From a virus, in the IMG/VR virus record IMGVR_UViG_3300049601_000013, positions 1 through 64,000 of that record: a stretch of DNA of 64,000 nucleotides; one strand, written 5' to 3'. The translations under genes were made by a program, and so were the position numbers. This document shows, one piece after another, positions 1-64,000 of the stretch (the stretch's first letter is position 1; every line of letters begins with the position of its first letter). The notes beneath the pieces were generated by a model. That model worked only from the letters and a program-made list of their open reading frames with translations. It was not told the DNA's origin and ran no database searches.

Positions 1-291
1 GCGACTCCCAGCGGCGCGCAGGCGCGTGACGCCATCGACGCCGTGGTGCACAACGCGACCACGCGCGTCAGCGGCGTCATCCATCCCGACGTCCACGAGA
101 TCGTGCGCAACGCCCGGGCGCTCGCGCACCAGCTGGTGCGCATGTCCGAGGCGCTGGCCGCCATGGCCGCCGCGGTGATCACCCTGGGCGCCAAGCTCAA
201 CGAGAAGCCGGAGATCACCCCGGAGGAGATCGCCGACCTGCGGTCCAAGGCCGACCAGCTGGACATGCTCAAGAACCTGCTCAACAAGTAG
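1..291 (+). CDS. hypothetical protein, 5'-truncated at window edge
   Basis: Frame 1 is open from base 1 (ATPSGAQARDAIDAV...) into the 43..291 ORF. Third-position GC is high. The protein is helical with no recognisable motif. Confidence 0.45.
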   Translation, partial: ATPSGAQARDAIDAVVHNATTRVSGVIHPDVHEIVRNARALAHQLVRMSEALAAMAAAVITLGAKLNEKPEITPEEIADLRSKADQLDMLKNLLNK

Positions 292-355
292 GCCGAAGGC
301 GGCGGAGGTCCTCGGATCTTCGCCGCCTACTGTCGACTACCCAACACGATCGAAG

Positions 356-976
356 GTGAACCAGATGACCACTCGACGCCGTCCAGGACCACGCTGGCGC
401 CGGCTCTTCCTACTCCCGACCGGCAACCGGCGCCAGCGGCGCGCGCGGGCGGCCGCCACGGCGGCGGTGCCGTCCGCGCCGCTCTACCCGCCGCGGCCCG
501 CGTACCCGCCGCGGCCGCTCCAGCCGCCGCCCACGCGGCCCGCGCTCACGGGCCGGCGCGGCTCGGACGGCGCGTCCTCGACGTCGGCTCCCGTGATTAA
601 GATCACGGCCATGGAGACGCCGGCCACGGGCACGCCGATTCACCGCATGCCTGCGACGGAGGGCGAGCACGGCGTGAGCGCGCGGCTCGTGCCGCGTAAG
701 CCCGAGCAGTCCCCCGATGAGTTCCTCATGACGGAGGGGTGGCAGCGGTTCTTCGACGCGGCCATCCGACGCGAGGACGTCGTGGAGTTCACCGTGCGCC
801 AGGGAAGCGGCGCGACGGTGCGCGTCAGTGAGACGACCATCGAGATCCCCAAGATCTTGGCGCAGCCAACGCGCGTCGCGCACCTCTGCCGCTGCTGCTG
901 GACACTGGCATCCGGCGACCAGCTCACCGGCCAGCTGTGGAGGTGCGACGAGTGTCGACAGATCGCGGCGTACTGA
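356..976 (+). CDS. hypothetical protein, Pro/Arg-rich N-terminus and C-terminal Cys-rich zinc-ribbon-like end
   Basis: 206-aa ORF with high GC3 throughout. C-terminus reads HLCRCCW...WRCDECRQ. An alternative ATG at 365 lies 8 nt after GAAGG. Confidence 0.45.
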   Translation: MNQMTTRRRPGPRWRRLFLLPTGNRRQRRARAAATAAVPSAPLYPPRPAYPPRPLQPPPTRPALTGRRGSDGASSTSAPVIKITAMETPATGTPIHRMPATEGEHGVSARLVPRKPEQSPDEFLMTEGWQRFFDAAIRREDVVEFTVRQGSGATVRVSETTIEIPKILAQPTRVAHLCRCCWTLASGDQLTGQLWRCDECRQIAAY

Positions 977-1347
977 CGCCCGACACGAAGCGGTGCGCGC
1001 GCTGCCTCGCCGTCAAGCCGGTCTCCGAGTACTACCCGCGGCGCACGCTGGACGGCCGCCCCTTCAGCTACTGCAAGGCGTGCGTCCTGGACGTCACGCG
1101 CGACCGTCACGTGCGTCGGCAGCGCCGACTGGACGAGGTGGGACGGCGACTGGCCAACGACCTGGTGGTAAGTGGTAAGCCGATCGACTTTCCTAAGCTG
1201 CCGCGCGCGGCGCGCACGTACGTCATCGAGCTTCTCGACACTCCGGGACGAGCGGCGCAGGACGTCGCGGACCGGGCGGGCTGCTCGCTGGGCACCGTCT
1301 ACCGGCACCGCAACAACCGGCTGATCAACGAGAACTCCCCGAAGTAA
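952..1347 (+). CDS. DNA-binding protein (zinc ribbon plus HTH-like C-terminus)
   Basis: KRCARCLAV...YCKACV followed by AAQDVADRAGCSLGTVYRHR. GTG 952 lies 8 nt after GGAGG and overlaps the upstream stop. The ORF track reports the longer 937 start. Confidence 0.55.
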   Translation: MSTDRGVLTPDTKRCARCLAVKPVSEYYPRRTLDGRPFSYCKACVLDVTRDRHVRRQRRLDEVGRRLANDLVVSGKPIDFPKLPRAARTYVIELLDTPGRAAQDVADRAGCSLGTVYRHRNNRLINENSPK

Positions 1348-1361
1348 GATCGCATTCTCAT

Positions 1362-1407
1362 GTGGTATGGTCGACTAACGGCGCCGGATGTTGGTCGGCC
1401 ATACCAC
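1362..1407 (+). terminator. hairpin between genes (weak terminator or regulatory structure)
   Basis: GTGGTATGG..CGAC / GTCG..CCATACCAC with an 18-nt loop. No T-tract. Confidence 0.3.
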
Positions 1408-1439
1408 CACGCGAGGCACGATGAACGGACACGACACGC

Positions 1440-2405
1440 ATGTTGATCCTTTGCGACGGAACAGACGGCGCGGGCAAGTCGACGCTCGCCACGCGGCTCA
1501 CGGAGTACCTGGAACGTCACCGCCCCGGCGACACGGTCGAGCTGTGGCACGCGGGCAAGCCGACGACGCACCCCCTCGACGAGTACGTCACGCCCCTGCT
1601 CGGGTACCGGCCCGGACGTGGACACCACATCATCTGCGACCGCTGGCACTGGGGCGAGACCGTCTACCCGGTCATCAAGGGGCGACCCACGGACCTCGAC
1701 CGGCCGACGCACCGGTACACGGAGCTGTTCCTCCAGACGCGCGGCGCGTTGGGCGTGCACGTCTGGCGCGACGTGCACGAGCTGCAGGCGGTCTTCCGCG
1801 ACCGTGGCGAGTTCATCTTGACCGACGCCGAGCTCCACGAGACGCAGAAGCTCTTCACGGTCGCGTACAACGACTCCACGATCACGAAGCGCACGATTCG
1901 TCCCGATGAGGCGGACGTCGTGGAGTACATCGTCGCGGAGGCGGCGCGCGCCGAGCTTAAGGCACGATCCGTCGCGAGCCTCGTGACGTACGTCGGGCCC
2001 CCGCAGGCGGACACGTTGCTCTTGGGCGACGTTCGCTGCCCGGGCAATCACAACCCCGCGGGACCGGCGTTCACGCCGTATCCCGCCACATCGGGCGCGT
2101 TCCTGATGCGCGCTCTCCACGAGTCGGGCATGGCCGAGACCCTCACCGGTGGCCTGGGAATCGCGAACGCGTGCGACGTGGACTCCGTCGCCGACCTCGT
2201 CGCCAGCGTGCGGCCGTACGCGGTCGTCACGCTCGGGGCCAACGCGTGGAAGACGTACACCGGCGCGTTCGGCACGGAGGGTGTCGGCGCCGTTCCTCAC
2301 CCGCAGTACGTTCGCCGGTTCCATCACAAGCACTGCGCGGACTACGGCGCCGCCATCTCGGAGGCGTCATACTACCGAAGGGACATGCGCTCGTGGCGAC
2401 CCTGA
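1440..2405 (+). CDS. fusion protein: dTMP/dNMP-kinase-like P-loop domain plus uracil-DNA-glycosylase-superfamily (family 4-like) domain
   Basis: N-terminus ILCDGTDGAGKST and IICDRWHWGETVYP match thymidylate-kinase motifs. The C-terminal half has LLLGDVRCPG..GPAFTPYPATSGAFL and VPHPQYVRR, resembling UDG family 4 motifs A and B. Confidence 0.7.
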   Translation: MLILCDGTDGAGKSTLATRLTEYLERHRPGDTVELWHAGKPTTHPLDEYVTPLLGYRPGRGHHIICDRWHWGETVYPVIKGRPTDLDRPTHRYTELFLQTRGALGVHVWRDVHELQAVFRDRGEFILTDAELHETQKLFTVAYNDSTITKRTIRPDEADVVEYIVAEAARAELKARSVASLVTYVGPPQADTLLLGDVRCPGNHNPAGPAFTPYPATSGAFLMRALHESGMAETLTGGLGIANACDVDSVADLVASVRPYAVVTLGANAWKTYTGAFGTEGVGAVPHPQYVRRFHHKHCADYGAAISEASYYRRDMRSWRP

Positions 2406-3232
2406 TCACCGCACTCACCGGACCCGCGGCCTACCTGGAGCTGGTGCGGACCGTCGTCAAGAACGGCGTCAAGCGCTCTCCCCGCAACCAGGCGACGCGC
2501 GACCTCGGCATGACCGTCGTCGAGATCGAGCGGCCCCGACGCGCGACTCCCCTGGGCGTCGGCCGTGGACTCAACCGGCACATCATGGCCGCGGAGGCCG
2601 TCCAGCTCGTCGGCGCCTTCTCGGATGCCAACCTCATGCCCGCGACGTTCGAGCCGTACAAGGAGGCCGACGGCCGGTTCTGGGGGGCGTACGGTGACCG
2701 CATCGGCTTCCAGCTGATGGACGTCGTGCGCAAGATCCGGCAGGACCACGCGACGCGGCAGGCCGTCATCGCGCTGTGGAACCCGCACCTGGACAACGTG
2801 CCGTTCAAGAACGACTACCCCTGCACGCTCAACCTGACGTTCTCGACCGATGAGGACGGCTACCTCGACCTTGACGTCATCATGCGCAGCCAGGACGTCT
2901 GGCTCGGCACGCCCTACGACTGGTGCCAGTTCAGCGTGCTGCAGCAGACGGTGGCCACCCTGACCGACCGTGAGTGCGGGCTGTACCGTCACACGACGTT
3001 GTCCACGCACATCTACGAGCGCGACGTCGCCAAGGCGTTGGAGAAGCTCCATGACGAACCCGAGGAGGTCGAGGGTGACTCGTTCCCCGCAGGACTGGCG
3101 CGCCCCGGTGATACCCCTATGGAGACCATCCAGCGGGTCCGGCAGATCCCGTACGTCGACCGCGCGTACATGGTCCACGAGCACTGGTTCCGTGACGCCA
3201 TCCTCAAGGGACGAGGCAACCTGCATGCGTGA
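2393..3232 (+). CDS. thymidylate-synthase-family pyrimidine C5 transferase, predicted dCMP-specific (hydroxymethylase or methylase)
   Basis: TRQAVIALWN, YPCTLNLTF (catalytic Cys 2822-2824) and MRSQDVWLGTPYD align to ThyA RRIIVSAWN, PCH and RSCDVFLGLPFN. Asp (2918-2920) replaces Asn177. GTG 2393 overlaps the upstream stop. Confidence 0.8.
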   Translation: MATLITALTGPAAYLELVRTVVKNGVKRSPRNQATRDLGMTVVEIERPRRATPLGVGRGLNRHIMAAEAVQLVGAFSDANLMPATFEPYKEADGRFWGAYGDRIGFQLMDVVRKIRQDHATRQAVIALWNPHLDNVPFKNDYPCTLNLTFSTDEDGYLDLDVIMRSQDVWLGTPYDWCQFSVLQQTVATLTDRECGLYRHTTLSTHIYERDVAKALEKLHDEPEEVEGDSFPAGLARPGDTPMETIQRVRQIPYVDRAYMVHEHWFRDAILKGRGNLHA

Positions 3233-3695
3233 GCGTCCGTCGTGGGATGAGGTCTGGCTCGCGGTCGCGCAAGATGTCGCCGAGCGCTCCCTGTGCGAGC
3301 GCGACCGCGTCGGGGCCGTCATCGTGGACCACCGCAACCGTCCCGTTGCCGCGGGACACAACAACCCGCCGCGCAACTTCGATCACGGAAACCTCGGCTG
3401 CACCGCGTGGTGTACCCGGGCGGTCGACGGCGGCGGCGATGCGGAGTACTCGACGTGCCCCAGCCTGCACGCGGAGGCGAACGCGCTGATCGTAGGCGAT
3501 GAGTCGGCGCGGCAGGGCGGCACGATCTACGTCACCAGTCACATCTGCTTCACGTGCGCCAAGCTGGTGGCCAACTCGGGACTGGCGCGCGTCGTCGTGG
3601 CGCCGCACTTTCCCGCGCTGCACCGGGCACCTCAGACGGGCTACGTGCTGCTCAACCGATGCGGAGTGGAAGTGGAGATCAAGAATGTGCTGTGA
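3225..3695 (+). CDS. dCMP deaminase (cytidine/deoxycytidylate deaminase fold)
   Basis: Zinc motifs SLHAEANAL and CFTCAKL (HAE...PCxxC type). ATG 3225 overlaps the upstream stop. Confidence 0.85.
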   Translation: MRERPSWDEVWLAVAQDVAERSLCERDRVGAVIVDHRNRPVAAGHNNPPRNFDHGNLGCTAWCTRAVDGGGDAEYSTCPSLHAEANALIVGDESARQGGTIYVTSHICFTCAKLVANSGLARVVVAPHFPALHRAPQTGYVLLNRCGVEVEIKNVL

Positions 3696-3900
3696 CGGCT
3701 GCTGCACCCGACCGGAGCCGGTCGACGAGCGCGAGCTGCGAGCGGTGGTGGAGCGCGCCGTGTCCGACTTCGACTTCCACGTCTATGATGCGGACGTCGT
3801 GGCCACCGTCAACTCGATGGACGCCCGGCTCCAGACGTGGCGTCGCGCGCTGGTCGCCGACGTCACCGACGCGGTCACAAGTGTGGTGAGCACCGCGTGA
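3685..3900 (+). CDS. hypothetical small protein
   Basis: Internal ATG of the 3499..3900 ORF (MCCDGCCTRPEP...). It overlaps neighbouring genes at both ends and its codon bias looks coding. Confidence 0.45.
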   Translation: MCCDGCCTRPEPVDERELRAVVERAVSDFDFHVYDADVVATVNSMDARLQTWRRALVADVTDAVTSVVSTA

Positions 3901-5714
3901 GTCTTGATGACGTGCAGGTCCACCTGGTGGACTCCACCGAGGACGTCGCCGACTTCATGCGGTGGCTTGGTGAGCGGCGACCCGACAATGAGATCGGCTG
4001 CGACACGGAGTCCACGGGACTCGATAAGCAGAAGGACCTCGTGCGAACGGTCCAGTTCGGCGACGCCGTCCACGGCTGGACGATTCCGATCGAAGACTGG
4101 CGCGGCGTCGTCAAGGAGGTGTTCACCAAGTTCACCGGCACGTATGTGGGGGCAAACTGGCCGTTCGATGACGCCATGCTTCGCAACGCGGGCATTGAGC
4201 CGCCGGCACGCGACAAGATTCACGACACGCGCATGATGCACCACCCGCTCGAGTCGACATACTCCACGGCGCTCAAGAACCTCGCGGCGCGCTACGTCGA
4301 CCCGCGCGCCGCGGCGGCGCAGAAGGACCTGGATGACGCCATCAAGATCTACGGGTGGGACGGCATTCCCGTCACCTTCCGGCCCTACTGGGTGTACGCC
4401 GCGCTGGACCCGGTGCTCACCAAGCGGGTGAAGGACGTCATCTACCCGCGGGTGCAGGCCGAGTGTCCGAGGGCGTACGACCTGGAGCTGGCGACGTCGT
4501 GGGTCACCAGCGACGTCGAGCGGTACGGCATTCACATCGACGCCGAGTACGCGGAGCAGGCCTTCGGCAAGTTCGAGCGGTACGTCGCCGACTCCGGTAA
4601 GTGGGTGCAGGACAACTACGGCATTTCCGCCGGCTCCAACCCGGGCGTCGTCAAGGTGCTCAATGAGCTCGGGTACGAGTGGAGTAAGACGACGGCGTCC
4701 GGTGCGGCGGCGCTGGACAAGGAGATCCTCGCCGGCATCGAGCACCCGCTCGCCCAGACGGTGCTGTCGCGTCGCCAGCGGCAGAAGCTCGCTAAGACGT
4801 ACCTCCGGCACTTCATTGACGAGCGTGACGCGTCCGACCTCATTCACTGCTCGATCAACTCGGTCGGCGCGCGGACCGGCCGCATGTCCGTCCAGCGTCC
4901 CGCGCTCCAGACGCTGCCGCGGCGCAGTGAAAAGAACTCCGACGCCATCGTCATTCGCAACTGCATCTCGGCGCGGCCGGGACACACGCTCCTGATGTGC
5001 GACTTCGACCAGATCGAGATGCGGATCCTCGCGTACCTGAGCAAGGACCCTGCCATGCTGGCGGCATTCCTCGCGGAGGGTGACTTCTTCACCAGCATGG
5101 CGTGTCAGCTCTTCCAGCTGGAGAGCATGCTGAAGTCCGACCCACGCCGACAGATCACGAAGAACGGGGGATACGCCAAGATCTACGGCGCGGGCATCGA
5201 CAAGTTCGCCCTCACCGCCGGAGTGTCACCCGCGGACGCCAAGAAGTTCATGACGGACTTCGACGCCATGTTCGCCGAGGTGCCGCGCTTCCAGCGTGAC
5301 GTCATCAACACGGCGATGGGTCGTCGGCAGCAAGAGGGCGTGGCGTACGTCCGCTCGCCACTCACGGGTCGTAAGCACGTCGCGGACCGCAACAAAGAGT
5401 ACGCGCTGACGAACTACCTCATCCAGGGACTAGCCGCCGAGCTGTTCAAGATGAAGGTCCTCGAGGTCGACGCGTCGGGGCTCGGCCAGTGGCTCACCAT
5501 GCTGGTGCACGATGAGGTCGTGCTCGACGTTCCGAATGAGCACGTGGTCGACGCGGTGCACACGCTGGAGCTGATCATGAACGACACCGCCATTCTCGAT
5601 CCCGTTCCCGTGTCCGCCTCCGTCTCCTTTGGTCTACGATGGGGGAGTAAGCAAGACTGGAACGCCGACTGGTGGAGGGAGACCCTTCGTGAGCACGAGC
5701 GCGCGACGGTTTGA
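3897..5714 (+). CDS. polA: DNA polymerase I (family A) with 3'-5' exonuclease domain
   Basis: Exo I motif GCDTESTGLD, motif B RRQITKNGGYAKIYGAG and motif C LVHDEVVLDV. GTG 3897 overlaps the upstream TGA. Confidence 0.9.
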   Translation: MSLDDVQVHLVDSTEDVADFMRWLGERRPDNEIGCDTESTGLDKQKDLVRTVQFGDAVHGWTIPIEDWRGVVKEVFTKFTGTYVGANWPFDDAMLRNAGIEPPARDKIHDTRMMHHPLESTYSTALKNLAARYVDPRAAAAQKDLDDAIKIYGWDGIPVTFRPYWVYAALDPVLTKRVKDVIYPRVQAECPRAYDLELATSWVTSDVERYGIHIDAEYAEQAFGKFERYVADSGKWVQDNYGISAGSNPGVVKVLNELGYEWSKTTASGAAALDKEILAGIEHPLAQTVLSRRQRQKLAKTYLRHFIDERDASDLIHCSINSVGARTGRMSVQRPALQTLPRRSEKNSDAIVIRNCISARPGHTLLMCDFDQIEMRILAYLSKDPAMLAAFLAEGDFFTSMACQLFQLESMLKSDPRRQITKNGGYAKIYGAGIDKFALTAGVSPADAKKFMTDFDAMFAEVPRFQRDVINTAMGRRQQEGVAYVRSPLTGRKHVADRNKEYALTNYLIQGLAAELFKMKVLEVDASGLGQWLTMLVHDEVVLDVPNEHVVDAVHTLELIMNDTAILDPVPVSASVSFGLRWGSKQDWNADWWRETLREHERATV

Positions 5715-6162
5715 GGACGTTCACATCATCGGCGCCGACCCGGGTAAGATGACCGGCCTCGCGCGTCTTCACCACGGTCACCTCACGGTGGTGGCCGCGA
5801 CCTTCGACGAGGTCGAGCCGGTGGTCCGCATGTGGCTCGCAGACGAGGAGCCGGCGGTCGTCGCGGTCGAGCGCTTCGTCATCACGCGCAACACGGCGAA
5901 GAAGACGCAGCAGCTCGACGCGCTGAAGTTGTCCGGCGTCTTGGAGAACCTCGTCGTGCAGGGTGAGCGTCACATCATCGCGTACCAGAACATGTCGGAC
6001 GCGAAGAAGATCGGGCACCCGACGCTTCTCAGGTCACTTCACTGGAAGTCCGTCGGCAAGCACGCGACCCACAAGAACGATGCAGCTGCGCAGGTGATCA
6101 TGATGCTGGCGAGCCGCTACCCGGTTGCCTTCAACCAGCTGGTCACACCTGATATAGTCTGA
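5689..6162 (+). CDS. RuvC-like Holliday junction resolvase
   Basis: VHIIGADPGKMTG, AVERFVI and KNDAAAQVIMM match the RuvC acidic catalytic positions. GTG 5689 overlaps the end of the polymerase gene. Confidence 0.7.
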   Translation: MSTSARRFEDVHIIGADPGKMTGLARLHHGHLTVVAATFDEVEPVVRMWLADEEPAVVAVERFVITRNTAKKTQQLDALKLSGVLENLVVQGERHIIAYQNMSDAKKIGHPTLLRSLHWKSVGKHATHKNDAAAQVIMMLASRYPVAFNQLVTPDIV

Positions 6163-6192
6163 CTCGACAACGACAAGCGACGAGGAGATCAC

Positions 6193-8067
6193 GTGGCCAC
6201 CGCAAAGCTTTCGCCCGACGGGCAGCTGATCGCCGTCTTCACCGAGTTCCGTGACAAGGAACTGATCAAGTCCGTTCCGGGCTCACGCTGGAACGCGACG
6301 CTCGAGCCGAAGCACTGGACCGTCCCGCTGTCGTGGGGCTCGTGCGTCGCGCTGCGCGGCATCTTCGGCGACAAGCTCCACATCGACGAGTCGCTTCACA
6401 ACTGGGCGTGGCTCACGCGTAAGACGCGCGTCGACCCGGCGCTCGCGCTGCGCGAGCTGATCGAGCTTCCCGAGCCTGATGAGGGCGACAAACGGCTCTA
6501 CTCTTTCCAGCGGGTGGGCGTGAAGTGGCTGACGACCGCCGGCTCCGCGCTGCTCGGGGACGACATGGGCAGCGGAAAAGGTGTGCAGCTTCCCTCCGCG
6601 CTGCAGGAGCTCGTCAACGCGGGAACCGAGGCCTTGCCCGCCGTCGTCATCTGTCCCAACTCCACCAAGCGCACGTGGAAGCGCGAGCTGGAGAAGTGGT
6701 GCCCGTCCGCCACGCCGTACATCTTGCACGGCTCCATGGCGCAGCGGCGTAAGACGATCACGCAGGCCGCCGACGACCCGAGCGCCGTCTTCATCGTGAA
6801 CATCGAGTCGGTGCGGCAGTTCACGCGGCTCGCGCCGTACCCGTCGGTCTCTCTGAAGAAGTGCCGCGAGTGCAACCCGCAGGGCGGCGAGGAACTTGTC
6901 ACCGCGACGCAGTGTGAGGTGCACCTGCGCGAGCTGAACGCGATCCAGCTGCGCACGGTGATCTTCGACGAGGTTCACCGCGCCAAGGACCCGCGGTCCA
7001 AGCAGACGCGGGCGTGGTGGGCGCTCGCGCACCAGGCCGGCGTCATCACCAACTGGGTCGCCAGCGGCACGCCCATCGCCCGCGACCCCGGCGACCTGTG
7101 GTCCGTTCTGCACGGCATCGCGCCCGAGGACTTTCCCACCAAGTCGAAGTTCGTCGACCGCTACGCGCTGATGTCGTGGAACGCGTTCGGCGGCATGGAG
7201 ATCGTTGGACTCAACCCGGCGACGCGCGACGAGTTCTTCCGGATCCTGGACACGCGGTTCCGCCGCATGCCGAAGGACCTGATCTTGCGGCACCTGCCGC
7301 CTAAGATCCGCACGCAGCGGTACGTCCAGCTGACGACCAAGCAGCGCAAGGCCTACAAGGAAATGGCCGCGCGCATGCTGACCCGACTGGATGACGGCAC
7401 GCTGTTCGTCGCCAAGAACAACCTCGTCGCGCACGGCCGGCTGCTCCAGCTGTCGTCGTCGTACGCCGAGATCATCAAGCCTGATGAGAACGACCCGGAC
7501 ACGTGGCAGGTCACGCTTAAGGAGCCGTCGCCGAAGGTCGACGAGCTCATCGAGATCTTGACCGACCTCGGCCCAGACAAGCAGGTCGCCGTCTGTGCGG
7601 CGTCCCGCCAGCTGGTCGAGCTGACCGCCAAGCGGCTGGACAAGGAGAAGATCTCCTACGGCATGATCACCGGCAAGGTGTCGGAGGCCGAGCGGGATCA
7701 CCAGCTGCAGAAGTTCCAGGCGGGCAAGTCGCGGGTGATGCTCTTCACGATCGCCGCGGGTGGCACCGGACTCACCATGACCGCCGCCAGCACGATCATC
7801 TTCATGCAGCGGTCGTGGTCGATGATCGAGAACAAGCAGGCGGAGGACCGCGTGCACCGCATCGGCTCGGAGATCCACGAGTCGGTGAACATCATCGACA
7901 TCATCGCGGAAGACACCATCGAAGAGACGCACCAGCTGCCCAAGCTGTTCGAGAAGCTCGAGCGCCTGGAAGAGATCGTGCGTGACCGTGAGACGCTCAA
8001 GAAGGCGGGCCTGTCCACCGCGGACCTCGACGACGAGGAATCTGCCATCATGTCGTCCGGCATCTGA
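6193..8067 (+). CDS. SNF2/Rad54-family helicase
   Basis: LGDDMGSGKG (motif I), FDEVHRAK (motif II, DEVH) and QAEDRVHRIGS (motif VI). Confidence 0.85.
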   Translation: MATAKLSPDGQLIAVFTEFRDKELIKSVPGSRWNATLEPKHWTVPLSWGSCVALRGIFGDKLHIDESLHNWAWLTRKTRVDPALALRELIELPEPDEGDKRLYSFQRVGVKWLTTAGSALLGDDMGSGKGVQLPSALQELVNAGTEALPAVVICPNSTKRTWKRELEKWCPSATPYILHGSMAQRRKTITQAADDPSAVFIVNIESVRQFTRLAPYPSVSLKKCRECNPQGGEELVTATQCEVHLRELNAIQLRTVIFDEVHRAKDPRSKQTRAWWALAHQAGVITNWVASGTPIARDPGDLWSVLHGIAPEDFPTKSKFVDRYALMSWNAFGGMEIVGLNPATRDEFFRILDTRFRRMPKDLILRHLPPKIRTQRYVQLTTKQRKAYKEMAARMLTRLDDGTLFVAKNNLVAHGRLLQLSSSYAEIIKPDENDPDTWQVTLKEPSPKVDELIEILTDLGPDKQVAVCAASRQLVELTAKRLDKEKISYGMITGKVSEAERDHQLQKFQAGKSRVMLFTIAAGGTGLTMTAASTIIFMQRSWSMIENKQAEDRVHRIGSEIHESVNIIDIIAEDTIEETHQLPKLFEKLERLEEIVRDRETLKKAGLSTADLDDEESAIMSSGI

Positions 8068-8075
8068 GGAGCAAC

Positions 8076-9065
8076 GTGCACAACGGAATCATTGACGGCG
8101 TGCGGCGCATCTCGAACTCGGAGATCCAGGCGTTCAAGAAGTGCCGCCGCCAGTGGTGGCTCGCGTGGTACCGCGGACTGCGGTTCAGCTACGAGGCACC
8201 CGTTGAGAAGAAGCACAACGGCGACCGCGTGCACAGGGCGCTCGCCCCCTGGTACGTCCCGGACGGCGTCCAGCGGGTAGACCCGCGGGAGACGCTCGAA
8301 GGTGTCATCCAGGAGGACCGAGACGTACTGCTGGGCCGGCTGACGGCGTCGGGTGCGTCGGTCGACGAGTCGCCCGAGTGGACCAAGCTGGTCAAGCTCA
8401 ACGACCTCGAGCGGATCATGGTCAACGGCTACATGGAGTGGCTGGAAGAGACGGGCGCCGATGAGCACCTGGAGATCGTCGCGGCGGAGACGTACCTCGA
8501 GGTGCCCATCCCAGGCTTTGGTCTCGATGTGCGCGCCGTGGGTAAGATCGACGTTCGCGCTCACCTGACGTCCAACGGACACCGTGTGTTCATCGACCAC
8601 AAGACCGCCGACGTCATGCCCAAGCTCGACGACCTCGAGCGCAACGAGCAGATGCAGTACTATGAGCTGCTCGAGTACCTGACGCCCGGCGAGGAGGCGT
8701 GCCACGGCGCGCTCTACAACGTCCTGCGCCGCGTGAAGCGCACCGCCCGCGCTAAGCCGCCGTTCTACGAGCGTCATCTCATTACGCACAACGTGCACCG
8801 GCGGGCGACGTTCTACCGCCGCACGATCGCCACGATCCGGGACATGCTCGCCGTCGAGGCCGCGCTCGACGCGGGTGCGGACCATCACGACGTCGCGTAC
8901 CTCCAGGCGACGCGAGACTGCGACTGGCAGTGCTCCTTCGCGGCGATCTGCACCATGTTCGATGACGGGTCACGCGTCGAGCAGATGCTCGAGCACCACT
9001 ACGTCGCCGGGGACCCGCTGCACTACTACGGCGACATCATTGAAAAGACGAGGACGGGATCATAG
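8076..9065 (+). CDS. Cas4/RecB-family PD-(D/E)XK exonuclease
   Basis: GKIDVRA...FIDHKT and QMQYYELL (QxxxY). One N-terminal Cys plus C-terminal CDWQCSFAAIC gives the Cas4-type four-Cys pattern. Confidence 0.75.
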   Translation: MHNGIIDGVRRISNSEIQAFKKCRRQWWLAWYRGLRFSYEAPVEKKHNGDRVHRALAPWYVPDGVQRVDPRETLEGVIQEDRDVLLGRLTASGASVDESPEWTKLVKLNDLERIMVNGYMEWLEETGADEHLEIVAAETYLEVPIPGFGLDVRAVGKIDVRAHLTSNGHRVFIDHKTADVMPKLDDLERNEQMQYYELLEYLTPGEEACHGALYNVLRRVKRTARAKPPFYERHLITHNVHRRATFYRRTIATIRDMLAVEAALDAGADHHDVAYLQATRDCDWQCSFAAICTMFDDGSRVEQMLEHHYVAGDPLHYYGDIIEKTRTGS

Positions 9066-9511
9066 TGGGGACCAATCACCTGCAGCGCGCGTTCCAGCGC
9101 GCGCTCATCATCGCGCAAGTCATGGAAGACACGCGCGTCCTGGGCCCGATCATTCGCACCAACTGGAAGGGCATCGCCCAGGTCAAGACGCTGTGCGTGG
9201 CGTGTGGCGACGACCTCGACGTCGGCCAGACGTACGAGAAGGCACACTACATGGAGCGTCCCAAGTGGGAACGCTTCGTGCACGAGCTGTGTCCGACGAC
9301 GCAAGAGATGATCGACATCTTGCGCAAGGGACAGCACGAGGACCTCGTCATGCACAGCTTCGCGGGGCAGGGCGGCGGCACGTGTGAGCGCTGTCAGCGT
9401 CGCTTCGACAAGTACCAGACGGTCTACGAGGTCCGCCCCTTCGGCGAGCTGCCGAAGACCGGTAAGATCTACCAACGCTGCTGTAAGGAGTGCGTGAGTG
9501 TCTTCAACTGA
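9065..9511 (+). CDS. hypothetical Cys-rich (zinc-binding) protein
   Basis: CVACGDD...ELCP...CERCQ...CCKEC. The GTG start overlaps the upstream TAG. Confidence 0.5.
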   Translation: MGTNHLQRAFQRALIIAQVMEDTRVLGPIIRTNWKGIAQVKTLCVACGDDLDVGQTYEKAHYMERPKWERFVHELCPTTQEMIDILRKGQHEDLVMHSFAGQGGGTCERCQRRFDKYQTVYEVRPFGELPKTGKIYQRCCKECVSVFN

Positions 9512-10337
9512 CGAGCAGGACACGAGTGCTGCGACGTCACCGATCGGTGAGGATGCGACGCTGTCGATTCTCATTCACGCGCCAAGCAAGGTCGGTAAGT
9601 CCACGCTGTCGTCCACCGCTCCCGCGCCCATCCTGGTGCTGGATGCGGAGGGCGGCTGGCGGTTCATTCGGGAGTCCGGCTTCCAGTCGGGAGTCCCGCT
9701 GCGGAAGAGGTTCTGGGACCCCCTCGCGGAGCCGCCTCCGCGTCACGACGGAACGTGGGACGCGTGCATCGTCACGGTCAGCAGCTGGGGCACGCTCAAG
9801 CGCGTGTATGAGTGGCTGCTGACGACGCCTCACGACTTCCGGTCGCTCGTGCTGGACTCCATCACCGAGGCGCAGCGCCGGTGCAAGGAGAACATCAAGA
9901 GTGACGGCCAGATGCAGATCCAGGACTGGGGCCGTCTTCTCGCGGAGATGGACAAGCTGGTGCGCGGCCTGCGTGACCTTATCTTGCTGCCCAATAACGT
10001 CCGCATCGCGGTGTTCCTCGCGGAGACGAAGGAGCACCTTGGCCGATGGCGTCCCGCCATGCAGGGCCAGATCGGGACCGCGCTCCCGTACTGGATGGAC
10101 GTGGTAGGGTACCTGTTCGTGGCCAACGACCTGGATGAAAACGGTCAGCCGACCGTCCCGGTGCGTCGCCTGCTCGTGGGTCCCAACCCCACGTATGAGT
10201 CGGGCGAGCGCGTGCAGGGCGTCCTGGGCGCGGTGGTCCACGAGCCTCACATCACCACCATCGTCAACACCGTCTTTCCTCACACATCCTCGAACACCTC
10301 CGCTGAACGCGACACGAAGAAGGGCACTGACCAGTGA
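9498..10337 (+). CDS. RecA-like AAA ATPase (Sak4/AAA_24-like)
   Basis: Walker A LIHAPSKVGKST and Walker B-like LVLDSITE. It sits between the nuclease and the SSB-like gene, as in phage recombination modules. Confidence 0.7.
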   Translation: MSSTDEQDTSAATSPIGEDATLSILIHAPSKVGKSTLSSTAPAPILVLDAEGGWRFIRESGFQSGVPLRKRFWDPLAEPPPRHDGTWDACIVTVSSWGTLKRVYEWLLTTPHDFRSLVLDSITEAQRRCKENIKSDGQMQIQDWGRLLAEMDKLVRGLRDLILLPNNVRIAVFLAETKEHLGRWRPAMQGQIGTALPYWMDVVGYLFVANDLDENGQPTVPVRRLLVGPNPTYESGERVQGVLGAVVHEPHITTIVNTVFPHTSSNTSAERDTKKGTDQ

Positions 10338-10876
10338 CATCATTCAACTTCGGCGACCTGTACAAGGACGCCACCACGCTCGTGACCGGCACCTTCGACG
10401 GCATCGTCTCCGAGTCGACTCTCACGGAGTCGTCCAACGGCAAGCCGATGATCAAGGTGAAGCTGCAGGTCGAGGGCGGCAAGCACCACGGCAAGACCTT
10501 CTTCACGCAGTTCGTGATCTCCGTCGACAGCCCCACCGCCCTGCGGATGTTCTTCGGCAACATGAAGGCGTTCGGCCTCGGCAAGGAGTACTTCGAGACC
10601 AACCCGGCGTCGGAGCAGGTGGCCGCCGCCATCCACGGCAAGCGCTGCCGCTTCACCGTCGGCACGCGTGAGTGGCAGGGCGTCGACCGCGAGAGCGTCG
10701 ACAAGGTCGAGCCGCCGCTGCCCGGCATGAACGGCCTGCCGGGGCTGCCGGGAGCGTCGACGCCCGCCGCGCCGGTTCCGGGGGTTCCGTCCACGCCGGT
10801 CGTCTCGGGCCCGCCGGCGGGCGCCCAGGGACCCGCCGCCAACGGCGCCGACGTTCCGCCGCCGCCCGCGTTCTAG
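10334..10876 (+). CDS. ssDNA-binding protein-like (DUF669-type) with Pro-rich tail
   Basis: FGDLYKDA..GTFDGIV..KVKLQVEGGKHHGKTFFTQF pattern. The C-terminal disordered tail ends GADVPPPPAF. Confidence 0.55.
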   Translation: MTSFNFGDLYKDATTLVTGTFDGIVSESTLTESSNGKPMIKVKLQVEGGKHHGKTFFTQFVISVDSPTALRMFFGNMKAFGLGKEYFETNPASEQVAAAIHGKRCRFTVGTREWQGVDRESVDKVEPPLPGMNGLPGLPGASTPAAPVPGVPSTPVVSGPPAGAQGPAANGADVPPPPAF

Positions 10877-10889
10877 TCGCCGCGTCGAC

Positions 10890-10918
10890 TTGAACAACCG
10901 CCGACGGTCTGGTACGTT
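10890..10918 (+). promoter_or_regulatory. sigma70-like promoter upstream of the glycosyltransferase operon
   Basis: TTGAAC (10890-10895), 17 nt spacer, TACGTT (10913-10918), with TGG just upstream of the -10. It lies in the 93-nt gap before ATG 10970. Confidence 0.45.
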
Positions 10919-10939
10919 CGCGCGTATCAGACCGTCGGC
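10900..10939 (+). promoter_or_regulatory. 12-bp perfect inverted repeat enclosing the predicted -10 box
   Basis: GCCGACGGTCTG (10900-10911) and CAGACCGTCGGC (10928-10939) are separated by a 16-nt loop containing TACGTT. It could be an operator or the terminator of the upstream operon. Confidence 0.5.
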
Positions 10940-10969
10940 CACCACGGCACGACAGAGACAAGGACGCGC

Positions 10970-12304
10970 ATGAAAATCTTGTATGGAAAGCTCGGTCGTG
11001 CCATGCCGTTGACCTTGGAAAAGTGCGGCACGCTGGGCGGCGACGTGGAGTGCATTCCCGTCGTCAAGGCGCTCGCCCAGCGGCATCCCGAGGACACCTT
11101 CTACCTCTTTGGCCGCAACTCCGGCGAGGTCGCCGAGGAGGCGGGGCTGCCGACGAACGTCGTCAACCCGTGGACCGAGTACGGCTGGCGCGACGAGCTT
11201 CGCGCGTTCATCAAGCGACACGAGATGAACGGCAACTTCACGGTCGCGCAGCAGCGGCAGCTGATCGCATTCATGGACGACATGGTGCGTCCGCTCGTGG
11301 ACGACACGGACGGCATCGTCGGCTGGATCGGACAGCACGGCACCACGAACCAGCCGACGCCCGGCATCACCAAGAAGTCCAGCGGGCAGCTTACGCGGCC
11401 GCAAGACTTCTCGGTGATCTACTGCAGCTTCTTCCTGAACGCGATCAACCGCTTCCGCGACGTCGACCCGTGGACGCGTGAGGAGGTCTGGCTCAACGCG
11501 GACTCGCGCAACTACCTCAAGATGCGCGACCTCGCGTGGCCGCTGGTCGAGCCGGTCCTCACCCAGCGGACGTACCAGCACACGATCCGACACGAGCGCG
11601 GCGACCGGCGCATCGCCGTGAATCACGACTGGCAGCAGCGCGTAGGCGCCCGCGAGCTGGACAAGCACGGGCATCACGTGTGGGAGTCCACCGTGAACTG
11701 CGTCTACTCGCGCCTGGAGATCAACGCACTGATGCCCGACACGCCCTTCGGCGACCTGGTGTCGTACAGCGACGACTTCGACCGGCCGGGCCGGTTCGGC
11801 CTCTTCATCAACGAGGCGCGGACGTACGTCTCCGACGCCACCAAGCGCGTCAACGCGCTGCGCGACTACGCGCTTCCGGTTCGTCCTCACTTCGTGCACG
11901 GCACGTGGTCAAAGCCGTCACAAGAAAGCTTGGGCATCACGATCACTCCCGCACCGTGGAGCGAGTACTACGCCAAGTTGCACAGCGTGAAGTGCACGCT
12001 GACGACGCCGTCCAGTGGGTCCGGCTTCGCGACCACCAAGCCGTGGGAGGCGTTCGCGGCGGGAACCGTCTGCTTCTTCCACCCCCGCTACGATGACCAG
12101 AATCACATTCTAGGCGGCCTTCCGGAGGTTGCCCAGCAGTGGCTACGGGTTAAGCATCCGGGAGACTTCCAGCGCAAGCTGCACGAGGTCTCGAACGACC
12201 GGGGGCTGTGGGAGTGGCTGGTCCGCGAGCAGCGCGAGTACTTCGAGCGCGAGATCGCCGACCTCCGTTACATCCAGCACATCGAGGAGAGGCTCTACGC
12301 ATGA
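10970..12304 (+). CDS. GT-B-fold glycosyltransferase, possibly a DNA (hydroxymethyl-base) glycosyltransferase
   Basis: N-terminal MKILYGKLG...GGDVECIPVVKAL...DTFYLFGRN and C-terminal TKPWEAFAAGTVCFFHPRYD loosely resemble T4 beta-glucosyltransferase (MKIAIINMG..SSETIYLF; RVWETMASDAVMLIDEEFD). It lies within the replication/modification operon. Confidence 0.5.
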   Translation: MKILYGKLGRAMPLTLEKCGTLGGDVECIPVVKALAQRHPEDTFYLFGRNSGEVAEEAGLPTNVVNPWTEYGWRDELRAFIKRHEMNGNFTVAQQRQLIAFMDDMVRPLVDDTDGIVGWIGQHGTTNQPTPGITKKSSGQLTRPQDFSVIYCSFFLNAINRFRDVDPWTREEVWLNADSRNYLKMRDLAWPLVEPVLTQRTYQHTIRHERGDRRIAVNHDWQQRVGARELDKHGHHVWESTVNCVYSRLEINALMPDTPFGDLVSYSDDFDRPGRFGLFINEARTYVSDATKRVNALRDYALPVRPHFVHGTWSKPSQESLGITITPAPWSEYYAKLHSVKCTLTTPSSGSGFATTKPWEAFAAGTVCFFHPRYDDQNHILGGLPEVAQQWLRVKHPGDFQRKLHEVSNDRGLWEWLVREQREYFEREIADLRYIQHIEERLYA

Positions 12305-13419
12305 CGTCGACGCGCGCCGCCATCATCAGCACGACGATCAACCCGATGCCCAACATGGAGTCGTGGCTCACGCACATGTCGCCGCGTGACGTCATGATCA
12401 TCGCGGGTGACCATAAGACCCCTCACGCCGAGATCGAGCGCATGGCGCGACGCGCGCGTGAGGAGTATGACCTCGACGTCACGTACGTTCGACCCGAGGT
12501 GCAGGGCCGCTGGCTGTCATCGGAGGTCCTCCCGTGGAACTGCATCCAGCGGCGTAACATCGCGATCCTCGAGGCGATCGACCGGACTCCCGAGTTCATC
12601 ATCACCATCGATGACGACAACTACCCAATGACCGACGTCACGCACATCGGCATGTCGTGGGTCGACCAGGTCGAGTGGGTTCTCATGCGACCGCACGACG
12701 TCGTCGTGGGCAGCTCCAACACCGGCTGGTTCAACCCCGGCGAGCTGTGCCGTCCCCGGGTGACGCACCGGGGATTCCCGTTCGGTCGTCGTCACGAGGA
12801 GACCGAGCTCGGGCTCAGCTTCAACGCGGGCAACCCCACGGTCGGCGTCTTCGCCGGACTGTGGTACGGCGACCCGGACATCGACGCGATCGAGCGCGTC
12901 GTCTCACAGCCGGACATCAAGATGATCGAGCAGGTCAACGTCACGCTCGCGCCGGGCACGTGGGCGCCCTTCAACTCGCAGTCCACCGCGTACCGCACCG
13001 AGCTGGCGCCGCTTATGATGTGCCTGCCTCACGTGGGTCGGATGGACGACATCTGGGCCAGCTACGTCGCGCGCACTGTCATGGATCACATCGGCTGGCT
13101 CGTCCAGTACGGTTCACCCACCGTCCGCCAGGACCGCAACCCGCACGACCTCTTCCGCGACATCCAGGCGGAGATGCTCGGGTACGAGCACACGCAACAC
13201 CTCTGCGACGTTCTTCGCGGCATTGAACTGCCCGCGACTTCGCACGTGGACGAGCTACTGACGTACGTGACCTCACACCTCACAGCACTTCCGTACGTTC
13301 CGGTTGGAACCCTGAATGCGTATGACGCGTGGAGCGACGACATCATACAGCTCGACGATCGTCACGCCGCCGCACGACTGTTCGACACCTCGAAGATGGG
13401 AAACGACAATGATGAGTGA
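12301..13419 (+). CDS. RGP/GT75-family (reversibly glycosylated polypeptide / UDP-arabinose mutase-like) glycosyltransferase
   Basis: FIITIDDDNYP, THRGFPFGRR, GLWYGDPDIDA and GRMDDIWASY align with plant RGP motifs FTIDDDCFV, RGYPFSLR, GLWLNIPDYDA and GRYDDMWAG. The ATG overlaps the upstream TGA. Confidence 0.7.
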   Translation: MTSTRAAIISTTINPMPNMESWLTHMSPRDVMIIAGDHKTPHAEIERMARRAREEYDLDVTYVRPEVQGRWLSSEVLPWNCIQRRNIAILEAIDRTPEFIITIDDDNYPMTDVTHIGMSWVDQVEWVLMRPHDVVVGSSNTGWFNPGELCRPRVTHRGFPFGRRHEETELGLSFNAGNPTVGVFAGLWYGDPDIDAIERVVSQPDIKMIEQVNVTLAPGTWAPFNSQSTAYRTELAPLMMCLPHVGRMDDIWASYVARTVMDHIGWLVQYGSPTVRQDRNPHDLFRDIQAEMLGYEHTQHLCDVLRGIELPATSHVDELLTYVTSHLTALPYVPVGTLNAYDAWSDDIIQLDDRHAAARLFDTSKMGNDNDE

Positions 13420-13945
13420 TTCGACCGACAACCTCGTCCGCCTGCTGGAGATGCAAGAGCGGCTCCAGCGGGAGGCGTATAAGACCGACCTGCGGGCGCT
13501 GCAGCCCGAGGAGCGCGTCGACTTCATCAAGGACATGGTGCTCGCCGCCACCGATGAGCTGCACGAGGCGCTCGCGGAGACCAGCTGGAAGCCGTGGGCG
13601 TCGACGTACGGCGACGTCCAGAGTGAGGCGTTCTTCAACGAGCTGGTGGACCTGCTACACTTCGTCATGAATCTCATGCTCGTCGCTCGCCAGGACCTGG
13701 AGCCGCGCGAGGTCGCCCAGCTGCTCGTCCAGCGGTACGAGGTCAAGAACGCGAAGAACCTCCAGCGGCAGGTCGAGGGCTACGACGGGAAGACCAACAA
13801 GTGCCCCGCGTGTAAGCGTGCCCTCGATGACGAGGCGGTCCGCTGCCGGCGCGTCACCGTCGACGACTTCGACGGGCCTCACCGGTTCTGGTGTTCACGT
13901 GATGCGGAGTTCTTTCACGCGGACGGCTCTCGCGCGCACTCCTAG
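13409..13945 (+). CDS. all-alpha NTP pyrophosphatase (dimeric dUTPase/dCTPase, MazG-like) with C-terminal zinc ribbon
   Basis: TDELHEALAETSWKPW and ELVDLLHFVMNL are typical of the dUTPase_2/MazG all-alpha family. The C-terminus reads CPACK...CRR..WC. Confidence 0.65.
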   Translation: MMSDSTDNLVRLLEMQERLQREAYKTDLRALQPEERVDFIKDMVLAATDELHEALAETSWKPWASTYGDVQSEAFFNELVDLLHFVMNLMLVARQDLEPREVAQLLVQRYEVKNAKNLQRQVEGYDGKTNKCPACKRALDDEAVRCRRVTVDDFDGPHRFWCSRDAEFFHADGSRAHS

Positions 13946-13946
13946 T

Positions 13947-13974
13947 ATGATCAGCTGAATGTGTCAGTGATCAT
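13947..13974 (+). promoter_or_regulatory. imperfect inverted repeat upstream of the C5-methyltransferase gene
   Basis: ATGATCAGCTGA, 5 nt spacer, TCAGTGATCAT, with two TGATCA hexamers. It lies 20 nt upstream of GTG 13995. Confidence 0.35.
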
Positions 13975-13994
13975 GGTAGCGTCGGGAGAGTCAT

Positions 13995-15665
13995 GTGACG
14001 TACAGGGCCGTGGACTGCCAGTCCTTCGCGGGCGGCTTCACGCTGGGAATGGTGCAGGCGGGTTTCGAGCTTACGGGAAAGCGTGAGCAGAAGGGTGGCT
14101 TTGGCACACCCAACTGTGAGGCCAACCGTCACCTGCTCGGCGACGGGTGGCAGGCGGAGGCGTGTTCACCTGAAGAGTGGACTGTACCGACAGCAACTAG
14201 TGATGTACTATTTGCTAATCCCCCGTGTTCGGGATTTTCGGTGATGAGCTCACGTGACTTTCGCGGAGCGGGTTCAGTCATCAACTCGTGCATGTGGGCC
14301 ACGATCGAGTACGCCGCTCGCGTTCGTCCAATTGTAGCCGTCTTCGAGTCGGTCCAGCTGGCCGCGAAAGAGGGTGAGGGACGCGAGCTGATGCGCGCGC
14401 TGCGCGACCGGCTCGAGGAGCTCACCGGCGACAAGTACCACCTGTACCACGTGTTGCACAACGCGTACTCCGTCGGCGGCGCGGGCATGCGGCGCCGGTA
14501 CTTCTGGCTCGCGTCCCGCGTGCCGTTCGGAATCGAGGAGCCGCTCATCCAGCGGTACCCGGTTCTCAACGAGGTCATCGGCGACCTGGTCGAGCAGCCG
14601 CTCGCGTGGGAGGCACGGCCGTACGCGAACCCCGCGCCGTCGTGGTGGGCGGCCACGCGTCGGAACGTCGGCTCGAACGGCGTTCCGGCGCACACGGTGG
14701 ACGGGCACGCGATGACCGAGTCGCCGCTTCACCTGCGCATCAAGGAGCTCATCGAGTGGGCAGACATGCGACCGCGCGAGCCCATACAGCACGCGCTTCG
14801 CCGCTGCTATGAGACGCACGGGTCGCTGCCGCCCTTGTGGAAGCACAACGAGGCGAAGCTGATCTCGCGCGACTTCTTCTCCGGCTTCACGGCGCCCGTC
14901 CGCTGGCAGGGCGACCTGCCGGCGCGCGTCATCACCGGCGGCGCGCTGGGCTCCGTGATTCACCCGACCCTCGACCGCACGATCACGCACCGTGAGACCG
15001 CCCGCGTCATGGGCTTTCCCGATGACTGGCTGATCGACCCGATCCCGCGCGGGGGTCTGGCACCCACGTGGGGCAAGGGCATCACCGTCGATTGCGGCCG
15101 GTGGATCGGCGAGTGGATCAGGGCCGCACTGGACGGCGCGCCCGGCACGTTCGCGGGCGACCTCGTCGGCGAGCGTGAGAGCTCGATCGACTGCACCAAC
15201 TCGTGGCAATCACAGGGCAAGATTGTGATCAAGTCTGGTAAGGTAGTACGGACTGCTGCGAAACGCAAAAACACACAGGGAGGAATCAGCATGTCCGAGG
15301 ACGTCAACGTGGAGAACGCGTCCCAGGCGGAGGCCACCGTCCCCGCCACCAACCGACGTGGCCGGCCACGTCCCGAGGTCACCATCGAACGCGATGCCGT
15401 CGTTCTGAAGGTGCTGGAGGCCGCGCCGTCCACCAAGGTGCAGGTCGCCGTGGAGACCGGCTTCAAGGAGAACGAGGTCTACCTCTCTCTGCACCGGCTG
15501 CAGAAGACCGGCAAGATCAAGCGTGTGCGCGACGGCGGGTCTCACATGTGGGAGGTGACCTCCTCGGAGGACGCTCCCGAGGTCGCCACCGCCGAACCCA
15601 CCGAGGCGACGCCGGCACCCGCGATCGAGCCGCAGGGTCCCGCGCAGCCGGAGTCGTGGATCTAA
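13995..15665 (+). CDS. DNA (cytosine-5) methyltransferase fused to a C-terminal winged-helix domain
   Basis: Motif I CQSFAGGFTLG, motif IV FANPPCSGFS, motif VI FESV and motif VIII GMRRRYFW. The C-terminal LEAAPSTKVQVAVETGFKENEVYLSLHRLQKTGKIKRV looks like a wHTH. Confidence 0.8.
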   Translation: MTYRAVDCQSFAGGFTLGMVQAGFELTGKREQKGGFGTPNCEANRHLLGDGWQAEACSPEEWTVPTATSDVLFANPPCSGFSVMSSRDFRGAGSVINSCMWATIEYAARVRPIVAVFESVQLAAKEGEGRELMRALRDRLEELTGDKYHLYHVLHNAYSVGGAGMRRRYFWLASRVPFGIEEPLIQRYPVLNEVIGDLVEQPLAWEARPYANPAPSWWAATRRNVGSNGVPAHTVDGHAMTESPLHLRIKELIEWADMRPREPIQHALRRCYETHGSLPPLWKHNEAKLISRDFFSGFTAPVRWQGDLPARVITGGALGSVIHPTLDRTITHRETARVMGFPDDWLIDPIPRGGLAPTWGKGITVDCGRWIGEWIRAALDGAPGTFAGDLVGERESSIDCTNSWQSQGKIVIKSGKVVRTAAKRKNTQGGISMSEDVNVENASQAEATVPATNRRGRPRPEVTIERDAVVLKVLEAAPSTKVQVAVETGFKENEVYLSLHRLQKTGKIKRVRDGGSHMWEVTSSEDAPEVATAEPTEATPAPAIEPQGPAQPESWI

Positions 15666-15668
15666 GGC

Positions 15669-15986
15669 GTGACCACCACGCCGCGTAACGAGGATCGGTC
15701 GTCAACGTCCAGTGACAACTCACTGGGCGTGACGATCGGCCTCCGTGAGATTTATGACAAGGTGGCGGACATCGCGGGCCGCATCACCCAGCTGACCATG
15801 CAGGTGATGACGCTCCAGACGAACCAGGTGTCGAGTACGACGGAGGTGGACGGCATTGAGACGCGCGTCCGCGCGCTCGAGCAGCGCTCCGTCGTGACAC
15901 CCGCCGCCATGTGGACGGCTCTCGGCGTGATCACCGCGGTCGCCGGAGTCATCGTAGCCGTCATCTTTGGGGTCCTGAGCAGCTAG
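15669..15986 (+). CDS. tail-anchored membrane protein (coiled coil plus C-terminal TM), lysis-cassette associated
   Basis: C-terminal AAMWTALGVITAVAGVIVAVIFGVL transmembrane segment. It lies directly upstream of the endolysin block. Confidence 0.55.
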   Translation: MTTTPRNEDRSSTSSDNSLGVTIGLREIYDKVADIAGRITQLTMQVMTLQTNQVSSTTEVDGIETRVRALEQRSVVTPAAMWTALGVITAVAGVIVAVIFGVLSS

Positions 15987-15994
15987 GAGTCTCC

Positions 15995-16255
15995 GTGCGC
16001 TACCACGCCGCGACGCACTCACCGGTCGTTGAACTTCCCGATGATCCCGACGCCGTCGCCGTTCCTCTGCCCTCCGAGTACTACGGAGTCGTGGACCAGG
16101 TCCACCTCGACGCGGTGCGTGAGCTCGCCGAACCCGACGACGTTCCACGCGTCTTCAAGCCCCACCCGCGCGACCCAGGCCAGTTCTTCGTGCTGCGTGG
16201 TGACGGACTGCTCGATCACTACGTCGGCATTCCCGACGATGAGGAGGTGGAGTAG
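15995..16255 (+). CDS. hypothetical acidic protein
   Basis: GTG 15995 lies 5 nt after AGGAG. This is the downstream part of the 15911..16255 ORF and abuts the endolysin start. Confidence 0.45.
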   Translation: MRYHAATHSPVVELPDDPDAVAVPLPSEYYGVVDQVHLDAVRELAEPDDVPRVFKPHPRDPGQFFVLRGDGLLDHYVGIPDDEEVE

Positions 16256-17430
16256 TGGCCACCGTCTGGGTCCAGGGAGCCGAGCGCTTCGGCGACGGAG
16301 TCATCGGCGGCGTGATGGACGGCGGCAAGCCGCGCTCCACGCAACACACCGTCGAGTGTCCTCCCGGCCGCGGGTATTTCATGTCCATGGGCGCGTACCT
16401 CGTGCGCGTCGCGACCGAGCCGCAGCTGCTCTACGATCCCCAGTCGGACTCACTGGGCCAGTTCGGTCCGCTGAACCGGTCAGGGCGGGCGCTGCGCAAC
16501 GCGGGTTCGGTGCGTACCAACCGCACCGGCACGGTGAACATCCAGGTCGAGGTCTGCGCGTACGCGTCACGGCCGTGGACCACGGGCTTCAACCCGGCGG
16601 AGAAGCCCAACTACCTGAAGATGATCGCCGCGATCGACTCGTGGGACGTCCCGCGCGACTGGCCCGCCGGCCCGCCGCAGGCGTACCCGGGTGACCATGA
16701 TGACCGCGACATGTGGACGTGGCTCAACCGCTCCGGGTACTTCGGGCACAGCCAAGTGCCGGGCAATGATCACGGCGACCCCGGCGCCATCGACATCACG
16801 AAGTGTCCGCCTCGTGACGGCGTCGGCCCGACGCCGCCACCCGCCGACGCCAACGCCTTCCCGGGAGCGGCTTACTTCGGCCCGGGTAAGACGAACACGT
16901 ACATCACACGACTGGGTGAGATGCTCATCGCGCGGGGTGCGCGTCGGTTCTACGCCGTGGGACCGTCGCCCTTCTGGGGCGAGTCCGACCGGCTCGCCAC
17001 CCAGGCGTTCCAGCGGGCACAGGGCTGGACGGGCGCTGATGCGGACGGCTTCCCCGGCCCGACGACGTGGAGTCTGCTGACGCGCGGTGCTGGCAGTGAC
17101 GTCCCTAGTGGGGCGGCACCCACCACGCCGACCCCGGTGATCACGATTACGCTGCGTGGCATTCTCAACGCCGCGCGGTCCGACCCGCCAAAGAGCGACA
17201 CAAGCACCACGAACTACGCGGAGGTGATCGTGGTGGAGGACGCGCTCGCCGCGGACGGCTTCCTGGACCGATCGCTCGTGGACGGCCACTTCGGCACCGC
17301 CACCGTCGCCGCATACGCGGAGTTCCAGCGCAGCCTCGGCTACACCGGAGCCGCGGCGAACGGCATTCCGGGACTGTCGTCGCTGACGACGCTCGGCCGG
17401 CGGCACAACTTCAGGGTCGTGGAACGGTGA
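16255..17430 (+). CDS. endolysin (amidase-type catalytic domain plus two peptidoglycan-binding repeats)
   Basis: GHSQVPGNDHGDPG catalytic-type motif. Wall-binding repeats are AFQRAQGWTGADADGFPGPTTW and FQRSLGYTGAAANGIPG (PG_binding_1-like). Confidence 0.75.
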   Translation: MATVWVQGAERFGDGVIGGVMDGGKPRSTQHTVECPPGRGYFMSMGAYLVRVATEPQLLYDPQSDSLGQFGPLNRSGRALRNAGSVRTNRTGTVNIQVEVCAYASRPWTTGFNPAEKPNYLKMIAAIDSWDVPRDWPAGPPQAYPGDHDDRDMWTWLNRSGYFGHSQVPGNDHGDPGAIDITKCPPRDGVGPTPPPADANAFPGAAYFGPGKTNTYITRLGEMLIARGARRFYAVGPSPFWGESDRLATQAFQRAQGWTGADADGFPGPTTWSLLTRGAGSDVPSGAAPTTPTPVITITLRGILNAARSDPPKSDTSTTNYAEVIVVEDALAADGFLDRSLVDGHFGTATVAAYAEFQRSLGYTGAAANGIPGLSSLTTLGRRHNFRVVER

Positions 17431-17669
17431 ACGTTCCGGTGACGGGATCCAACATCACCACCGCGACCACGGCCGGCGGCGCGACGTACGTGGGTGCGAC
17501 GCTCCTCCTGGCACTGCTCAACGCCTTCGCCAACCCGGACCTACGGACGGGAATGCCGGGATGGGTAGAGGTCTTCGTAGCCCCGCTCGTGCCGGCGCTG
17601 GTCACCCTGGTGGCCGGCTACGTGGCCAAGAATCCGGCTGAGATGAGCGCGGGTCGCCACCGCGGCTAG
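17427..17669 (+). CDS. holin-like membrane protein (2 TM)
   Basis: Two hydrophobic segments (GATYVGATLLLALLNAF and VFVAPLVPALVTLVAGYV) and a charged C-terminus. It overlaps the endolysin stop and is followed by a strong terminator. Confidence 0.6.
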   Translation: MNVPVTGSNITTATTAGGATYVGATLLLALLNAFANPDLRTGMPGWVEVFVAPLVPALVTLVAGYVAKNPAEMSAGRHRG

Positions 17670-17681
17670 CGCGCGTAGGAC

Positions 17682-17718
17682 GTCAACGACCGTGCGGCGG
17701 TACGGTCGTTGACTTTTT
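17682..17718 (+). terminator. rho-independent terminator after the lysis cassette
   Basis: GTCAACGACCGT / ACGGTCGTTGAC stem followed by TTTTT. Confidence 0.8.
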
Positions 17719-17738
17719 AGTCACATGTGTTGTATAGT
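17709..17738 (+). promoter_or_regulatory. sigma70-like promoter
   Basis: TTGACT (17709-17714, inside the terminator stem and T-tract), 18 nt spacer, TATAGT (17733-17738). It precedes gene 17783. Confidence 0.55.
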
Positions 17739-17782
17739 AGTACCATCAGCAACGACACGACAACGACCTGAGGGAGACAGAC

Positions 17783-17974
17783 ATGGCAACGGTCACCAAG
17801 TGGTCCTGCTCCGGCTGCGGCAAGCGGGCGATCAAGATGCGTACGAAGACCGGTCGACGGTGGTACATCGTACACACCTCCGACTGCACGGTCCAGGCGA
17901 ACCTCACCGAAGACGTGGGACCGGTCACATCGGTAAACGATCCGGACAACGCGTACTTCGTGAAAGACGACTAA
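17783..17974 (+). CDS. hypothetical small Cys-containing protein
   Basis: ATG lies behind GAGGGAG and a predicted promoter. Contains WSCSGCGK...HTSDC. The C-terminus carries SVNDPDNAYFV. Confidence 0.5.
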   Translation: MATVTKWSCSGCGKRAIKMRTKTGRRWYIVHTSDCTVQANLTEDVGPVTSVNDPDNAYFVKDD

Positions 17975-17991
17975 GATCTTATGACCGATGG

Positions 17992-18021
17992 TTGACATCG
18001 CGTCATATCATCTGATACATT
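17992..18021 (+). promoter_or_regulatory. sigma70-like promoter
   Basis: TTGACA (17992-17997), 18 nt spacer, TACATT (18016-18021). It precedes gene 18060. Confidence 0.5.
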
Positions 18022-18059
18022 AATCTCAGCACAACAACACGACACGACGGGAGATCACG

Positions 18060-18971
18060 ATGACCGACACGATGGTAACCACACGGTCCGTCCCGTGGAT
18101 GCAGCTGGGCAGCATCCTCGATGAGGAAGTCATGACGGCGGAGCGTGCGATCGACCTCGGTGGAATGGACTTCACCGTCTCCATGCAGCCGTGCTTCCAG
18201 CGGCTGAGCACCGGCACCTTCGCGGAGATCACAAACCGTAAGGCGGTCACGCGAGACGACACGGAGGAGGTCTTTGAGGTCGTCTCTGACGGCTACGAGA
18301 TCCTGCAGTTCGGCGAGGCGTTCGACTTCCTCGACGCGATCAACCCGCGGTTCGTCGCGGCGGGAACGCTCAAGGGTGGCAAGCAGGGCTTCGTCGTCGT
18401 GCAGGCGCCTGAGATGGAGTCGCTCAACCTGCTGGGTGATGACAAGCATGACATGTACGTCGTCGTGCGAACGTCGCACGACCGCTCCCGGGCGGTGGAG
18501 GCGATGATCATGCCTCTCCGTGAGAGGTGCATGAACCAGCTCGGGCTCCAGTCCTTCAAGGCGGGCGTCGCGAACCGCTGGTCCATCCCTCACACGAAGT
18601 CCATGCACGACAAGCTGATCGTCGCGCAGGACGCGATCACAAAGATCGACGTGTACGCGGATGAGCTCAAGAAGACGGCGGAGCGGCTCGCGGCGGCGAC
18701 CTTCTCCCGGGAGACCGGCGAGAAGCTGATCCGGCGGGTGCTGCCTCAGCGGCCGAAGACCGATGAGGTCGTGGCACGGATCCTGGACCTCTGGCAGCAC
18801 GGCGAGACGGTCGGCTACGCGGGCAACGGGTGGGGACTCGTCAACGCGGTGTCGGACTACTTCGACCACGGTCGCGCGGGCGGCTCGGCGGAGTCCCGGT
18901 TCACCGGGGCGCTGCAGGGTGTGACCTACAAAATGATCAACTCAACGGCGGCACTCGCGCTCGCGGCGTGA
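18060..18971 (+). CDS. DUF932/DUF945-family phage-plasmid protein
   Basis: DGYEILQFGEAFDFLD...GTLKGGKQGFVVVQ pattern typical of the family. It has its own promoter and terminator. Confidence 0.65.
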   Translation: MTDTMVTTRSVPWMQLGSILDEEVMTAERAIDLGGMDFTVSMQPCFQRLSTGTFAEITNRKAVTRDDTEEVFEVVSDGYEILQFGEAFDFLDAINPRFVAAGTLKGGKQGFVVVQAPEMESLNLLGDDKHDMYVVVRTSHDRSRAVEAMIMPLRERCMNQLGLQSFKAGVANRWSIPHTKSMHDKLIVAQDAITKIDVYADELKKTAERLAAATFSRETGEKLIRRVLPQRPKTDEVVARILDLWQHGETVGYAGNGWGLVNAVSDYFDHGRAGGSAESRFTGALQGVTYKMINSTAALALAA

Positions 18972-18977
18972 TCTCAC

Positions 18978-19003
18978 GACCCGCCGGCTTCGGCCGGCGG
19001 GTC
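18978..19003 (+). terminator. hairpin terminator
   Basis: GACCCGCCGGC ttcg GCCGGCGGGTC, directly after the stop at 18971. Confidence 0.65.
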
Positions 19004-19025
19004 TCTCACTTGGGAGGGATGACGC

Positions 19026-19406
19026 GTGGGATCACCACGAGTTCGCATGGTGGAACCGTACGAAGAGGTACGCGCGCAGCGCGAAGATGCGTGGATGGAG
19101 AAGGCCGCGTGCGCGGACGATGATCCCTACCTCTATGATGAGCGGTACGATAGGCGACCTCCGTCCAACGTACGCTGCTTCAGCGGCTGCGTCGTACGCG
19201 CGCAGTGCTTCACATTCGCGGTACGTCACGGCTTCGAGGGCGTCTGGGGCGGCACAACGCACAAGCAGCGTAAGCTGCTGCAGCGGCGCCAGAGTCGCGT
19301 ACGCTGCCCCGGGTCCGAGTGTGGCGGCACTCACATCCAGCGCGACGGCGGGCGTGCCACGTGCGCAAGCTGTGGGCTCAGCTGGCCTACGACGCAGTCC
19401 GCCTAG
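19026..19406 (+). CDS. whiB: WhiB-family transcription factor with C-terminal zinc-ribbon extension
   Basis: Cys cluster AACADD...RCFSGCVVRAQC, then the GVWGG turn and a basic KQRKLLQRRQ. Extra CPGSECGG...CASCG follows. The start is uncertain (GTG 19026 after GGGAGGG, or ATG 19047). Confidence 0.75.
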   Translation: MGSPRVRMVEPYEEVRAQREDAWMEKAACADDDPYLYDERYDRRPPSNVRCFSGCVVRAQCFTFAVRHGFEGVWGGTTHKQRKLLQRRQSRVRCPGSECGGTHIQRDGGRATCASCGLSWPTTQSA

Positions 19407-19414
19407 CAATGCGC

Positions 19415-19443
19415 TCAGCCCCGGTCCGGTGGGCCGGGGCTGA
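19415..19443. terminator. bidirectional hairpin terminator between convergent genes
   Basis: TCAGCCCCGG / CCGGGGCTGA stem between the whiB stop (19406) and the GT1 stop (19459). Confidence 0.65.
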
Positions 19444-19458
19444 CTCGCGTGCCAAGTT

Positions 19459-20520
19459 CTACCGGAGGCGTGCCGCCTCCTCCCAGACCTCCATCCAGCG
19501 ACTCGCGTGCTGGGCGTATGACAGCTTCTGTGCGGCCACACGTGCCTGCAGTCCACGAAGTCGACGGTACGACTCATCTTCCACGAGTCGCTTCAGCTCG
19601 CGGTACCACTCCTTGGGACGTTCGGCGAGAACGCCAATGCCCGTCTCCTCGTGCAGCTTGACGTACTCGGCGCGCGGTGACATGACGCAGGGTACGCCGA
19701 GGGCGGCGTACTCCAGCGGCTTCAGGTACGACTTCGCCGCGTTGAAGCGCGTGTTCGCCAGCGGCGCGATCCCGACTCCGATGCGCGTTACCGCGTGAGG
19801 CCAGTCGTCGATGTGCAGTGAACCCGTCGCCTCAACGTCATCCTCGCCGACTCCGAACGCGGTGGCCACGTGCTCGCGCGGGCCGGCGAAGCGAAAGGTC
19901 GCCCCGTTGTTCACCAGGCGCGCCACCGCGGGACCCACCTCGGGACCGTCGTCCGGGTGCGTCCACGCCGAGCCACACCAGCCGATCGTGTCGTTGTCCT
20001 CGTGCTCGATCTCCAAGTAGTGGTTCGGCACGAAGTTCGGAATGACGCGGGCGCCGTGAACGCCGCGGTACTTAAGCGCCAGCGCGTCACTGGAGACGAC
20101 GGTGAGCGTCGAGTTGCGCGCGGCGGTCTCCACGTGATGCCACGAGTGATCTTGTGTGAGTGTGTTGCCCGCCGTCTTGGGATGAAGTATCTTCCACGCC
20201 GGGTTGTTCGGGTGAATGGACGAGAGGTCATCGTCGATGTCCATGACGACCGCGACGCCCTGCCGACGCATCACCTCGATCGCCTGCGCCAGAAACTTGT
20301 GTGACACCCGTTGAAGCACGATGACGTCGGCATCCGACGGAAGTGACACACGCTTAACGACGCCGTTGGTGATCTCCGCGTGAAACTGGCCACGAGACTC
20401 CGGCGGCATCACCGTGACATCGTAGCCCTGCTTCTTAAGCTCTTCCGCCGGCCAGATGATGCGAAAGTGACCGCAGCCGGTCGCGTCCGCCGGGTAAGCA
20501 TAGATCTTCATACTTACCAC
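19459..20520 (-). CDS. glycosyltransferase, GT-B (GT1/GT4-like)
   Basis: MKIYAYPADATGCGHFRIIWPAEEL..VVMDIDDD..; the C-terminal half has the typical GT-B nucleotide-sugar-binding layout. An alternative ATG lies at 20511. Confidence 0.7.
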   Translation of the reverse strand: MVSMKIYAYPADATGCGHFRIIWPAEELKKQGYDVTVMPPESRGQFHAEITNGVVKRVSLPSDADVIVLQRVSHKFLAQAIEVMRRQGVAVVMDIDDDLSSIHPNNPAWKILHPKTAGNTLTQDHSWHHVETAARNSTLTVVSSDALALKYRGVHGARVIPNFVPNHYLEIEHEDNDTIGWCGSAWTHPDDGPEVGPAVARLVNNGATFRFAGPREHVATAFGVGEDDVEATGSLHIDDWPHAVTRIGVGIAPLANTRFNAAKSYLKPLEYAALGVPCVMSPRAEYVKLHEETGIGVLAERPKEWYRELKRLVEDESYRRLRGLQARVAAQKLSYAQHASRWMEVWEEAARLR

Positions 20521-20735
20521 GTGCTCGCGTCAAAACCATGCACGAGATCCCGAATAAACAACTCTGCCGCAGCCTCCGTCGCAAATGAACCCGAAGTGGC
20601 AACACGTGCGCTGCCACCGGAAACATTCGCGATTTCTACGTTCCAGTTGGATGGACCATCTTGGATTGCGTAGATGGAAAAGACTTGCGCCAAGTTGACG
20701 TAGCTGCCGTCAATGATTTTGATGAAGCCATTCAC
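20514..20735 (-). CDS. hypothetical small protein
   Basis: GTG 20735 forms a GTGA overlap with the upstream GT2 stop. The 73-aa product has no recognisable motif. Confidence 0.4.
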   Translation of the reverse strand: MNGFIKIIDGSYVNLAQVFSIYAIQDGPSNWNVEIANVSGGSARVATSGSFATEAAAELFIRDLVHGFDASTW

Positions 20736-21313
20736 CAGCGATCTCCTCGTCCCGAAGTATTTCCCGTACCGTGATCCCACACCCATGTGCGACACGGCGA
20801 GTGCACGATCTTGCCGCCGGCGTAGTGCACCGCGAGCCAGCAGCCCCAATCCTCGTTGGGGTGACCTGCGGCGTCCGGATGAGGCCTAAAGCCGTGAACG
20901 TCGCCTAGTGCTTGCGTTCGTGCGACGACCGTCACCGGGATGTAGTTGCTGCGCTCCAGGTGTACCGGGTCGAACGGCTTCCCGAACATTCCCAAGGGAT
21001 CCGTGCCGTTGATGACGTCGAACCACGGATACACGACGTCAGCTCGACTCTCACGAGCCTCAGCCATGCACGTCTCAATGTGATTGGGGTAGAGGTAGTC
21101 GTCATCATCCAGGAACGCGACGTACTTCGTCTCCACCATGTTAAGACCGCGATTACGCGTCACTGCGGCGCCCTCGTGGTGTACGTCCGTCACCACGATG
21201 ATGTCGGCAGGCATTACAGACTGCGTTAGCAGTGAGCCCAATGCCCTCTTCAGAAGTCGAGCTCGCGTGGGAATGTGCGGAATGACCACTGTCACATCTT
21301 CGAAGTCAGTCAC
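20732..21313 (-). CDS. glycosyltransferase family 2 (GT-A)
   Basis: VVIPHIPTR...LLTQS...AVTRNRGL...VAFLDDDDYLYPNH (DxD). It ends HGTGNTSGRGDRW. Confidence 0.8.
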   Translation of the reverse strand: MTDFEDVTVVIPHIPTRARLLKRALGSLLTQSVMPADIIVVTDVHHEGAAVTRNRGLNMVETKYVAFLDDDDYLYPNHIETCMAEARESRADVVYPWFDVINGTDPLGMFGKPFDPVHLERSNYIPVTVVARTQALGDVHGFRPHPDAAGHPNEDWGCWLAVHYAGGKIVHSPCRTWVWDHGTGNTSGRGDRW

Positions 21314-21861
21314 CAGCGATCCGCCCTTCCACTGGTGTTGCCGGTGCCGTGATGCCAGCGCCAGGTACGTTGAGGAAGATGCACGATCTTTGCACCCAGC
21401 TCAATGCAGCGCAACGTGAAATCCCAGTCCTCACCACCGCCTGCATCTCGGAACCCGACCTCTTGAGCAAGCTTCGTTCGCACCATGGTGGTAACCGTGG
21501 TGTGATGCGGATCATTGACGTCGTATGTCTTTCCGAAATGCTGAGGAAACGGGTCGAATCCATTGACGACTTCGAACCATGAAAAGACGTAGTCCGCACC
21601 GGTCGCGGCGGCCATGCTGATCAGCCTTGCAACGTGCTCAGGCATGAACTCATCATCATCATCAAGGAACGCGACCCAGTCCGTCTGAATCGCGTTCAGT
21701 GCGCGCTGCCGGTTGCCGGCCGCCCCGAGCCGTTCGTGGTCGACCGAGATGCTCAGCTGCCGGACCGGGTAGGTCTGACTCAGTACGGATCCAACGGCCC
21801 GCTGGAGGAGGTCTGCCCGCACTGGAATGCTCGGTATGGCGACGCCGACGGTGTCAGGCAT
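21310..21861 (-). CDS. glycosyltransferase family 2 (GT-A), paralog of 20732..21313
   Basis: VAIPSIPVR...VLSQT...AGNRQRAL...VAFLDDDDEFMPEH. It ends HGTGNTSGRADRW. ATG 21861 overlaps the upstream TGA. Confidence 0.8.
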   Translation of the reverse strand: MPDTVGVAIPSIPVRADLLQRAVGSVLSQTYPVRQLSISVDHERLGAAGNRQRALNAIQTDWVAFLDDDDEFMPEHVARLISMAAATGADYVFSWFEVVNGFDPFPQHFGKTYDVNDPHHTTVTTMVRTKLAQEVGFRDAGGGEDWDFTLRCIELGAKIVHLPQRTWRWHHGTGNTSGRADRW

Positions 21862-22441
21862 GCGTGGCACCCCAGATCTGATATGTGTAGTACGCGCTGG
21901 GTCCGGTCGGCGTGAAGAGCATATGATTGCTTGGCGCCCAACCCGCCTGCTCCAGGAGGTCCAGAACGCCGTGCTCATCCCAGCCCCAGTAGTGCTCAGG
22001 ATTATTAGCGTCCTGCTCGTCTCGAGGGGTCGACAGTATCAGCTGACTCGCGTGATTGCGAATCTTCACCAGCAGCTCGTGAGGCTTATCGATGTGCTCA
22101 AGCGTCTCTGACAGGACGAAGAGGTCGACGTAGCCAATGAGGTCGATGGTGCGCTCGATCGCGCCGGTGAACGCGTACTCATCGTTGTGCACGTAGTCGC
22201 CCAAGATGACCAGGCGTGTGCCCTCGATGTTACGCGCGATGGTCGCATCGCCGCACGACAGGTCCGCGACGATGCGCCGCGCACTCGGCGCCGTCCACGC
22301 GTGGATGCAGTCCAGCGTCGCATTCACACGCTGGATGTGATCCTCCCAGCGGGTGTGATCGTACTGCTTGGCATACACGGTGTGAAGTTCTTCCGGCGTG
22401 TACGCCGGTCGCAGTCGGCGAATGCTCACCGTGTTACGCAC
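21854..22441 (-). CDS. class I SAM-dependent methyltransferase
   Basis: IVADLSCGDATIA (motif I-like) and DLFVLSETLEHIDKP (motif-IV-region pattern of small-molecule/O-methyltransferases). Confidence 0.65.
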   Translation of the reverse strand: MRNTVSIRRLRPAYTPEELHTVYAKQYDHTRWEDHIQRVNATLDCIHAWTAPSARRIVADLSCGDATIARNIEGTRLVILGDYVHNDEYAFTGAIERTIDLIGYVDLFVLSETLEHIDKPHELLVKIRNHASQLILSTPRDEQDANNPEHYWGWDEHGVLDLLEQAGWAPSNHMLFTPTGPSAYYTYQIWGATHA

Positions 22442-23112
22442 CTCGCAACGATCTTATCAGCATCCAACTGAAGCTGCTCTTCGAGGTATTGTCGAAAGAG
22501 TCGGCCGTCGTTCTCGTACATCTCTCCGGAGTTGACCTCCGCGTACCGCTCATCCCAGGCGGCCTTGCCGGCGACGGGATGCATGTGCTCAATGATGACG
22601 TCGTTGATGTACGCCAGCCGCTGGAGCCGCATGCCCAGCGCCTTCCAGAAGTCATCGAGGTAGAGGTGGATCATGCCGGGCGGCACCATGTATCCGAGCG
22701 TCTCGATGATGCACGACGACATCCAGACGGCGGTCGGCAGGTTGACCCCCTGGATGAGGTCGTTGCCGTAGGCGAGGCCGACGCCGCCGAGCGTCGCGAT
22801 GCTCGCGGCGAGGCGCTGATCCCACCCGTACGTTCGCGGACGGTGATCGTCGCCCATGAAGCCGATGATGTCGTAGTTGTCCGCGTAGAACGTCGCGAAG
22901 TCGTTGAGCGTTGGGCCGAGGCGCTTACGCGAAGTGACCGCGAAGCGAACCCAGTTGGGCGCGTCGACGAGCGCCGCGCGGTAAGACTCCAACGTCTCAT
23001 CGTCATCATCGACGACGATCAAGAGCTCCGCGTAAGATCGCGTGTCACGCCACGACTGGATCAAGTTGGTGATGTTGTCCGGTCGTCCACGAGACGGAAC
23101 GATGACGAGCAT
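22426..23112 (-). CDS. GT-A-like glycosyltransferase
   Basis: MLVIVPSRGRP...LLIVVDDDDE...GFMGDDH. ATG 23112 follows GGGAGGTAGAG. Confidence 0.55.
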   Translation of the reverse strand: MLVIVPSRGRPDNITNLIQSWRDTRSYAELLIVVDDDDETLESYRAALVDAPNWVRFAVTSRKRLGPTLNDFATFYADNYDIIGFMGDDHRPRTYGWDQRLAASIATLGGVGLAYGNDLIQGVNLPTAVWMSSCIIETLGYMVPPGMIHLYLDDFWKALGMRLQRLAYINDVIIEHMHPVAGKAAWDERYAEVNSGEMYENDGRLFRQYLEEQLQLDADKIVARCVTR

Positions 23113-23146
23113 CTCTACCTCCCAGTGAGAGATCTCCACGGTCGCG

Positions 23147-23869
23147 CTACACGAACGCCACCGCGAATGGATATTCTACCGCGGGTCCCGCGTACTGGAT
23201 GCTGACGTAGCGCGGTCGGCCGGTGTCGGCGCCCCAGGTCGATGTGGAAGACAACGTTTGCCCGGTAAGTACCAGGTCTGTGACCTGCGTTCCGGTGTTA
23301 TTGATGAAGTAACCCACGTGCCGCATTGACGCTTGCACAAGTCCCTGTCCCACGAATGCATCCGATGCGGTGAGAACCTGACCTGCGGCGTTGGTCTCAC
23401 GAAGCCTAAAAAACGTGAAGAGTCCCGCGCCAGCGAGAAGCCAGCCGTCGATCTCGACCCTGTACGCCGCGCCACTCATGAGGTTGAATCGTGAGAACGT
23501 CTCCAGCACGGTCTCGGTTGTGGTGATGGTCGTGGCGTGGTTGGTGAAGCCACCCTCTTCATACCGCTGGACACTTGTGGAGCTGATAATGCCTACCACA
23601 TAGTTGCCCGCGGGCGGCACAAACATCACCATGACACGCATGCCGACCGCGAGTCCTCCAGCCAGCGATGCGGCGATGATCGTCGTGCTCTCATCATCGC
23701 CGTCGAGCTGCACGCGCGGGTTGTACGGCCCACCGGCCGCGGTCGTGTCCACGACAAGTCCCGGCCGTAGTCCCCACGTCAGGCCCAGGCGTCGTGCTTG
23801 CGTCACCAGCTCATCGACGCTTGCCAGTGAGACGGTCTGCGTAATCGTAGGATCAACGGGTGTGCTCAT
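23147..23869 (-). CDS. minor tail protein (distal tail/fibre module)
   Basis: Last gene of the tail block. ATG 23869 overlaps the upstream stop. The protein looks beta-rich with no enzymatic motif. Confidence 0.5.
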   Translation of the reverse strand: MSTPVDPTITQTVSLASVDELVTQARRLGLTWGLRPGLVVDTTAAGGPYNPRVQLDGDDESTTIIAASLAGGLAVGMRVMVMFVPPAGNYVVGIISSTSVQRYEEGGFTNHATTITTTETVLETFSRFNLMSGAAYRVEIDGWLLAGAGLFTFFRLRETNAAGQVLTASDAFVGQGLVQASMRHVGYFINNTGTQVTDLVLTGQTLSSTSTWGADTGRPRYVSIQYAGPAVEYPFAVAFV

Positions 23870-25062
23870 GCGTAGATCCTCTGCATCGTGTGCGTCATCT
23901 GACCGCCCTCGACCAGTGGCATGGACCACGCCGTCTCGAGCCAGAGCTCGCCGGCCCAGCGGATGACGTCGTAGGAGTCGTGACGCGGGTCGGGCGGCGT
24001 CGCCAGCGACACGCGCTCGACGACACGCTGGTTGAGTCCGATGTTGCGCGCCATGGCGTTGGCCTGTGACGTCGACGTCACCTGGGTGTCGATGATATCC
24101 GGGATGACGAAGCCACGTCGGGCAATGGAGTGAGGCGCGGACGCCGGAATGTCGAACCGTCCCACGACGGGCGTCGTTCGGTTGTCGCCCATGGCCTCAT
24201 TGGAGACCACAATGATACGGTTGGGCGCGTTGAGCAAGTCGTTCGTCCGGGTGATTGAGTCGCGGATGACGTTGAACTGCCTGTCAAAGTCGAACCGTGG
24301 CACCGCGTCCTCGGGGTTGAACGCGCGAATCATGTGAAAGTTCGCGTCATTGCCCATCCACGGCGTGAAGTAGTCTCCGGTGAGCGCCAGGTCTCCGAGG
24401 ACCGTGACGCCCTCGGTGCCGGTCTGCCACGAGCCACTGGACACGTAGTTGGTGAATTCGATGTCACGCTCGATGCGCGGCATCGTGTCGCGTGTGTTGC
24501 CGACGGTGAATGACGACGTAAGACCGCCAACGTACGCCTGTGGGTTAAAGAGCGTGTAGCGGTCGAGAAAGTCGTTGATCAGGTCATACACGTTGGTGCG
24601 TCCGACGCCGTCCAGCGTGAAGCTCTTGGGCAGCACCGCCGCGCTGAAGCTCTCAGAGATCTTCTGCGCGATGACGAACATCTCATCGGTCAGCGCCACG
24701 GTGCTCAGGTCGCCGGCGGTCGTCGGAATGAGCGACTTGCTCACCGACATGTAGCGGCCCAGTGGAAACTCACGCCCGTCACCGGTGATCATAAAGACGT
24801 TGATGCGGTGCGTGATCTCATCGAACGTCGCCGTGTCCGCGGCGTTGAGGGTCAGCGTAAGCGTCCGCTTCACGCCTCGTGACGTGTCGTGCGCGAGCGT
24901 CGGCGTCGTGTCGCGGATCGGGTGAATCTCACCGACCGTGAACTCGGTGATGACGTCGACCACATCGAATCGGAACGTCGAGCCGCGTAGTCCGCGCTCC
25001 GTGAAGTCGAAGAACTCATCCGGCTCATCCGTCGTGATCGGGTGACGCGTGATGACGGGCAC
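23866..25062 (-). CDS. minor tail protein
   Basis: 398 aa, positioned between the large tail protein and the distal tail gene. The call rests on synteny. Confidence 0.55.
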   Translation of the reverse strand: MPVITRHPITTDEPDEFFDFTERGLRGSTFRFDVVDVITEFTVGEIHPIRDTTPTLAHDTSRGVKRTLTLTLNAADTATFDEITHRINVFMITGDGREFPLGRYMSVSKSLIPTTAGDLSTVALTDEMFVIAQKISESFSAAVLPKSFTLDGVGRTNVYDLINDFLDRYTLFNPQAYVGGLTSSFTVGNTRDTMPRIERDIEFTNYVSSGSWQTGTEGVTVLGDLALTGDYFTPWMGNDANFHMIRAFNPEDAVPRFDFDRQFNVIRDSITRTNDLLNAPNRIIVVSNEAMGDNRTTPVVGRFDIPASAPHSIARRGFVIPDIIDTQVTSTSQANAMARNIGLNQRVVERVSLATPPDPRHDSYDVIRWAGELWLETAWSMPLVEGGQMTHTMQRIYA

Positions 25063-25077
25063 AACGTCTCCTAGGTG

Positions 25078-28000
25078 CTAGCTGGATGAGACGGACTCCG
25101 TTGTGAACAACGGCGTGACGTCTTGGACGGATGATGTGGTGGACACCTCGGTGATTCGTACCTGCACCAGCTGAAGCTTACGTCCGCGCGACACCGAGCC
25201 GGACGGCACCTCCACGGCGGCGAACCAGCGGTCTCCCGCGTTGGTGCGCACACAGACGTACTCGAGCTCGTACCACGCCAGGTCGCGAAGTGAGCGGAAC
25301 GCGGTCTCCAAGATCGGCGCGGAGACCGCCGCATTCTGCACCAGCAGTGTACGCTCGAACTGCGCTCCGCCACGCTCCAGCGCGTGAAAGCCTACCTGGA
25401 AGTCACGGTCGTACATGCGCTGGAACTGCATCATACCGCTCCCCTCGAAGTACGTGAAGTCCTCCGACGGGTTGCCGTCCCAGACCTCCGCGTACGCCAG
25501 GGCACGCGCGCCCAACTGATCCTCGTTGCTGGTGAACGTCATGAGGTACGAGACGCCGGTGGACGCGGGCACGGTGGCCGAGATCGTGGTGGACCACGGT
25601 CCCGTGAAGCCGTGCACGTTGACCTGGCGCATGCGGTAGTCCGACTGGATGCCGATCCGCGCCTCCGTGTCATTGAACCCGGTCACGGTGGGTGACGTGG
25701 CTTGCAGGATCGTCTGCCAGTCGGTGACCTCATCCGACCGCTGAAGTTCATAGTAGCCGAACGCGCTCGTGGGCGGCGTCGTCGTGAACGTCGGAAAGCG
25801 GAACCGCACCGGCAACGCGTTGGTGTTGCCGGTGATCAGCTCCGAACGAAGGCCTACTTGACCGGCGACGATGGACGTGTCCGACACGGTCTGCGTCCAC
25901 GCGACGGGTTCATCGGTCAGCGTCGCGTCCCAGACTTTCATGCGCAACATTGAGCCTTGGCCCTGCACGCGCATGCTTACGATGCCGTCTGCGGTGCCGC
26001 CGAGGTTAAAGCTGTTCGGGTTGGAGACCGTCGTGGTCAGCTGCGTGAACACACCCGCGAGAACGCGCATAATGTCCACCTCAAACGCGTCGGCCTGCGT
26101 CCAGCGTACGCGGAAGTAGTAGTAGTTCGACGTGTTTACGAAGCGCCCAATGACCGCCATTTCGTAGGGCGCGGTCAGAGGCGCCAAGCCCGGCCACTGG
26201 AGCTCCGCGAACACCTCGAAGTCGCGCATCGTGGTGGGTCCGACGACGCTGTGGTGCCCGACATTCACCGCGGTATGCGTGTGAATTCCGTGACTCCCGG
26301 TCGCCGAGACCGAGTAGTCGCTCGCGGCGCCGCCGGTGGTCGTCCACGCCTGACCCGTGTTGGCGTTGCCCCACCCGCCGGACACATCTCGGTCGAATGT
26401 GTCCAGCACGGTGGTGCCAAAGTTAGGCGCGGTCCACGTGACACGGTTGTACGGAACGGTCTCGGGAATGCAGCGTGGTACGACGCTGCACTCCGTCCCG
26501 ATGCCCGTCACCGCGAACGTCGCGGGCGTGACGCCGATGCCGGTGACCGCGGGCGGGTCGGTGGAGAAGAGGAAGACCGCATCCGCGGTCGTCGCCTTGC
26601 CGAAGGCGATGCCGACGTCGAACGTGCTCGTCTCATAGTTGGCATCTTGCATGATCGTGCTTGACGCCGCGGCCATGATCTCATACGACGTCTCGGCCGT
26701 TGTGCTTGTGATGCCAAAGACGCTCCACACCCAGTTGCGCGTGAGTGTGGTTCCGTCCATGTTCGGCACGTTGGACGGCGACTCGAACCGGAGTGTCACC
26801 TCGCGCCAGCCGTCCACGATCTCCGGAAGCGCCATCAGCTCTTCGCCTGTGATTCGGACGAACGTGTTGTTCGCTCCGACCGCATCCGCGAACTGAATGC
26901 CGCCGTTCGGCTCACCGGATGCCAGGCGCGCGTAGAAGCGCACCTGCGGGTACGGCAGCGTCCCGTTGAGGTTGACCGACTGGAACTGCTGCGTCGCCGA
27001 CGCCAGAACGAATGCGAAGGCCTGCGTCTGGTACTGGTAGCCGTGGCAGCCGGAGTAGACGTCGGAGTCGCCGGTCACCGTGACGCCGACCGCGGGAATG
27101 ATGGCAGACTCACTAATGTCGAAGACGTCCGTTGGCGCGAGTATGCGGTCGATTTCCACACCCTGAATGGGTGGTTCCTGGTACAGCTCACGAATCGCGT
27201 TGAACGTCGGACGCGTGTTTGTGGCCGCCGCCGCGTTGATGCCGAAGATCGGCTGGTTCATGTCGCCGAGGTCAGCGAGGTGCGTCGTGACGGTGTACTC
27301 GCCCGACTGCACGCGTAGTCCCGTGCCGGTGGCCAGCGAGTTGGCCGTTCGCAAGATGACGAAGTTGTCACTGACGTTGTAGTAAGCGGGACCCGCGGTC
27401 GCCGCCTGGTCGAAGCCTAGGTGCTTACCGCCGTACGCGATGCGGTTCTCGAACGGCGCCCACGTGACCTCAAGTGCCGCGTACATGAGTGACGGGTAGT
27501 CATTCGCGTTCAACGTGTCGAGCTGCCAGTTGAAGCGGAAGCGGAAGTTGGGCGACGCCACCGACTCATCGAAGAGGCTAAGACGTGTGACCGTCCACGG
27601 GTATCGGTCGTTGGTCGCCTGGTAAGTCGCGTTACTCCAATTGGGGTTGATCTCCCCGAATGAGATGCGACCAAGTGAGGTGGTCATGTCGCCGCGCAGT
27701 GACGGTCCACCCTCGAGAACGCCGTTGCCGTAGAAGACGAAGACACCCTGGTGCGCAATGGACGTCTGCATGTAGTTCGGCAGCGTCGCCGCACGAACGC
27801 CGTTGCCGTCGGCGGCGTAGATGAGTGACACGTTGAAGATTCGCGACGTCGTGAACGACGCCAGCGCCGAGCCTGAGACGTCGAATGCCAGCTCCAGCGT
27901 GCCGCTGGCCGTGATGCTCGCGACGCCGGTGGAGAAGTTGAAGCCGGCGCCGTCCGACGCGTTCTGCAGGGACTGCGCGCCTGTGAGGCCGCCGAAGAAG

Positions 28001-28302
28001 TCGCCGTGCGTTCCGGTGTCTGTCGCACCGCTGCACGGGATGATCGTCTTAATGACGGGACCCGCCGGATACTCGCGGTTCTTAGGGCAGACCGCGACGA
28101 ACGGCACCTGTGATGTCGTCACGCCGGTAGGCGTCGAGTTGACGTGATAGATGCCACGGTTCAACACAAGAGGACCCGCGGTCTGGGTGGCGGTGAACGA
28201 GTAACCACGCTCGATCGTGATGTCCGGCTCGTAGTGTGCGTCGAGAATGGGAACCCACTCTTGACCTACGATGTCTGGCCGGTGGTAGTTGTAATCAGCC
28301 AC
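25078..28302 (-). CDS. large minor tail protein (tip/receptor-binding candidate with lectin/LamG-like module)
   Basis: 1074 aa, immediately downstream of the tape measure. An internal segment (GGWGNANTGQAWTT...YYYFRVRW...MRVQGQGSMLRMKVW) resembles concanavalin/LamG-type modules of actinophage tail proteins. Confidence 0.6.
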   Translation of the reverse strand: MADYNYHRPDIVGQEWVPILDAHYEPDITIERGYSFTATQTAGPLVLNRGIYHVNSTPTGVTTSQVPFVAVCPKNREYPAGPVIKTIIPCSGATDTGTHGDFFGGLTGAQSLQNASDGAGFNFSTGVASITASGTLELAFDVSGSALASFTTSRIFNVSLIYAADGNGVRAATLPNYMQTSIAHQGVFVFYGNGVLEGGPSLRGDMTTSLGRISFGEINPNWSNATYQATNDRYPWTVTRLSLFDESVASPNFRFRFNWQLDTLNANDYPSLMYAALEVTWAPFENRIAYGGKHLGFDQAATAGPAYYNVSDNFVILRTANSLATGTGLRVQSGEYTVTTHLADLGDMNQPIFGINAAAATNTRPTFNAIRELYQEPPIQGVEIDRILAPTDVFDISESAIIPAVGVTVTGDSDVYSGCHGYQYQTQAFAFVLASATQQFQSVNLNGTLPYPQVRFYARLASGEPNGGIQFADAVGANNTFVRITGEELMALPEIVDGWREVTLRFESPSNVPNMDGTTLTRNWVWSVFGITSTTAETSYEIMAAASSTIMQDANYETSTFDVGIAFGKATTADAVFLFSTDPPAVTGIGVTPATFAVTGIGTECSVVPRCIPETVPYNRVTWTAPNFGTTVLDTFDRDVSGGWGNANTGQAWTTTGGAASDYSVSATGSHGIHTHTAVNVGHHSVVGPTTMRDFEVFAELQWPGLAPLTAPYEMAVIGRFVNTSNYYYFRVRWTQADAFEVDIMRVLAGVFTQLTTTVSNPNSFNLGGTADGIVSMRVQGQGSMLRMKVWDATLTDEPVAWTQTVSDTSIVAGQVGLRSELITGNTNALPVRFRFPTFTTTPPTSAFGYYELQRSDEVTDWQTILQATSPTVTGFNDTEARIGIQSDYRMRQVNVHGFTGPWSTTISATVPASTGVSYLMTFTSNEDQLGARALAYAEVWDGNPSEDFTYFEGSGMMQFQRMYDRDFQVGFHALERGGAQFERTLLVQNAAVSAPILETAFRSLRDLAWYELEYVCVRTNAGDRWFAAVEVPSGSVSRGRKLQLVQVRITEVSTTSSVQDVTPLFTTESVSSS

Positions 28303-31300
28303 TAGAGCACCCTCACCGCAAGCCGAGCATCACGCTCGGCGATGACATCCAAGATTCCACGACCGACGGCCTGGCCGGTCTTCAGCGCGTCCGCCTCCGA
28401 CGGCACGACCCCCTCGAAACTTACCACAACGGCGCCCTCGCCGAAGGTCACCGTCAGCGTCGTCCCCGAGCTGCCCGCCATGACGCCAGATGGCACGAGG
28501 GGCGCCGCGCCGAGCAGGCTCGATATGTTGGGCGTAGGTCCGGTGAGGGATGCCTCAAACGGTCGTTTTGTGGCGTTGAGCAGCGCCTGCGTCGCGTCGA
28601 CCGCGACGGACTGCTCGGCCTCCAGTCCCTCGGCGAATCCCTGCACGACCCACTTGCCGCGCTGCGTCATCCAGCGTGACGGCGAGCCGGTGATCCAGCC
28701 AGTGACGCCGTCCCACAGCTCCTTTGCCTTGTTGACGATCTCTTGCAGCTTGTTGTAGAGATCTTGCGCCGTGGCCGTGAGACCGTTGATGAATCCCTGG
28801 ATGACGTTCTTTCCGGAGTCGTAGAGCCATGTAACGGCGTCGAGAAAGATCAGTCCCACCGCGCCCGGCAGCGCGCTCAAAGAGCTAAGGATCTCCAGCA
28901 TCTTATCACCGACGGTGGTGACCATCTCGGCGAACTTGGTGCTGAAGATGCCGGCGACGTTGGTGAGCGCGTTCCACACCGCGTTCCAGATGTCCAGGCC
29001 CCAGTCCTTCAGGTTCTGAAGAATCGTGGCGATCGTACGCGACACCAGTCCCGAGATCTCACTCCAGACCTCGCCGATCATGCGCTTGAAAGTCTGCCAC
29101 GCCTCCGTGAAGTCTCCCTGAAGAAGAGAGATGATTGTGTCAAAGATGCCCTTGAGAATCGTCCACGCCACCTGCACGGCCGTCACAATGACGTCCCACG
29201 CGATCTTAAACGTCAAGGCGAGTGCATCGATCGCAATGGCGAGTAGTGTAAGCGTGATGGCGCGGAACTCAGTAAGAGTCACCATGATAAGCAAGATGGG
29301 CGGAAGCAAGACCTGGATGATCACCGTGGCGACGTCCGCCAGCAGCACGATGATCGGCGTCAGGGCGAGTGCGATCTGTACGAGAGGCGGCAGCAGGTCG
29401 ACCAGCGAGGGAAGCAGCTTAATGAACGCGTCGATCAAGATGGGCAGCACCGGCAGGATCGCCTGGATCACTGGCAGCAGCGCGTCGCGTAGCACCTGCA
29501 CGGCGAGCTGGCTCAGCACCGGCAGCACCGGAAGCACGGCCTGCAGCAGCTGGTTGAACGCCGGAATGAGCACGCTCAAGATCTCGGTGCCGATCTGAAT
29601 GAGCGGCGGAACGATCGGCAAGATGGCCTGCACGAGCCCGACGAACAGCTGTGCCATGCCAACCAGCAGGTCGCCGGCGAGCTCGGCGAGCTGCGGAAGC
29701 ACCGGCTTAAGCGCCTCAAAGATCTTCTTAAAGCCGTCGACGATGATGGGCAGAGACGGCGCCAGTGCGGCGAAGAGTTCTCTTGCGATGTCCGCGATGA
29801 TCGGCAGAAGTGGCGCCAGCGCGTCCACCACGATCGGAATGATCTCTGCCAAGATCTCAAAGCCCTTGGAGATCAGGTCAATGATCACCGGCACCAGGGG
29901 CTCGATCGCGGTGATCAGGTGCTCGAAGTGGCTGCTCACCATGGTGAGCACCTTCGTCGCCAGGTCCGTGAGCATCGGAAGAAACGGCTCGAGAACCTGG
30001 AAGACCGTCGTAAGCACGGTGGCGAAGAGCTGTAGGACGTTGACCGCCAGGTCCAAGATCACCGGCAGCAGCGGGGTAACGGCGTCCATAAGCGCCATCA
30101 GGGCGAGGGTGAACGTCTCCAAGCCCGAGGCGATGATCGCCTGGATCTCCGGCAGAAGAGGCTGCAGTGCGGTAAGAAACGAGTTGAGTAGTCCGGCCAC
30201 GAGGCTGAGGGTGACGGCGAAGTGCTCCGCCAGCATGCCGACGATCTCACCCAGCACGGGTAGCAGCGGCGCGACGGCGTTCATGATGTCGCCAAAGCTG
30301 GTGGCGAGCGTGCCGATCGCCGACGACACACCGCCCGCGGCCTCCTGCGCGAAGAAGCCCAGGCCCTCGATCAGCGCGTCGAGTCCCGGCTTCATCTCCT
30401 GCAGCGCGCCCACGAGCGCCTCACTGAAGGCCAAGACCAGCTCGCCGACCACGGGAAGTAGCGCCCCGACCGCGTCACCGAGAATCGCCGCCGCGGTCGC
30501 ACCGGCGTTCATCAGGGCGGTGAGGCTTTCGATGCCCGCGTCGGAGTTGAGGAACGTCGCGAACTGCTCGGTAAGCCGCTCGATCACACCGAGGAAGCTG
30601 GCACCCGCCTCCTGTGCCGCGAACCAGAAGGCGCCAAAGATGTCGGCGGTGTTCATGACGATGCGGCCGAGCTGCGCGAACGCGTCCAGCGCGGTCTGAA
30701 GTCGCGCCTGCAGCTCACCGGTCTGCGCGGCGGTGTTGACCCACGTGGCAAACTGCTCGATCAACACGCCCACGCCGGCGATCATGTCTCCGGCGAAGCC
30801 CGATCCTACCTGAAAGAGGTTGCCCAGCGCGTCGGCGACCTCGCCCATGACGCCTCGCCAGCGCTGCAGGCCGCTTACCGTCTGGTCGACGAGCGCGCGC
30901 AAGCCGGTGAAGAACGTTCCTCGACTTGCGACGGTGAGAAACTCATTGCCGATCGTACCCAGCTCGGTGGAGATTCGCGGCAGCGCGTTCTCGGCCAGGC
31001 CTACCGCCTGGGTCGAGAAGGCGCCGAAGCTTTGAATCATTGGAGCGAAGAAGTTCTGCTGCGTCGCATCCTTCAGCTCATTGATGCGTGGACGCAGCTT
31101 AACGATGCTTTGCACCGCCTGCTGGGCCGCCGGCGTAAGCTCGGCCATGGCCGCGACGAGCGCGTCGGCGTCACCACTCACGGCCGCACTCATGGCCTCG
31201 CCGACGCCGTCCATCGCGACCTTGAAGGTACCCATGACCAGCGCGGCGGATCCTACGACCGCGGGAAGACCGATGAGAACGCCGGATAGCTCACTCGCCG

Positions 31301-31667
31301 CGCCCAGCACGGCGCCGAGTGTGAAGGCGACGTTGCCGAGGGCAAGCCCGAGCGCGCCGATGCCCGCTCCCGCCTTCGTGGCCGTGGAACCGACCGACAG
31401 CAGTCCACCAACCACACTCTTTGAGACGCTCACCGTCACATTGAGTCGGTCGTTGACGCCGGCGGTCATCGCCTCGAGCGCCAGCCGGGCACGCGTCGCG
31501 CCGGCGGTGATCTGGTTCGCGATGGAGTCGCCCATCGCGTCGGCGGCGTCACTCACCGCCTCACGGGCGCGCTGGAGCCCCGCCTGCAGCTGCTGGTTGA
31601 ACGCGGCGGTGGACGGCGTGATCGCCACGGACGCGACGCCGACGATCGGCCCGGTGGGTGTGGTCAC
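28302..31667 (-). CDS. tape measure protein
   Basis: 1121 aa, strongly helical with long Leu/Pro/Ile/Val periodic repeats. It lies downstream of the frameshifted chaperone pair. Confidence 0.85.
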   Translation of the reverse strand: MTTPTGPIVGVASVAITPSTAAFNQQLQAGLQRAREAVSDAADAMGDSIANQITAGATRARLALEAMTAGVNDRLNVTVSVSKSVVGGLLSVGSTATKAGAGIGALGLALGNVAFTLGAVLGAASELSGVLIGLPAVVGSAALVMGTFKVAMDGVGEAMSAAVSGDADALVAAMAELTPAAQQAVQSIVKLRPRINELKDATQQNFFAPMIQSFGAFSTQAVGLAENALPRISTELGTIGNEFLTVASRGTFFTGLRALVDQTVSGLQRWRGVMGEVADALGNLFQVGSGFAGDMIAGVGVLIEQFATWVNTAAQTGELQARLQTALDAFAQLGRIVMNTADIFGAFWFAAQEAGASFLGVIERLTEQFATFLNSDAGIESLTALMNAGATAAAILGDAVGALLPVVGELVLAFSEALVGALQEMKPGLDALIEGLGFFAQEAAGGVSSAIGTLATSFGDIMNAVAPLLPVLGEIVGMLAEHFAVTLSLVAGLLNSFLTALQPLLPEIQAIIASGLETFTLALMALMDAVTPLLPVILDLAVNVLQLFATVLTTVFQVLEPFLPMLTDLATKVLTMVSSHFEHLITAIEPLVPVIIDLISKGFEILAEIIPIVVDALAPLLPIIADIARELFAALAPSLPIIVDGFKKIFEALKPVLPQLAELAGDLLVGMAQLFVGLVQAILPIVPPLIQIGTEILSVLIPAFNQLLQAVLPVLPVLSQLAVQVLRDALLPVIQAILPVLPILIDAFIKLLPSLVDLLPPLVQIALALTPIIVLLADVATVIIQVLLPPILLIMVTLTEFRAITLTLLAIAIDALALTFKIAWDVIVTAVQVAWTILKGIFDTIISLLQGDFTEAWQTFKRMIGEVWSEISGLVSRTIATILQNLKDWGLDIWNAVWNALTNVAGIFSTKFAEMVTTVGDKMLEILSSLSALPGAVGLIFLDAVTWLYDSGKNVIQGFINGLTATAQDLYNKLQEIVNKAKELWDGVTGWITGSPSRWMTQRGKWVVQGFAEGLEAEQSVAVDATQALLNATKRPFEASLTGPTPNISSLLGAAPLVPSGVMAGSSGTTLTVTFGEGAVVVSFEGVVPSEADALKTGQAVGRGILDVIAERDARLAVRVL
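29200..30300 (-). repeat. periodic Leu/Pro/Ile/Val helical repeats within the tape measure
   Basis: Recurrent units of the form xLLPVLxxLxxxxL (LPVLPVLSQL, LPVLPILIDAF, LLPVILDLAVNVL, LLPEIQAIIASGL and others). Boundaries are approximate. Confidence 0.45.
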
Positions 31668-31676
31668 GCCGTCCTC

Positions 31677-32033
31677 CTACTTCCTTCTCAACGCCGTCAT
31701 CGCCGCCATGTTGGCGGTGGTGGCATCCTCATCGCCGTGCCACCACGTCGGAGCCCAGTCCACGATCTTTGGCTCATCCGCGTTCTCACGTAGTCGCGTA
31801 GGCCCGGTGAGCTCTCGAACCAGCCGGGCGCGCTTCTTTTCGTCGATCTCGTAGGAGCTGAGTAGAAAGTGCTGTACGAGGTCGAGAAAGGTCGGCGGGT
31901 CCAGCTCCAGCGGCTCTACTCGACGGCTGGCGCACCAGCCGTTGAAAGCGTGCCAGACGTCACGCTGAGCGCACCATTGGAAGAGTCCGATGACGGCTGA
32001 GTAGGGCGCAGCCCATACTCCTCGAGCAGCCAC
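31677..32033 (-). CDS. tail assembly chaperone, -1 frameshift extension (T-like part)
   Basis: Its frame is -1 relative to 31916..32320 and overlaps that gene's last ~118 nt. It has no plausible independent RBS. The G/T arrangement upstream of a tape measure is classic. Confidence 0.55.
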   Translation of the reverse strand: MAARGVWAAPYSAVIGLFQWCAQRDVWHAFNGWCASRRVEPLELDPPTFLDLVQHFLLSSYEIDEKKRARLVRELTGPTRLRENADEPKIVDWAPTWWHGDEDATTANMAAMTALRRK

Positions 32034-32320
32034 AGCATGATGTCCACCAGCTGCTCGACGTCGATGGGCTCTTCCTTGCTGGTGACGCGCTGCCGAAAGC
32101 GCTTCGCCGAGGTCTCGGTCAAGACCGCGTCGAAGACCTCGGTGATCCGCTGGAAAAGCTTGGCGTTGTCCGTCTCGACCTTGATCGCGTTGGCGACCTC
32201 GGCGAGCTCTTGCATGGAGGGGACGGGCAAGATCGACGGCGCGGTGAAGATGTCGTCGTCGATCTGGAACTCGACCGGCTCCCTCTTCTTGGAGAAGTCT
32301 TTGAAGCGTGTGCTGGTCAT
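31916..32320 (-). CDS. tail assembly chaperone (G-like)
   Basis: ATG 32320 follows GGGAGGTTCG. The 134-aa acidic protein sits directly upstream of the tape measure. Confidence 0.65.
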   Translation of the reverse strand: MTSTRFKDFSKKREPVEFQIDDDIFTAPSILPVPSMQELAEVANAIKVETDNAKLFQRITEVFDAVLTETSAKRFRQRVTSKEEPIDVEQLVDIMLWLLEEYGLRPTQPSSDSSNGALSVTSGTLSTAGAPAVE

Positions 32321-32380
32321 CGAACCTCCCAGTGTGGTGACCAGGTCTATCGTACTAGTCACCACTCTGTGGCTGTGCAG

Positions 32381-32788
32381 TTACAGCGCGGCGGCCGGAA
32401 GTGCACGCTTCAGGAAGAACGTGGGCATGGAGCCACGCACCGACTTGGCGTAGACGAACTCCGTGGAACCCTTGGGCCGGAAGCGCAGCGCCTGCGCGTT
32501 GAGCGGCACGATGGGTGTGCCGTTCGGCCCGTAGATGCCGGTGCCCTCGTGCTGGAACATCGCGTACTCGACGTTCGTGCCGATGACGACCGCGATGCTT
32601 CCGCCGTACTTCACCAGCTTCGCCTCGATGCTGGCGCGCAGCCGTCCGGTGTTGACGGGCGCGTACTTCTTCGCGAGGGTGGCGACGTTGTTGCCTCGTC
32701 GCAGCAGGTCGCGTGCCACGCCACCGGAGGGGTCCACGAGCAACGCGCGCACCGCGGCCCGGTTGATCTGAAGATTCACTTGGGCCAC
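32381..32788 (-). CDS. HK97 gp10-like head-tail joining / tail terminator family protein
   Basis: NTGRLRASIEAKL...VVIGTNVEYAMFQHEGTG matches the gp10-family signature. GTG 32788 follows GAGGAGAACGTC. Confidence 0.65.
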   Translation of the reverse strand: MAQVNLQINRAAVRALLVDPSGGVARDLLRRGNNVATLAKKYAPVNTGRLRASIEAKLVKYGGSIAVVIGTNVEYAMFQHEGTGIYGPNGTPIVPLNAQALRFRPKGSTEFVYAKSVRGSMPTFFLKRALPAAAL

Positions 32789-32798
32789 GACGTTCTCC

Positions 32799-33326
32799 TC
32801 AGCAGCACGGACCAATGTAGCCGAGTTGAATCGACAGTGTCGACCCGGCGCATCGCCCCTGGGGTCCCTCGAAGGACTGAGCGGACATGTTGTACTCGGC
32901 CACCATGCCTTGCGCGCGCATTTCCAGCAGGCAGCAGAGGGTTCCCTGCCAGACGGCGAAGGCGTCCTCATACATGACCTGCGCGGCGTTGCCAAGCTGC
33001 TCGCACGACGGCGCGCGAGTGCCTCCCTGCGTGCCGGGAACGCAGCGAAGCATGGTGATGTCCAGCGTGGCGACCATCCAGGGCAGGCCGCACTGCGCGA
33101 GGCTGACCCCGGACACGCCCTCATTGGGAAACGTCTCTGAGCCGAAGATCCGCGACGTCGTCAGCGCGAGCATGCCACACTCACACTCGTCCCAGGCGAC
33201 GGCTCCGGGGTAGATGCAGACGCGTCCGGGAACGCCCGCGGTGGTGTCTGCCAGGCGATCCGTGATGCACATCGCGATGCCTGTGACGTTGACGTAGTGC
33301 CCCAGGGGCGTGTATGCGGTGGGCAT
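32799..33326 (-). CDS. Cys-rich head-tail connector-like protein
   Basis: GRVCIYPGAVAWDECECGMLAL...RCVP pattern seen in actinophage connector proteins. The ATG forms a TAATG overlap with the upstream gene. Confidence 0.45.
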   Translation of the reverse strand: MPTAYTPLGHYVNVTGIAMCITDRLADTTAGVPGRVCIYPGAVAWDECECGMLALTTSRIFGSETFPNEGVSGVSLAQCGLPWMVATLDITMLRCVPGTQGGTRAPSCEQLGNAAQVMYEDAFAVWQGTLCCLLEMRAQGMVAEYNMSAQSFEGPQGRCAGSTLSIQLGYIGPCC

Positions 33327-35080
33327 TAGATGGTGTCCACTCGTCGCCACGGACTTGGGTTTCGGTCGACGTCATACACCTTGCCGCGTCGCTTTAGGCC
33401 GTTGGGGTTGTAAGTGTTCACGAAGAGACTCACCCAGCGGAGACCCATCTGGCCGATGGCCGGGTCGACCTCGTTGGGTGAGCCGAACGACAGGTTGACT
33501 CCCTGCCGCGAGATCGACGTCACCTCGTAGGGCGACAGTGAGCAGTCCTCACCGGCGCAGTCCCTCGCGAGCTCCGCCGCCAGCTGTCCCATCGCGCGAC
33601 GGCCTAGCGTGGGAACGTCCTCGCCGACGGTGAGGGTCACCGACCACGTGCCCGGCTGATCGTCCGCCGCGGCCATGTCTTGGCACATCGGCCACAGCTG
33701 GCCGTCCGTGCGGACGAGCTTCCGGTTCTCATCGACGCGGTACGTCGTCGGGTCCATGACGACGCCGTCGAGCATGACGCGCACGACCTCGCGCGTGGGC
33801 GCCGGAAGAAGTGCGGTGTCGATCATCGTGCACGAGCACGAGCCGGGGCAAGAGCCGCAGACGTTGTACCACATGCCGTTCCACCACCACGGCCTCGGGC
33901 CACCACCCGACACGCCGCGCGTTCCGCCCACCCCGGGCCACCACTGGTCCCAGCCGTTGTACCCGTCCCAGCACTCCTGGCGACACGGTCGAATGGTTAC
34001 TTCACAGAGTCCGAAGCGCTGCCCCGTCGCGATCCAGAGGATCTCCGCCGCCATCTGGACCGCGTCACCGGTAACGGCCGCCGCTCCGGCGGACAACGTC
34101 TCGCACCAGATGGGCTCCCAGTCGTCCAGCGGGGAGCACGGACCCGTTGAGTTGAAGGGGTTGCCCACGCCTGCGCTCCTCACTGTAACCAGGGATGCGC
34201 CGTTCAGCTCCTCCGCGGTCGCGATGTCAACGACTTGATTGACGACCGCGTCGAGCGCTCCGGCAACATCCGTCTCATCGGCGGTGTCGACGTTGACGAC
34301 GAGAGGTTCGAGGTCAAGTGTGATGCTTTCGGCGGCGTCCGTTTCGTCGGCCGTACCAACGGCTAGCGTAGCAGTTGCCTGCGGCGTGATCGCAAATGCG
34401 GCGTCAGTCTCATCCGCGGTGCTCACCGGAAGCGCGTTCAGCGCCTGCGGCGTGATCACGAACGCCTCATCTACCTCACTCGCGCCGGTGATCGCGAGCG
34501 TGAGAGTGGCCAGTACGGAGATCGCGAACGCGGAGGAGGTGGAGTCCGCGGTGTCGATCGGCACGCCACTGGCCGCGGCCGACGCCGTGAAGAGCACGTC
34601 AGCGAAGTAGTTCGACTGGCGAAACTCATTGGTGGGGTACGTCGGGGTGGCGTTCTGGATGAACTTGCCGTTGTGCGGGCTGCCGCCGGGGTTGTCTTGA
34701 ACGGCGGTGAGGTTGCCGTTGACGATCGGCGCGCTGGTGAAGACGAAGTTGGTGAAGGCGTAGTGGTCAGGTGTGAAGATGCACGTCACGTACCGCTGGC
34801 CCGGAACGACCGCGACCGGGACCGCGTAGTTGACGGTGTTCCACGCGGCGGGAGTGATTACTCCGAAGTTCGTCTGCGCGAGAAGCGTGCCGGTGGCGTC
34901 ATTCGTCCACTGGTAGAGAAGCGCCTGCACCGTACCGGTGGGTGCCACGGTGGACGCGAACCAGCGGCAGCCGTCAATCGTTCCGTTGACGGCGACCGTG
35001 AAGACGGTCCCCAGCGTCGACGCGCCGTCGTTGGCGTCCGGCGTCGCAGGAGTCTGCGACGTGAAGATGCTTTCGGCCAC
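33326..35080 (-). CDS. fusion: DUF4082-like N-terminal domain, tandem acidic repeats, head-to-tail adaptor C-terminal domain
   Basis: N-terminus GTVFTVAVNGTIDGCRWFAS...QRYVTCIFTP is DUF4082-like. The middle has about 5 TADETDAAFAITPQA-type repeats. The C-terminus GQRFGLCEVTIRPCRQEC...CGSCPGSCSC...RTDGQLWPMCQD...SRQGV matches the actinophage adaptor signature. Confidence 0.6.
   Translation of the reverse strand: MAESIFTSQTPATPDANDGASTLGTVFTVAVNGTIDGCRWFASTVAPTGTVQALLYQWTNDATGTLLAQTNFGVITPAAWNTVNYAVPVAVVPGQRYVTCIFTPDHYAFTNFVFTSAPIVNGNLTAVQDNPGGSPHNGKFIQNATPTYPTNEFRQSNYFADVLFTASAAASGVPIDTADSTSSAFAISVLATLTLAITGASEVDEAFVITPQALNALPVSTADETDAAFAITPQATATLAVGTADETDAAESITLDLEPLVVNVDTADETDVAGALDAVVNQVVDIATAEELNGASLVTVRSAGVGNPFNSTGPCSPLDDWEPIWCETLSAGAAAVTGDAVQMAAEILWIATGQRFGLCEVTIRPCRQECWDGYNGWDQWWPGVGGTRGVSGGGPRPWWWNGMWYNVCGSCPGSCSCTMIDTALLPAPTREVVRVMLDGVVMDPTTYRVDENRKLVRTDGQLWPMCQDMAAADDQPGTWSVTLTVGEDVPTLGRRAMGQLAAELARDCAGEDCSLSPYEVTSISRQGVNLSFGSPNEVDPAIGQMGLRWVSLFVNTYNPNGLKRRGKVYDVDRNPSPWRRVDTI
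34205..34564 (-). repeat. in-frame tandem repeats (~20 aa, about 5 copies) inside the DUF4082-adaptor gene
   Basis: DTADSTSSAFAISVLATLTLAI / GASEVDEAFVITPQALNALPV / STADETDAAFAITPQATATLAV / GTADETDAAESITLDLEPL / DTADETDVAGALDAV. Confidence 0.6.
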
Positions 35081-35095
35081 GCGTCCTCCTCTCGC

Positions 35096-35539
35096 TTAGG
35101 AGGCGCGTCCGAAGCCCGTCGCCGCCACCTGACCGGTGATGTCGCCACCGTTGGGAGTCACCACAAAGTCGTGCTTCGTCAGCGGAACGATGTCCGCATC
35201 CGTACCGCCCGTTGTGTCCGGGTCGTAGCAGATGAGCAGCGCGCCGACCGCGTTCCCCGTCGCCGCGGTCCACGTGACGTCGCTTACGTCCACGAACGCC
35301 CAGTTGTTCGTGTCATCGACGGTGACCGCGACTCCCGCCGCGGTCTTCCGTCCCATCGTCGTCTGCTCGTTGTTCGTGCCGGCGAGAAGCAGGGCAAGGT
35401 TGTCGTAGTCGATCAAGACCGAGTCGGCCTCGAGTCCGGCGGCCTCCAGCGGCACGATGATGATCGCATCATTGGCCGCGGGCAGCGTGCCGTACTGGAC
35501 GAAGCGACCCTTGGCGATGTTGAAGACGACGTTTGCCAT
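35096..35539 (-). CDS. hypothetical virion-module protein
   Basis: 147 aa (MANVVFNIAKGRFVQYG...) in the capsid-to-connector interval. No motif was recognised. Confidence 0.45.
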   Translation of the reverse strand: MANVVFNIAKGRFVQYGTLPAANDAIIIVPLEAAGLEADSVLIDYDNLALLLAGTNNEQTTMGRKTAAGVAVTVDDTNNWAFVDVSDVTWTAATGNAVGALLICYDPDTTGGTDADIVPLTKHDFVVTPNGGDITGQVAATGFGRAS

Positions 35540-35548
35540 GCGTGATCC

Positions 35549-36220
35549 TTACGCGAGCAGGACCGCGCCGCAGCTCGCGGCCGGCGGCGGCGTTGTGGTG
35601 ATGTTCCAGAGGAAGTGCTCGAGCGACTCCAGCGTGTTGTCGCCGAGGCCCGTCGTCAGCGCGCCGATGAGTGTCGGCCACAGTGTGTACCAGGCCTGCG
35701 TCTCGGCGGAGAATGAGAACGTGAACGTGCCGTTCTCGAAGGTGAAGTCGCTGATCATGGTGTTGCCGACGTTGCCGAAGAGCCAGTAGACGTACTGCTG
35801 CACGCCTCCCGGAGAACACGCGTTGGCGCCCGCGATCGGCTGCCACAGTTCCATGGAGAAGCGCGACAAGAGCTGGCCCTCGCCGTACGCGACGCCGGTG
35901 CCGGTCGCGGGAGTGCCCGTGGTCAGAAGTCGCTCGCCGGAGACGATGACCTGCACGTCGGGGTCAAGCGTGCAGACCTCGATGTCCAGGCCGACGCGCT
36001 TGAGCTCGTTGGGGTCCTTCTGGTTCACGCAGAGCGAGCCGTCGGCGCGCTTGAGAATGAACTCTTCGCCCTCTTCGTAGTCCGGCGAGGCGCCGACCGA
36101 GATGAAGCCGTTGAAGACCGCGACGGCCGAGTCGGCGCCCGAGACCGGAACGCCGCACGCGTCGAGCTTGATGAAGCGAATCACCGATGCCTTGATCGGC
36201 GTCACGCAAGTGGCAACCAT
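35549..36220 (-). CDS. virion structural protein, possible major tail (tube) protein
   Basis: N-terminal IKASVIRFIKLDACGVPV...GFISVGASPDYEEGEEF...EVCTLDPDV resembles a tail-tube family I recall from actinophages. The C-terminus ends in a Thr/Pro patch (NITTTPPPAAS). Its position upstream of the adaptors is atypical. Confidence 0.35.
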   Translation of the reverse strand: MVATCVTPIKASVIRFIKLDACGVPVSGADSAVAVFNGFISVGASPDYEEGEEFILKRADGSLCVNQKDPNELKRVGLDIEVCTLDPDVQVIVSGERLLTTGTPATGTGVAYGEGQLLSRFSMELWQPIAGANACSPGGVQQYVYWLFGNVGNTMISDFTFENGTFTFSFSAETQAWYTLWPTLIGALTTGLGDNTLESLEHFLWNITTTPPPAASCGAVLLA

Positions 36221-36231
36221 TCCTTACCCCA

Positions 36232-37128
36232 CTAATCGCACGTCAAGGCTACCGGGACCGCATGCAAGCAGCAGTCGTAACCCAGCAGGTAGTTGCGCTC
36301 GGCGATGGCGAACACCGTGTTCACCGAGCGATCCATCGTTTCCACACGCGGGAATGTTCGAACGTCGCTTCGATATCCGAAGATCGGCGGCGTCATGTAC
36401 ATCCAGCGAACACCCTCGGCCAGTGCGCCGTCGGGTCCACTTCCGGTGTAGCCGCCGCTTACCGCGACGAGGTTTCCGGCGCGCGTCATCAGTCGGCCGT
36501 CGACGTCGGTCACGAGCCAGCCGTCTTCCATGAGCGGAAGAATGGCGATCGGCACGTGAATGATTCCTGTGCCGCGGTAGCAGTCGGCGAACGACTCTTC
36601 CAGGAGGCCGAGGGCCACCTCCACGCACGTGGCCGTGCCGGTGACGACGGTTGCCGCCAGCTGGAGAGTGACCTCCGAGGCACCCGCCTCCGCGTCAACG
36701 AGCTCCGTGTCGGCGGCGAGGTGCGGATACACCACATCATTGGAGACGCCGGCGACCCCGGTCCAGAAGGCCCTCTCCACCTCGAACATCTCGTTGCGCA
36801 GCAGCACCTGCTCCGCCCACGCGGTCGAGTCCTCGTAGAACCCCACCGCCGAGCAGTCAACCTGCCCCACGACGGTGAACGGCGTCGCGCCGAATGTGGA
36901 GAGCGTCGCGTTGCCCTCCTTGGGCTCGGGCTCGGCGATGCCCGTGCCGGTCACGGCGTTGTTGAGCACGCACTCGTCGAACGTCGTGGACGCGTCGCCG
37001 CAGATGGCCTGCCACTCCACACCCGCCTGCCAGTGGCTATCGCCGTCGCGCCACTGGACGACGGACTCCAGTCCGAACGGCGTCGGCGTGAAGTCCGCGG
37101 GCGCCACAATCAGCCTTGCGCTGGTCAC
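36232..37128 (-). CDS. virion structural protein (possible second capsid-fold protein)
   Basis: 298 aa, immediately after the major capsid gene. GTG 37128 follows GAGGAGACGTAG. The C-terminal MYMTPPIFGYR...NTVFAIAERNYLLGYD pattern is reminiscent of HK97-fold capsid proteins. Confidence 0.4.
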   Translation of the reverse strand: MTSARLIVAPADFTPTPFGLESVVQWRDGDSHWQAGVEWQAICGDASTTFDECVLNNAVTGTGIAEPEPKEGNATLSTFGATPFTVVGQVDCSAVGFYEDSTAWAEQVLLRNEMFEVERAFWTGVAGVSNDVVYPHLAADTELVDAEAGASEVTLQLAATVVTGTATCVEVALGLLEESFADCYRGTGIIHVPIAILPLMEDGWLVTDVDGRLMTRAGNLVAVSGGYTGSGPDGALAEGVRWMYMTPPIFGYRSDVRTFPRVETMDRSVNTVFAIAERNYLLGYDCCLHAVPVALTCD

Positions 37129-37174
37129 CTACGTCTCCTCACGCCGACGTCGCTTCGGTCTCGGTCTGTCGCGA

Positions 37175-38902
37175 TCAGAGGCCGCAGGCGGTGATGTCCG
37201 CCGCGCCCGTCCGGCCGTTGGCGCAGATGTTGATGGTCAGCAGGCGCGACTCGTGTCCGAGCTTGGCGATCAGCCAGCACTCTTCCATCCACGCGGCGGT
37301 GAAGTCGTTCGTCGCGTTGAGGACGGAGTCCCTGATGACGCCGAGGTCCAGGGTCAGGCCGTTGCCGAGCACGAAGGTGCCGGGCGCATACATGAGCGCC
37401 TGCACGGTCGTCGGCCAGGTGAGGATGCCGCCGGTGACGCCCGGCAGTCCCGCGGTGCGGACCTGCCAGTCGCCGACGAACTGGATGCGAATGTCCAGCG
37501 CGTCGAAGAGGCCCTCGATGTACGAGTCGGCGACGGAGAGCAGCTCGACGCCGGTGCGACGGCGAATGTCCGACCGCATCATGTCGAGGATCCAGCGGGG
37601 AAGCACGACCTCGAGAACCGCGTCATCGCACATGGCGAACTTCTCGCGGTAGTCGCGCGCCTGCAGCTCCAGCGCGCCGAGGACGTTGTTGACGACCGAC
37701 TCGCCGACGGCGCCGAGGCCGGTGAAACCCGAGACGGCGACGGATGCGGTGACCAGCTCCTGGATGCGCGACAGGTTCATCTTGTGCGCGTGGAACGCCA
37801 TGAGGAGCTTCATGTGGTTCGCGATGAGCTCGGGGTACGCGTCGTCCATCAGGTTGCCGACGGTGAGGCAGACGCCGTCACACGCGAGACGCTCTTCGGT
37901 GAACGTGGCGCACGGCACGATGCCACACGTCTTGGTACCCGACTGTGCGGTGCCGGTGACCGCCGCGATGTCCTGCGTCTCGGTCCACGTCCAGAGGGCG
38001 GGGTTGCCGGAGAGGCTGGAGAAGTCGGGCGAGATCGGGAACCGGATGCCGCCACGGTTGATGCCGACGGTCGGCAGGTCGAGCATGCCGTCTTCGCAGA
38101 CGATGTTGAACAGGTCGTACGAGATCTCCGACGGCGCGCACCAGCCGCCGGCGGCGACCAGCGCGTCGACGTTGCTGGCCGCGGTGAGAACGTCCGAGAT
38201 CTGCTGCGGCGTCGCCTGGCGGTCGAGGTTGTACTTGAACTGCCGGTTGAGCGACGCGACGGTGTAGCGCGGCGCGTCCTGCCCGCGGGTGGTGGTGCCG
38301 ACGGTGCGCACGCGAGCGTGTGCCGCGGCGACCAGCTGGTTCATGTCGGTGAGACGCGAGCCCTGGGCGAAGCCCGGGATGTCCGCGCTGGCGACGAGAA
38401 CCGACTCCGCGTCACTGCGAGGTCCGGGAACCTCGGGAGCGCGCGCCTGGATGCTCGACAGCGAGACGTTGAGGCGACGCTTGCCACCGACGTTGCGCGG
38501 CTGGGTGCGGCCGGGGCTGTAGTGCCCGCCGGCGGTGACCTCGTCCTGCTCGTCCACTTCTTCCGACCCTTCGGTGGCCATTTCTTGCGTGGTCTCACCG
38601 GCGTCGTCCGCGGCGGACTCGCCACGGCCGTGGACGCGCGCCTGCAGTGCTTCACGGTCGGCGGCGTGCTGAAGCGCCATTTCTTCGCGCGAGGCGATCT
38701 CGGCGCGGATGGTCTCGATGTCGTCGGCCAGCTGGGCCGCCTGCGAGACGGTGTCCGCGGAGACGTCGGCCTCCGGGTCGGCGATCTCATCGAACGCCTC
38801 GACGGCCGCGGCCTCCAGCGCGCGAAGCTCATCATCGCTCAGCGCGGAGAGGTCCTCCGGCAGACCTGCATATCCATTCATGCTTTTCCTTTTCGGAGAC
38901 AT
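37175..38902 (-). CDS. major capsid protein with N-terminal acidic coiled-coil (scaffold/delta-like) region
   Basis: 575 aa. The first ~130 aa are an acidic coiled coil. Contains AAGGWCAPSEISYD, which I associate with actinophage major capsid proteins. It lies downstream of the protease. An alternative ATG lies at 38881. Confidence 0.65.
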   Translation of the reverse strand: MSPKRKSMNGYAGLPEDLSALSDDELRALEAAAVEAFDEIADPEADVSADTVSQAAQLADDIETIRAEIASREEMALQHAADREALQARVHGRGESAADDAGETTQEMATEGSEEVDEQDEVTAGGHYSPGRTQPRNVGGKRRLNVSLSSIQARAPEVPGPRSDAESVLVASADIPGFAQGSRLTDMNQLVAAAHARVRTVGTTTRGQDAPRYTVASLNRQFKYNLDRQATPQQISDVLTAASNVDALVAAGGWCAPSEISYDLFNIVCEDGMLDLPTVGINRGGIRFPISPDFSSLSGNPALWTWTETQDIAAVTGTAQSGTKTCGIVPCATFTEERLACDGVCLTVGNLMDDAYPELIANHMKLLMAFHAHKMNLSRIQELVTASVAVSGFTGLGAVGESVVNNVLGALELQARDYREKFAMCDDAVLEVVLPRWILDMMRSDIRRRTGVELLSVADSYIEGLFDALDIRIQFVGDWQVRTAGLPGVTGGILTWPTTVQALMYAPGTFVLGNGLTLDLGVIRDSVLNATNDFTAAWMEECWLIAKLGHESRLLTINICANGRTGAADITACGL

Positions 38903-38979
38903 CCGTCATGCTTCACTTTGATGAACCCTACGTGCACTATACACCATGATGTTGATCTAGGCAAACTTCACGGTGTATG

Positions 38980-39150
38980 CTACTTCGACGGTGTGTTGTC
39001 CACCACTTGCGACTGCGAGTTGTAGACGGCGGCGCGCAGCGACTCCAAGTCGCGAAGCAGCCCGTCCTTCTCTTCCTGCTGACGCACGGCCAGCTGCGCC
39101 TCATTCACCGAAGTGACGGCCGTCTTCTTCCGACCACATCCGCATCCCAC
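38980..39150 (-). CDS. hypothetical small coiled-coil protein (56 aa, below ORF-track cutoff)
   Basis: GTG 39150 follows GGGAGGTAGTC, which lies at the protease stop. It translates to MGCGCGRKKTAVTSVNEAQLAVRQQEEKDGLLRDLESLRAAVYNSQSQVVDNTPSK and ends in TAG at 38980. Confidence 0.4.
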   Translation of the reverse strand: MGCGCGRKKTAVTSVNEAQLAVRQQEEKDGLLRDLESLRAAVYNSQSQVVDNTPSK

Positions 39151-39152
39151 GA

Positions 39153-41336
39153 CTACCTCCCACGGACCCGGTTGCGAATTTCATCCATGCGCGACTTGTC
39201 GTCGCGTCCCACGCGGTTCTTCAGGCTGGCGATGACGCTCTGCAGCGCCCTCGTCTCGCCGCTGCTCTGCGTCAGCTTCGGCTTCGGCTTCGCCTCGGCA
39301 ACGATGGTGTAGGGGTTGACGCCCGCCGCGACGAGTGTCGTCTGGACTCCCCGGCGCGCCGCGGTCTTCACCCGCGGAACCGGGAAGCCTGGGACGTTGA
39401 CGGCGAGAAGTGCGATGAGCCGCAGCCCGTTGCCGAAGCGGCGCCAGTCTCCGGACAGCTTCGCGGCGCGCAGCGTGCGCAGGCGCAGGGGCGAGAGGTT
39501 CGGACGAAGTGCTCCGGAGAACCACAGGCCGTACTGGTCCTCGCCGGTGACGACGTCCGCGACCGCCGCGCCGGTGTGGTCATAGTGGTCGATGGCTTGG
39601 ACGGCGGTAAGCTTACCGCCGGTCGACGCGTGACCGGTTCCGAGGGTGATGGTGCCGGTGGCGACGGTGTTCCCGTCCGCCGTCAGCGTCTCTCCCAGCA
39701 TGAAGTACTCGTGGAACCGCTCACGTGGCGGCGTTACGCACTGGCCCGAGAAGCCGGTGTGGCACGTTCCCCAGACGGCGGCGTGTCCGTAGATGCGACC
39801 ATCTTCGGTGACGGTGAGTGGCGTCGGTCCCGCCAGCTTGGGGTCATCGAACCACTCACGAGGCGGCGCCTCATCGGTGCAGCCGCAGGCGGTCAACTCG
39901 GCGCGGGCGTCGATGTGACCGGCGAATTGCGCCTCATCATCCTCATCTTCGTCATCGACGTCGTCTTCCTCCGACGACTCCACGGCCATGCTTACGCTCG
40001 CGGACGCGCGAGGTTCGATGGCGAAGTCGGCGTCATCCGGCTCGACCGTGGCCTCGCCGGCATCCAGCATCTGGCCCTCGAGCGCGATGGACGCCTCCAC
40101 GAAGGCGGGGAACTGGACGAGCGTCGCGCCGCGCAGTCGACCGCGGTGAAAGATCGTCAGCTCCGGCGCGGCGAAGAGGTCGCCGAATCCCTCGGCATCC
40201 GCGGCCGCGTCAGACTTCGGGAAGACGAGCTCGACATCCGAGTCCTTGACCGAGTCGACGTCGCCGGACACGCCGCGCAAGAACTTCTGCTCGACCTGGC
40301 GGTACGCCTCGGCGCCGTCATCCCCCTCCAGGTCGAAGACTCCGCGTCCCCAGATCTCGTTGTTCTCGCGCCAGAGCTCATCGATGCGGCCGGCCTGGAC
40401 CGCGGTCTTGTGCCCCTCATCGGTCTGCTTCTGCCACATGAGCGGCAGCGGAAGCGGCGCCGAGCGCAGTGAGCCCTCCGCAAACATGCGACCGTCGCCC
40501 GACTCAACCCCCTCGACGATGAGGACACCGGACCACGCGCCAACCTCGCCGGGCGCCGCCTGGACATCACTTGCGACGTCCGAAGAAGCCTGCGTCACGT
40601 TCATCACCTCATTTTCGCGATCATTGTAGCGCATCGTGAAGCTTTGTTCAGTCGAGTAGCTCTCATCGTCGTACGTCTCATCCGCATTCACCGGCTCTGC
40701 GTCGGCAGCCTCGAAGTTGTCGGTGAGGTCGAAGTCGTAGACCTCATCACCCATGGCCAGTCGAATGCGGTCAAATGTGATGTCCCCGGTGCGGTCAGCC
40801 AGCGACTCCACGAGCGAGTGATCATCGGTGTACGCGAGCGTCACGTGTGGGATCCACGGCTCGTGTTGCTCCGGAATCGCGACGCTGTGGTCCGTCATTC
40901 GGCCGAGTACGCGCTCTCGAATCTTTCGGCAGATGTCGTGAAGACCCGCACCGCTCAGCCCCAGCGTGATGCACGTGTCACGTTCAACGTTGTGGGGGTT
41001 GAACAATGACACGTTAAAGCCGTCCGCGACGACGGGGCCGGTCTCTTCGTCGGCGATCTCGGCGAGCTCGGACAACATCACGTTGAATGACTCTTCGGTG
41101 TGCTCACCGATGTCACCCAGGAAGATCACCGTGCAGTGAAGGTCCTCGCCGTACTCACCTCCGTCGAGCATAAGTCGCTCGGCGTTGCCCACCGTGGGGA
41201 TCAGGGCGATCATGCCGTTGTGAGAGTTGTCGCCCGCGGCGGTTAGCTCTTCCGCCTCCGGCGCACTGAGCACCAGGTCCACGTTGTCCGGGTCCGTGAC
41301 CGCGGTAAGCGTCGTTTCTTCCGTGGGCATCGTCAT
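39153..41336 (-). CDS. capsid maturation protease with N-terminal 2H-phosphoesterase (LigT-like) domain
   Basis: Two HxTx motifs, DLHCTVIFLG and IPHVTLAYT, lie about 97 aa apart. Then come prohead-protease-type segments LIVEGVESGDGRMFAEGSLRSAPLPLPLMWQ and GRIYGHAAVWGTCHTGFSGQCVTPP. Confidence 0.75.
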   Translation of the reverse strand: MTMPTEETTLTAVTDPDNVDLVLSAPEAEELTAAGDNSHNGMIALIPTVGNAERLMLDGGEYGEDLHCTVIFLGDIGEHTEESFNVMLSELAEIADEETGPVVADGFNVSLFNPHNVERDTCITLGLSGAGLHDICRKIRERVLGRMTDHSVAIPEQHEPWIPHVTLAYTDDHSLVESLADRTGDITFDRIRLAMGDEVYDFDLTDNFEAADAEPVNADETYDDESYSTEQSFTMRYNDRENEVMNVTQASSDVASDVQAAPGEVGAWSGVLIVEGVESGDGRMFAEGSLRSAPLPLPLMWQKQTDEGHKTAVQAGRIDELWRENNEIWGRGVFDLEGDDGAEAYRQVEQKFLRGVSGDVDSVKDSDVELVFPKSDAAADAEGFGDLFAAPELTIFHRGRLRGATLVQFPAFVEASIALEGQMLDAGEATVEPDDADFAIEPRASASVSMAVESSEEDDVDDEDEDDEAQFAGHIDARAELTACGCTDEAPPREWFDDPKLAGPTPLTVTEDGRIYGHAAVWGTCHTGFSGQCVTPPRERFHEYFMLGETLTADGNTVATGTITLGTGHASTGGKLTAVQAIDHYDHTGAAVADVVTGEDQYGLWFSGALRPNLSPLRLRTLRAAKLSGDWRRFGNGLRLIALLAVNVPGFPVPRVKTAARRGVQTTLVAAGVNPYTIVAEAKPKPKLTQSSGETRALQSVIASLKNRVGRDDKSRMDEIRNRVRGR

Positions 41337-42340
41337 GATATCACCTGAAGTCGTACGGCCGGACGTCCGGATGGTGTGTTGCGGTTGACCTCCAGGACGC
41401 GGAACCGCGTGCGCGGTCCCAAGATAAGCTCCTGCTCATCTTGAATCGCCGCACGTGATCCCGTGAAGATCGCGGGGGTTCCCGCCGGTACCTCGATCTG
41501 CATGTCCACATCTCCGAAGATCTCGGTGACGCTTGGGTCCAGCGACGTACTAGAGAAGCCGTTGTCCGAGATGTCGAACCCCGCCAGCCGCTCGAGGTCG
41601 TCGATGGACGTCGCGCCGCCGAGGTGCTCCAGGTTCGTCGATCGGAAGACGGTGACCGGCTCGCCCAAGGGCCGCAGCGCGTCGCGAAGCTGGCCGTTAC
41701 GCGTGTTCGCCTCGGCCGTGCAGCTCTGCCCGGTGCGCAAGCACTCGTTCATGTCGTGGTACGCCGTCACCGAGTAGTCGCGCACGGTCTGCTCTTGCTC
41801 GGGCGTCAGGGGCGGCGGGTTCTGCGACTCCATCTCGCCCTGAATGGCTTCCAGGTCACCCGCGTCGCGCGTTGGGAAGTCCGTATCGACGGCCAGGGGA
41901 GCGGTCGACTCGTGGGGACCGGGGCCGGCTGAAGGCGCCGCCGACGGCGCGTTGGGATCGGGCGCGTTCGGATTGGGCGCCGAGGCGGGTGCGGCCGGCG
42001 GCTGGTCCTCCGCCTCTCCCACACGCCAGCCAAGCTTCGTGAGGAGGTACGTCGCGAGCTTGCCTCGCTTGCCGATCGACTGCCACGAGCCGTCGGGCTG
42101 CCGCACCTGCTGGTCGAACTGGCCGGTGCCTGCGTCGTACACCATGCGCTGCGTGCCGTCCTCCGACACGTGCGTGACGTCGCCGTCGGCGTGCTGGCGA
42201 AAGACGTTGGCCTCGGGGTTGTTGCGCGCTCGCAGCGGCGGAGGCACGAAGAAGCGCGCGGCCTTCTTAGCGAAGCGGCCTCCCTTACCTCGCTTATGCT
42301 TCTTTTCGTCGTAGCGTCCTCGCCGCGCGAGCGTGTCCAT
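41333..42340 (-). CDS. ADP-ribosyltransferase-domain protein (R-S-ExE type), short paralog
   Basis: C-terminus has VTVFRSTN, NGFSSTSLD and QDEQELILGPRTRF. The N-terminus has GRFAKK and a DGTQRMVYDAGTGQF...PDGSWQ module shared with the 1267-aa protein. The ATG forms a TAATG overlap. Confidence 0.7.
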   Translation of the reverse strand: MDTLARRGRYDEKKHKRGKGGRFAKKAARFFVPPPLRARNNPEANVFRQHADGDVTHVSEDGTQRMVYDAGTGQFDQQVRQPDGSWQSIGKRGKLATYLLTKLGWRVGEAEDQPPAAPASAPNPNAPDPNAPSAAPSAGPGPHESTAPLAVDTDFPTRDAGDLEAIQGEMESQNPPPLTPEQEQTVRDYSVTAYHDMNECLRTGQSCTAEANTRNGQLRDALRPLGEPVTVFRSTNLEHLGGATSIDDLERLAGFDISDNGFSSTSLDPSVTEIFGDVDMQIEVPAGTPAIFTGSRAAIQDEQELILGPRTRFRVLEVNRNTPSGRPAVRLQVIS

Positions 42341-42825
42341 TACTTGTCTCGCTTCTCGCCGGGCCAGTGGCCGGTCGCCTCGTGGTAGAGGTTGGCGCAC
42401 AAGCCCTCAACGTTTGACGGAAAGTGCTCGCGCAGCTCGCTGGTGCAGCGTCGGAACGAGCCCTCCGTGCCCCACCTGATCTTCGCCGCGCCCTCGCCAC
42501 GAAGCCAGTAGTCTTGAAGCTCACGAGGCATGCGCGACTGCAGCTCCGTTCGCGCCGCCTGCGCGACGGGTCCGGTGACGTCGACGTTCCACCCAGCTGA
42601 TGCCAACACTTCATTCACGTGGGCGGCGGGCGTCTGAAAGATGGCCGCGTACTGCTCGTCAGTGAGACCATTGTTGTCGAGGTCTTCGTCCTCGACGGGA
42701 TTCTCCGGCGACGGCGGCTCCTCCCGAATGAAGAGCGCGTTTTCCGGGTCAGAGACGCTCGTCAGAACGCCCGGGTACGCGGGCTGGTAAGTGGCCCACG
42801 GGTCTTCGTCGGTCGGCGTTGTCAT
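42340..42825 (-). CDS. hypothetical head-module protein
   Basis: N-terminal MTTPT..SVSDPENALF leader. C-terminal YWLRGEGAAKIRWGTEGSFRRC...GLCANLYHEATGHWPGE is a conserved actinophage head-module motif. Confidence 0.55.
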   Translation of the reverse strand: MTTPTDEDPWATYQPAYPGVLTSVSDPENALFIREEPPSPENPVEDEDLDNNGLTDEQYAAIFQTPAAHVNEVLASAGWNVDVTGPVAQAARTELQSRMPRELQDYWLRGEGAAKIRWGTEGSFRRCTSELREHFPSNVEGLCANLYHEATGHWPGEKRDK

Positions 42826-45800
42826 GCGGGAATGACCTCCACTCGTACGCGTGCGTTGCTGCCGTCTTGCACTACTTCGAGAATGCGAAAGCGTGTTCCC
42901 GGTGCCAAGAGAAACTCCCGTTCACCTGGAAATTGACTTACGTTGGCGACGTAAGCTCCTCGCGTGCCCGGAGGAATCTCAATCTGCATGGCGACCGAAC
43001 CGTTAAACGCACTACCTGGGTTGATTGACGTGCTGGAGAATCCGAGATCGCGAACGACATCACCGGTCATGTTTTCCAACTCACTGACGCTCGACACACC
43101 GAACATCTCGAGGTCCGTACCCCGGAACGTCGTGATTGGCTCAGTGGTCGGACGCATCGCCTCAGTGGCCCGCGCGATTCGTCCCTTCACACTTGGCGTG
43201 CAGTCGAATGCTTTATTAAGGCGCAAGCACCTATTTATAGACTTGTACCCACCACCTGTGTAGCTTACCACGGCAGAGTGTTGCGCGTTGGTCCACGACG
43301 GCGGGCTGTTCACCATCATATTATACTGAAGTTGCGTCGCTTGCGACTCATTAAGAATGGCGTAGTTAGGGTTCGGTGGGAACGGCGTGGAACCGATAAC
43401 TCCTGGAATGCCCGTGGGTGATACGGACGGGAGTGTGGGCGTCGGTGTCGGAAAGGAGTTTCCGGCAAGATGGCCCATTACTTTATTTTCAAACAAGCTC
43501 CCATTCGGCACACCCGCTTGCGCGGCCTTCTTTTCATCCACGATCTTTAGAACTTGCTCGGGCGTCAGGCCCACGCTGTTGGCGACGTCGGCGGCCTTCT
43601 GCGCCAGCGCCTGGGGAGAGTCACTTAGCGACATCATGCCGGAAGTGAACTGGAAGAATGCTTGCGTCTGTATCAGCGGTGGCACGCCGGTGATGCTAGG
43701 GTCAGGCGAAGTCGTGGCCGCAGGCGCAGACGAGGGTGTCGGCGTTGGGACGGCCGCACCAGGCGACGCCGGCGGTGGCGTTGATGCGACCGGTGCGGCG
43801 GCCGCCGTACCCAGCTTCGCCTGGATGTGCGCCTTACCCTTGGACGACTTGGACCACTTAGCGATCTTCGCCTGGATCGGCTTCCCGCCGTCCTTCGACG
43901 AGTTGTGGAAGTTCGCGTCCGCATACTTCAGCACATCCTCGATGGACATGCCGGTCGCCTGCGACGCCGCGTACGCGGCGTCAAAGAGCGACTCTGAAGA
44001 GTTGTACCAGTTGACGCCCGCATTTTGAAACTGCGCGTGTACGTCATTCTGCTGCGCGGGCGTCAGCTGTGGTACACCGTTGGCGTCGTACGTCATCGCA
44101 GGCGGAGTAGGTGGTGTGGGCGGCGTAGGCACGGGCGTCGCGCTGGTGATCGGAGAGATGTCACCTTCGGGCAGTGTCACACTTGCGCCACCTGACACAT
44201 TAATGGTGTACGTGCCTCCGGGGTTCGCTGACACGACGGTGCCGGTTCCGTACATCGTGGAAACCGCAGTTCCGGGAGCATGCGATGTGGTTGCGGTCGG
44301 CGCCGGCGCAGGCGTGATCACACTTAGATCATTTACGTTAAACATAGCGGTGGCTCCGCCGGGAAACTCCACTTGCGCCATTGTGCCACTTGGCGCCATG
44401 TTTGTGACTACGCCCGTACCGTCAGGTGTGCTGACTTCGGCGCCAATAGCCGGAAGACTCGGGTCAGTCTCTGACATGTCATCAAACTCACTGGGCTTCA
44501 GCCACAATATGCTACCGTCGGGGCCGGACACCTTGATGAACAGCATGCCGGTGACGTCTGCCTTGACCTCATCAAGTATGGTGTATTCATCAGGTGGTGA
44601 GCCCACCTTCGTACCCGGCTTAGGCACCGTGTCCACAAGCGCTGCTTGCGCATCGCTGAGCTTTACGGGAACGCTCATGGGCACAATCACACTACTACCA
44701 TCGGGAAGTTGAAGCTGAATTCCCGTACTTCCGTTAGGCAGTGTGCCGGTTCCCATGACAGTGCCTACGGTGCCACTTATCGTCTTTACCTTGACGCCAA
44801 CGCCCACTCCGATGTTTGCCCCCGGAATCGGTCCACTTATCGCCGGTGCCGGTGCCGGTGTGGGGTCAATGGCGGGATTCACGGCATTATTGTATGCCTC
44901 CGCCACCTTTACGCTGTGTTGCGGCGTCCACGACGTGCCGTACTTTTCCTTGTACTTATGTGTCTCCACCTCCAGCTGGTCGGCGAGTTCATCACCCAAT
45001 GCAGTGTCACCGTTGGCGTACGCCTCGAGTACTTGGCTGTGTGCATTGGCGATTTTCATGCTGGCATTCGCCTGCACCGTAAGATCAATTAGGCTGTATG
45101 GCTCACCATTGAGTGCTTGTGTTGCGGGAGCATTTGTGGCGCTAAACGTCTTAGCGGTGGTTTTCTTAGCGGTCTTTTTCGCGGGAATGGCCACCGTCGG
45201 AGCCGGAGCTATGGTTGGCGTCGGTGGCGTGACGGCCGCCGCGGCCTTCTTAGCGGTGGCAGCTGCCTTCTTAGTCGCCGCAACGGTTGGGTAGACCGAT
45301 GACGGAAACGGTCCACCTCCGAGCTTTTCCTTCATCGTGTCTGAGATGAGGGTGTCTCCGCGCTGCTCGTCCATGAGCGCGACGACGTGTTCGGGAGCGA
45401 CGTTGTACGTCTGCGCGATGTTCGCGATGTACTGCGCCATCAAGTCGGCAGACATCGTCTCCGGCTTGGGCATCTGTGTCTTCGCCGACGTCAAGATCTG
45501 AAGCACCTTGAACGGCGTGATTCCCGCACCTGAGACGTCATTCCAGCCGGGTGCAAAGGGCCCTGTGATAGGAGCGGTGGGAGCGGCGACCGGCGTGAGC
45601 TCTTCGGTCGTGCCGTCGTGCGGGTCTTCCCACAAGGCACTCAGCTCGTTTGCCTTCTTATACGCGGCGCCCTTGCCCAGGACGTCGATGACCTCCCAGC
45701 CGCCGTCCGGTGTACGACGCTGCACCGTCCAGTTGTTGCCGGCGGCGTTGAAGATCATGCGGTGCTGGCCGTCAGCGGACGCGATGATGGTGCCGTTTGG

Positions 45801-46625
45801 GTGCTTACCGTAGATGACCTTGTTGGTCATCTTCTTTCCACCGGAAGCCGTAGTCGTGGGGGTCGGCGCGGGCGCAGGTGAAGCACCAGGTGTGGATGAA
45901 GCGGTGGGAGCAGAGGTAGGCGTTGCGGCCTTCTTAGCCGATGCTTTCTTTCCGGCACGAGATGTAACGAGTGGTGATACGTTGCCCTCGGTGGTGCCAA
46001 GGGTGAGATCAGTTACCTTTTCTTTCTCACTCGATGTTGAACCCTCCGGCGTGACGACGACCTCAACGACGCCCACACTGGCATTGAAGGTGGGATAGCT
46101 TGTGACGATTCCTACTAGGCCACTCGGCAGCACGACCGACGTACCAGGCGGAGGTGCATCGGCGAACTGCTTACGCTGTGCCGCAGTCATCTTATGAATA
46201 TCGGACGCGAAGTGCTCTTCTTGTGTTCCGTCCGGAAGTTCAACGATGACCGAGTCAAGACCAAACTTGCCCTTCTTATGTGAAAGAATGCGTCCGATAC
46301 CGCCACCGGTGAGTGCCACCGTGTCATTGACGTGCACGCCCGACTCTGCGCCCGGCACTTGCTCGCCACGTGATGGTGTCGGCGCCGCACTCTTTGAGCC
46401 GGCCTTCTTAGCAAAGCGTCCCTTGGAGTCGCGCTTTACCTCACCCTCCGTGAAATCCGGATCCGCCGCAGCCGTCAGGGCCTTGATGAGCGTCGCGTAC
46501 GTCGTCATCTTCGGCCGACGAACGCTCGCCACCGTCTCCGTAGGCGCGGGCGCGGGCATCTCAACGACCCACATGACGTTGTCAGGGTCGGTCAGTGGCG
46601 TGATTTTTGGCGTAGGCGTGGTCAT
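42822..46625 (-). CDS. giant modular protein with C-terminal ADP-ribosyltransferase domain (R-S-ExE)
   Basis: C-terminus has YTGGGYKSINRCLR, ITTFRGTD, LGFSSTSINP and PGEREFLLAPGTRF. Upstream are repeated SH3/KOW-like beta modules, three helical modules and Ala/Pro/Thr linkers. Confidence 0.75.
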   Translation of the reverse strand: MTTPTPKITPLTDPDNVMWVVEMPAPAPTETVASVRRPKMTTYATLIKALTAAADPDFTEGEVKRDSKGRFAKKAGSKSAAPTPSRGEQVPGAESGVHVNDTVALTGGGIGRILSHKKGKFGLDSVIVELPDGTQEEHFASDIHKMTAAQRKQFADAPPPGTSVVLPSGLVGIVTSYPTFNASVGVVEVVVTPEGSTSSEKEKVTDLTLGTTEGNVSPLVTSRAGKKASAKKAATPTSAPTASSTPGASPAPAPTPTTTASGGKKMTNKVIYGKHPNGTIIASADGQHRMIFNAAGNNWTVQRRTPDGGWEVIDVLGKGAAYKKANELSALWEDPHDGTTEELTPVAAPTAPITGPFAPGWNDVSGAGITPFKVLQILTSAKTQMPKPETMSADLMAQYIANIAQTYNVAPEHVVALMDEQRGDTLISDTMKEKLGGGPFPSSVYPTVAATKKAAATAKKAAAAVTPPTPTIAPAPTVAIPAKKTAKKTTAKTFSATNAPATQALNGEPYSLIDLTVQANASMKIANAHSQVLEAYANGDTALGDELADQLEVETHKYKEKYGTSWTPQHSVKVAEAYNNAVNPAIDPTPAPAPAISGPIPGANIGVGVGVKVKTISGTVGTVMGTGTLPNGSTGIQLQLPDGSSVIVPMSVPVKLSDAQAALVDTVPKPGTKVGSPPDEYTILDEVKADVTGMLFIKVSGPDGSILWLKPSEFDDMSETDPSLPAIGAEVSTPDGTGVVTNMAPSGTMAQVEFPGGATAMFNVNDLSVITPAPAPTATTSHAPGTAVSTMYGTGTVVSANPGGTYTINVSGGASVTLPEGDISPITSATPVPTPPTPPTPPAMTYDANGVPQLTPAQQNDVHAQFQNAGVNWYNSSESLFDAAYAASQATGMSIEDVLKYADANFHNSSKDGGKPIQAKIAKWSKSSKGKAHIQAKLGTAAAAPVASTPPPASPGAAVPTPTPSSAPAATTSPDPSITGVPPLIQTQAFFQFTSGMMSLSDSPQALAQKAADVANSVGLTPEQVLKIVDEKKAAQAGVPNGSLFENKVMGHLAGNSFPTPTPTLPSVSPTGIPGVIGSTPFPPNPNYAILNESQATQLQYNMMVNSPPSWTNAQHSAVVSYTGGGYKSINRCLRLNKAFDCTPSVKGRIARATEAMRPTTEPITTFRGTDLEMFGVSSVSELENMTGDVVRDLGFSSTSINPGSAFNGSVAMQIEIPPGTRGAYVANVSQFPGEREFLLAPGTRFRILEVVQDGSNARVRVEVIPA

Positions 46626-48823
46626 ACGACAACCCTCAAGCGAACGACCGACGGGTCACCGTCAGTGGCGGGTGGGATGACTTCCAAGATCTCATAGCGC
46701 GTGCTGGGTGGCATGACCAGCTCATACTCTTCGGTGTTCTCGGTGATGTTCTCGACGTATGCGGCGGGAGCACCGGCGGGAGTCTCGATCTGCATGAGCA
46801 CCGCCTGGCCAGGTGGTGGCGCCGATGAGCCGTGTGTGAAAGACTCCGCCACCTCCGAGTCGATTGAGCTGCTGCTAAAGCCAGGGTCACGCACGACGGC
46901 GCCGACCATTCCCTCGAGTGCCGCGACGTTCCCGACGCCCAGCGCCTGCAGGTTGGCTCCTCGGAACGTCGTTACGCCGCGTGGAAGTGGCCGCATACCC
47001 GCGGTCGCGTTCTCATTGAGCGTCTCAACGTCGTCATCGCAGCCCTCATCGAACCGCAGGCAGTTGTTCATGTCGCGATATGATGACCCCGTGTATGTGA
47101 CGAGTCCACTTTGTTCAGCGGATGTCCACGGCTCATCGTCAAGCATCTCTTGCTGCAGCGCGTCCATCTCCGCGGGCGACGCCCGCGGAAAGTCTTCATC
47201 CACATCCAAGAACGGCGTGCCGCGAATCTCGGAGTCCGCACCGGCGGAGGGAGGAGCGGTCGCGACCGCGAAGTCATCACCGGCGAGCGCGTCGATGCCG
47301 AAGGGCTGCGCCAAGATGTCTTCGAATCCGTCGCTGTCCTCGATGACTTGCGCCGCATCCGGTGAGACGTTCTCCAGCGACTGCGGAGAGTCGTCAAACT
47401 GGACGCGAATGTTCTCGTTGAGCCCGTCGGATCCCGCATCCGCGACGCGAACAGTTCCCGCACGGTTGCCCACGACGACACGGTCGCCGGGGAGCGCGTA
47501 CACCCCCTCCGCTACGGAGAGGCTGTCGAGTACATCTTGGTCCACCTGGACGAGCGGAGCCGCCGGCGAGGGAGGGCCGGTCGTTGGCTCGATCGTGATG
47601 TCATCCGGCTCCGGCTCCGGCTCCGGAGTGGGCGGAGGCGGAGGCGCCGCGGGTGCGGTCTTCTTTCCCGGAACCTTCTTCGCGCTCTTCTTCGCCGGCG
47701 GTGGTGCCACCGGTGCGGGTGTCGGCGGGGGTGGCGTAGGCGCCGGAGCCGGTGCGGCCGGAGTGGGCGCCGGCGCCGGCGGTGGCGTTGGCGCGGGAGC
47801 CGTCTTCTTCGCGGGCGGCGGTGCAGCCTTCTTCGCCGGCTTCGTGTAGTCGATCTTTGGGGCGGCCTTCTTCGCCGGCTTCTTGTAGCTGATCTTCTTG
47901 CCGGAACCCGGCTTCGGAGCGAAGCGTCCCTTGTCCCGGTTCACCTTCGACTCATCGAATGGCCTACGAGCAAGCTCGTTAAGCTGCACCGCCGCGGTCA
48001 GCGAGTCGAGGTCGACGAAGTTCGCGGGGTCGAACTCGTCGGTCACGTCCGGGAGGTCGTCCAGCGCGAGCGTCAGCTCGGACTTCTTAACGTCGAAGGT
48101 CATCGTGCAGCGGCAGTTGATGACGCAGCCGGGCTCACCCTGCGGGTCGCCGGGAAAAGCCAGCGCCTCGCCACAGACGATGAACACGTTGTTGACGCTT
48201 ACCGTCTGGCCATTGGCCTTGCGATGTGCCTCACGCGTGCGATCATCCTTGGTGGCGAGCCACGTCTTCTTCGCGATGACGCCAGTCGACATGATCTCGT
48301 CCAGCGCGCCGGCGTTGCTGGCAGAGATGATCTCCGTCCGCGCCACCGTCTCGGCGCGCGAGCGGCTCCAGTCGGTGACACCCTGAAGTCGCGTCGCGAG
48401 CTGCTCCGTCGACTCGCCCGCCCGGAAGCCCTCGATCAGCTGTGCACGCGCGCGGGCCCACGTTCCCTCGGTGACGCCCACCATGCGGTTTGCGGCGTCG
48501 ATCAGGTAAGCAACCGCCGCGGACTGCGACACGAAGGGAACGTCGGCGTTGGCGAGGGTGACGAGCTGCAGGTGCGTACGCTCCGCCGAGCCGACGTACT
48601 CATCCACGACCCGCGGAAAGAAGTGGTCATTGACCGCTCCTCGCCAGGCGGCCCGCGCCTGGTCGAGAATGACCCGCTCAGGTCGCTCGGCGGCCGCCGT
48701 GATAGTCGACTCGAGGGCGGCCGTCGCGCGTCGCAGAATGCCACTCAACGTCGTGAACATGTCGGCAGCGAGGGCGTCCGCGTGGCGCTGTAGCTCGGTC
48801 TCGGGCGCCATCTTGAGCTTCAT
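46622..48823 (-). CDS. MuF/SPP1 gp7-like head morphogenesis protein fused to C-terminal ADP-ribosyltransferase domain
   Basis: MuF core ETVARTEIISASNAG...WLATKDDRTREAHRKANGQ...CVINCRCTM, then a Pro/Ala/Lys linker. C-terminal YTGSSYRDMNNCLR, TTFRGAN, GFSSSSID and TEEYELVMPPSTRY. Confidence 0.8.
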   Translation of the reverse strand: MKLKMAPETELQRHADALAADMFTTLSGILRRATAALESTITAAAERPERVILDQARAAWRGAVNDHFFPRVVDEYVGSAERTHLQLVTLANADVPFVSQSAAVAYLIDAANRMVGVTEGTWARARAQLIEGFRAGESTEQLATRLQGVTDWSRSRAETVARTEIISASNAGALDEIMSTGVIAKKTWLATKDDRTREAHRKANGQTVSVNNVFIVCGEALAFPGDPQGEPGCVINCRCTMTFDVKKSELTLALDDLPDVTDEFDPANFVDLDSLTAAVQLNELARRPFDESKVNRDKGRFAPKPGSGKKISYKKPAKKAAPKIDYTKPAKKAAPPPAKKTAPAPTPPPAPAPTPAAPAPAPTPPPPTPAPVAPPPAKKSAKKVPGKKTAPAAPPPPPTPEPEPEPDDITIEPTTGPPSPAAPLVQVDQDVLDSLSVAEGVYALPGDRVVVGNRAGTVRVADAGSDGLNENIRVQFDDSPQSLENVSPDAAQVIEDSDGFEDILAQPFGIDALAGDDFAVATAPPSAGADSEIRGTPFLDVDEDFPRASPAEMDALQQEMLDDEPWTSAEQSGLVTYTGSSYRDMNNCLRFDEGCDDDVETLNENATAGMRPLPRGVTTFRGANLQALGVGNVAALEGMVGAVVRDPGFSSSSIDSEVAESFTHGSSAPPPGQAVLMQIETPAGAPAAYVENITENTEEYELVMPPSTRYEILEVIPPATDGDPSVVRLRVVV
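47590..47900 (-). repeat. Pro/Ala/Lys low-complexity linker with a ~32-nt imperfect direct repeat
   Basis: gccttcttcgccggcttcgtgtagtcgatctt and gccttcttcgccggcttcttgtagctgatctt encode KIDYTKPAKKAAP and KISYKKPAKKAAP. PAP/PPP runs flank them. Confidence 0.55.
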
Positions 48824-50451
48824 TACGGACGAGTCCTCTCGGCGATCTCGAGAAAGCGACGGTCGACGGCGCTCTCACCGGGCGGTGGTGGAGGCGCCGT
48901 GGACGTCTCCGGTGGACCGAGAGACGGTGCACCGGTGGCCGGCTGGGGTACGGGGAGGTTCGCACCGGGCGGGGTCGTGGATTCCTCGCCCTCACCGCCG
49001 GCCACCGGAGTTCCTGTAAGCATCTCGAACGAGTTGACTACCTGCTGGCCGTTGTACGCCAGCTTCGTCAAGATCTGCTCGTCGCGCTCTGCGTCCGTGG
49101 GAGCGTCGGCGTCATCGAAGCCGGTGACTCGCCGAAGCGCGGCGTTGGAGATCGCGACCCGGTCGTGCAGCTGGACCGCACGTTCTCCGAGGTCGGGCTT
49201 CTTCTCAAGTTCGGATGCGTCGTACCAGACGACGTAGCGTACGCCGTCGTCATCCTCACCGTCATCATCCTGGTCGGTGTCGGCGGCGTACTCCGCGAGA
49301 CTCTGACTCGACAGACCCGGCTGGAGGTAGCCCACGGTCAAGCCGCGGCAGATCGTTTCCACGGTGGGTAGCACGTGAACCTTGATCGCCTGCTCTTCGA
49401 TGTTCCACGCACTCCAGTGGTTCACATCTCCCATTCCCGTGAGAACCTCGGCCGGGACGTTGAGTATCTTGGCCAGTCGACCCAGCGCGCGGTCGCGCCC
49501 GTCAAGCGTCTCCGCGACGACGTTATCCGAGAAGCGGATGTGCTTGAACTTGTCGATGAACTCCGACGCGACGCGCATCGGAATGGGCAGTGCGGCCGCG
49601 GCGCTCCCCGGGTTCTGAATCGCCTTCGACGCAACATCGATCCACTCAGAGATCAGCGGGTCCGCCGCGTCGGAGAACTCATCACGAACGGGAAACGTGA
49701 CCTCATCCGGAATCAGCCAGACGCCGTTGCTAGCGACGCGGGCGGTTAGCTCGGTGATGATCTTACGGTTGTAGAGGTCGACCTCACGCATCACGCCAAG
49801 CGCGGGCTCCGTCGGCGAGATGGCGAGCCACGGGAACTGCTCGTCGGGGTTCCAGATGCGTACGACCAGCGACTCCGCCGGCAGCGGGACCCACGCGGAC
49901 TCGTCGACGCGGATCGCGAAGTTTCCGCTGTTGTCCTTGCGAACGACGTCGGTCGAGTAGACGCCACTGTGCGTGTTGCCATCATCATCTTCGTACATGA
50001 TGAAGTACGCATCACCCGCGATGTCAAGCTTCACGGAAAAGCTCTTCATCAAGACCGACTGGCCGCCCACGCCCTCGGCGAGCTTGTCCATAAGCTCGGC
50101 GGCGGGACCCTCTTCCACGATCTCCGGCTCATCCGAGCCGGGCACGATCTTCGCCGCCTTCAATCGGACGCGCGAGACCGCGTTGCCCTTCCACTCGGTG
50201 GCATACCAGAGCTCACCTTGAGTGCGCCAGTTGTCCCACGCCTCATCCTGCCAACGCTTCGACTGGATGGTTGTGCCGCGGTCGGCGCGCAGTACGGCGG
50301 CCGCGGCGGTAAGTGAGTCGCGTGGCGCACGCGCCGCGGCGCGTCGCTCACGGCGGGTCAGCTTCCGGTGCGCGGGAACGCGTGAAGCCACGACCTCCGT
50401 GGACATGACACGAGCTCGGCCTCGCGCCGATGAGGTCTTGCGCCACGCCAT
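48823..50451 (-). CDS. portal protein
   Basis: 542 aa from ATG 50451 (after GGAGGTAGTAGG). The WQDEAWDNWRTQGELWYATEWKGNAVSRVRL pattern and its position upstream of MuF are typical of actinophage portals. Confidence 0.75.
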   Translation of the reverse strand: MAWRKTSSARGRARVMSTEVVASRVPAHRKLTRRERRAAARAPRDSLTAAAAVLRADRGTTIQSKRWQDEAWDNWRTQGELWYATEWKGNAVSRVRLKAAKIVPGSDEPEIVEEGPAAELMDKLAEGVGGQSVLMKSFSVKLDIAGDAYFIMYEDDDGNTHSGVYSTDVVRKDNSGNFAIRVDESAWVPLPAESLVVRIWNPDEQFPWLAISPTEPALGVMREVDLYNRKIITELTARVASNGVWLIPDEVTFPVRDEFSDAADPLISEWIDVASKAIQNPGSAAAALPIPMRVASEFIDKFKHIRFSDNVVAETLDGRDRALGRLAKILNVPAEVLTGMGDVNHWSAWNIEEQAIKVHVLPTVETICRGLTVGYLQPGLSSQSLAEYAADTDQDDDGEDDDGVRYVVWYDASELEKKPDLGERAVQLHDRVAISNAALRRVTGFDDADAPTDAERDEQILTKLAYNGQQVVNSFEMLTGTPVAGGEGEESTTPPGANLPVPQPATGAPSLGPPETSTAPPPPPGESAVDRRFLEIAERTRP

Positions 50452-50455
50452 CCTA

Positions 50456-51040
50456 CTACCTCCGAGCGAGTACGACTTGGTAACGGCCTGCGGTCTCGTG
50501 CCGAACGACGTTCCAGCCGCCGCTCTCAATCATGGCGCGGTAGCCGGGCATGTCCCACGCCCACGCGTGCACCGCGTCATGTGACGCCTCAGTCTCATCC
50601 ACGGGCGATGATGCGATCAAGACGCGGACGCCCGCGTTCCGGACGGCGCGAACCAGGTCGTGAGGCCGAGCCACGTGCTCGAGAACCTCGAGCATCGTGG
50701 TGACGGTCCCAAGCTCTGGCCGCTCGACGGTGAAGTCTTGCAGGCGCACGTCCACCCCGCGCTCCGCCGCTCCCACGACGTTGGCCGGGCAGAGGTCGTA
50801 ACCCCACGCGCGTTCCACGAACGGCGCCACGAGGGTCAAGAACCCGCCGTCGCCCGCTCCCAGGTCCGACAGCGTCGGACGCGCGTACCAGTTCTCAGCC
50901 GCGCGTACGCAGTCGAGCGCGAGGTCCATGCGCGGCCGATGGTGCGTCTGCTCCAGGTGCGGGGCGCGCTCGCGGTCGCGGTGAAACTCGGCGGTGCTGA
51001 CGTGCGGCACCGTGTTCTCCTCGAAGAGTCGCCACTCCAT
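50456..51040 (-). CDS. class I SAM-dependent methyltransferase-like protein
   Basis: LSDLGAGDGGFL (motif I) and VTTMLEVLEHVARP. ATG 51040 overlaps the upstream TGA. Confidence 0.6.
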   Translation of the reverse strand: MEWRLFEENTVPHVSTAEFHRDRERAPHLEQTHHRPRMDLALDCVRAAENWYARPTLSDLGAGDGGFLTLVAPFVERAWGYDLCPANVVGAAERGVDVRLQDFTVERPELGTVTTMLEVLEHVARPHDLVRAVRNAGVRVLIASSPVDETEASHDAVHAWAWDMPGYRAMIESGGWNVVRHETAGRYQVVLARR

Positions 51041-51387
51041 CAGTCCACCTCCGGCTCGTGTGTGGCAATGATGCCGGTTAGCGCCGACGCGGCGAAGACC
51101 ATCGCGTAGGGCCACGGCACCGAGGTGTACCGGTCGAACACCAGCACGACACCCGCGGCGACGTACATGGACGCGCACCACATGCACGTGATCAGGTACG
51201 AGAACCAGTGATCTTCGCCGAACTTCCGGATCACCCAGTCGCGCGGTCGGGCGATCAACGGAAACGCGTCTGCGGCGATCAGCCGGGTGACGCGGTACGT
51301 CACGAGGCTGATCACGATGAGTATGAAGATCGGGTAAAGAGGATCAAAGCCTGCCCACGAGTTGTACTCACCTACGGTGCTCTCCAC
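51040..51387 (-). CDS. DUF1360-like integral membrane protein
   Basis: YRVTRLIAADAFPLIARPRDW...LITCMWCASMYVAAG pattern. GTG 51387 follows GGGAGGCTATC. Confidence 0.55.
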   Translation of the reverse strand: MESTVGEYNSWAGFDPLYPIFILIVISLVTYRVTRLIAADAFPLIARPRDWVIRKFGEDHWFSYLITCMWCASMYVAAGVVLVFDRYTSVPWPYAMVFAASALTGIIATHEPEVD

Positions 51388-51490
51388 GATAGCCTCCCAG
51401 TGATACGGTACTACACCTATGTGAAGTTTGACGTGTATTGACGAGAGTGCGGGTTGACCTGGCCCGATGTGTGCCACCTGGACACGACAA

Positions 51491-51521
51491 AGAGCCCCAC
51501 CCAGGAAGCGGGTGGGGCTCT
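51491..51521 (-). terminator. rho-independent terminator
   Basis: AGAGCCCCACCC / GGGTGGGGCTCT stem, followed by minus-sense TTTGTCGTGT. Confidence 0.6.
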
Positions 51522-51541
51522 GTGCGTTGCCGCGGTGGATG

Positions 51542-51973
51542 CTAGTCGGACAGCAGCCAGGCGATGAGTACCACGATCGCGGCGACGAAGATGCCGGCGA
51601 TGAGGGCGATGGCCCACACCGGCATGTCATCGTCATCGTGCTTCTTACGACTGAGGCACTGCTGGAACGCGACGCTGTTAAGCGCGTTCGCGTTCGGCAG
51701 GTAGCAGAAGTCCTGCATGTTCATGACGATCGCGGTGCCGTCCGGGTGCGTCACGGTCGTGGGCGGCAGCTTGGCGAGGTCCTTGGGCTTCTGGATCTTA
51801 ACGCCGCCCCCGCCCGAGTTGCCGCCGGTGGACCCGCTCGTCGACCCGCCTTTAGAGCCGCTCGAGCCCTTTCCGCCGGTCGAACTGCCTCCACTGGAGC
51901 TACCCCCGGTGCCGCCTCCCTTGCCGCCTGAGGAGCCGCCGGAGGTCTTTTCCACGTACGCTACGTAGTACAC
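51542..51973 (-). CDS. Gly/Ser-rich low-complexity protein with C-terminal TM anchor
   Basis: GTG 51973 follows GGGAGACAAC. A ~47-aa (G/S/T/K)n tract is followed by a DDDD patch and then VWAIALIAGIFVAAIVVLIAWLL. Confidence 0.45.
   Translation of the reverse strand: MYYVAYVEKTSGGSSGGKGGGTGGSSSGGSSTGGKGSSGSKGGSTSGSTGGNSGGGGVKIQKPKDLAKLPPTTVTHPDGTAIVMNMQDFCYLPNANALNSVAFQQCLSRKKHDDDDMPVWAIALIAGIFVAAIVVLIAWLLSD
51803..51943 (-). repeat. Gly/Ser/Thr/Lys low-complexity coding tract
   Basis: SGGSSGGKGGGTGGSSSGGSSTGGKGSSGSKGGSTSGSTGGNSGGGG. Confidence 0.6.
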
Positions 51974-52010
51974 GTTGTCTCCCTGTCGTGTCCTGTCGTG
52001 CCGTGGTACG

Positions 52011-52039
52011 AATATACCACAAGTACGCCCGCCGAGCAA
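52011..52039 (-). promoter_or_regulatory. sigma70-like promoter overlapping a terminator hairpin
   Basis: Minus-sense TTGCTC, 17 nt spacer, TATATT with TGTGG upstream of the -10 (ttgtggTATATTcgtacc). Confidence 0.5.
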
Positions 52040-52053
52040 CGGCGGGCGTACTT
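52021..52053 (-). terminator. hairpin terminator
   Basis: AAGTACGCCCGCCG / CGGCGGGCGTACTT (14-bp stem), 12 nt after the stop at 52065. Confidence 0.6.
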
Positions 52054-52064
52054 ACGCGAGACGG

Positions 52065-53006
52065 TCAGATGTGGCAGTCGATGATGATCAGCACCGTGTC
52101 GGGGTCCACGCTCGCGATGCGGCCGTTGATCAGCTGGTCGTACGTCTCACGACTTTGCAGCGTGTCCGAGCTCATGCCGAACCAACCCATCTCACCGGGT
52201 GCCAGCCACTCGCCGTCTTGCGTCAGGTACGCGTACCCGGGCACGGCGCTGAGGACGGCGCGACGCACGTACTGCTCGCGTCCCCACTGGAAGTCGCTTA
52301 TGGGATTGCCGAAGAAGCCGTTCAGGTCGCGCGTCGCGGCGACTCGCGGCTGCTCGTGGTAGAACGTGCGCGCCTCGTCGACGTTGTCGAACATCTCCAG
52401 GGCCTCGCCCCACGTCACGGCCTCCGGCGTTCCCAGGATGGCGCGCTCGTACTTGTCCGCGTACTCGTTCGCCTCCCGCTCGACGCGCAGCCGCTGGCCG
52501 ACCAGGTCGAGCAGTCGGATGGGACCGCCGTCACATGCGTGCTGGCGCACCTCGTGACCCTCATTCATCCAGTCGATGCCTGAGATGATCAGTCGCTGCG
52601 CGTCGTCCGATGACATCTTCGTCATCATGGTGAAGTAGCCGCGCCACCGGCCACCGACGCACCACCAGTCCCACTTAGAGTCGGGGTTGTACGTCGTCAT
52701 CTCGTACGGGCAGTCGCGCTCGGCGTCATACAGCACCGCACGACCGCCGTCGCCCTTGTAGTGCAGGTTGTACGCGTCGACGAAGTCCGACCACGTGACC
52801 GTGTCAACGGCGGAGAGTCGCTCGGACGACTCGAGCACGTACTCGAATGACCAGTGCTCTTGCGGCGTGCCGCGGTCCCAGTAGCTGCGGTACTCCGGAA
52901 CCTCACGGTCCTCGTCGTACGGGGCCATAAGCTCCGCAACCTTGTCCTCGTACTCGGCCGGAGGCGTGCCCGCCGGCAGCTCCACGATCAGCGTGAAGTG
53001 TGACAT
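52065..53006 (-). CDS. hypothetical protein (conserved-looking, WDWWCVGGRWRGYF motif)
   Basis: 313 aa with clean coding bias and a terminator downstream. No nucleotide-binding motif. Confidence 0.55.
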   Translation of the reverse strand: MSHFTLIVELPAGTPPAEYEDKVAELMAPYDEDREVPEYRSYWDRGTPQEHWSFEYVLESSERLSAVDTVTWSDFVDAYNLHYKGDGGRAVLYDAERDCPYEMTTYNPDSKWDWWCVGGRWRGYFTMMTKMSSDDAQRLIISGIDWMNEGHEVRQHACDGGPIRLLDLVGQRLRVEREANEYADKYERAILGTPEAVTWGEALEMFDNVDEARTFYHEQPRVAATRDLNGFFGNPISDFQWGREQYVRRAVLSAVPGYAYLTQDGEWLAPGEMGWFGMSSDTLQSRETYDQLINGRIASVDPDTVLIIIDCHI

Positions 53007-53022
53007 CGTGTCTCCTTGTCTC

Positions 53023-53865
53023 TTACTTGCGAACGTACGCGTTGAGCGTGTCGTGAATTCCCCACCACGTCATGTGACCCTGTGAAGTTGAGAGCCACTG
53101 CCAGTCGCTCTCAAGCAGGTCGTAGAACGCGTCATCGGCGGTGCAGCCACCCGCGTCTTCGCCGGCGTAGATCAGCATATCACCCGCGTAGTCACGCAGC
53201 GCCTCGTACGCCCACGACGTCTCGTAGCCGGGCCACGACATCAGCAGCACGTCGGCCCCGTGCTCCTTCACCACCGTGTGATCGCGGCGAAGCACCCGTG
53301 TGAACTTCTTCCGGGTGGTGAAGTAGAAGTTGTCATCGCCGGGAATGTGAGGGTCGTACGGGTGCACCGTAACTCCCGCCTGCCGCAGCATCCACGCCCA
53401 GTAGCCGCGACCCGCTCCCAGCTCGACGACGGCTCGGTCTCCGATGAGCTGCTTCATCCAGGCGATGTCATCGGGTGTGCAGATGGAGAAGGTGAAGGCG
53501 GTGCTCAGCCCCTGACGGTCGAGACCCATCGTGATGAGCTCGTCGAGAACCTTCGGCTCGAGCTCGAACAGCGGCAGCTGAACCTTGGGCATGCTGCCGC
53601 AATAGCACGCCTCACACGTCGTGGGGAACCAGCGGATGATGTCCCACAGTGGGTTCTCGTCGATCAGGTGTGTGAACTGGTCGTGAGGTCCGGCCACGAT
53701 GGGCAGCATGGTACGACGACCAACGTTCGTGGCCCGGTAGGACGCTGACTGCACGTCACTGCGAAGCTGAATGCCGTCGACGTCATCACGATCCCACAGG
53801 TCACGCATCATGGCCACCGCATCATCGGGGGCGCAGCGCAGCGGCTTCCACGGCGTCTTCGTCAT
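53023..53865 (-). CDS. SAM-methyltransferase-like protein
   Basis: AVVELGAGRGYWAWML (motif I), VHPYDP (motif II-like) and ADVLLMSWP. Confidence 0.5.
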   Translation of the reverse strand: MTKTPWKPLRCAPDDAVAMMRDLWDRDDVDGIQLRSDVQSASYRATNVGRRTMLPIVAGPHDQFTHLIDENPLWDIIRWFPTTCEACYCGSMPKVQLPLFELEPKVLDELITMGLDRQGLSTAFTFSICTPDDIAWMKQLIGDRAVVELGAGRGYWAWMLRQAGVTVHPYDPHIPGDDNFYFTTRKKFTRVLRRDHTVVKEHGADVLLMSWPGYETSWAYEALRDYAGDMLIYAGEDAGGCTADDAFYDLLESDWQWLSTSQGHMTWWGIHDTLNAYVRK

Positions 53866-54125
53866 CAGATTTCCAACGTGACGTCGTTGATGGTTCCGGT
53901 GCGCACCCGCTGGATCAGCTCGGCGCCCTTCCGCGTGAAGCGGTACTCGTCTCGCACGCGCGTCATGAGGCCGTGCACCACCATCTTATCCAGCGTGTTG
54001 CCGGCGTCGCGCGACGACAGTCCCAGCTCCGTCTTCAAGATCTCGACGGTCAGCGGTCGCGGGTGCGTGCCGGTGTCCGCGAGCTTAAGCGCGTTCCAGC
54101 GGGTACGCGTCAGGTAGATCTTCAC
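53865..54125 (-). CDS. winged-helix (MarR-like) DNA-binding protein
   Basis: LTVEILKTELGLSSRDAGNTLDKMVVHGLMTRVRDEYRFTRKG. Confidence 0.55.
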   Translation of the reverse strand: MKIYLTRTRWNALKLADTGTHPRPLTVEILKTELGLSSRDAGNTLDKMVVHGLMTRVRDEYRFTRKGAELIQRVRTGTINDVTLEI

Positions 54126-54358
54126 GCTTCACCTTCCTCATCATCGTCATCATCTGCCCACTCGGAGATCACGGTCCAGTTGAGCAGCATCGTCGCGCAC
54201 GCGCTGGAGCTGAGCATCAGCGCGATCACGAGAAGCATAAGCTCGCCGGTGTTGGCCCGCGCCAGGTCTTCCGTGAAGATAAGGAAGCCTAGCAGAAACG
54301 CGAGTGCGGTGACCGAGCCGCCGATCGAGATGACCAGCGAGCGCACGGGATCCCTCAC
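54122..54358 (-). CDS. small membrane protein (2 TM) with acidic tail
   Basis: GTG 54358 forms a GTGA overlap. Contains SLVISIGGSVTALAFLLGFLIF and LMLLVIALMLSSSACATMLL, and ends DDDDDEEGEA. Confidence 0.45.
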   Translation of the reverse strand: MRDPVRSLVISIGGSVTALAFLLGFLIFTEDLARANTGELMLLVIALMLSSSACATMLLNWTVISEWADDDDDEEGEA

Positions 54359-54756
54359 CGTGAGACTTCCTCGCGCAGCAGCCGCATCGCCCAGTTGTCG
54401 ACGGAGCTGCCGGTGCCGGTGACGTCCTGGGGGTTGCCGATGTGCCACATGTGGTGCCGGTCGCAGTAGTACGCGTGGAGTCGCTCACGCGGCTCGCGCG
54501 CCAGGTTGTGCTGGCGCGCCGCGCGGTCCGCATCATCCGGCGTGTAGTAGCAGTACTTCGGGTCGTCACGGTCCGTCCAGCACGACCGCGGGTGCTCCTT
54601 GACGTCCGGGGCCGCCACTCCCGCGCAGTCGTATGAGCAGTACTGCCGGTCGATCACGATGAACGTGAACGCCCCTCGACAGCCACGGCACTTCTTACGC
54701 TCGGGAAAGAGAAGCTGGTCAGACCTCTCGCGACTCGTCTTACTGGTCGCCATCAT
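54355..54756 (-). CDS. zinc-finger protein
   Basis: KKCRGCRG...YCSYDC and HAYYCDRHHMWHIGN. ATG 54756 follows GAGAGGGTGACA; the start is uncertain. Confidence 0.45.
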   Translation of the reverse strand: MMATSKTSRERSDQLLFPERKKCRGCRGAFTFIVIDRQYCSYDCAGVAAPDVKEHPRSCWTDRDDPKYCYYTPDDADRAARQHNLAREPRERLHAYYCDRHHMWHIGNPQDVTGTGSSVDNWAMRLLREEVSR

Positions 54757-55537
54757 TGTCACCCTCTCGGAGCGCGGCACGCGCCCGGTCGACCTGCGTG
54801 ACGGCCTCGCGCAGCCGCGTCACCGAGACGCCGCGCTCGAAGTCACGTGACATGAACCTCTTAATGATCGACTCGTCATCATTCGTCGGCGACGTGATCG
54901 GCGGTCGCGGCGAGATGTCGTACGCTACCACGCCGTCACTCACGGTCCACGTGACCGGCGCCGTCGCCTCGAGCTCGTACTCGAACGTGAGCTCGCCGTC
55001 GGCGTCGAACGTGTCCGGCATCTCACGGTCATTGAGCAGCTGGACCTGCATTCGCAGGTACGGAAATGCGGCCGCGATCGCTGTGAGGTCGCAGTGCATC
55101 TCGTGCGCGGTCGGCCACTTGCCGACGTTGTACCGTGAGGTGCCGATCGTGCCGTCCCAGTCGCACCAGCCGTGAGGACCGCCGACGTACGCGGACACAA
55201 TCCGGCTGTTCTGCATGTTGTGCAGGTCGAGGACGCCGAGCTCCGCGCCACGCGCGTCGATCGCCGCCCACTGCGTACGGTGCCGGGCGAGGCGCGCGTC
55301 GGCGTCCTCACCGTAGTCCGCAACGTAGTCCGCCGGAAGGCCGAGCTCGCGGCGGACGGTGTCCAGCCAGGACTTGTCATTGCTGAAGATGAAGTTGACG
55401 TCCGTCGTACGAATGATGATCTCGTTCGCCTGCTCCTGGGTCACCTGATCGCCGGTGACGAGCAGCCGTGGCCACTTCACATAGTCGATGTTCAGCAGGT
55501 CCGGAAGCTCCGGCGGGTCGTTGTTCACGTCAATCAT
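54740..55537 (-). CDS. hypothetical protein
   Basis: 265 aa. It is the first gene after the hairpin and promoter at 55583-55629, with good coding bias. Confidence 0.55.
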   Translation of the reverse strand: MIDVNNDPPELPDLLNIDYVKWPRLLVTGDQVTQEQANEIIIRTTDVNFIFSNDKSWLDTVRRELGLPADYVADYGEDADARLARHRTQWAAIDARGAELGVLDLHNMQNSRIVSAYVGGPHGWCDWDGTIGTSRYNVGKWPTAHEMHCDLTAIAAAFPYLRMQVQLLNDREMPDTFDADGELTFEYELEATAPVTWTVSDGVVAYDISPRPPITSPTNDDESIIKRFMSRDFERGVSVTRLREAVTQVDRARAALREGDNDGDQ

Positions 55538-55582
55538 CCTCTCTCGTGCTCCGTCAGCGTCGTGCCGTATCCAGCTAAGATT

Positions 55583-55611
55583 ATCTTACCATGATCCGGC
55601 ACGATCGGCAA
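55583..55611 (-). promoter_or_regulatory. possible promoter
   Basis: Minus-sense TTGCCG, 17 nt spacer, TAAGAT. The -35 lies inside the hairpin 55596-55629. Confidence 0.3.
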
Positions 55612-55629
55612 AAAAGCCGATCGTGCCGG
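55596..55629 (-). terminator. hairpin terminator (14-bp stem, A6/U6 loop)
   Basis: CCGGCACGATCGGC aaaaaa GCCGATCGTGCCGG, 10 nt after the stop at 55639. Confidence 0.5.
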
Positions 55630-55638
55630 GTCAGCGGC

Positions 55639-56607
55639 CTACACGTGCACGGTGATCCAGTCGCGAGCGAGCTGCACCAGCTCGTGAAGTGTTCGTCCGG
55701 AGCAGCGTTCCACCTGCAGCGCCATGTCGCGCAGCGCACGTCCCGCCGTCAGCGGACTCTCAACCTCCTCACGCACGTGCCGGTAGATGACGCCCATGAC
55801 CAGGGCCGCCGCGTCATCGAACGACTCATCGCCGATCAGTATGAGGTGCGCGTCCGGAAAGCGAGGCTCGTGCGTGTCGACGTCGATGCGAGCCGGTGAG
55901 ACCTCGCGAGCCTTCCGCAAGTCATCCGCCGACAGCTCCCCGTCGGGCAGGTACACACCCGCGAGGTCGAGGCCGGCGCGACGTGCCTCCGCGTAGTAGA
56001 TCTCCGTGAACTCGGCGAGGTGACGGTTCACCAAGATTGACACCGCACGGTCACCCGCGGTACGTCGCACCACCTTCTTCTCACCCTGCTCCGCGGGTCC
56101 GCCGCGCGCAAGTGCGCCACACTCGCCCTGGCGCAGCTCCACGGACGCGACCATCTCGACGAGCAGCGCGCGCCACTCGTCATCTTCCGGAGACGGGTTG
56201 CGCAGCTTGCTGAGGCTCGACAGCTGCAGCTCCACCCGCTTACGCAGGCTCACCAGCGCGTCGCGCCAGCGCGCGATGACCTGCGCGTGTCGCAGGAACT
56301 CACCGTCTGACGGGTCAAGCTGACCCGTGACGTCGGCGATGACCACGTTGGCGAATGAGTTCTCATCCATTCCCAAGATGTGACCAAGCCCGTGGACCTG
56401 GACCTCGGGAATGTTCGTGATCTCTTCCTGCCGCCGCTTCGTCAGGTGGAATGACCCGCAGCCGCAGTGGTACGTGTAGAGCGGAAAGCCCACGCTGCGG
56501 CTGCGCACGTTCGCCGCATTTCGCGCCGCACCACGCGTTAGGTAGCGCACCTTGCGCGGCGTTGGGCAGTTGGAACGGTTAGCCTGCGTCTCCGTCATGG
56601 TCGGCAT
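55639..56607 (-). CDS. hypothetical protein with N-terminal zinc-ribbon motif
   Basis: CPTPRKVRYLTRGAARNAA...YTYHCGCGSFHLTK. An alternative ATG at 56598 has better SD spacing. Confidence 0.55.
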   Translation of the reverse strand: MPTMTETQANRSNCPTPRKVRYLTRGAARNAANVRSRSVGFPLYTYHCGCGSFHLTKRRQEEITNIPEVQVHGLGHILGMDENSFANVVIADVTGQLDPSDGEFLRHAQVIARWRDALVSLRKRVELQLSSLSKLRNPSPEDDEWRALLVEMVASVELRQGECGALARGGPAEQGEKKVVRRTAGDRAVSILVNRHLAEFTEIYYAEARRAGLDLAGVYLPDGELSADDLRKAREVSPARIDVDTHEPRFPDAHLILIGDESFDDAAALVMGVIYRHVREEVESPLTAGRALRDMALQVERCSGRTLHELVQLARDWITVHV

Positions 56608-57004
56608 CCTCTGTCATCGTGTCGGTGGAAACTTCACGCTCAAGCCGACTCTCCACGATGACGTAGTCACCCGCATTCGTGAAGATCCGCTCGGCGTCCA
56701 AGATCCGTGCGCGCGTGTCAGCGCACACGAATACGTACGGCTTCTCACTTCGTGTTCCGGCGTAGCGCATGGACAAGAATGCGTCCGGACGGTGGATCAT
56801 CGTGAGCTCGGCGCGCTGGAACGGGGTCAGGCCGTCGACGTCCGAGTCGGTGGCGGTCGGGTGCCAGACGCGCACGACGTCACCCACGACGTCGAACACG
56901 TACCCCACGGGTCCCATGTGAGGCAGCCGCGTCAGGGCGACGACGTCGCCGGCACGAACAGCACTCCACGGACTTGCCACCGCTGTGATCACGTTGCTTG
57001 TCAT
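56579..57004 (-). CDS. hypothetical protein
   Basis: 141-aa ORF preceded by a hairpin terminator upstream. Its acidic C-terminus overlaps the next gene. Confidence 0.5.
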   Translation of the reverse strand: MTSNVITAVASPWSAVRAGDVVALTRLPHMGPVGYVFDVVGDVVRVWHPTATDSDVDGLTPFQRAELTMIHRPDAFLSMRYAGTRSEKPYVFVCADTRARILDAERIFTNAGDYVIVESRLEREVSTDTMTEDADHDGDAG

Positions 57005-57027
57005 ATGGCGTACTTCCTTGGGTGAGG

Positions 57028-57055
57028 CGTCCTCCGTGTGGCGGCACGGAGGACG
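57028..57055 (-). terminator. hairpin terminator
   Basis: CGTCCTCCGTG / CACGGAGGACG stem between stop 57064 and start 57004. Confidence 0.45.
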
Positions 57056-57063
57056 GCGATCGG

Positions 57064-57306
57064 CTATGTGACGGTGAGCCAGCGCGTGACGGCGGCCAGC
57101 GCCGTCGCGTAGCTCTCTTGGGCGGTGATCTCGTCGGTCATCCGCTGGACCTCCGACCGCGCCTCCGGCTTGAGCATGATCTCGTTGGTCGTGAGGTGCT
57201 GGTAGAGTGACGTCCTCGCGTGAGCGATGACTCCGAAGATGTTCCCGTTTTGGCCACTCAGCTCGACCACGCAGTCCGGGTACTTGATGACTTCTTCCAC
57301 GGTCAC
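57064..57306 (-). CDS. hypothetical small protein
   Basis: 80 aa, with an ATGA-type overlap with the upstream gene. Confidence 0.45.
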   Translation of the reverse strand: MTVEEVIKYPDCVVELSGQNGNIFGVIAHARTSLYQHLTTNEIMLKPEARSEVQRMTDEITAQESYATALAAVTRWLTVT

Positions 57307-57698
57307 TTCCTCAGGTTCGCGATGAACTCTTCGATCGCACGTGCCATGGCGACCGTGTCGGCTCGCCAGTCAACGACCGCGCTGGTGGCGCTCTTCCATA
57401 CCTCATCGCCGTGCACGATCTCGAACGGCTCGCCGTTCAACATCGCGTCCTCGTTGGCATAGTAGAGCACGAGCCAGCCGGTGAACCTCTCACGGTCTTC
57501 CTCGGTGAGGCAGACGGTGGAGTTTCCGTTGGTGACGGAGACGTACGCGGTCTCGATCGCCGGGTCATCGTGCTTGACCTCGACCTCCACGGAGGTGCAC
57601 CCGCCGCCGGTGTGCCACAGCGAGCCGTCGACGCCGTGACGTCCCAGCTCACTGATCACGAGCTGAACGGACGCGTACTTGTCGATACTCTCACTCAT
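57303..57698 (-). CDS. hypothetical protein
   Basis: 131 aa. It is the first gene behind the TTGACT-17-TATAGT promoter. Confidence 0.5.
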   Translation of the reverse strand: MSESIDKYASVQLVISELGRHGVDGSLWHTGGGCTSVEVEVKHDDPAIETAYVSVTNGNSTVCLTEEDRERFTGWLVLYYANEDAMLNGEPFEIVHGDEVWKSATSAVVDWRADTVAMARAIEEFIANLRK

Positions 57699-57743
57699 CG
57701 TGTCTCCCGTCGTGTCCTCGCCGGTTGTTCCGGCGATGTTACT

Positions 57744-57772
57744 ACTATATCACACATGCTAGGTCGAGTCAA
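57744..57772 (-). promoter_or_regulatory. sigma70-like promoter
   Basis: Minus-sense TTGACT, 17 nt spacer, TATAGT with catgtgtga upstream of the -10. The -10 context is nearly identical to the 17709 promoter. Confidence 0.6.
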
Positions 57773-57778
57773 TCACGC

Positions 57779-58051
57779 TCAGTTACATGATGTGGCGATG
57801 GCCGCGAAGGCGTGTGCATCTTCCTCATCCGTGCTGATGCCCAGCACGTGGTAGGCGTGGCGGGTATCGACGGCCGTCTCACGGGGGTCGAAGTCCGTCA
57901 CGCCGACCATGCTGTCGCCGCGCCGCCAGACGTACCATAGGGTGATGCCGTGCGCGCCCTCGGTCGCGACACCTTCATCATCAAACTCATCGTGAAAGCC
58001 GCCGACATCTTGAAAGATGTTGCGGCCCACGATGCGACAGAGGGCGCACAT
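57779..58051 (-). CDS. hypothetical small protein
   Basis: ATG 58051 follows TAGGAGATCGC. This is the downstream part of the 57779..58285 ORF. Confidence 0.4.
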   Translation of the reverse strand: MCALCRIVGRNIFQDVGGFHDEFDDEGVATEGAHGITLWYVWRRGDSMVGVTDFDPRETAVDTRHAYHVLGISTDEEDAHAFAAIATSCN

Positions 58052-58059
58052 GCGATCTC

Positions 58060-58551
58060 CTAACCTTGTGCGGTGATGTCGGCGGTGGTCAGGATCCCGA
58101 TGCGAAGCGCGATGGCCACGGCGTGTGCCGCGTTGCGCGCTCCCAGCGCCGCGTACGCGTTGCCCAGGTACGTCTTGACGGTCTGCGGTGAGATGCCGAG
58201 CATCGCCCCGATCTCCGCCGACTGGTGCCCCATGGCGACGCCAATGAGCATGCGCTTCTCGCGATCGGTGAGCACGTAAGAGCACGCGCGCTGCCGGCGG
58301 GTGGGCGGTCGCTTGGCCGCGTACGGCAGCTGCAAGATCACGGGACGAAGTCCGTCGACCATGCGTCGGATGTCGGTGTGACTCAGCTCCAAGTGACCCT
58401 CCACCGACGCGCGAGCCAGCGCCTGAAAGAGGCGCTGGCCCAGTCCGTCCAGCGTCGACTGGCGCGTCGCACGTGGTGCGTCAGCGGTCGCCGCCGTCGA
58501 CGGTCGTGACCTGTGCCGTGGTACCTCGTTGTGTGCGTTACTGGGCAGCAC
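58060..58551 (-). CDS. LuxR/GerE-type HTH regulator
   Basis: C-terminal LTDREKRMLIGVAMGHQSAEIGAMLGISPQTVKTYLGNAYAALG. GTG 58551 follows GAGGAGGAACGAC. Confidence 0.65.
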   Translation of the reverse strand: MLPSNAHNEVPRHRSRPSTAATADAPRATRQSTLDGLGQRLFQALARASVEGHLELSHTDIRRMVDGLRPVILQLPYAAKRPPTRRQRACSYVLTDREKRMLIGVAMGHQSAEIGAMLGISPQTVKTYLGNAYAALGARNAAHAVAIALRIGILTTADITAQG

Positions 58552-59170
58552 GTCGTTCCTCCTCGACCGTAAGAGCCGCGCGAACGCGCACCAGCTCATC
58601 GTCCTTCGCCCGACCGTTCTCCACACGCCACAGCGCGCTCACCGTCAGTTCACAGCGTCGTGCCAGCTCGCCACGTGAAAGGCCGAGCGCCTCCCTGCGG
58701 ACGCGCTCGCCGGCCGCCTGGTCTACCTGCCGCGCATCGGCGACGGGTGTCTCAGCGGGCGACTCGGTCGACGCTACGGCCGGTTCGGCGACCACAGGCT
58801 CGGCGGCCGGTTCGGCGGCCGTGGCCGAGGTGACGTCGGTCGGCTGGGCGGCCGTGTCGTTGTCATCACGTGCTCCTCGTCGCGTCGCGTGACGCCGTTC
58901 GGTCGCGGACAGCGGCCGCACCTGGGGGTCCACATCGTCATCCGTCAGAACGACGTAGTAGGCATCCTCACTGGCGGCGTGCCGATGAAAGGCGCTCATG
59001 TCGAGCACGACCTTCACCATGCGCTGGTGCGACCGCTCGGCGGTGTAGTGCCAGACGCCCGTGACGCGGCGCCAGCGGCCTAGGGCGTCATCCCACACGA
59101 GGTCATTCTGCTCGAGCTGCGTCACATGACGCGAGATCGAGTTGCCCACCGGTTCACGTGAGTTGTTCAC
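58538..59170 (-). CDS. XRE/Cro-type HTH protein with long N-terminal domain
   Basis: C-terminal RVRREALGLSRGELARRCELTVSALWRVENGR. Confidence 0.55.
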   Translation of the reverse strand: MNNSREPVGNSISRHVTQLEQNDLVWDDALGRWRRVTGVWHYTAERSHQRMVKVVLDMSAFHRHAASEDAYYVVLTDDDVDPQVRPLSATERRHATRRGARDDNDTAAQPTDVTSATAAEPAAEPVVAEPAVASTESPAETPVADARQVDQAAGERVRREALGLSRGELARRCELTVSALWRVENGRAKDDELVRVRAALTVEEERRAAQ

Positions 59171-59212
59171 AGCATCACCTCATCTTATCGTGTCGACCAA
59201 TGTGCTCATAGG

Positions 59213-59240
59213 TTGATAGTAGCACACGTGGTAAGATCAA
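59213..59240 (-). promoter_or_regulatory. possible promoter
   Basis: Minus-sense TTGATC, 16 nt spacer, TATCAA, with the shared ccacgtgtg element upstream of the -10. Confidence 0.35.
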
Positions 59241-59260
59241 GCCAACGTCGTCGACGGAAG

Positions 59261-59290
59261 GGCCACCCGCGCAGCGAGCCGCGGGTGGCC
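59261..59290 (-). terminator. hairpin terminator
   Basis: GGCCACCCGCG / CGCGGGTGGCC stem, 10 nt after the stop at 59300. Confidence 0.5.
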
Positions 59291-59299
59291 TTCTTCCGA

Positions 59300-60097
59300 T
59301 CACTTATCCGTCGTCGTGGTCGCCGGCCGCGCCGCCGCGGTGCCCTTTCCGTTGCCCACCAGCGTGCGCCGCAGCCGGAAGGTTCGACCGTACCACACGC
59401 CGTGGCTGATGTCGCCGTTGTCGTACAGCTCTTCCAGGTACGTGGTGACGATGTCCAGGTACAGGCCGGCGATCTCTTCCGGCGTGTGGTCGCCCTCACT
59501 CCGCTCACGTGCGGTGTTCGCCCAAGCGAAGCCATCACCGGCGGAGTCGAACGTGGGCGGGTTCTCCAGCAGCGCGTAGGCGCTGGTGGCCCACATGGTC
59601 AGTCCCTGGTGCTGCACGAACTCGTTGCGGCTGTCCGGCACCACGGTGTGCGCGACCTTCTTACTCTTCGCGCTCTTCCCGCTCTTCACGCTCTTCGTCG
59701 ACGTCGGTGCGGTCGGCGGCGCCGTGATCGCGTTCATGATCTCATCGATCTTCGCGTCGGCGTCGTCATCGACCGGTGCCGGTGCGATCGGCAACGCCTC
59801 GGCGACGGCGATCTCATCGACCACATCCTCGGCGACCTCGGTCGTGATGAGCAGCTCGAAGATCGCGGGCTTCGAGTCGGTGTTCTTGTACAGCGAGCCG
59901 AAGTCCACCATCGACTTGACCATCTTGCGGACGGTGGTCTCCGACCGACCGGACTTCTCCACCAGGCCGGCGACCGTCTGCGGTCCCAGTTCGGCGATCA
60001 CGTGCTCGATCCACGCGGCGTCGAAGACGGCCGGCTGCGCCTGGACCTCGGTCCCGTTCTCCAAAATGACGGTCTCGGATGCGATAACAACGGTCAT
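59300..60097 (-). CDS. putative DNA-binding protein (N-terminal wHTH-like)
   Basis: ATG 60097 follows AAGGA, downstream of the TTGACA-17-TAGATT promoter. N-terminus LGPQTVAGLVEKSGRSETTVRKMVKSMVDFGSLY. The centre is acidic then Lys/Ser-rich. Confidence 0.5.
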   Translation of the reverse strand: MTVVIASETVILENGTEVQAQPAVFDAAWIEHVIAELGPQTVAGLVEKSGRSETTVRKMVKSMVDFGSLYKNTDSKPAIFELLITTEVAEDVVDEIAVAEALPIAPAPVDDDADAKIDEIMNAITAPPTAPTSTKSVKSGKSAKSKKVAHTVVPDSRNEFVQHQGLTMWATSAYALLENPPTFDSAGDGFAWANTARERSEGDHTPEEIAGLYLDIVTTYLEELYDNGDISHGVWYGRTFRLRRTLVGNGKGTAAARPATTTTDK

Positions 60098-60138
60098 GTC
60101 AATCAGTCCTTTGTCTTGTCGTGTTCCTGACAACGACC

Positions 60139-60167
60139 AATCTATCACACGTGGTGTAGTGTGTCAA
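60139..60167 (-). promoter_or_regulatory. sigma70-like promoter
   Basis: Minus-sense TTGACA, 17 nt spacer, TAGATT, with ccacgtgtga upstream of the -10. Confidence 0.6.
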
Positions 60168-60206
60168 CGGCGAGTGGTGAACTTCACAAGATTCTTTCCA
60201 AGCGCG

Positions 60207-60243
60207 CGTGAGGCGCCCACGTGGGATACGTGGACGCCTCACG
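60207..60243 (-). terminator. compound hairpin
   Basis: CGTGAGGCG-CCACGT...ACGTGG-CGCCTCACG, 12 nt after the stop at 60255. Confidence 0.45.
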
Positions 60244-60254
60244 TGCCTCGACTA

Positions 60255-60560
60255 CTACGGCAGGGGCACGCACTTCGCCGAGCCGCCGTTACGGTAACGC
60301 GCCTCGATGATGCGCACGTCACGCGCGATGACCTGGAGCATCCAGCACTCCACGTGAGCCGGGCGGTACTCACCCTGCTCGTAGTAGGCCCGCGCCCGGT
60401 GGTCGATGAGCTCATTGCAGATGCCGCAGGGTGTCGTCACGTGCGTGACCAGCAGCTGGACGATCCAGCTGGGCACCTCGCGGTCGCGGGTGCTGACGAG
60501 GATGAGCTCGTCCGGCACGTTGGCGGTGTTCACGTTGATGCGGGGAATGATCGTGGTCAT
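60255..60560 (-). CDS. small CxxC...HxxC zinc-finger protein
   Basis: TPCGICNELIDHRARAYYEQGEYRPAHVECW. Confidence 0.45.
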   Translation of the reverse strand: MTTIIPRINVNTANVPDELILVSTRDREVPSWIVQLLVTHVTTPCGICNELIDHRARAYYEQGEYRPAHVECWMLQVIARDVRIIEARYRNGGSAKCVPLP

Positions 60561-60587
60561 GTCACTGTCCTATCTCTCGTCGTGAAC

Positions 60588-60884
60588 CTACTGAGGCGCT
60601 ACCCACCACACGTTGCGCATGTACCACCGGTCCGGGTTGCCCGCATCCAGCATGACGCGCAGTAGCTCGAGAAAGCAGTCGCGGTGCCACGTGCCCAGCG
60701 AGCTGGCATCCCGGTACATCGGCGTGCCGACGATCAGCCGCACGTTGCAGCGACGGCACTCACGGGTTACATCATCGGCCGACGACTCAGAGAGTGCACA
60801 CGCGTACTCCACCAGGTCGCCGCTCAGCGTCGGACGCAGCACCTCCACCATCGAGGGCCACTCAGACATGTTCATCACGAACAT
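60588..60884 (-). CDS. small CxxC...HxxC zinc-finger protein (paralog-like of 60255..60560)
   Basis: ECRRCNVRLIVGTPMYRDASSLGTWHRDCF. The ATG follows GGGAGACGCG. Confidence 0.45.
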   Translation of the reverse strand: MFVMNMSEWPSMVEVLRPTLSGDLVEYACALSESSADDVTRECRRCNVRLIVGTPMYRDASSLGTWHRDCFLELLRVMLDAGNPDRWYMRNVWWVAPQ

Positions 60885-60922
60885 CGCGTCTCCCGTCTCC
60901 GCCGGTTCGTGCTTGTGAGTCT

Positions 60923-60952
60923 AACGTAAACCACATAAGACTTAGTTGTCAA
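60923..60952 (-). promoter_or_regulatory. sigma70-like promoter (divergent partner)
   Basis: Minus-sense TTGACA (60947-60952), 18 nt spacer, TACGTT (60923-60928). Confidence 0.45.
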
Positions 60953-60955
60953 CCG

Positions 60956-60984
60956 TTGACACGGTGATGTACACGTGATATATT
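60956..60984 (+). promoter_or_regulatory. sigma70-like promoter (consensus-grade)
   Basis: TTGACA (60956-60961), 17 nt spacer, TATATT (60979-60984), with acgtga upstream of the -10. Confidence 0.7.
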
Positions 60985-61022
60985 GGAACCATCGACAACG
61001 ACACTGACAAGCGGAGGACACG

Positions 61023-61256
61023 ATGGCACGCATGATCACCGTTACCGTAGGCGACCTCGACGCGCACGACTTCGACACCGAGGTCGAGCTGATCGCCTAC
61101 GCGCTTGAGACCGTCGGAGAGTTTGCGTCCGACGTCGACGCGGAGGTGGATGTGACCCTCGAAGGCTTCAACCGCTGGGCCGCGTGGGTCAACGTCGAGG
61201 TAACGGGCGCCGACGAGGACGTCGCGCTGTTCAGCCGCCGCTGGTTCGAGGAGTGA
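61023..61256 (+). CDS. hypothetical acidic small protein
   Basis: ATG follows GCGGAGGACACG, behind the TTGACA-17-TATATT promoter. Confidence 0.5.
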   Translation: MARMITVTVGDLDAHDFDTEVELIAYALETVGEFASDVDAEVDVTLEGFNRWAAWVNVEVTGADEDVALFSRRWFEE

Positions 61257-61258
61257 GC

Positions 61259-61594
61259 ATGACATTCACGTTCAACCCGCGGGACCTGGCTCGTAAGATC
61301 GTACACGAGCTGGGTCACGCGGATGATCGACAGGTCGCCCTGTACGTGCAGGGTTACTGCATCAGCGTCGGCTCGGTGCTACCCGCCGACGTGGACGATT
61401 ACGACCGGCTGCTCAAGCATACGAGGCAGCTCGTGCGGACGGCTAAGATTCACCGCGTGGTCGTCCTGGAGGACGAGGACACGCCCGAGGTCCAGATGAG
61501 CACGTGCCCGTACGACTGCGGCGGATGTCACGACCTCGATGACTGCGAGTGTGGCAGCTGCCGCTTGTGGCGAAGGGAGCGCGACGATGAGTGA
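61259..61594 (+). CDS. hypothetical protein with C-terminal Cys cluster
   Basis: ATG 61259 follows GAGGAGTGAGC. The C-terminus reads CPYDCGGCHDLDDCECGSCRLW. Confidence 0.45.
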   Translation: MTFTFNPRDLARKIVHELGHADDRQVALYVQGYCISVGSVLPADVDDYDRLLKHTRQLVRTAKIHRVVVLEDEDTPEVQMSTCPYDCGGCHDLDDCECGSCRLWRRERDDE

Positions 61595-61871
61595 GATGAA
61601 GATCGGATTCACGGATCCCAAGGTGATCGCCGCTGTGATCATCGCCAATCACGGCCAGATGGCCTCACACGATGATGTGGTGACCATCACGTGGGATGCC
61701 TTGCGCGCCGTAGATGAAGACCCACGCGACCCGGCGTACGATGACTTGGTCGATCAAGTGAAGTTCCGCATCGCATCCGCTGAGGTCATCGTCCGCTGGA
61801 ACGATGATGACGATGACATCACGACTGACGTCTCGGATGCCGCCGCCTGTGATGGGCCGTGCTGCACCTGA
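61587..61871 (+). CDS. hypothetical acidic protein
   Basis: ATG 61587 overlaps the upstream stop (ATGA). 94 aa. Confidence 0.45.
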   Translation: MSEMKIGFTDPKVIAAVIIANHGQMASHDDVVTITWDALRAVDEDPRDPAYDDLVDQVKFRIASAEVIVRWNDDDDDITTDVSDAAACDGPCCT

Positions 61872-61897
61872 CACTCCGTCAACAACGCACGCTCGAG

Positions 61898-61925
61898 AGG
61901 CCGTTGCCCGCGAGGGCGGCGGCCT
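61898..61925 (+). terminator. bulged hairpin after gene 61587..61871
   Basis: AGGCCG..GCCC gcga GGGC..CGGCCT. No T-tract. Confidence 0.35.
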
Positions 61926-61941
61926 TCGTGCGCGCGACAAG

Positions 61942-61970
61942 TTGCGCTTTCAACCGTAACACGGTACGGT
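61942..61970 (+). promoter_or_regulatory. possible promoter overlapping a small hairpin
   Basis: TTGCGC, 17 nt spacer, TACGGT. The CAACCGTA/TACGGTTG hairpin (61951-61972) spans the spacer and the -10. Confidence 0.25.
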
Positions 61971-62057
61971 TGTCGTCAACCCATGACTAACCTGCCGCGT
62001 CTACGGCCGTACGAACGTGTCACCCACGGGGGATCGGAAGCAAGTTGAGGAGGCGCG

Positions 62058-62324
62058 GTGGACTGGGAAATTGCTCCCACCGACGACGGTAACTGCGGAG
62101 ACGCAAGTGCAACTCTCGTGTACCTCTACGGTGTGCTGATCATTCTCGCGGTGGTCATCGCGCTGGGCGAGTGGGTCGGCCGACGCGGCAAGCGTGGCCG
62201 GTCACACGATCAGCGCGACTCGGACTTTCGCGCGTACGTCGCCATGGCGGTCCTATGGCCACTCTTCATCATCACGGTGATCTTTATCGTCTTGTGGACC
62301 GCGCTTACGCGTCGCGCCTCGTGA
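62058..62324 (+). CDS. small membrane protein (2 TM)
   Basis: GTG follows GAGGAGGCGCG. Contains LVYLYGVLIILAVVIALGEWV and AMAVLWPLFIITVIFIVLWTAL. A terminator follows. Confidence 0.5.
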   Translation: MDWEIAPTDDGNCGDASATLVYLYGVLIILAVVIALGEWVGRRGKRGRSHDQRDSDFRAYVAMAVLWPLFIITVIFIVLWTALTRRAS

Positions 62325-62328
62325 TAAA

Positions 62329-62357
62329 GCGACCCACCCCCGTGCGGGGTGGGTCGC
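62329..62357 (+). terminator. hairpin terminator
   Basis: GCGACCCACCCC cgtgc GGGGTGGGTCGC, 5 nt after the stop at 62324. Confidence 0.65.
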
Positions 62358-62451
62358 CGGTGGTGGCGGTGGTGAGCCGCCGTGCCAGGTGGAACGCGAA
62401 CGTGAACCCTGACGTGCCTAGTGTATCACACTTCTCTACGTACGTCCATGG

Positions 62452-62480
62452 TTGCACTTTCATCCTTTGTGTGATATATT
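62452..62480 (+). promoter_or_regulatory. sigma70-like promoter
   Basis: TTGCAC, 17 nt spacer, TATATT with an extended -10 (tgtgtgaTATATTggtac). Confidence 0.6.
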
Positions 62481-62510
62481 GGTACTACCAACCAAACAAC
62501 AGGAGGCACC

Positions 62511-62699
62511 GTGGACCACCACACTCTCTTTCGCCTCGGCGTCCGCGTCGAGGACCGCGTAGGCAACCGAGGCACCGTCATCCAGGTGCCGTGGGAGAGC
62601 GTCGCGGGCTGGGTCTGCAAGGTCGCGTGGGACTCCGAGGCGATCACCGCATCTGGCTCCAGTAACGAGCGCACCGTGAACCTCACGGTTGTTCGCTGA
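62511..62699 (+). CDS. hypothetical small protein
   Basis: GTG follows AGGAGGCACC, behind the TTGCAC-17-TATATT promoter. Confidence 0.45.
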   Translation: MDHHTLFRLGVRVEDRVGNRGTVIQVPWESVAGWVCKVAWDSEAITASGSSNERTVNLTVVR

Positions 62700-62711
62700 G
62701 AGGAAGATCAC

Positions 62712-62849
62712 ATGGAGACGATCAGGCGTGACGGCAGCGGCTGGGCGTGGACCGCGAAGTGTGGTACCAGCGGCTCCGGCACATCCCGTGATGACGCGGT
62801 CAACCGGCTGCGCCTTCACAAGAACACCTGCCCGCAGTGTAAGCGCTAG
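62712..62849 (+). CDS. hypothetical 45-aa protein (below ORF-track cutoff), paralog of 62860..63012
   Basis: ATG follows GAGAGGAAGATCAC. Translates to METIRRDGSGWAWTAKCGTSGSGTSRDDAVNRLRLHKNTCPQCKR. Confidence 0.4.
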   Translation: METIRRDGSGWAWTAKCGTSGSGTSRDDAVNRLRLHKNTCPQCKR

Positions 62850-62859
62850 CGAGAGGATC

Positions 62860-63012
62860 ATGACCGTGGGAATGTCAAAGGTCATCAAGCACCCCGTACA
62901 CGGCACGTACACGTGGTACGCCGCGTGTGGCGCGTCGGGCGGCGGCTTCGGCGACAAGAAGAGCGCCGAGGTCGCGCTGCGACTGCACCAGGTCGGCTGC
63001 AAGAAGTGCTGA
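62860..63012 (+). CDS. hypothetical 50-aa protein, paralog of 62712..62849
   Basis: ATG follows GAGAGGATC. Translates to MTVGMSKVIKHPVHGTYTWYAACGASGGGFGDKKSAEVALRLHQVGCKKC. Confidence 0.4.
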   Translation: MTVGMSKVIKHPVHGTYTWYAACGASGGGFGDKKSAEVALRLHQVGCKKC

Positions 63013-63029
63013 CGTAGCACCGACACCGG

Positions 63030-63059
63030 GAAGGCCCGCCTCGAAGGAGGCGGGCCTTC
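63030..63059. terminator. bidirectional hairpin terminator between convergent genes
   Basis: GAAGGCCCGCCTC gaag GAGGCGGGCCTTC between stops 63012 (+) and 63072 (-). Confidence 0.7.
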
Positions 63060-63071
63060 GTCGTGCGCGGG

Positions 63072-64000
63072 TCAGGCGCGCAGCCACTCGGGGTTGTCAA
63101 CGTACCACCGCACCGTGTTCTCCAGCGACCGCTGGAGCGTCGTAGGTGGCATCCAGCCGAGCTTCATCCTGATCTTACCGCCGTCCAGCGCGTACCGCAG
63201 GTCGTGCCCCGGACGTGACGTGTGGAAGTCCGTGTAGACCGTAAGACTCTCCACGTATCGGTCGACGTCGATGTGAGGCACGTCCAGTGCGCCCAGGCGC
63301 TGGAGAATGTGAGCCACCGTGCGAACGAGCTCATCATTTGCGATCTCACGCTCGCCCACGACGTTGTACCGCGGAGGCAGCGCGTCGCCGTCCGAGTACG
63401 ACGTCGGCCTCCCGTGCATGGTGAGGTACATCCACGCGTCCGCGAGGTTGTCCGCGTGCAGGTAGAAGCGGCTGCCCGCCACGCCGTCGCGGTCCGCGTG
63501 CACGATGATCTCTTCGTCGTCCAGCAGCTTACGGATCACCATGGGCAGGAACTTCTCGGGATCCTGCCGCTCGCCGATGATGTTCATCGTGTTGGTGATC
63601 ACGATGGGCAAGTCGTACGTCCGCCAGTACGAGTAGGCGATGGCCTCCTGCGCCGCCTTGCTCGCGGAGTACGGGTTGCTCGGCAGGATCGTCTCCCACT
63701 CCCGGTGCCGGTGCTCGCCGGCCGCCGGGCCGTAGACCTCATCGGTCGACATCTGGAGAAAGATGTCAAGGTCATCCATTCGGCGCGCGGCGTCGAGCAC
63801 GTTCGTCATGAGCGCGACGTTGTTCTGGATGAACGACCCCGGCTCGATGATGGACCGATCGACGTGACTCGATGACGCGACGTTGAAGACGTAGCGGCAG
63901 CTTCCCCAGCGCTCCAGGATCGTCGGGCCGAGGGGAAGCGCCAGGTCGCAGGGCGTGATGAGCGTGCGTTCCCACGCGGCCTTGCCCGAGAGGTCATCAT
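63072..64000 (-). CDS. rmlB: dTDP-glucose 4,6-dehydratase (NDP-sugar dehydratase, SDR family), N-terminus beyond window
   Basis: MSTDEVYG, YSASKAAQE (YxxxK) and SRPGHDLRYALD. The frame stays open upstream of the listed Met to the window end (..VFNVASSSHVDRSIIEPGSFIQNNV..). Confidence 0.85.
   Translation of the reverse strand, partial: DDLSGKAAWERTLITPCDLALPLGPTILERWGSCRYVFNVASSSHVDRSIIEPGSFIQNNVALMTNVLDAARRMDDLDIFLQMSTDEVYGPAAGEHRHREWETILPSNPYSASKAAQEAIAYSYWRTYDLPIVITNTMNIIGERQDPEKFLPMVIRKLLDDEEIIVHADRDGVAGSRFYLHADNLADAWMYLTMHGRPTSYSDGDALPPRYNVVGEREIANDELVRTVAHILQRLGALDVPHIDVDRYVESLTVYTDFHTSRPGHDLRYALDGGKIRMKLGWMPPTTLQRSLENTVRWYVDNPEWLRA

Follow-up and report, generated by a model that had tools for sequence, protein, structure and literature searches.

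Organisation and conservation of the gene module

The analysed window comprises 64,000 nt of a record from an uncultured soil-type phage of Actinobacteria with a high-GC, siphovirus-like genome. Its plus strand carries six ORFs that an earlier note had read as a T4-style toolkit for cytosine modification, and all six have counterparts among the independent metagenome calls for the 92-kb parent contig and are borne out by domain searches. They encode a two-domain kinase protein (1440-2405, 321 aa), a ThyA-family enzyme (2393-3232, 279 aa), a dCMP deaminase (3225-3695, 156 aa), a GT-B glycosyltransferase (10970-12304, 444 aa), a GT75-family protein (12301-13419, 372 aa) and an NTP pyrophosphatase (13409-13945, 178 aa). 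The two halves of the module are separated by plus-strand replication and recombination genes (3837-10876), identified by Pfam and PHROG matches as PolA, a small ORF, an SNF2 helicase, a PD-(D/E)XK nuclease, orf148, a Sak4-like annealase and a DUF669 SSB, and the order of these genes is kept in relatives.

The module is syntenic in 71 IMG/VR loci on viral contigs, so a chance assembly of the gene set can be rejected, and it was also found in one cultured phage, Pseudoalteromonas phage XG4. Among the informative loci, the ThyA-like and deaminase genes are present in 30 of 30, the kinase in 10 of 10, the NTPase in 46 of 50, a C5-cytosine methyltransferase in 48 of 50, and the GT75 gene in 31 of 50, adjoining the glycosyltransferase gene in every case. 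The glycosyltransferase, GT75 and NTPase genes are translationally coupled by overlapping stops and starts and lie within the replication module.

Enzymes predicted to act on the nucleotide pool, and a DNA methyltransferase

The first gene (1440-2405, plus strand) encodes a predicted 5hm-dCMP kinase with the role of T4 gp1, joined to a C-terminal domain. The N-terminal ~178 aa (nt 1440 to ~1975) form a P-loop kinase of the dNMP/thymidylate-kinase fold in the AF2 model (pLDDT 93.1), in agreement with the first assignment; Foldseek matches the model to TMP kinases from human, Aquifex and vaccinia (E 5e-7 over ~200 columns), and the protein matches phrog_761, 'thymidylate kinase'. The fusion is kept in 311 homologs. 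Its C-terminal ~140 aa constitute a conserved alpha/beta domain with only borderline similarity to the UDG superfamily, and the kinase-UDG fusion claimed previously was not confirmed: this half scores 23.2 bits against the UDG Pfam model, below the cutoff of 24.3, only 4 of 39 family members match that model, and both a profile search of PDB sequences and an hhalign comparison with E. coli Ung were negative.

The second gene (2393-3232, plus strand), whose start overlaps the kinase stop by 13 nt, codes for a ThyA-family pyrimidine hydroxymethylase (PF00303, E 1e-22), a predicted 5-hydroxymethyl-dCMP synthase whose score lies well under all NCBIfam cutoffs for thymidylate synthase. At E. coli positions 143/146/147/165/169/177 it has D/C/T/M/D/D, the same residues as T4 gp42, and this signature (L143D, C146, H147T, Q165M, D169 kept, N177D) occurs in 35/35 relatives examined; the Asp at N177 and the full gp42 signature substantiate the dCMP-type active site suggested for this enzyme. 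In contrast, the dUMP hydroxymethylase SPO1 gp29 has N147/N165/N177. According to the diagnostic residue rules for the product classes of ThyA homologs (PMC13326640; Lee et al., NAR 2026), Asp at 143 is a correlate of hydroxymethylases. The D169N signature of 5-hydroxy-dCMP (5hodCMP) synthases is lacking, and since D169 is retained, the predicted product is 5-hydroxymethyl rather than 5-hydroxy.

A single N177D change turns thymidylate synthase into a dCMP methylase, and one of the best PDB matches of the protein is the L. casei N229D mutant (1njc); this would suit an XP12-like dCMP methylase. Alternatively, the conserved C5-methyltransferase with an intact active site could modify the DNA. 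That the DNA carries only 5mC by either of these means is highly improbable, given the Asp at position 143 in all 35 sequences, the hydroxymethylases that are the closest relatives of the ThyA homolog, and the fact that a methyl group would offer the co-conserved glycosyltransferase no acceptor.

The third gene (3225-3695, plus strand), whose start overlaps the stop of the ThyA-like gene, encodes a dCMP deaminase analogous to T4 cd (PF00383, E 4e-15; phrog_174, E 1e-34) with the zinc motifs HAE and CFTC (CxxC), as originally annotated. Its invariable position beside the hydroxymethylase would also suit a route in which 5hm-dCMP is deaminated to 5hm-dUMP, so that the glycosylated base would be 5hmU, resembling base J, alone or together with 5hmC. 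T4 dCMP deaminase accepts 5hm-dCMP, and dUMP hydroxymethylases, for example SPO1 gp29 and SP-10, are among the phage proteins nearest to the ThyA homolog. However, T4 has the same deaminase and its DNA is without hmU, residues D177, T147 and M165 point to a cytosine substrate, no dTTP-removing enzyme was identified, and the NTPase most resembles the gp56/dUTPase type, all of which make modification on the thymidine side very unlikely.

The NTPase gene (13409-13945, plus strand) encodes an all-alpha pyrophosphatase of the dimeric dUTPase family (PF08761 dUTPase_2, 43.8 bits against a cutoff of 22.9; phrog_18650 dUTPase, E 2e-35). T4 gp56 matches the same Pfam model, and the two proteins share 25% identity over ~155 aa (BLASTP, E 1e-8). 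Judged by these matches, the enzyme is a true homolog of the gp56 dCTPase/dUTPase, which is in line with the gp56-like role first proposed for it; removal of dCTP, in addition to dUTP, is its predicted function.

The gene at 13995-15665 (plus strand), located at the end of the interval covered by the earlier note and absent from its account, encodes a C5-cytosine DNA methyltransferase (PF00145, E 4e-18) with a C-terminal wHTH-like extension. Motifs I, IV (PPC), VI (ESV), VIII and IX are present, and 55/55 sequences retain the catalytic Cys, Glu and Arg; the enzyme is also encoded in XG4 and in the locus L069. The retention of a catalytically intact methyltransferase with the module suggests that unmodified cytosine persists somewhere and that replacement may be partial; to judge from its conserved motifs, the enzyme is hard to reconcile with complete cytosine replacement.

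The glycosyltransferase and its predicted sugar donor

The 444-aa glycosyltransferase (10970-12304, plus strand) represents a new sequence family with 632 metagenomic homologs and no Pfam, PHROG or NCBIfam match. Its AF2 model (pLDDT 86.9, pTM 0.87) has a GT-B fold, and in a Foldseek comparison with 350k PDB chains the top matches were T4 BGT structures 1j39, 1qkj and 1c3j (E 2e-7, prob 1.0, TMt 0.63), in line with the T4 BGT-like N-terminus noticed earlier; the glycosyltransferase of phage HY126 (9ir0) was also among the matches. In BFVD the model matched a 'DNA beta-glucosyltransferase' (E 9e-17, TM 0.68), and further matches to annotated phage DNA glycosyltransferases included RL2RES, SP-15 and the S-TIM5 DNA alpha-GT. 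The TM-scores of these structural matches are moderate (0.5-0.68). The invariant KPWE motif was aligned by hhalign with LRVWE of BGT (E 3e-4), while an equivalent of the catalytic Asp100 of BGT was not identified, and at the sequence level the protein belongs to no known DNA glycosyltransferase family. On structural grounds it is a predicted DNA (5hmC) glycosyltransferase.

In relatives, the slot beside the glycosyltransferase gene is occupied by alternative NDP-sugar genes that differ from one relative to another: an SDR epimerase, a sugar-phosphate nucleotidyltransferase with or without a kinase, a SIS-domain protein, or UGM (DSL-LC01). Even in the unrelated genome backbones L069, L077, L078 and XG4 (29% GC), where gene order is otherwise lost, the glycosyltransferase has a gp42-type ThyA homolog and a nucleotidyltransferase as its neighbours.

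The GT-B fold is a generic one, and the PDB comparison also gave matches of the model to MshA and BshA. Actinobacterial envelopes contain furanoses. The two sugar enzymes might thus act as auxiliary metabolic functions on virion proteins or host envelope glycans, as the soil-virome and DSL-LC01 literature reads phage GT75 and UGM, with at most unglycosylated 5hmC being formed by the ThyA-like enzyme, kinase and NTPase. This is unlikely, because the sugar genes lie inside a replication and nucleotide operon and are translationally coupled to the gp56 homolog, the best fold matches of the glycosyltransferase are DNA glycosyltransferases, and its gene is co-localised with that of a gp42-type enzyme in the four unrelated backbones. 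Moreover, the structural operon closes with a separate GT1/GT2/methyltransferase cassette; any glycosylation of the virion can be attributed to this cluster.

[quoted passage not shown] The MtdL residues R90, D109-D111, N112, R159, D195, S228, Q229, R257, D260, R289 and H292 are kept, and H287, an Mn ligand in MtdL, is Gln, a pattern nearly invariant in 40 phage sequences. The replacement of this ligand in the phage clade suggests a possibly different mutase chemistry.

Formally, GT75 proteins count as glycosyltransferases, with Arg autoglycosylation, a GT-A fold and a DXD motif (PMC9937993), and poly-glycosylated cytosines are known in RB69, DLP3 and RL38J1 (PMC13326640). A model in which 5hmC is made as proposed and the GT75 protein adds a second or different sugar to DNA is nevertheless distinctly unlikely. 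Characterised GT75 proteins are all mutases or inactive partners, and transfer to an external acceptor is not known for any of them (PMC9937993). The mutase residue set is invariant in the phage proteins, relatives swap GT75 for donor-supply enzymes (nucleotidyltransferase, kinase, UGM) rather than for other transferases, and GT75 often occurs together with an SDR epimerase, which is a usual partner in donor pathways. Most likely, the GT75 protein is the predicted supplier of an NDP-furanose donor, which favours one furanose over the two-sugar decoration that had been considered.

A predicted furanosylation pathway and known systems

Family membership, active-site signatures, folds and gene linkage were computed here, and from them we infer the chemical steps, the DNA acceptor, the identity of the sugar and the extent of replacement. 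The arm probably encodes a two-stage, T4-type cytosine hypermodification, in which 5hmC is made in the nucleotide pool and then furanosylated on DNA. In the first stage, the gp56-like NTPase would convert dCTP and dCDP to dCMP, which the gp42-type ThyA homolog would turn into 5hm-dCMP with CH2-THF; the fused kinase and a host NDP kinase would yield 5hm-dCTP for incorporation by the phage PolA, and the deaminase would turn some of the dCMP into dUMP to feed the supply of dTTP. In the second stage, the GT75 enzyme would convert a host NDP-pyranose, obvious candidates being of the galactose or arabinose types, to the NDP-furanose, and the BGT-like GT-B enzyme would attach the furanose to 5hmC in duplex DNA at its hydroxymethyl group. 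The gp42 signature, gp56 homology, BGT-like fold and glycosyltransferase linkage thus favour the C5-modified, non-glucose-glycosylated cytosine that had been predicted. If so, furanosyl-5hmC DNA would withstand restriction and CRISPR nucleases, and its synthesis would involve enzyme families without an earlier link to phage DNA modification and an unusual, ring-contracted sugar.

The T4 glucosyl-hmC system shares the gp42-type ThyA homolog with the same active-site residues, the gp56 homolog, dCMP deaminase and dNMP kinase, and, as the last component, a GT-B DNA glycosyltransferase, which is predicted here with BGT as the best structural match. Unlike that of T4, the glycosyltransferase belongs to another sequence family without a Pfam match (444 aa versus 351 aa, ~10% identity), and instead of UDP-glucose drawn straight from the host it is predicted to use a donor processed by a phage GT75 mutase. 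The kinase resembles Tmk and carries an additional domain, the methyltransferase is of the C5 type where T4 has Dam, and the phage, a high-GC actinophage of siphovirus-like type, has a PolA/SNF2/Sak4 replisome. Phage TET/JBP pathways, in which a C5-methyltransferase forms 5mC and TET oxidises it to 5hmC before glycosylation, likewise combine a C5-methyltransferase and a DNA glycosyltransferase, the latter predicted here, in one locus; no TET/JBP dioxygenase turned up in the scanned ORFs of the window, where the nucleotide-level gp42-type enzyme takes its place.

Arabinofuranosyl-5-hydroxycytosine occurs in RB69 and DLP3, and hexosyl-5hoC in Rhizobium phage RL38J1 (PMC13326640). These systems resemble the present one in having a ThyA homolog for a C5-oxygenated dCMP, a dNMP kinase, phage NDP-sugar supply genes and at least one DNA glycosyltransferase, as well as furanose sugars on cytosine and, in RL38J1, a predicted phage NDP-sugar mutase (UGM). 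They differ in that D169 is retained here, the predicted product being 5-hydroxymethyl, and the hosts are Actinobacteria; unlike in RL38J1, the mutase is a Mn-type GT75 and not an FAD-dependent UGM. The window has no genes for UDP-arabinose synthesis.

The GT75 mutases MtdL and Hyg20 of actinomycete antibiotic pathways (PMC9937993) share the predicted role of supplying an NDP-furanose to a partner glycosyltransferase, and besides the E 6e-33 homology the phage protein has in common with MtdL the DXD motif, Arg159, Asp195, Ser228/Gln229, Arg257/Asp260 and Arg289/His292. MtdL differs from the phage protein at the positions that select guanine (Asn42 and Ser86) and at Asp87, which contacts the sugar, so that the nucleotide and sugar specificity is probably different, and the context is viral DNA modification rather than secondary metabolism.

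Genomic setting and host

The window has a GC content of 65% and belongs to a metagenomic viral contig of ~92 kb (JGI 3300049272 Ga0497538_000001), which is also found in Logan SRR35522775. Gene calls place the replication arm on the plus strand at ~1-19 kb, followed by a structural arm on the minus strand that includes the genes for the major head protein (37175-38902) and the portal (48823-50529). Against 50,697 phage genomes, megablast produced zero matches at the DNA level for the region as a whole, and therefore no cultured close relative exists. The plus arm ends with genes encoding a DUF932 protein (18060-18971, plus strand) and a WhiB-family regulator (~19047-19406, plus strand), while relatives of the PolA protein were found in phages of Micrococcus, Microbacterium, Arthrobacter and Gordonia. 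The presence of the whiB gene, together with these PolA relatives in phages of actinobacteria, indicates that the predicted host is actinobacterial. A scan of GTDB genomes for the glycosyltransferase (GT) family described below found no confirmed relative, and thus no prophage or host link.

The six ORFs that an earlier note had assigned to a T4-style pathway of cytosine replacement and glycosylation are all present, and their boundaries there are the same as those of independent gene calls. Each domain assignment was confirmed by Pfam, PHROG and structure searches, with the exception of a uracil-DNA glycosylase (UDG) domain. The genes form two sets with stop-to-start overlaps, kinase/ThyA-like/deaminase and GT/GT75/NTPase.

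A second sugar cluster is located on the minus strand at 19459-23139, at the distal end of the structural operon, and has a lower GC content (0.59). It comprises genes for a GT1_4 protein (19459-20520), two GT2-family proteins (20732-21313 and 21310-21978), a methyltransferase-like protein (21854-22441) and a weak GT2 match (22426-23139), and is probably a virion-glycosylation cassette. The head module, also on the minus strand, encodes three large proteins (41333-42400, 42822-46625 and 46622-48823) with C-terminal domains similar to ADP-ribosyltransferase toxins (phrog_3895), adjoining MuF/head-morphogenesis-like regions; these may be ejected effector proteins.

Enzymes of cytosine nucleotide metabolism

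The ThyA homolog (2393-3232) belongs to PF00303 (E 1e-22) and contains the invariant catalytic C146. Its alignment with E. coli ThyA (a reference only, with its numbering used here), T4 gp42 and SPO1 gp29 revealed residues D143, C146, T147, M165, D169 and D177, identical to T4 gp42 at all six diagnostic positions. The six residues show no variation among 35/35 relatives or among four divergent homologs, one of which is from a Pseudoalteromonas phage, and the closest phage relatives of the protein are pyrimidine hydroxymethylases. According to Lee et al. (NAR 2026, PMC13326640), the N177D replacement corresponds to a dCMP substrate, L143D/E to a hydroxymethyl rather than methyl product, the acidic residue allowing water access, and D169N marks the 5-hydroxy-dCMP synthases of the RB69 gp48 type. 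Position 177 is Asp in the window protein, in all 35 relatives and in gp42, but Asn in SPO1 gp29 and E. coli ThyA; Asp143, the acidic correlate of hydroxymethyl transfer, occurs in 35/35 relatives, and Asp169 is kept in the same 35 and in Pseudoalteromonas phage XG4. Because its residues are identical to those of gp42 and follow these published rules, the predicted product of the enzyme is 5hm-dCMP rather than 5ho-dCMP, dTMP, hm-dUMP or 5m-dCMP, and the dCMP-type active site proposed earlier is thus borne out.

Three other activities were considered for this protein and rejected. A canonical thymidylate synthase would have Asn177 and Leu143 instead of the two Asp residues, and the best NCBIfam score was 60 bits against cutoffs of 108-576. 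The retention of D169, with no Asn, rules out a 5-hydroxy-dCMP synthase of the RB69 gp48 type. A dUMP hydroxymethylase is ruled out by residues 177, 147 and 165, which are as in gp42 and unlike N177, N147 and N165 of SPO1 gp29.

The neighbouring dCMP deaminase (3225-3695) has intact zinc motifs. The 178-aa NTPase (13409-13945) matches PF08761 with 43.8 bits, the Pfam family that is also matched by T4 gp56, with which it aligns end to end (pairwise E 1e-8). The all-alpha NTP pyrophosphatase of the earlier note is therefore a homolog of gp56, and a corresponding role in dCTP hydrolysis is predicted.

The N-terminal half of the kinase fusion protein (1440-2405) has a thymidylate-kinase fold. Its C-terminal domain (1974-2405) is a highly conserved alpha/beta domain of ~140 aa with the invariant motifs GD.R, PAF, N.CDVD and HPQ..RRFH, and >300 homologs carry the same kinase fusion. 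The proposed identification of this half as a UDG was not supported: the UDG Pfam model scored 23.2 bits, below its cutoff of 24.3, and was matched by 4/39 members, a profile search of the PDB with the domain returned no UDG, and hhalign against E. coli Ung (a reference only) gave a probability of 0.7%. The predicted alpha/beta topology and the GD.R, PAF and HPQ motifs are compatible with UDG but non-diagnostic.

Glycosyltransferase and its exchangeable donor cassette

The 444-aa GT (10970-12304) had no match in Pfam, PHROG or NCBIfam, and its 632 metagenomic homologs, many of them on contigs of ~60 kb, are unnamed. A tblastn search against phages found a sole match, in Pseudoalteromonas phage XG4, at 24% identity. 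At the sequence level the protein is placed outside every described family. Its AlphaFold model (pLDDT 86.9, pTM 0.87) has a GT-B fold, and a Foldseek search of the whole PDB returned T4 beta-glucosyltransferase (BGT) at ranks 1-4, 6 and 8 (prob 1.0, TMt 0.58-0.64), with MshA, BshA and the DNA GT of phage HY126 among further matches. In BFVD the model matched a 'DNA beta-glucosyltransferase' (TM 0.68) and also the GTs from phages RL2RES (Rhizobium), SP-15 (Bacillus) and S-TIM5 (a cyanophage). When GT and BGT were compared by hhalign, the similarity was limited to 55 columns in the C-terminal part (prob 39%, E 3e-4), in which the family-invariant motif KPWE aligns with LRVWE of BGT, placing the invariant K357 and E360 opposite BGT R269 and E272. 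The modelled fold agrees with the earlier proposal of a GT-B enzyme with a BGT-like N-terminus, T4 BGT being the best PDB match. Fold and genomic context resemble those of DNA GTs, and the protein is a predicted DNA glycosyltransferase.

The adjacent gene (12301-13419) encodes a GT75-family protein (PF03214, 32.2 bits versus a cutoff of 23.8) that is related to MtdL (E 6e-33), a Mn2+-dependent NDP-pyranose-to-furanose mutase of GT75 characterised by crystallography and enzymology (PMC9937993). The DXD motif, Arg159, Asp195, Ser228/Gln229, Arg257/Asp260 and Arg289/His292 (MtdL positions) are kept in the window protein and in at least 39/40 phage homologs; in MtdL, Arg159 is catalytic and autoglycosylated, Arg257 contacts the beta-phosphate, and Asp260, Gln229, Arg289 and His292 are ligands (PMC9937993). 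Unlike MtdL, the window protein and 37/40 phage homologs contain Gln in place of the Mn2+ ligand His287, the other three having Ser; the sugar contact Asp87 is replaced by Ile, Thr or Val in the phage proteins, and the guanine selectors are not conserved. Owing to the homology to MtdL and the conserved catalytic residues, together with the altered Asp87 and guanine selectors, the protein is most likely a donor-supply mutase acting on a substrate other than that of MtdL, rather than a second transferase. Its earlier description as a second, 'RGP/GT75-like' sugar enzyme therefore stands with respect to family membership, while a mutase is likelier than a transferase.

The GT family was located in 71 IMG/VR loci; the denominators that follow are loci with flanks long enough to tell. 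The ThyA-like and deaminase genes were found in 30/30 loci, the kinase in 10/10, the gp56 homolog in 46/50 and the C5-methyltransferase in 48/50. GT75 is encoded in 31/50 loci, each time directly beside the GT. The slot adjoining the GT varies: it contains GT75 alone, as in the window, or GT75 with a NAD-dependent sugar epimerase/dehydratase (17 loci), while among loci without GT75 a sugar-phosphate nucleotidyltransferase occurs in 10, accompanied by a kinase-like protein in seven or by a SIS domain in L072. Exchanged cassettes of this kind (comparison loci L015:12327-13289, L032:11332-12893, L072:11202-13399 and similar) combine GT75 and an SDR epimerase, pair a kinase-like protein with a nucleotidyltransferase, or include a SIS domain. 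To judge from the gene content of these cassettes, DNA sugars may differ between members of a single phage family. DSL-LC01, a freshwater actinophage, arranges its module in the same way and encodes a FAD-type UDP-galactopyranose mutase (UGM); its glycosyltransferase was rejected as a homolog of the window GT, being unrelated by comparison.

Synteny of the replication arm breaks down in phage XG4 (29% GC) and in three divergent contigs, yet the GT keeps as its neighbours a gp42-type ThyA homolog and a nucleotidyltransferase or, in the contig L078, a MazG-type NTPase. The XG4 module (L080, vB_Psh_XG4, PP712099; 100-7552) comprises, in order, genes for the ThyA-like protein, a nucleotidyltransferase-APH fusion, a homolog of the GT, a possible second GT, the C5-methyltransferase and a gp56-like NTPase. 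A GT devoted to the glycosylation of virions or envelopes would not easily account for this linkage and the swapped donor slot; that function probably belongs to the window's separate GT1/GT2/methyltransferase cluster, where the structural operon ends (19.4-23.1 kb). The pattern is the one that DNA hypermodification with an exchangeable donor pathway predicts.

C5-methyltransferase and interpretation of the module

The C5-methyltransferase (13995-15665) contains motifs I (FxGxG), IV (PC), VI (E.V), VIII (R.R) and IX, and no variation in the catalytic motif residues was seen across the family (55/55 members). It accompanies the module in the very different genomes of XG4 (L080:5363-6580) and L069 (6757-8010), one of the comparison loci. 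Fully C5-substituted cytosines would leave this enzyme no substrate; therefore, either the replacement of cytosine is partial or the methyltransferase has another target. The window protein has a wHTH-like C-terminal tail, and the gene calls differ between the two contig copies (556 versus 457 aa). The module differs from TET/JBP-dependent 5hmC pathways in that no 2OG/Fe(II) dioxygenase of this type was found in the ORFs scanned, which were the larger ones and, on the minus arm, a portion of these. Among palindromes in the whole window, CATG (0.75x of expectation) and GGCC (0.82x) are underrepresented, and AGCT (1.5x) and CACGTG (1.8x) overrepresented. The depletion of CATG and GGCC is modest, none of the restriction-type sites is near absence, and these statistics do not discriminate between full and partial modification.

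The central interpretation of the earlier note is supported in silico, with corrections concerning the UDG, the role of GT75 and the C5-methyltransferase. We regard the full mechanism, in which gp42-type synthesis of hmC would be followed by glycosylation by the BGT-like GT with a donor fed by GT75, as reasonably probable. A more specific reading is tentative, its parts taken together falling somewhat short of an even chance. It holds that a large and entirely uncultured family of soil actinophages, with hundreds of contigs of ~60-100 kb, packages DNA that contains 5-(furanosyl-oxymethyl)cytosine in place of cytosine. The virus-encoded GT75 Mn-type pyranose mutase would make the furanose donor and the new BGT-like GT family would install it on DNA, while relatives would vary the sugars on the hmC scaffold by swapping the donor cassette (GT75, GT75 with epimerase, kinase with nucleotidyltransferase, or UGM). 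The always-associated C5-methyltransferase, predicted to be active, would produce a mixed 5mC/glycosyl-5hmC epigenome.

Furanosylated cytosine is already known as D-Araf on 5-hydroxycytosine in RB69 and DLP3, and the UGM of phage RL38J1 was predicted to feed galactofuranose (PMC13326640). Our literature search found neither this lineage nor furanosyl-5hmC described before, and no account of GT75 acting in the modification of phage DNA. In published papers, the GT75 and UGM genes of phages are interpreted as auxiliary metabolic genes (AMGs) for the cell envelope or for carbon cycling. Were the specific reading correct, GT75 would acquire its first viral and first nucleic-acid-related role, and the 'GT75/UGM carbon-cycling AMGs' of soil viromes would be DNA-modification genes, which would correct this recurring cell-envelope and carbon-cycling annotation. 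T4-type hmC replacement, most documented cases of which come from phages that infect Gram-negative bacteria, would extend to actinobacterial phages of high GC content that form a large uncultured lineage, and phage DNA hypermodification would gain a new DNA GT family and a GT75 mutase as a donor-supply enzyme. One conserved GT with an exchangeable sugar-nucleotide cassette provides a comparative system for the ways in which phages diversify their DNA sugars against defences based on restriction, CRISPR or glycosylases. Both enzymes, the new GT and the mutase, could also serve as 5hmC labelling reagents.

XG4, an unannotated cultured marine phage with a 158-kb genome of 29% GC, offers an experimental handle for the module. 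ThyA homologs with the gp42 signature (D177, D143 and D169) are also encoded, along with a kinase and a dCMP deaminase, by the Gordonia phages GodonK (L002, 7019-10072), GMA2, Phendrix and Sixama, and no homolog of the window GT was found near them. From this gene content, the four phages are candidates for unglycosylated 5hmC DNA; their gp42-signature genes are annotated merely as 'thymidylate synthase'.

Follow-up and report, generated by a model that had tools for sequence, protein, structure and literature searches.

The ThyA N177D and L. casei N229D mutants of thymidylate synthase prefer dCMP, as cited in PMC8670742 and PMC13326640, and replacement of Asp179 by Asn in T4 dCMP hydroxymethylase (dCH, gp42) gives negligible product and much weaker dCMP binding (PMC6400193). 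The cytosine-side residue of the hydroxymethylase MilA is Asp186, and deoxyribose and ribose enzymes are told apart by Ser167/Arg126 in the former and Ala176/Lys133 in MilA (PMC5175136). An acidic residue located three positions ahead of the nucleophilic Cys has been described as a hydroxymethylase signature; in T4 this residue, Asp145, activates water, and the D145N mutant is inactive (PMC6400193, PMC13326640), although the relationship between this position (143 in ThyA) and the product is a correlation in the literature and not a proven rule. Asp-type thymidylate synthase homologues beside dCMP deaminases have already been catalogued in phage metaviromes (PMC8670742; bioRxiv 10.1101/2024.12.05.627091). 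Close pairing of the two genes was reported in 70% of cytosine-modified contigs versus 6.1% of unmodified ones, and the enzyme of phage Xp12 was shown experimentally to form 5-methyl-dCMP (bioRxiv 10.1101/2024.12.05.627091). The kind of enzyme described here is thus already known and, since the rule that Asp for Asn177 denotes cytosine is textbook and has been applied systematically to metaviromes, our finding confirms existing knowledge.

The enzyme is encoded in a 64,000-nucleotide stretch of viral DNA (the window; positions 1 to 64,000 of IMG/VR record IMGVR_UViG_3300049601_000013). ORF 2393-3232 starts with GTG at 2393 and stops with TGA at 3230-3232, and independent JGI and Logan gene calls gave the same product (Table 1). 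The protein matched Pfam PF00303 with an E value of 1.2e-22 (80.8 bits versus a cut-off of 24.3), and its AlphaFold2 model had a pLDDT of 95.5. The best Foldseek match of this model in the PDB was MilA (TM-score 0.81, E 1e-19), with thymidylate synthases behind it at a TM-score of about 0.65; there were 396 matches with E<=0.001, and all 50 listed belonged to the thymidylate synthase superfamily. MilA was also the best PDB sequence match of the family profile (E 7e-30), and the second-best PDB match of the protein was the L. casei N229D mutant (1njc/1njd), 1njc being the mutant with dCMP. The superfamily catalytic set is present, comprising Cys144 after Pro, Glu68, Arg165, Tyr100, and His206/Tyr208, all invariant in relatives. 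The protein is a member of the thymidylate synthase/pyrimidine hydroxymethylase superfamily.

It is not a canonical ThyA (EC 2.1.1.45), as Asp176 stands for Asn177 and the protein scored 32-60 bits on eight NCBIfam thymidylate synthase equivalog models, missing every cut-off (108-576). In ThyA, Leu143, Trp83, and His147 keep the active site dry for hydride transfer; these three are replaced by Asp141, Tyr89, and Thr145 in ORF 2393-3232. In addition, the C-terminal part of the protein resembles MilA and not the thymidylate synthase tail.

Table 1. Features of the window and residues of ORF 2393-3232 (positions in the window; residue equivalences to E. coli ThyA)
Feature	Position	Strand	Length	Matches or equivalence
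Kinase + UDG-superfamily-like two-domain protein	1440..2405	+	321 aa	
Thymidylate-synthase-family gene, predicted dCMP hydroxymethylase	2393..3232	+	279 aa	PF00303
Glu68	codon 2594-2596	+		Glu58
Arg122	codon 2756-2758	+		Arg126 position, deoxyribose determinant
Asp141	codon 2813-2815	+		Leu143; within NDYPC
Cys144	TGC 2822-2824	+		Cys146
Thr145	ACG 2825-2827	+		His147
Ser166	codon 2888-2890	+		Ser167 (Arg165 = Arg166)
Asp168	codon 2894-2896	+		Asp169
Asp176	GAC 2918-2920	+		Asn177
His206	codon 3008-3010	+		His207
Tyr208	codon 3014-3016	+		Tyr209
dCMP deaminase family gene	3225..3695	+	156 aa	PF00383 E 3.9e-15, PF14437
DNA polymerase I (family A) with 3'-5' exonuclease	3897..5714	+	605 aa	PF01612, PF00476 (precomputed Pfam)
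Uncharacterised protein, candidate DNA glycosyltransferase	10970..12304	+	444 aa	Conserved beside mutase gene
GT75-family NDP-sugar pyranose/furanose mutase	12301..13419	+	372 aa	PF03214 RGP
All-alpha NTP pyrophosphohydrolase, T4 gp56 dCTPase/dUTPase homologue	13409..13945	+		PF08761 dUTPase_2 E 7.8e-11
C5-cytosine DNA methyltransferase-like gene	13995..15665	+	556 aa	PF00145 E 3.8e-18

Residue equivalences were taken from an hmmalign table that included the verified E. coli ThyA sequence. The original prediction, made by eye, had placed an Asp at the Asn177 equivalent and a Cys-Thr at the nucleophile. Both were borne out, as the codons and the peptide MRSQDVWLGTPYD were found in the ORF product as described, and in HMMER, profile, and structure-based alignments alike Asp176 matches E. 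coli Asn177 and Cys144-Thr145 matches Cys146-His147. In the HMMER alignments with the L. casei, E. faecalis, and Elizabethkingia thymidylate synthases, 'lgtpyd' lies over 'lgvpfn' and 'pct' over 'pch'. None of 120 metagenomic homologues, with identities down to 43%, departs from Pro-Cys-Thr or Asp176, and 80 IMG/VR viral loci all keep Cys-Thr, Asp176, Asp141, Ser166, and Asp168. Asp176 is unchanged in 201 relatives from the metagenomic and IMG/VR sets. Because they are invariant across about 200 relatives, Asp176 and Pro-Cys-Thr are the product of neither chance nor sequencing error. Furthermore, the residue after the Cys covaries with the Asn/Asp position in the hmmalign table, with Cys-Thr paired with Asp in T4 gp42, MilA, and RB69 gp48 and Cys-Asn paired with Asn in the SPO1 and SP10 dUMP hydroxymethylases.

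The alignment of Asp176, together with the literature on the uracil/cytosine switch, supports the cytosine nucleotide substrate suggested at the outset. Every Asp-type enzyme of tested function in the hmmalign table uses cytosine nucleotides, whereas the tested Asn-type ones use dUMP. Ser166 and Arg122 are of the deoxyribose type, unlike Ala176 and Lys133 of MilA, and a CMP hydroxymethylase of the MilA/BcmA type was rejected on these two residues. We consider it very unlikely that ORF 2393-3232 instead acts on dUMP, whether as a conventional thymidylate synthase or as a dUMP hydroxymethylase, supplied by the neighbouring dCMP deaminase, even though relatives are labelled thymidylate synthase or deoxyuridylate hydroxymethyltransferase in databases and, among characterised sequences, the SPO1 gp29 dUMP hydroxymethylase is the nearest (103 bits). 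Asp176 is invariant, whereas Asn occupies the position in SPO1, SP10, the PaMx11 homologue, and ThyA, accompanied by Cys-Asn or Cys-His and not by Cys-Thr; every thymidylate synthase equivalog model fell below its cut-off; and the exchange of Asn for Asp switches ThyA to dCMP while the reverse exchange abolishes T4 dCH activity (PMC8670742, PMC6400193).

The product was originally held not to be readable as methyl or hydroxymethyl from the sequence. This appears too cautious, as published signatures point to hydroxymethyl, and ORF 2393-3232 is probably a folate-dependent dCMP hydroxymethylase yielding 5-hydroxymethyl-dCMP. The features that favour this product are the acidic residue three before the Cys, the retained Asp169 equivalent, and clustering with hydroxymethylases. 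Asp141 aligned with T4 dCH Asp145, at a position occupied by Leu143 in ThyA and Asn in Xp12, and in a rough neighbour-joining tree the protein grouped with the SPO1, SP10, and PaMx11 dUMP hydroxymethylases and MilA, whereas the Xp12 enzyme grouped with E. coli ThyA. The T4-type Ser/Thr-x-Tyr water-holding signature (Ser94-x-Tyr96) is replaced by Gly98-Ala99-Tyr100, in which the Tyr alone is kept. ORF 2393-3232 is not an orthologue of T4 gp42, as full-length similarity was not significant (BLASTP E 0.009 over 79 residues to 0.26; 22 bits). Given this marginal similarity, the hydroxymethylase assignment draws on a few signature positions and the rough tree.

Alternatively, the enzyme could be a dCMP methyltransferase like that of Xp12, forming 5-methyl-dCMP by full thymidylate synthase chemistry, with hydride taken from folate and dihydrofolate released, while the adjoining deaminase turned part of the 5-methyl-dC pool into thymidine nucleotides. 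Such deamination would account for why no separate thymidylate synthase is seen: a search of the window found a single thymidylate-synthase-family gene and no second one, and PF00303 and ThyX were both absent from the precomputed Pfam lists for the flanks (the analysed sequence covers the 92-kb genome except for about 12 kb). Asp at the Asn177 position is equally compatible with methylation, a thymidylate synthase homologue and a deaminase are also paired in Xp12 (in a different gene order), and five of seven tested metavirome Asp-type homologues made 5-methyl-dCMP, with cis deaminases that preferred 5-modified cytosine (bioRxiv 10.1101/2024.12.05.627091). We nonetheless judge methylation to be quite unlikely, considering the invariant Asp141 in place of the ThyA Leu and Xp12 Asn, the exchange of Trp83 for Tyr, the separation of the Xp12 enzyme with ThyA in the tree, and the MilA-like C-terminal part. 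The gp56-like dCTPase and a possible beta-glucosyltransferase-like protein, described below, also suit a hydroxymethyl route. No homologue of the Xp12 DHFR was found in a six-frame phmmer search of the window, nor a DHFR domain by Pfam among ten scanned ORFs of 130-222 aa, which is weak negative evidence.

RB69 gp48 and DLP3 gp80 likewise combine Asp at 177 with an acidic residue at 143, so that ORF 2393-3232 might be conceived of as a flavin-dependent 5-hydroxy-dCMP synthase; a sugar, possibly a furanose from the GT75 mutase, would then be attached directly to the 5-hydroxyl. The sugars of RB69 and DLP3 DNA are furanoses and RL38J1 has a sugar mutase (PMC13326640), and an NDP-sugar pyranose/furanose mutase gene lies near ORF 2393-3232 as well. 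The diagnostic D169N change (PMC13326640) is missing, however, with Asp168 retained in 81 of 81 sequences (the query and 80 loci), so the signature of the flavin-type enzymes is absent. RB69 gp48 is also distant (50 bits), and we regard hydroxylation as extremely unlikely.

The neighbours of the predicted hydroxymethylase, namely a kinase, a dCMP deaminase, DNA polymerase I, and a gp56 dCTPase homologue, fit a T4-like pathway, and the order kinase, thymidylate-synthase-like gene, deaminase, polymerase is kept in 78-80 of 80 viral loci. Gene 1440-2405, whose stop overlaps the start of ORF 2393-3232 by 13 nt, has a counterpart beside the thymidylate-synthase-like gene at 79 of the 80 related loci. 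Its N-terminus is a P-loop nucleotide kinase resembling thymidylate kinase/YorR (profile versus YorR, 2axp, E 2.7e-14, residues 2-165); Foldseek likewise matched thymidylate kinases, the whole-protein search reporting the kinase half only. The C-terminal domain alone scored 26.9 bits on PF03167 UDG (cut-off 24.3). Since neither the family profile among PDB sequences nor Foldseek gave a glycosylase match, the UDG-like domain is therefore a Pfam assignment. By analogy with T4 gp1, we infer that the kinase phosphorylates the modified dNMP. The ATG of the deaminase gene overlaps the stop of ORF 2393-3232 (ATGCGTGA); the gene occurs in 78 of 80 related loci, and PDB matches of its product were the dCMP deaminases 2hvv, 2w4l, and 1vq2 of T4. 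The modified dNTP would enter DNA through DNA polymerase I, whose gene is present in 79 of the 80 loci. The 13409-13945 protein matched phrog_18650 (E 3.7e-35) and nearly the whole of T4 gp56 (BLASTP E 1e-8, 25% identity), and would remove dCTP and supply dCMP; an AXL3-type PRA-PH had no detectable relation to it. The C5-cytosine DNA methyltransferase-like protein scored 39.6 bits on TIGR00675, under the cut-off, and has no homologue in the 80 related loci, placing its gene outside the conserved module. An AXL3-type Methyltransf_23 gene was not orthologous to the window's two small methyltransferase-like ORFs, and a search for tRNA genes found none.

Modelled on T4 dCH and MilA, the reaction would begin with attack of Cys144 on C6 of dCMP, with Asp176 reading and protonating the N3/N4 face of cytosine. 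Glu68 would aid opening of 5,10-methylene-tetrahydrofolate and the one-carbon unit would move to C5, where, without the folate hydride, water activated by Asp141 would add to the exocyclic methylene, giving 5-hydroxymethyl-dCMP and tetrahydrofolate; 2'-deoxy specificity would be set by Ser166, Arg122, His206, and Tyr208. On the evidence of the neighbouring genes, the translationally coupled upstream kinase would make the diphosphate and host enzymes the triphosphate, the gp56-like pyrophosphohydrolase would clear dCTP and return dCMP, and the overlapping deaminase would either give dUMP for host thymidylate synthesis or act on the modified nucleotide. Hydroxymethyl-dCTP would be incorporated by the phage DNA polymerase I, and the hydroxymethyl group may afterwards be glycosylated in DNA. 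As the active site appears built for cytosine and hydroxymethyl, 5-hydroxymethyl-C most likely stands in for C in the DNA of this phage, in the manner of T4. The deaminase could in principle deaminate the modified nucleotide, and the base ending in DNA is therefore uncertain; the C5-cytosine DNA methyltransferase counts against full replacement because it would be without substrate if all cytosines were replaced.

Two further genes bear on possible glycosylation. The GT75 protein matched structures of the NDP-sugar mutase MtdL (7xpr/7yua) in phmmer at E 6e-33 (function from PMC9937993). Searches of Pfam, PHROG, NCBIfam, and the PDB with the adjacent 444-aa protein gave no significant match, and its 632 homologues are every one unannotated. 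The top PDB match of its family profile was T4 beta-glucosyltransferase (1bgt), below threshold at E 0.5, and hhalign aligned residues 351-426 with T4 beta-GT 263-332 at probabilities of 63% and 39% (E 7e-5 and 3e-4). The 444-aa protein is thus a possible distant relative of T4 beta-glucosyltransferase, with weak similarity in the C-terminal half, and its presence would fit hydroxymethylation because such an enzyme would need a hydroxyl acceptor. A more speculative and rather doubtful extension is that this phage lineage goes beyond hydroxymethyl-C and attaches a furanose sugar to the base in its DNA, a hypermodification not yet described. In that case the Mn-dependent GT75 NDP-pyranose mutase would provide the furanosyl donor, the 444-aa family would act as a very distant beta-glucosyltransferase relative, and the kinase-UDG-like fusion would be a new bifunctional partner of the hydroxymethylase.

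The source is an uncultured high-GC phage, probably actinobacterial. Megablast of positions 1400-5800 against 50,697 phage records gave no match, so no cultured close relative is among those records; the nearest relative is the metagenome-assembled Actinomycetia phage DSL-LC01, with 38.7% protein identity and the same gene order. A literature search on hydroxymethylcytosine in actinophages returned nothing specific, and the searched literature held no individual characterisation of the clade with the kinase-UDG-like fusion partner. Should this assignment be correct, T4-style modification of DNA cytosine would extend to a large group of as yet uncultured high-GC phages, with hundreds of metagenomic relatives and genomes of 50-130 kb, through an independently diverged hydroxymethylase that databases label 'thymidylate synthase' or even 'dUMP hydroxymethyltransferase'. 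Annotations would then need correction, phage resistance to restriction and CRISPR would be predicted, there would be a bearing on how metagenomic sequencing biases are interpreted, and 5hmC chemistry would gain enzymes.

In sum, the enzyme shares features with several described systems. Its closest solved structure, that of the Streptomyces rimofaciens CMP 5-hydroxymethylase MilA (5b6d/5jnh), superposes along its entire length, C-terminal helices included, and both enzymes have Asp at Asn177, Asp three before the Cys, Cys-Thr, and the Glu/His/Tyr set. Identity to MilA is only about 24-29%, the Ala176/Lys133 pair of MilA favours ribo-CMP whereas the phage enzyme has Ser166/Arg122 (PMC5175136), and the role of MilA lies in antibiotic biosynthesis, not DNA precursor synthesis. 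SPO1 gp29 and the SP10 enzyme come nearest in sequence among enzymes that have been characterised (103 and 92 bits, full length) and share the Asp three before the Cys and the hydroxymethylase cluster, but differ in Asn at 177, Cys-Asn, dUMP as substrate, and a C-terminal extension that is longer, bringing these proteins to about 380 aa. The dCMP methyltransferase of Xanthomonas phage Xp12 likewise has Asp at the Asn177 position and an adjoining dCMP deaminase gene, but it has Asn at 143, Pro after the Cys, and a retained Trp80, clusters with ThyA of E. coli, and has a DHFR gene a short distance past the deaminase gene. The MetaGPA metavirome homologues, also with Asp at Asn177 and accompanied by deaminases (PMC8670742; bioRxiv 10.1101/2024.12.05.627091), have the same co-occurring domains (PF00303, PF00383/PF14437, NTP pyrophosphohydrolase, and DNA_pol_A), except that the pyrophosphohydrolase is PRA-PH there and of gp56/dUTPase_2 type here. 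Finally, T4 gp42 (EC 2.1.2.8) catalyses the reaction predicted for ORF 2393-3232, with Asp179/Asp176, Asp145/Asp141, Cys-Thr, Asp171/Asp168, and Ser169/Ser166 as corresponding residues (T4/phage). The two lie on different branches of the superfamily, T4 dCH being shorter (246 aa) and ending in a very short C-terminal tail whereas the phage enzyme has a helical C-terminal region of about 55 residues without thymidylate synthase counterpart, yet the pathway logic is alike, counterparts of gp56, gp1, and cd, homologous or analogous, lying near ORF 2393-3232.

Both HMMER and a profile alignment to Escherichia coli ThyA bore out the original prediction that the thymidylate-synthase-family gene at 2393-3232 (the query) encodes Asp at the ThyA Asn177 position and a Cys-Thr nucleophile motif. 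The query matched PF00303 (Pfam, E 1.2e-22), and phmmer searches of all PDB sequences placed its "pct" on "pch" and its "rsqdvwlgtpyd" on "rsadvflgvpfn" of several thymidylate synthases, with the L. casei N229D mutant (1njc/1njd) as second-best match. After the E. coli thyA sequence was fetched and its numbering confirmed, it was aligned with other reference enzymes to an 88-member family profile, giving the following query residues (ThyA equivalents in parentheses): Arg31 (Arg21), Glu68 (Glu58), Phe86 (Trp80), Tyr89 (Trp83), Tyr100 (Tyr94), Arg122-Gln123 (Arg126-Arg127), Asp141 (Leu143), Cys144 (Cys146), Thr145 (His147), Arg165-Ser166 (Arg166-Ser167), Asp168 (Asp169), Asp176 (Asn177), and His206/Tyr208 (His207/Tyr209). 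Direct reading assigned Cys144 to TGC 2822-2824, Thr145 to ACG 2825-2827, and Asp176 to GAC 2918-2920, within NDYPCTLN and MRSQDVWLGTPYDW. Pro-Cys-Thr and Asp176 were invariant in 120 metagenomic homologues (43-99% identity), as were Asp141, Cys144, Thr145, Ser166, Asp168, and Asp176 in 80 viral loci that the family profile retrieved from IMG/VR; thus, the Asp176/Cys-Thr combination is not an accident. An AlphaFold2 model built from the alignment was confident (pLDDT 95.5), and its best solved-structure match was the Streptomyces rimofaciens CMP 5-hydroxymethylase MilA (TM-score 0.81, E 1e-19; thymidylate synthases, ~0.65), also the best sequence match of the family profile (E 7e-30).

The G+C content of the window is 64%, and its real genes stand out by a strong GC bias at the third codon position. 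GAAGGGA precedes the query start codon. The same DNA is carried by a JGI contig (92,314 bp) and a Logan contig (92,125 bp), for which independent gene calls gave the same product; the sequence inspected covers all but ~12 kb of the 92-kb genome. The query overlaps the upstream gene (stop, 2403-2405) by 13 nt and the downstream gene by 8 nt (ATGCGTGA at 3225-3232), and the kinase-fusion, query, and deaminase genes thus look translationally coupled.

Features of the query neighborhood and other genes in the window
Position	Strand	Feature	Detail
1440-2405	+	Two-domain protein, kinase plus UDG-superfamily-like C-terminal domain	Directly upstream of query
2393-3232	+	Thymidylate-synthase-family gene (query)	GTG start 2393, TGA stop 3230-3232, 279 aa
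3225-3695	+	dCMP deaminase	Directly downstream of query
10970-12304	+	444-aa protein, large unannotated family	Candidate DNA glycosyltransferase
12301-13419	+	GT75 NDP-sugar pyranose/furanose mutase (MtdL/Hyg20/plant RGP family)	MtdL match E 6e-33
13409-13945		T4 gp56 dCTPase/dUTPase homologue	BLASTP vs T4 gp56 E 1e-8
13995-15665	+	C5-cytosine DNA methyltransferase-like gene	556 aa
19459-23139	-	GT-B glycosyltransferase, small Methyltransf_23-like ORF, GT2-like glycosyltransferase	Adjoin tail genes
21854-22441; 50456-51040	-	SAM-methyltransferase-like ORFs, 194-195 aa	Paralogous, BLASTP E 1e-15
58060-59170	-	LuxR/GerE-type regulator and HTH_31 protein	Overlapping in raw ORF list; region of small uncharacterized genes
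63072 to beyond 64000	-	dTDP-glucose 4,6-dehydratase-like gene	Crosses window end

Passages in PMC8670742 and PMC13326640, citing Hardy & Nalivaika 1992 and Liu & Santi 1992, state that uracil preference is set by Asn177 and that N177D/N229D mutants turn to dCMP. The D179N form of T4 dCMP hydroxymethylase (gp42) makes hardly any product and shows much weaker dCMP binding (PMC6400193), and MilA uses Asp186 (PMC5175136). In a residue table of aligned reference enzymes, Asp pairs with Cys-Thr in T4 gp42, RB69 gp48, and MilA; Asn is accompanied by Cys-His in ThyA and by Cys-Asn in four phage proteins, the dUMP hydroxymethylases of SPO1 and SP10 and their PaMx11 and LuckyBarnes homologues. Asp and Cys-Thr also occur in uncharacterized homologues from phages DSL-LC01, AXL3, PW916, GMA2, Phendrix, HTVC200P, nattely, and MW202510. 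This literature and the residue table support the cytosine substrate first proposed, and the query very probably acts on a cytosine nucleotide.

The same residues bear on existing annotations. The genes at 3280-4098 of Pseudoxanthomonas phage PW916 and 3995-4804 of Stenotrophomonas phage AXL3 bear the annotations "deoxyuridylate hydroxymethyltransferase" and "thymidylate synthase"; in both products, Asp occurs at the Asn177 position and again three residues N-terminal to Cys, alongside Cys-Thr, which makes dCMP hydroxymethylases the more likely assignment. At 3492-6656 of Brevibacterium phage LuckyBarnes, two genes annotated "beta-glucosyl-HMC-alpha-glucosyltransferase" follow one for a 517-aa Asn/Cys-Asn (uracil-type) homologue; the annotation implies hydroxymethyl-C, but hydroxymethyl-U is the acceptor suggested by the residues.

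Whether the product is methylated or hydroxymethylated had been considered unreadable from sequence, but three published signatures narrow it toward hydroxymethyl. The first is an Asp or Glu three residues N-terminal to Cys, which activates water for hydration of the exocyclic methylene; Leu occupies this site in thymidylate synthases, and the T4 enzyme has no activity with D145N (PMC6400193, PMC13326640). In the query the residue is Asp141. The second is D169N, a feature of the flavin-dependent 5-hydroxy-dCMP synthases (PMC13326640) that is absent from the query, which keeps Asp168. The third is the Ser and Arg of deoxy-specific enzymes, present in the query as Ser166 and Arg122; the ribo-CMP preference of MilA depends on Ala176 and Lys133 (PMC5175136). 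The T4-type Ser94-x-Tyr96 signature is replaced by Gly98-Ala99-Tyr100, and the SPO1 and SP10 enzymes likewise lack Ser/Thr (Ala-Pro-Tyr in the residue table). Alternatively, the query could resemble the thymidylate synthase homologue of Xanthomonas phage Xp12, which makes 5-methyl-dC (bioRxiv 10.1101/2024.12.05.627091); Xp12 DNA (accession from PMC7653180) carries 5-methyl-C. The Xp12 enzyme shares Asp at 177 but has Asn at 143, Pro after Cys, and a retained Trp80, and a DHFR gene lies near its gene, just past a dCMP deaminase gene. Searches of the window with the Xp12 DHFR, and of ten ORFs of 130-222 aa with Pfam, detected no DHFR, a weak negative. In a rough neighbor-joining tree, the Xp12 enzyme paired with E. 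coli ThyA and the query family fell among hydroxymethylases, in agreement with BLASTP scores of the query against SPO1 gp29 (103 bits, full length), the Xp12 enzyme (56 bits, core only), MilA (55 bits), ThyA (51 bits), and T4 gp42 (22 bits). The query scored far below the cut-off of every one of the eight NCBIfam equivalog models for thymidylate synthase. Given these signatures, the tree, the bit scores, the equivalog failures, and the DHFR result, a hydroxymethyl product is the best-supported reading, and the query probably converts dCMP to 5-hydroxymethyl-dCMP.

Residues 1-165 of the upstream protein match YorR/thymidylate kinase P-loop kinases, and its C-terminal domain alone matches the Pfam UDG superfamily (26.9 bits; cut-off, 24.3), with no PDB glycosylase matches to the protein by sequence. 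This UDG-like domain contains GDVR, PAFxPY, NACD, and HPQY motifs and invariant Gly196, Arg199, Asn243, and His287. The fusion is conserved, always immediately upstream of an Asp-type thymidylate synthase homologue, and Bacillus phage G gp315 is among its full-length structural matches. Genes for DNA polymerase I, a RuvC-like protein, an SNF2 helicase, a PD-(D/E)XK nuclease, a Sak4-like ATPase, and an SSB-like protein follow the deaminase gene, an order kept in 80 viral contigs of up to ~130 kb and in the metagenome-assembled Actinomycetia phage DSL-LC01. In the MetaGPA studies, cytosine-modified phage contigs were characterized by a combination of thymidylate synthase, dCMP deaminase, NTP pyrophosphohydrolase, and DNA_pol_A domains (PMC8670742), and the deaminase and a thymidylate synthase homologue lie ≤3 kb apart in 70% of modified versus 6.1% of unmodified contigs (bioRxiv 10.1101/2024.12.05.627091). 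Some phage deaminases deaminate the modified nucleotide (bioRxiv 10.1101/2024.12.05.627091), and the one here might do so rather than act on dCMP, in which case hydroxymethyl-dU nucleotides would be part of the pool.

The 444-aa family comprises >600 metagenomic proteins with no annotation and no Pfam domain. T4 DNA beta-glucosyltransferase was the top, nonsignificant PDB match of its profile (E 0.5), and the C-terminal 75 residues of the 444-aa protein matched that enzyme weakly (hhalign probability 63% and 39%); the C-terminal part includes SGwATaKPWEaF. MtdL, the match of the adjoining mutase, is a GT75 NDP-pyranose mutase (PMC9937993). The mutase gene sits within the replication and nucleotide-metabolism module and accompanies the 444-aa gene in at least 14 related loci.

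The C5-cytosine methyltransferase-like protein has ~190 C-terminal residues beyond its Pfam methylase match, and its gene, with no counterpart in the 80 related loci, thus looks like a recent accessory gene. Such an enzyme would be idle on fully 5-substituted cytosine DNA and is hard to reconcile with full cytosine replacement. The two glycosyltransferases and the small Methyltransf_23-like ORF at 19459-23139, together with the dehydratase-like gene, may act in glycosylation of the virion or cell envelope instead of in modification of DNA. In AXL3, PW916, and MW202510, a Methyltransf_23 gene precedes a pyrophosphohydrolase-kinase-hydroxymethylase cluster; the paralogous SAM-methyltransferase-like ORFs are not orthologous to it. 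No tRNA genes were found in the 64-kb window.

The Asp/Asn rule, the acidic-residue rule, and the deaminase pairing are already published and applied to IMG/VR contigs; the query is thus correctly recognized as an uncharacterized enzyme of a known type, one of a large clade. Somewhat novel are the kinase-UDG-like fusion and the downstream chemistry (GT75 mutase and possible beta-glucosyltransferase-like protein). Together with its neighbors, the query is predicted to reproduce the T4 pathway logic (gp56, gp42, gp1, cd, and then glycosyltransferase). In predicted mode of action it resembles T4 gp42 and MilA, but by sequence it falls outside the gp42 family and shares a branch with the dUMP hydroxymethylases.
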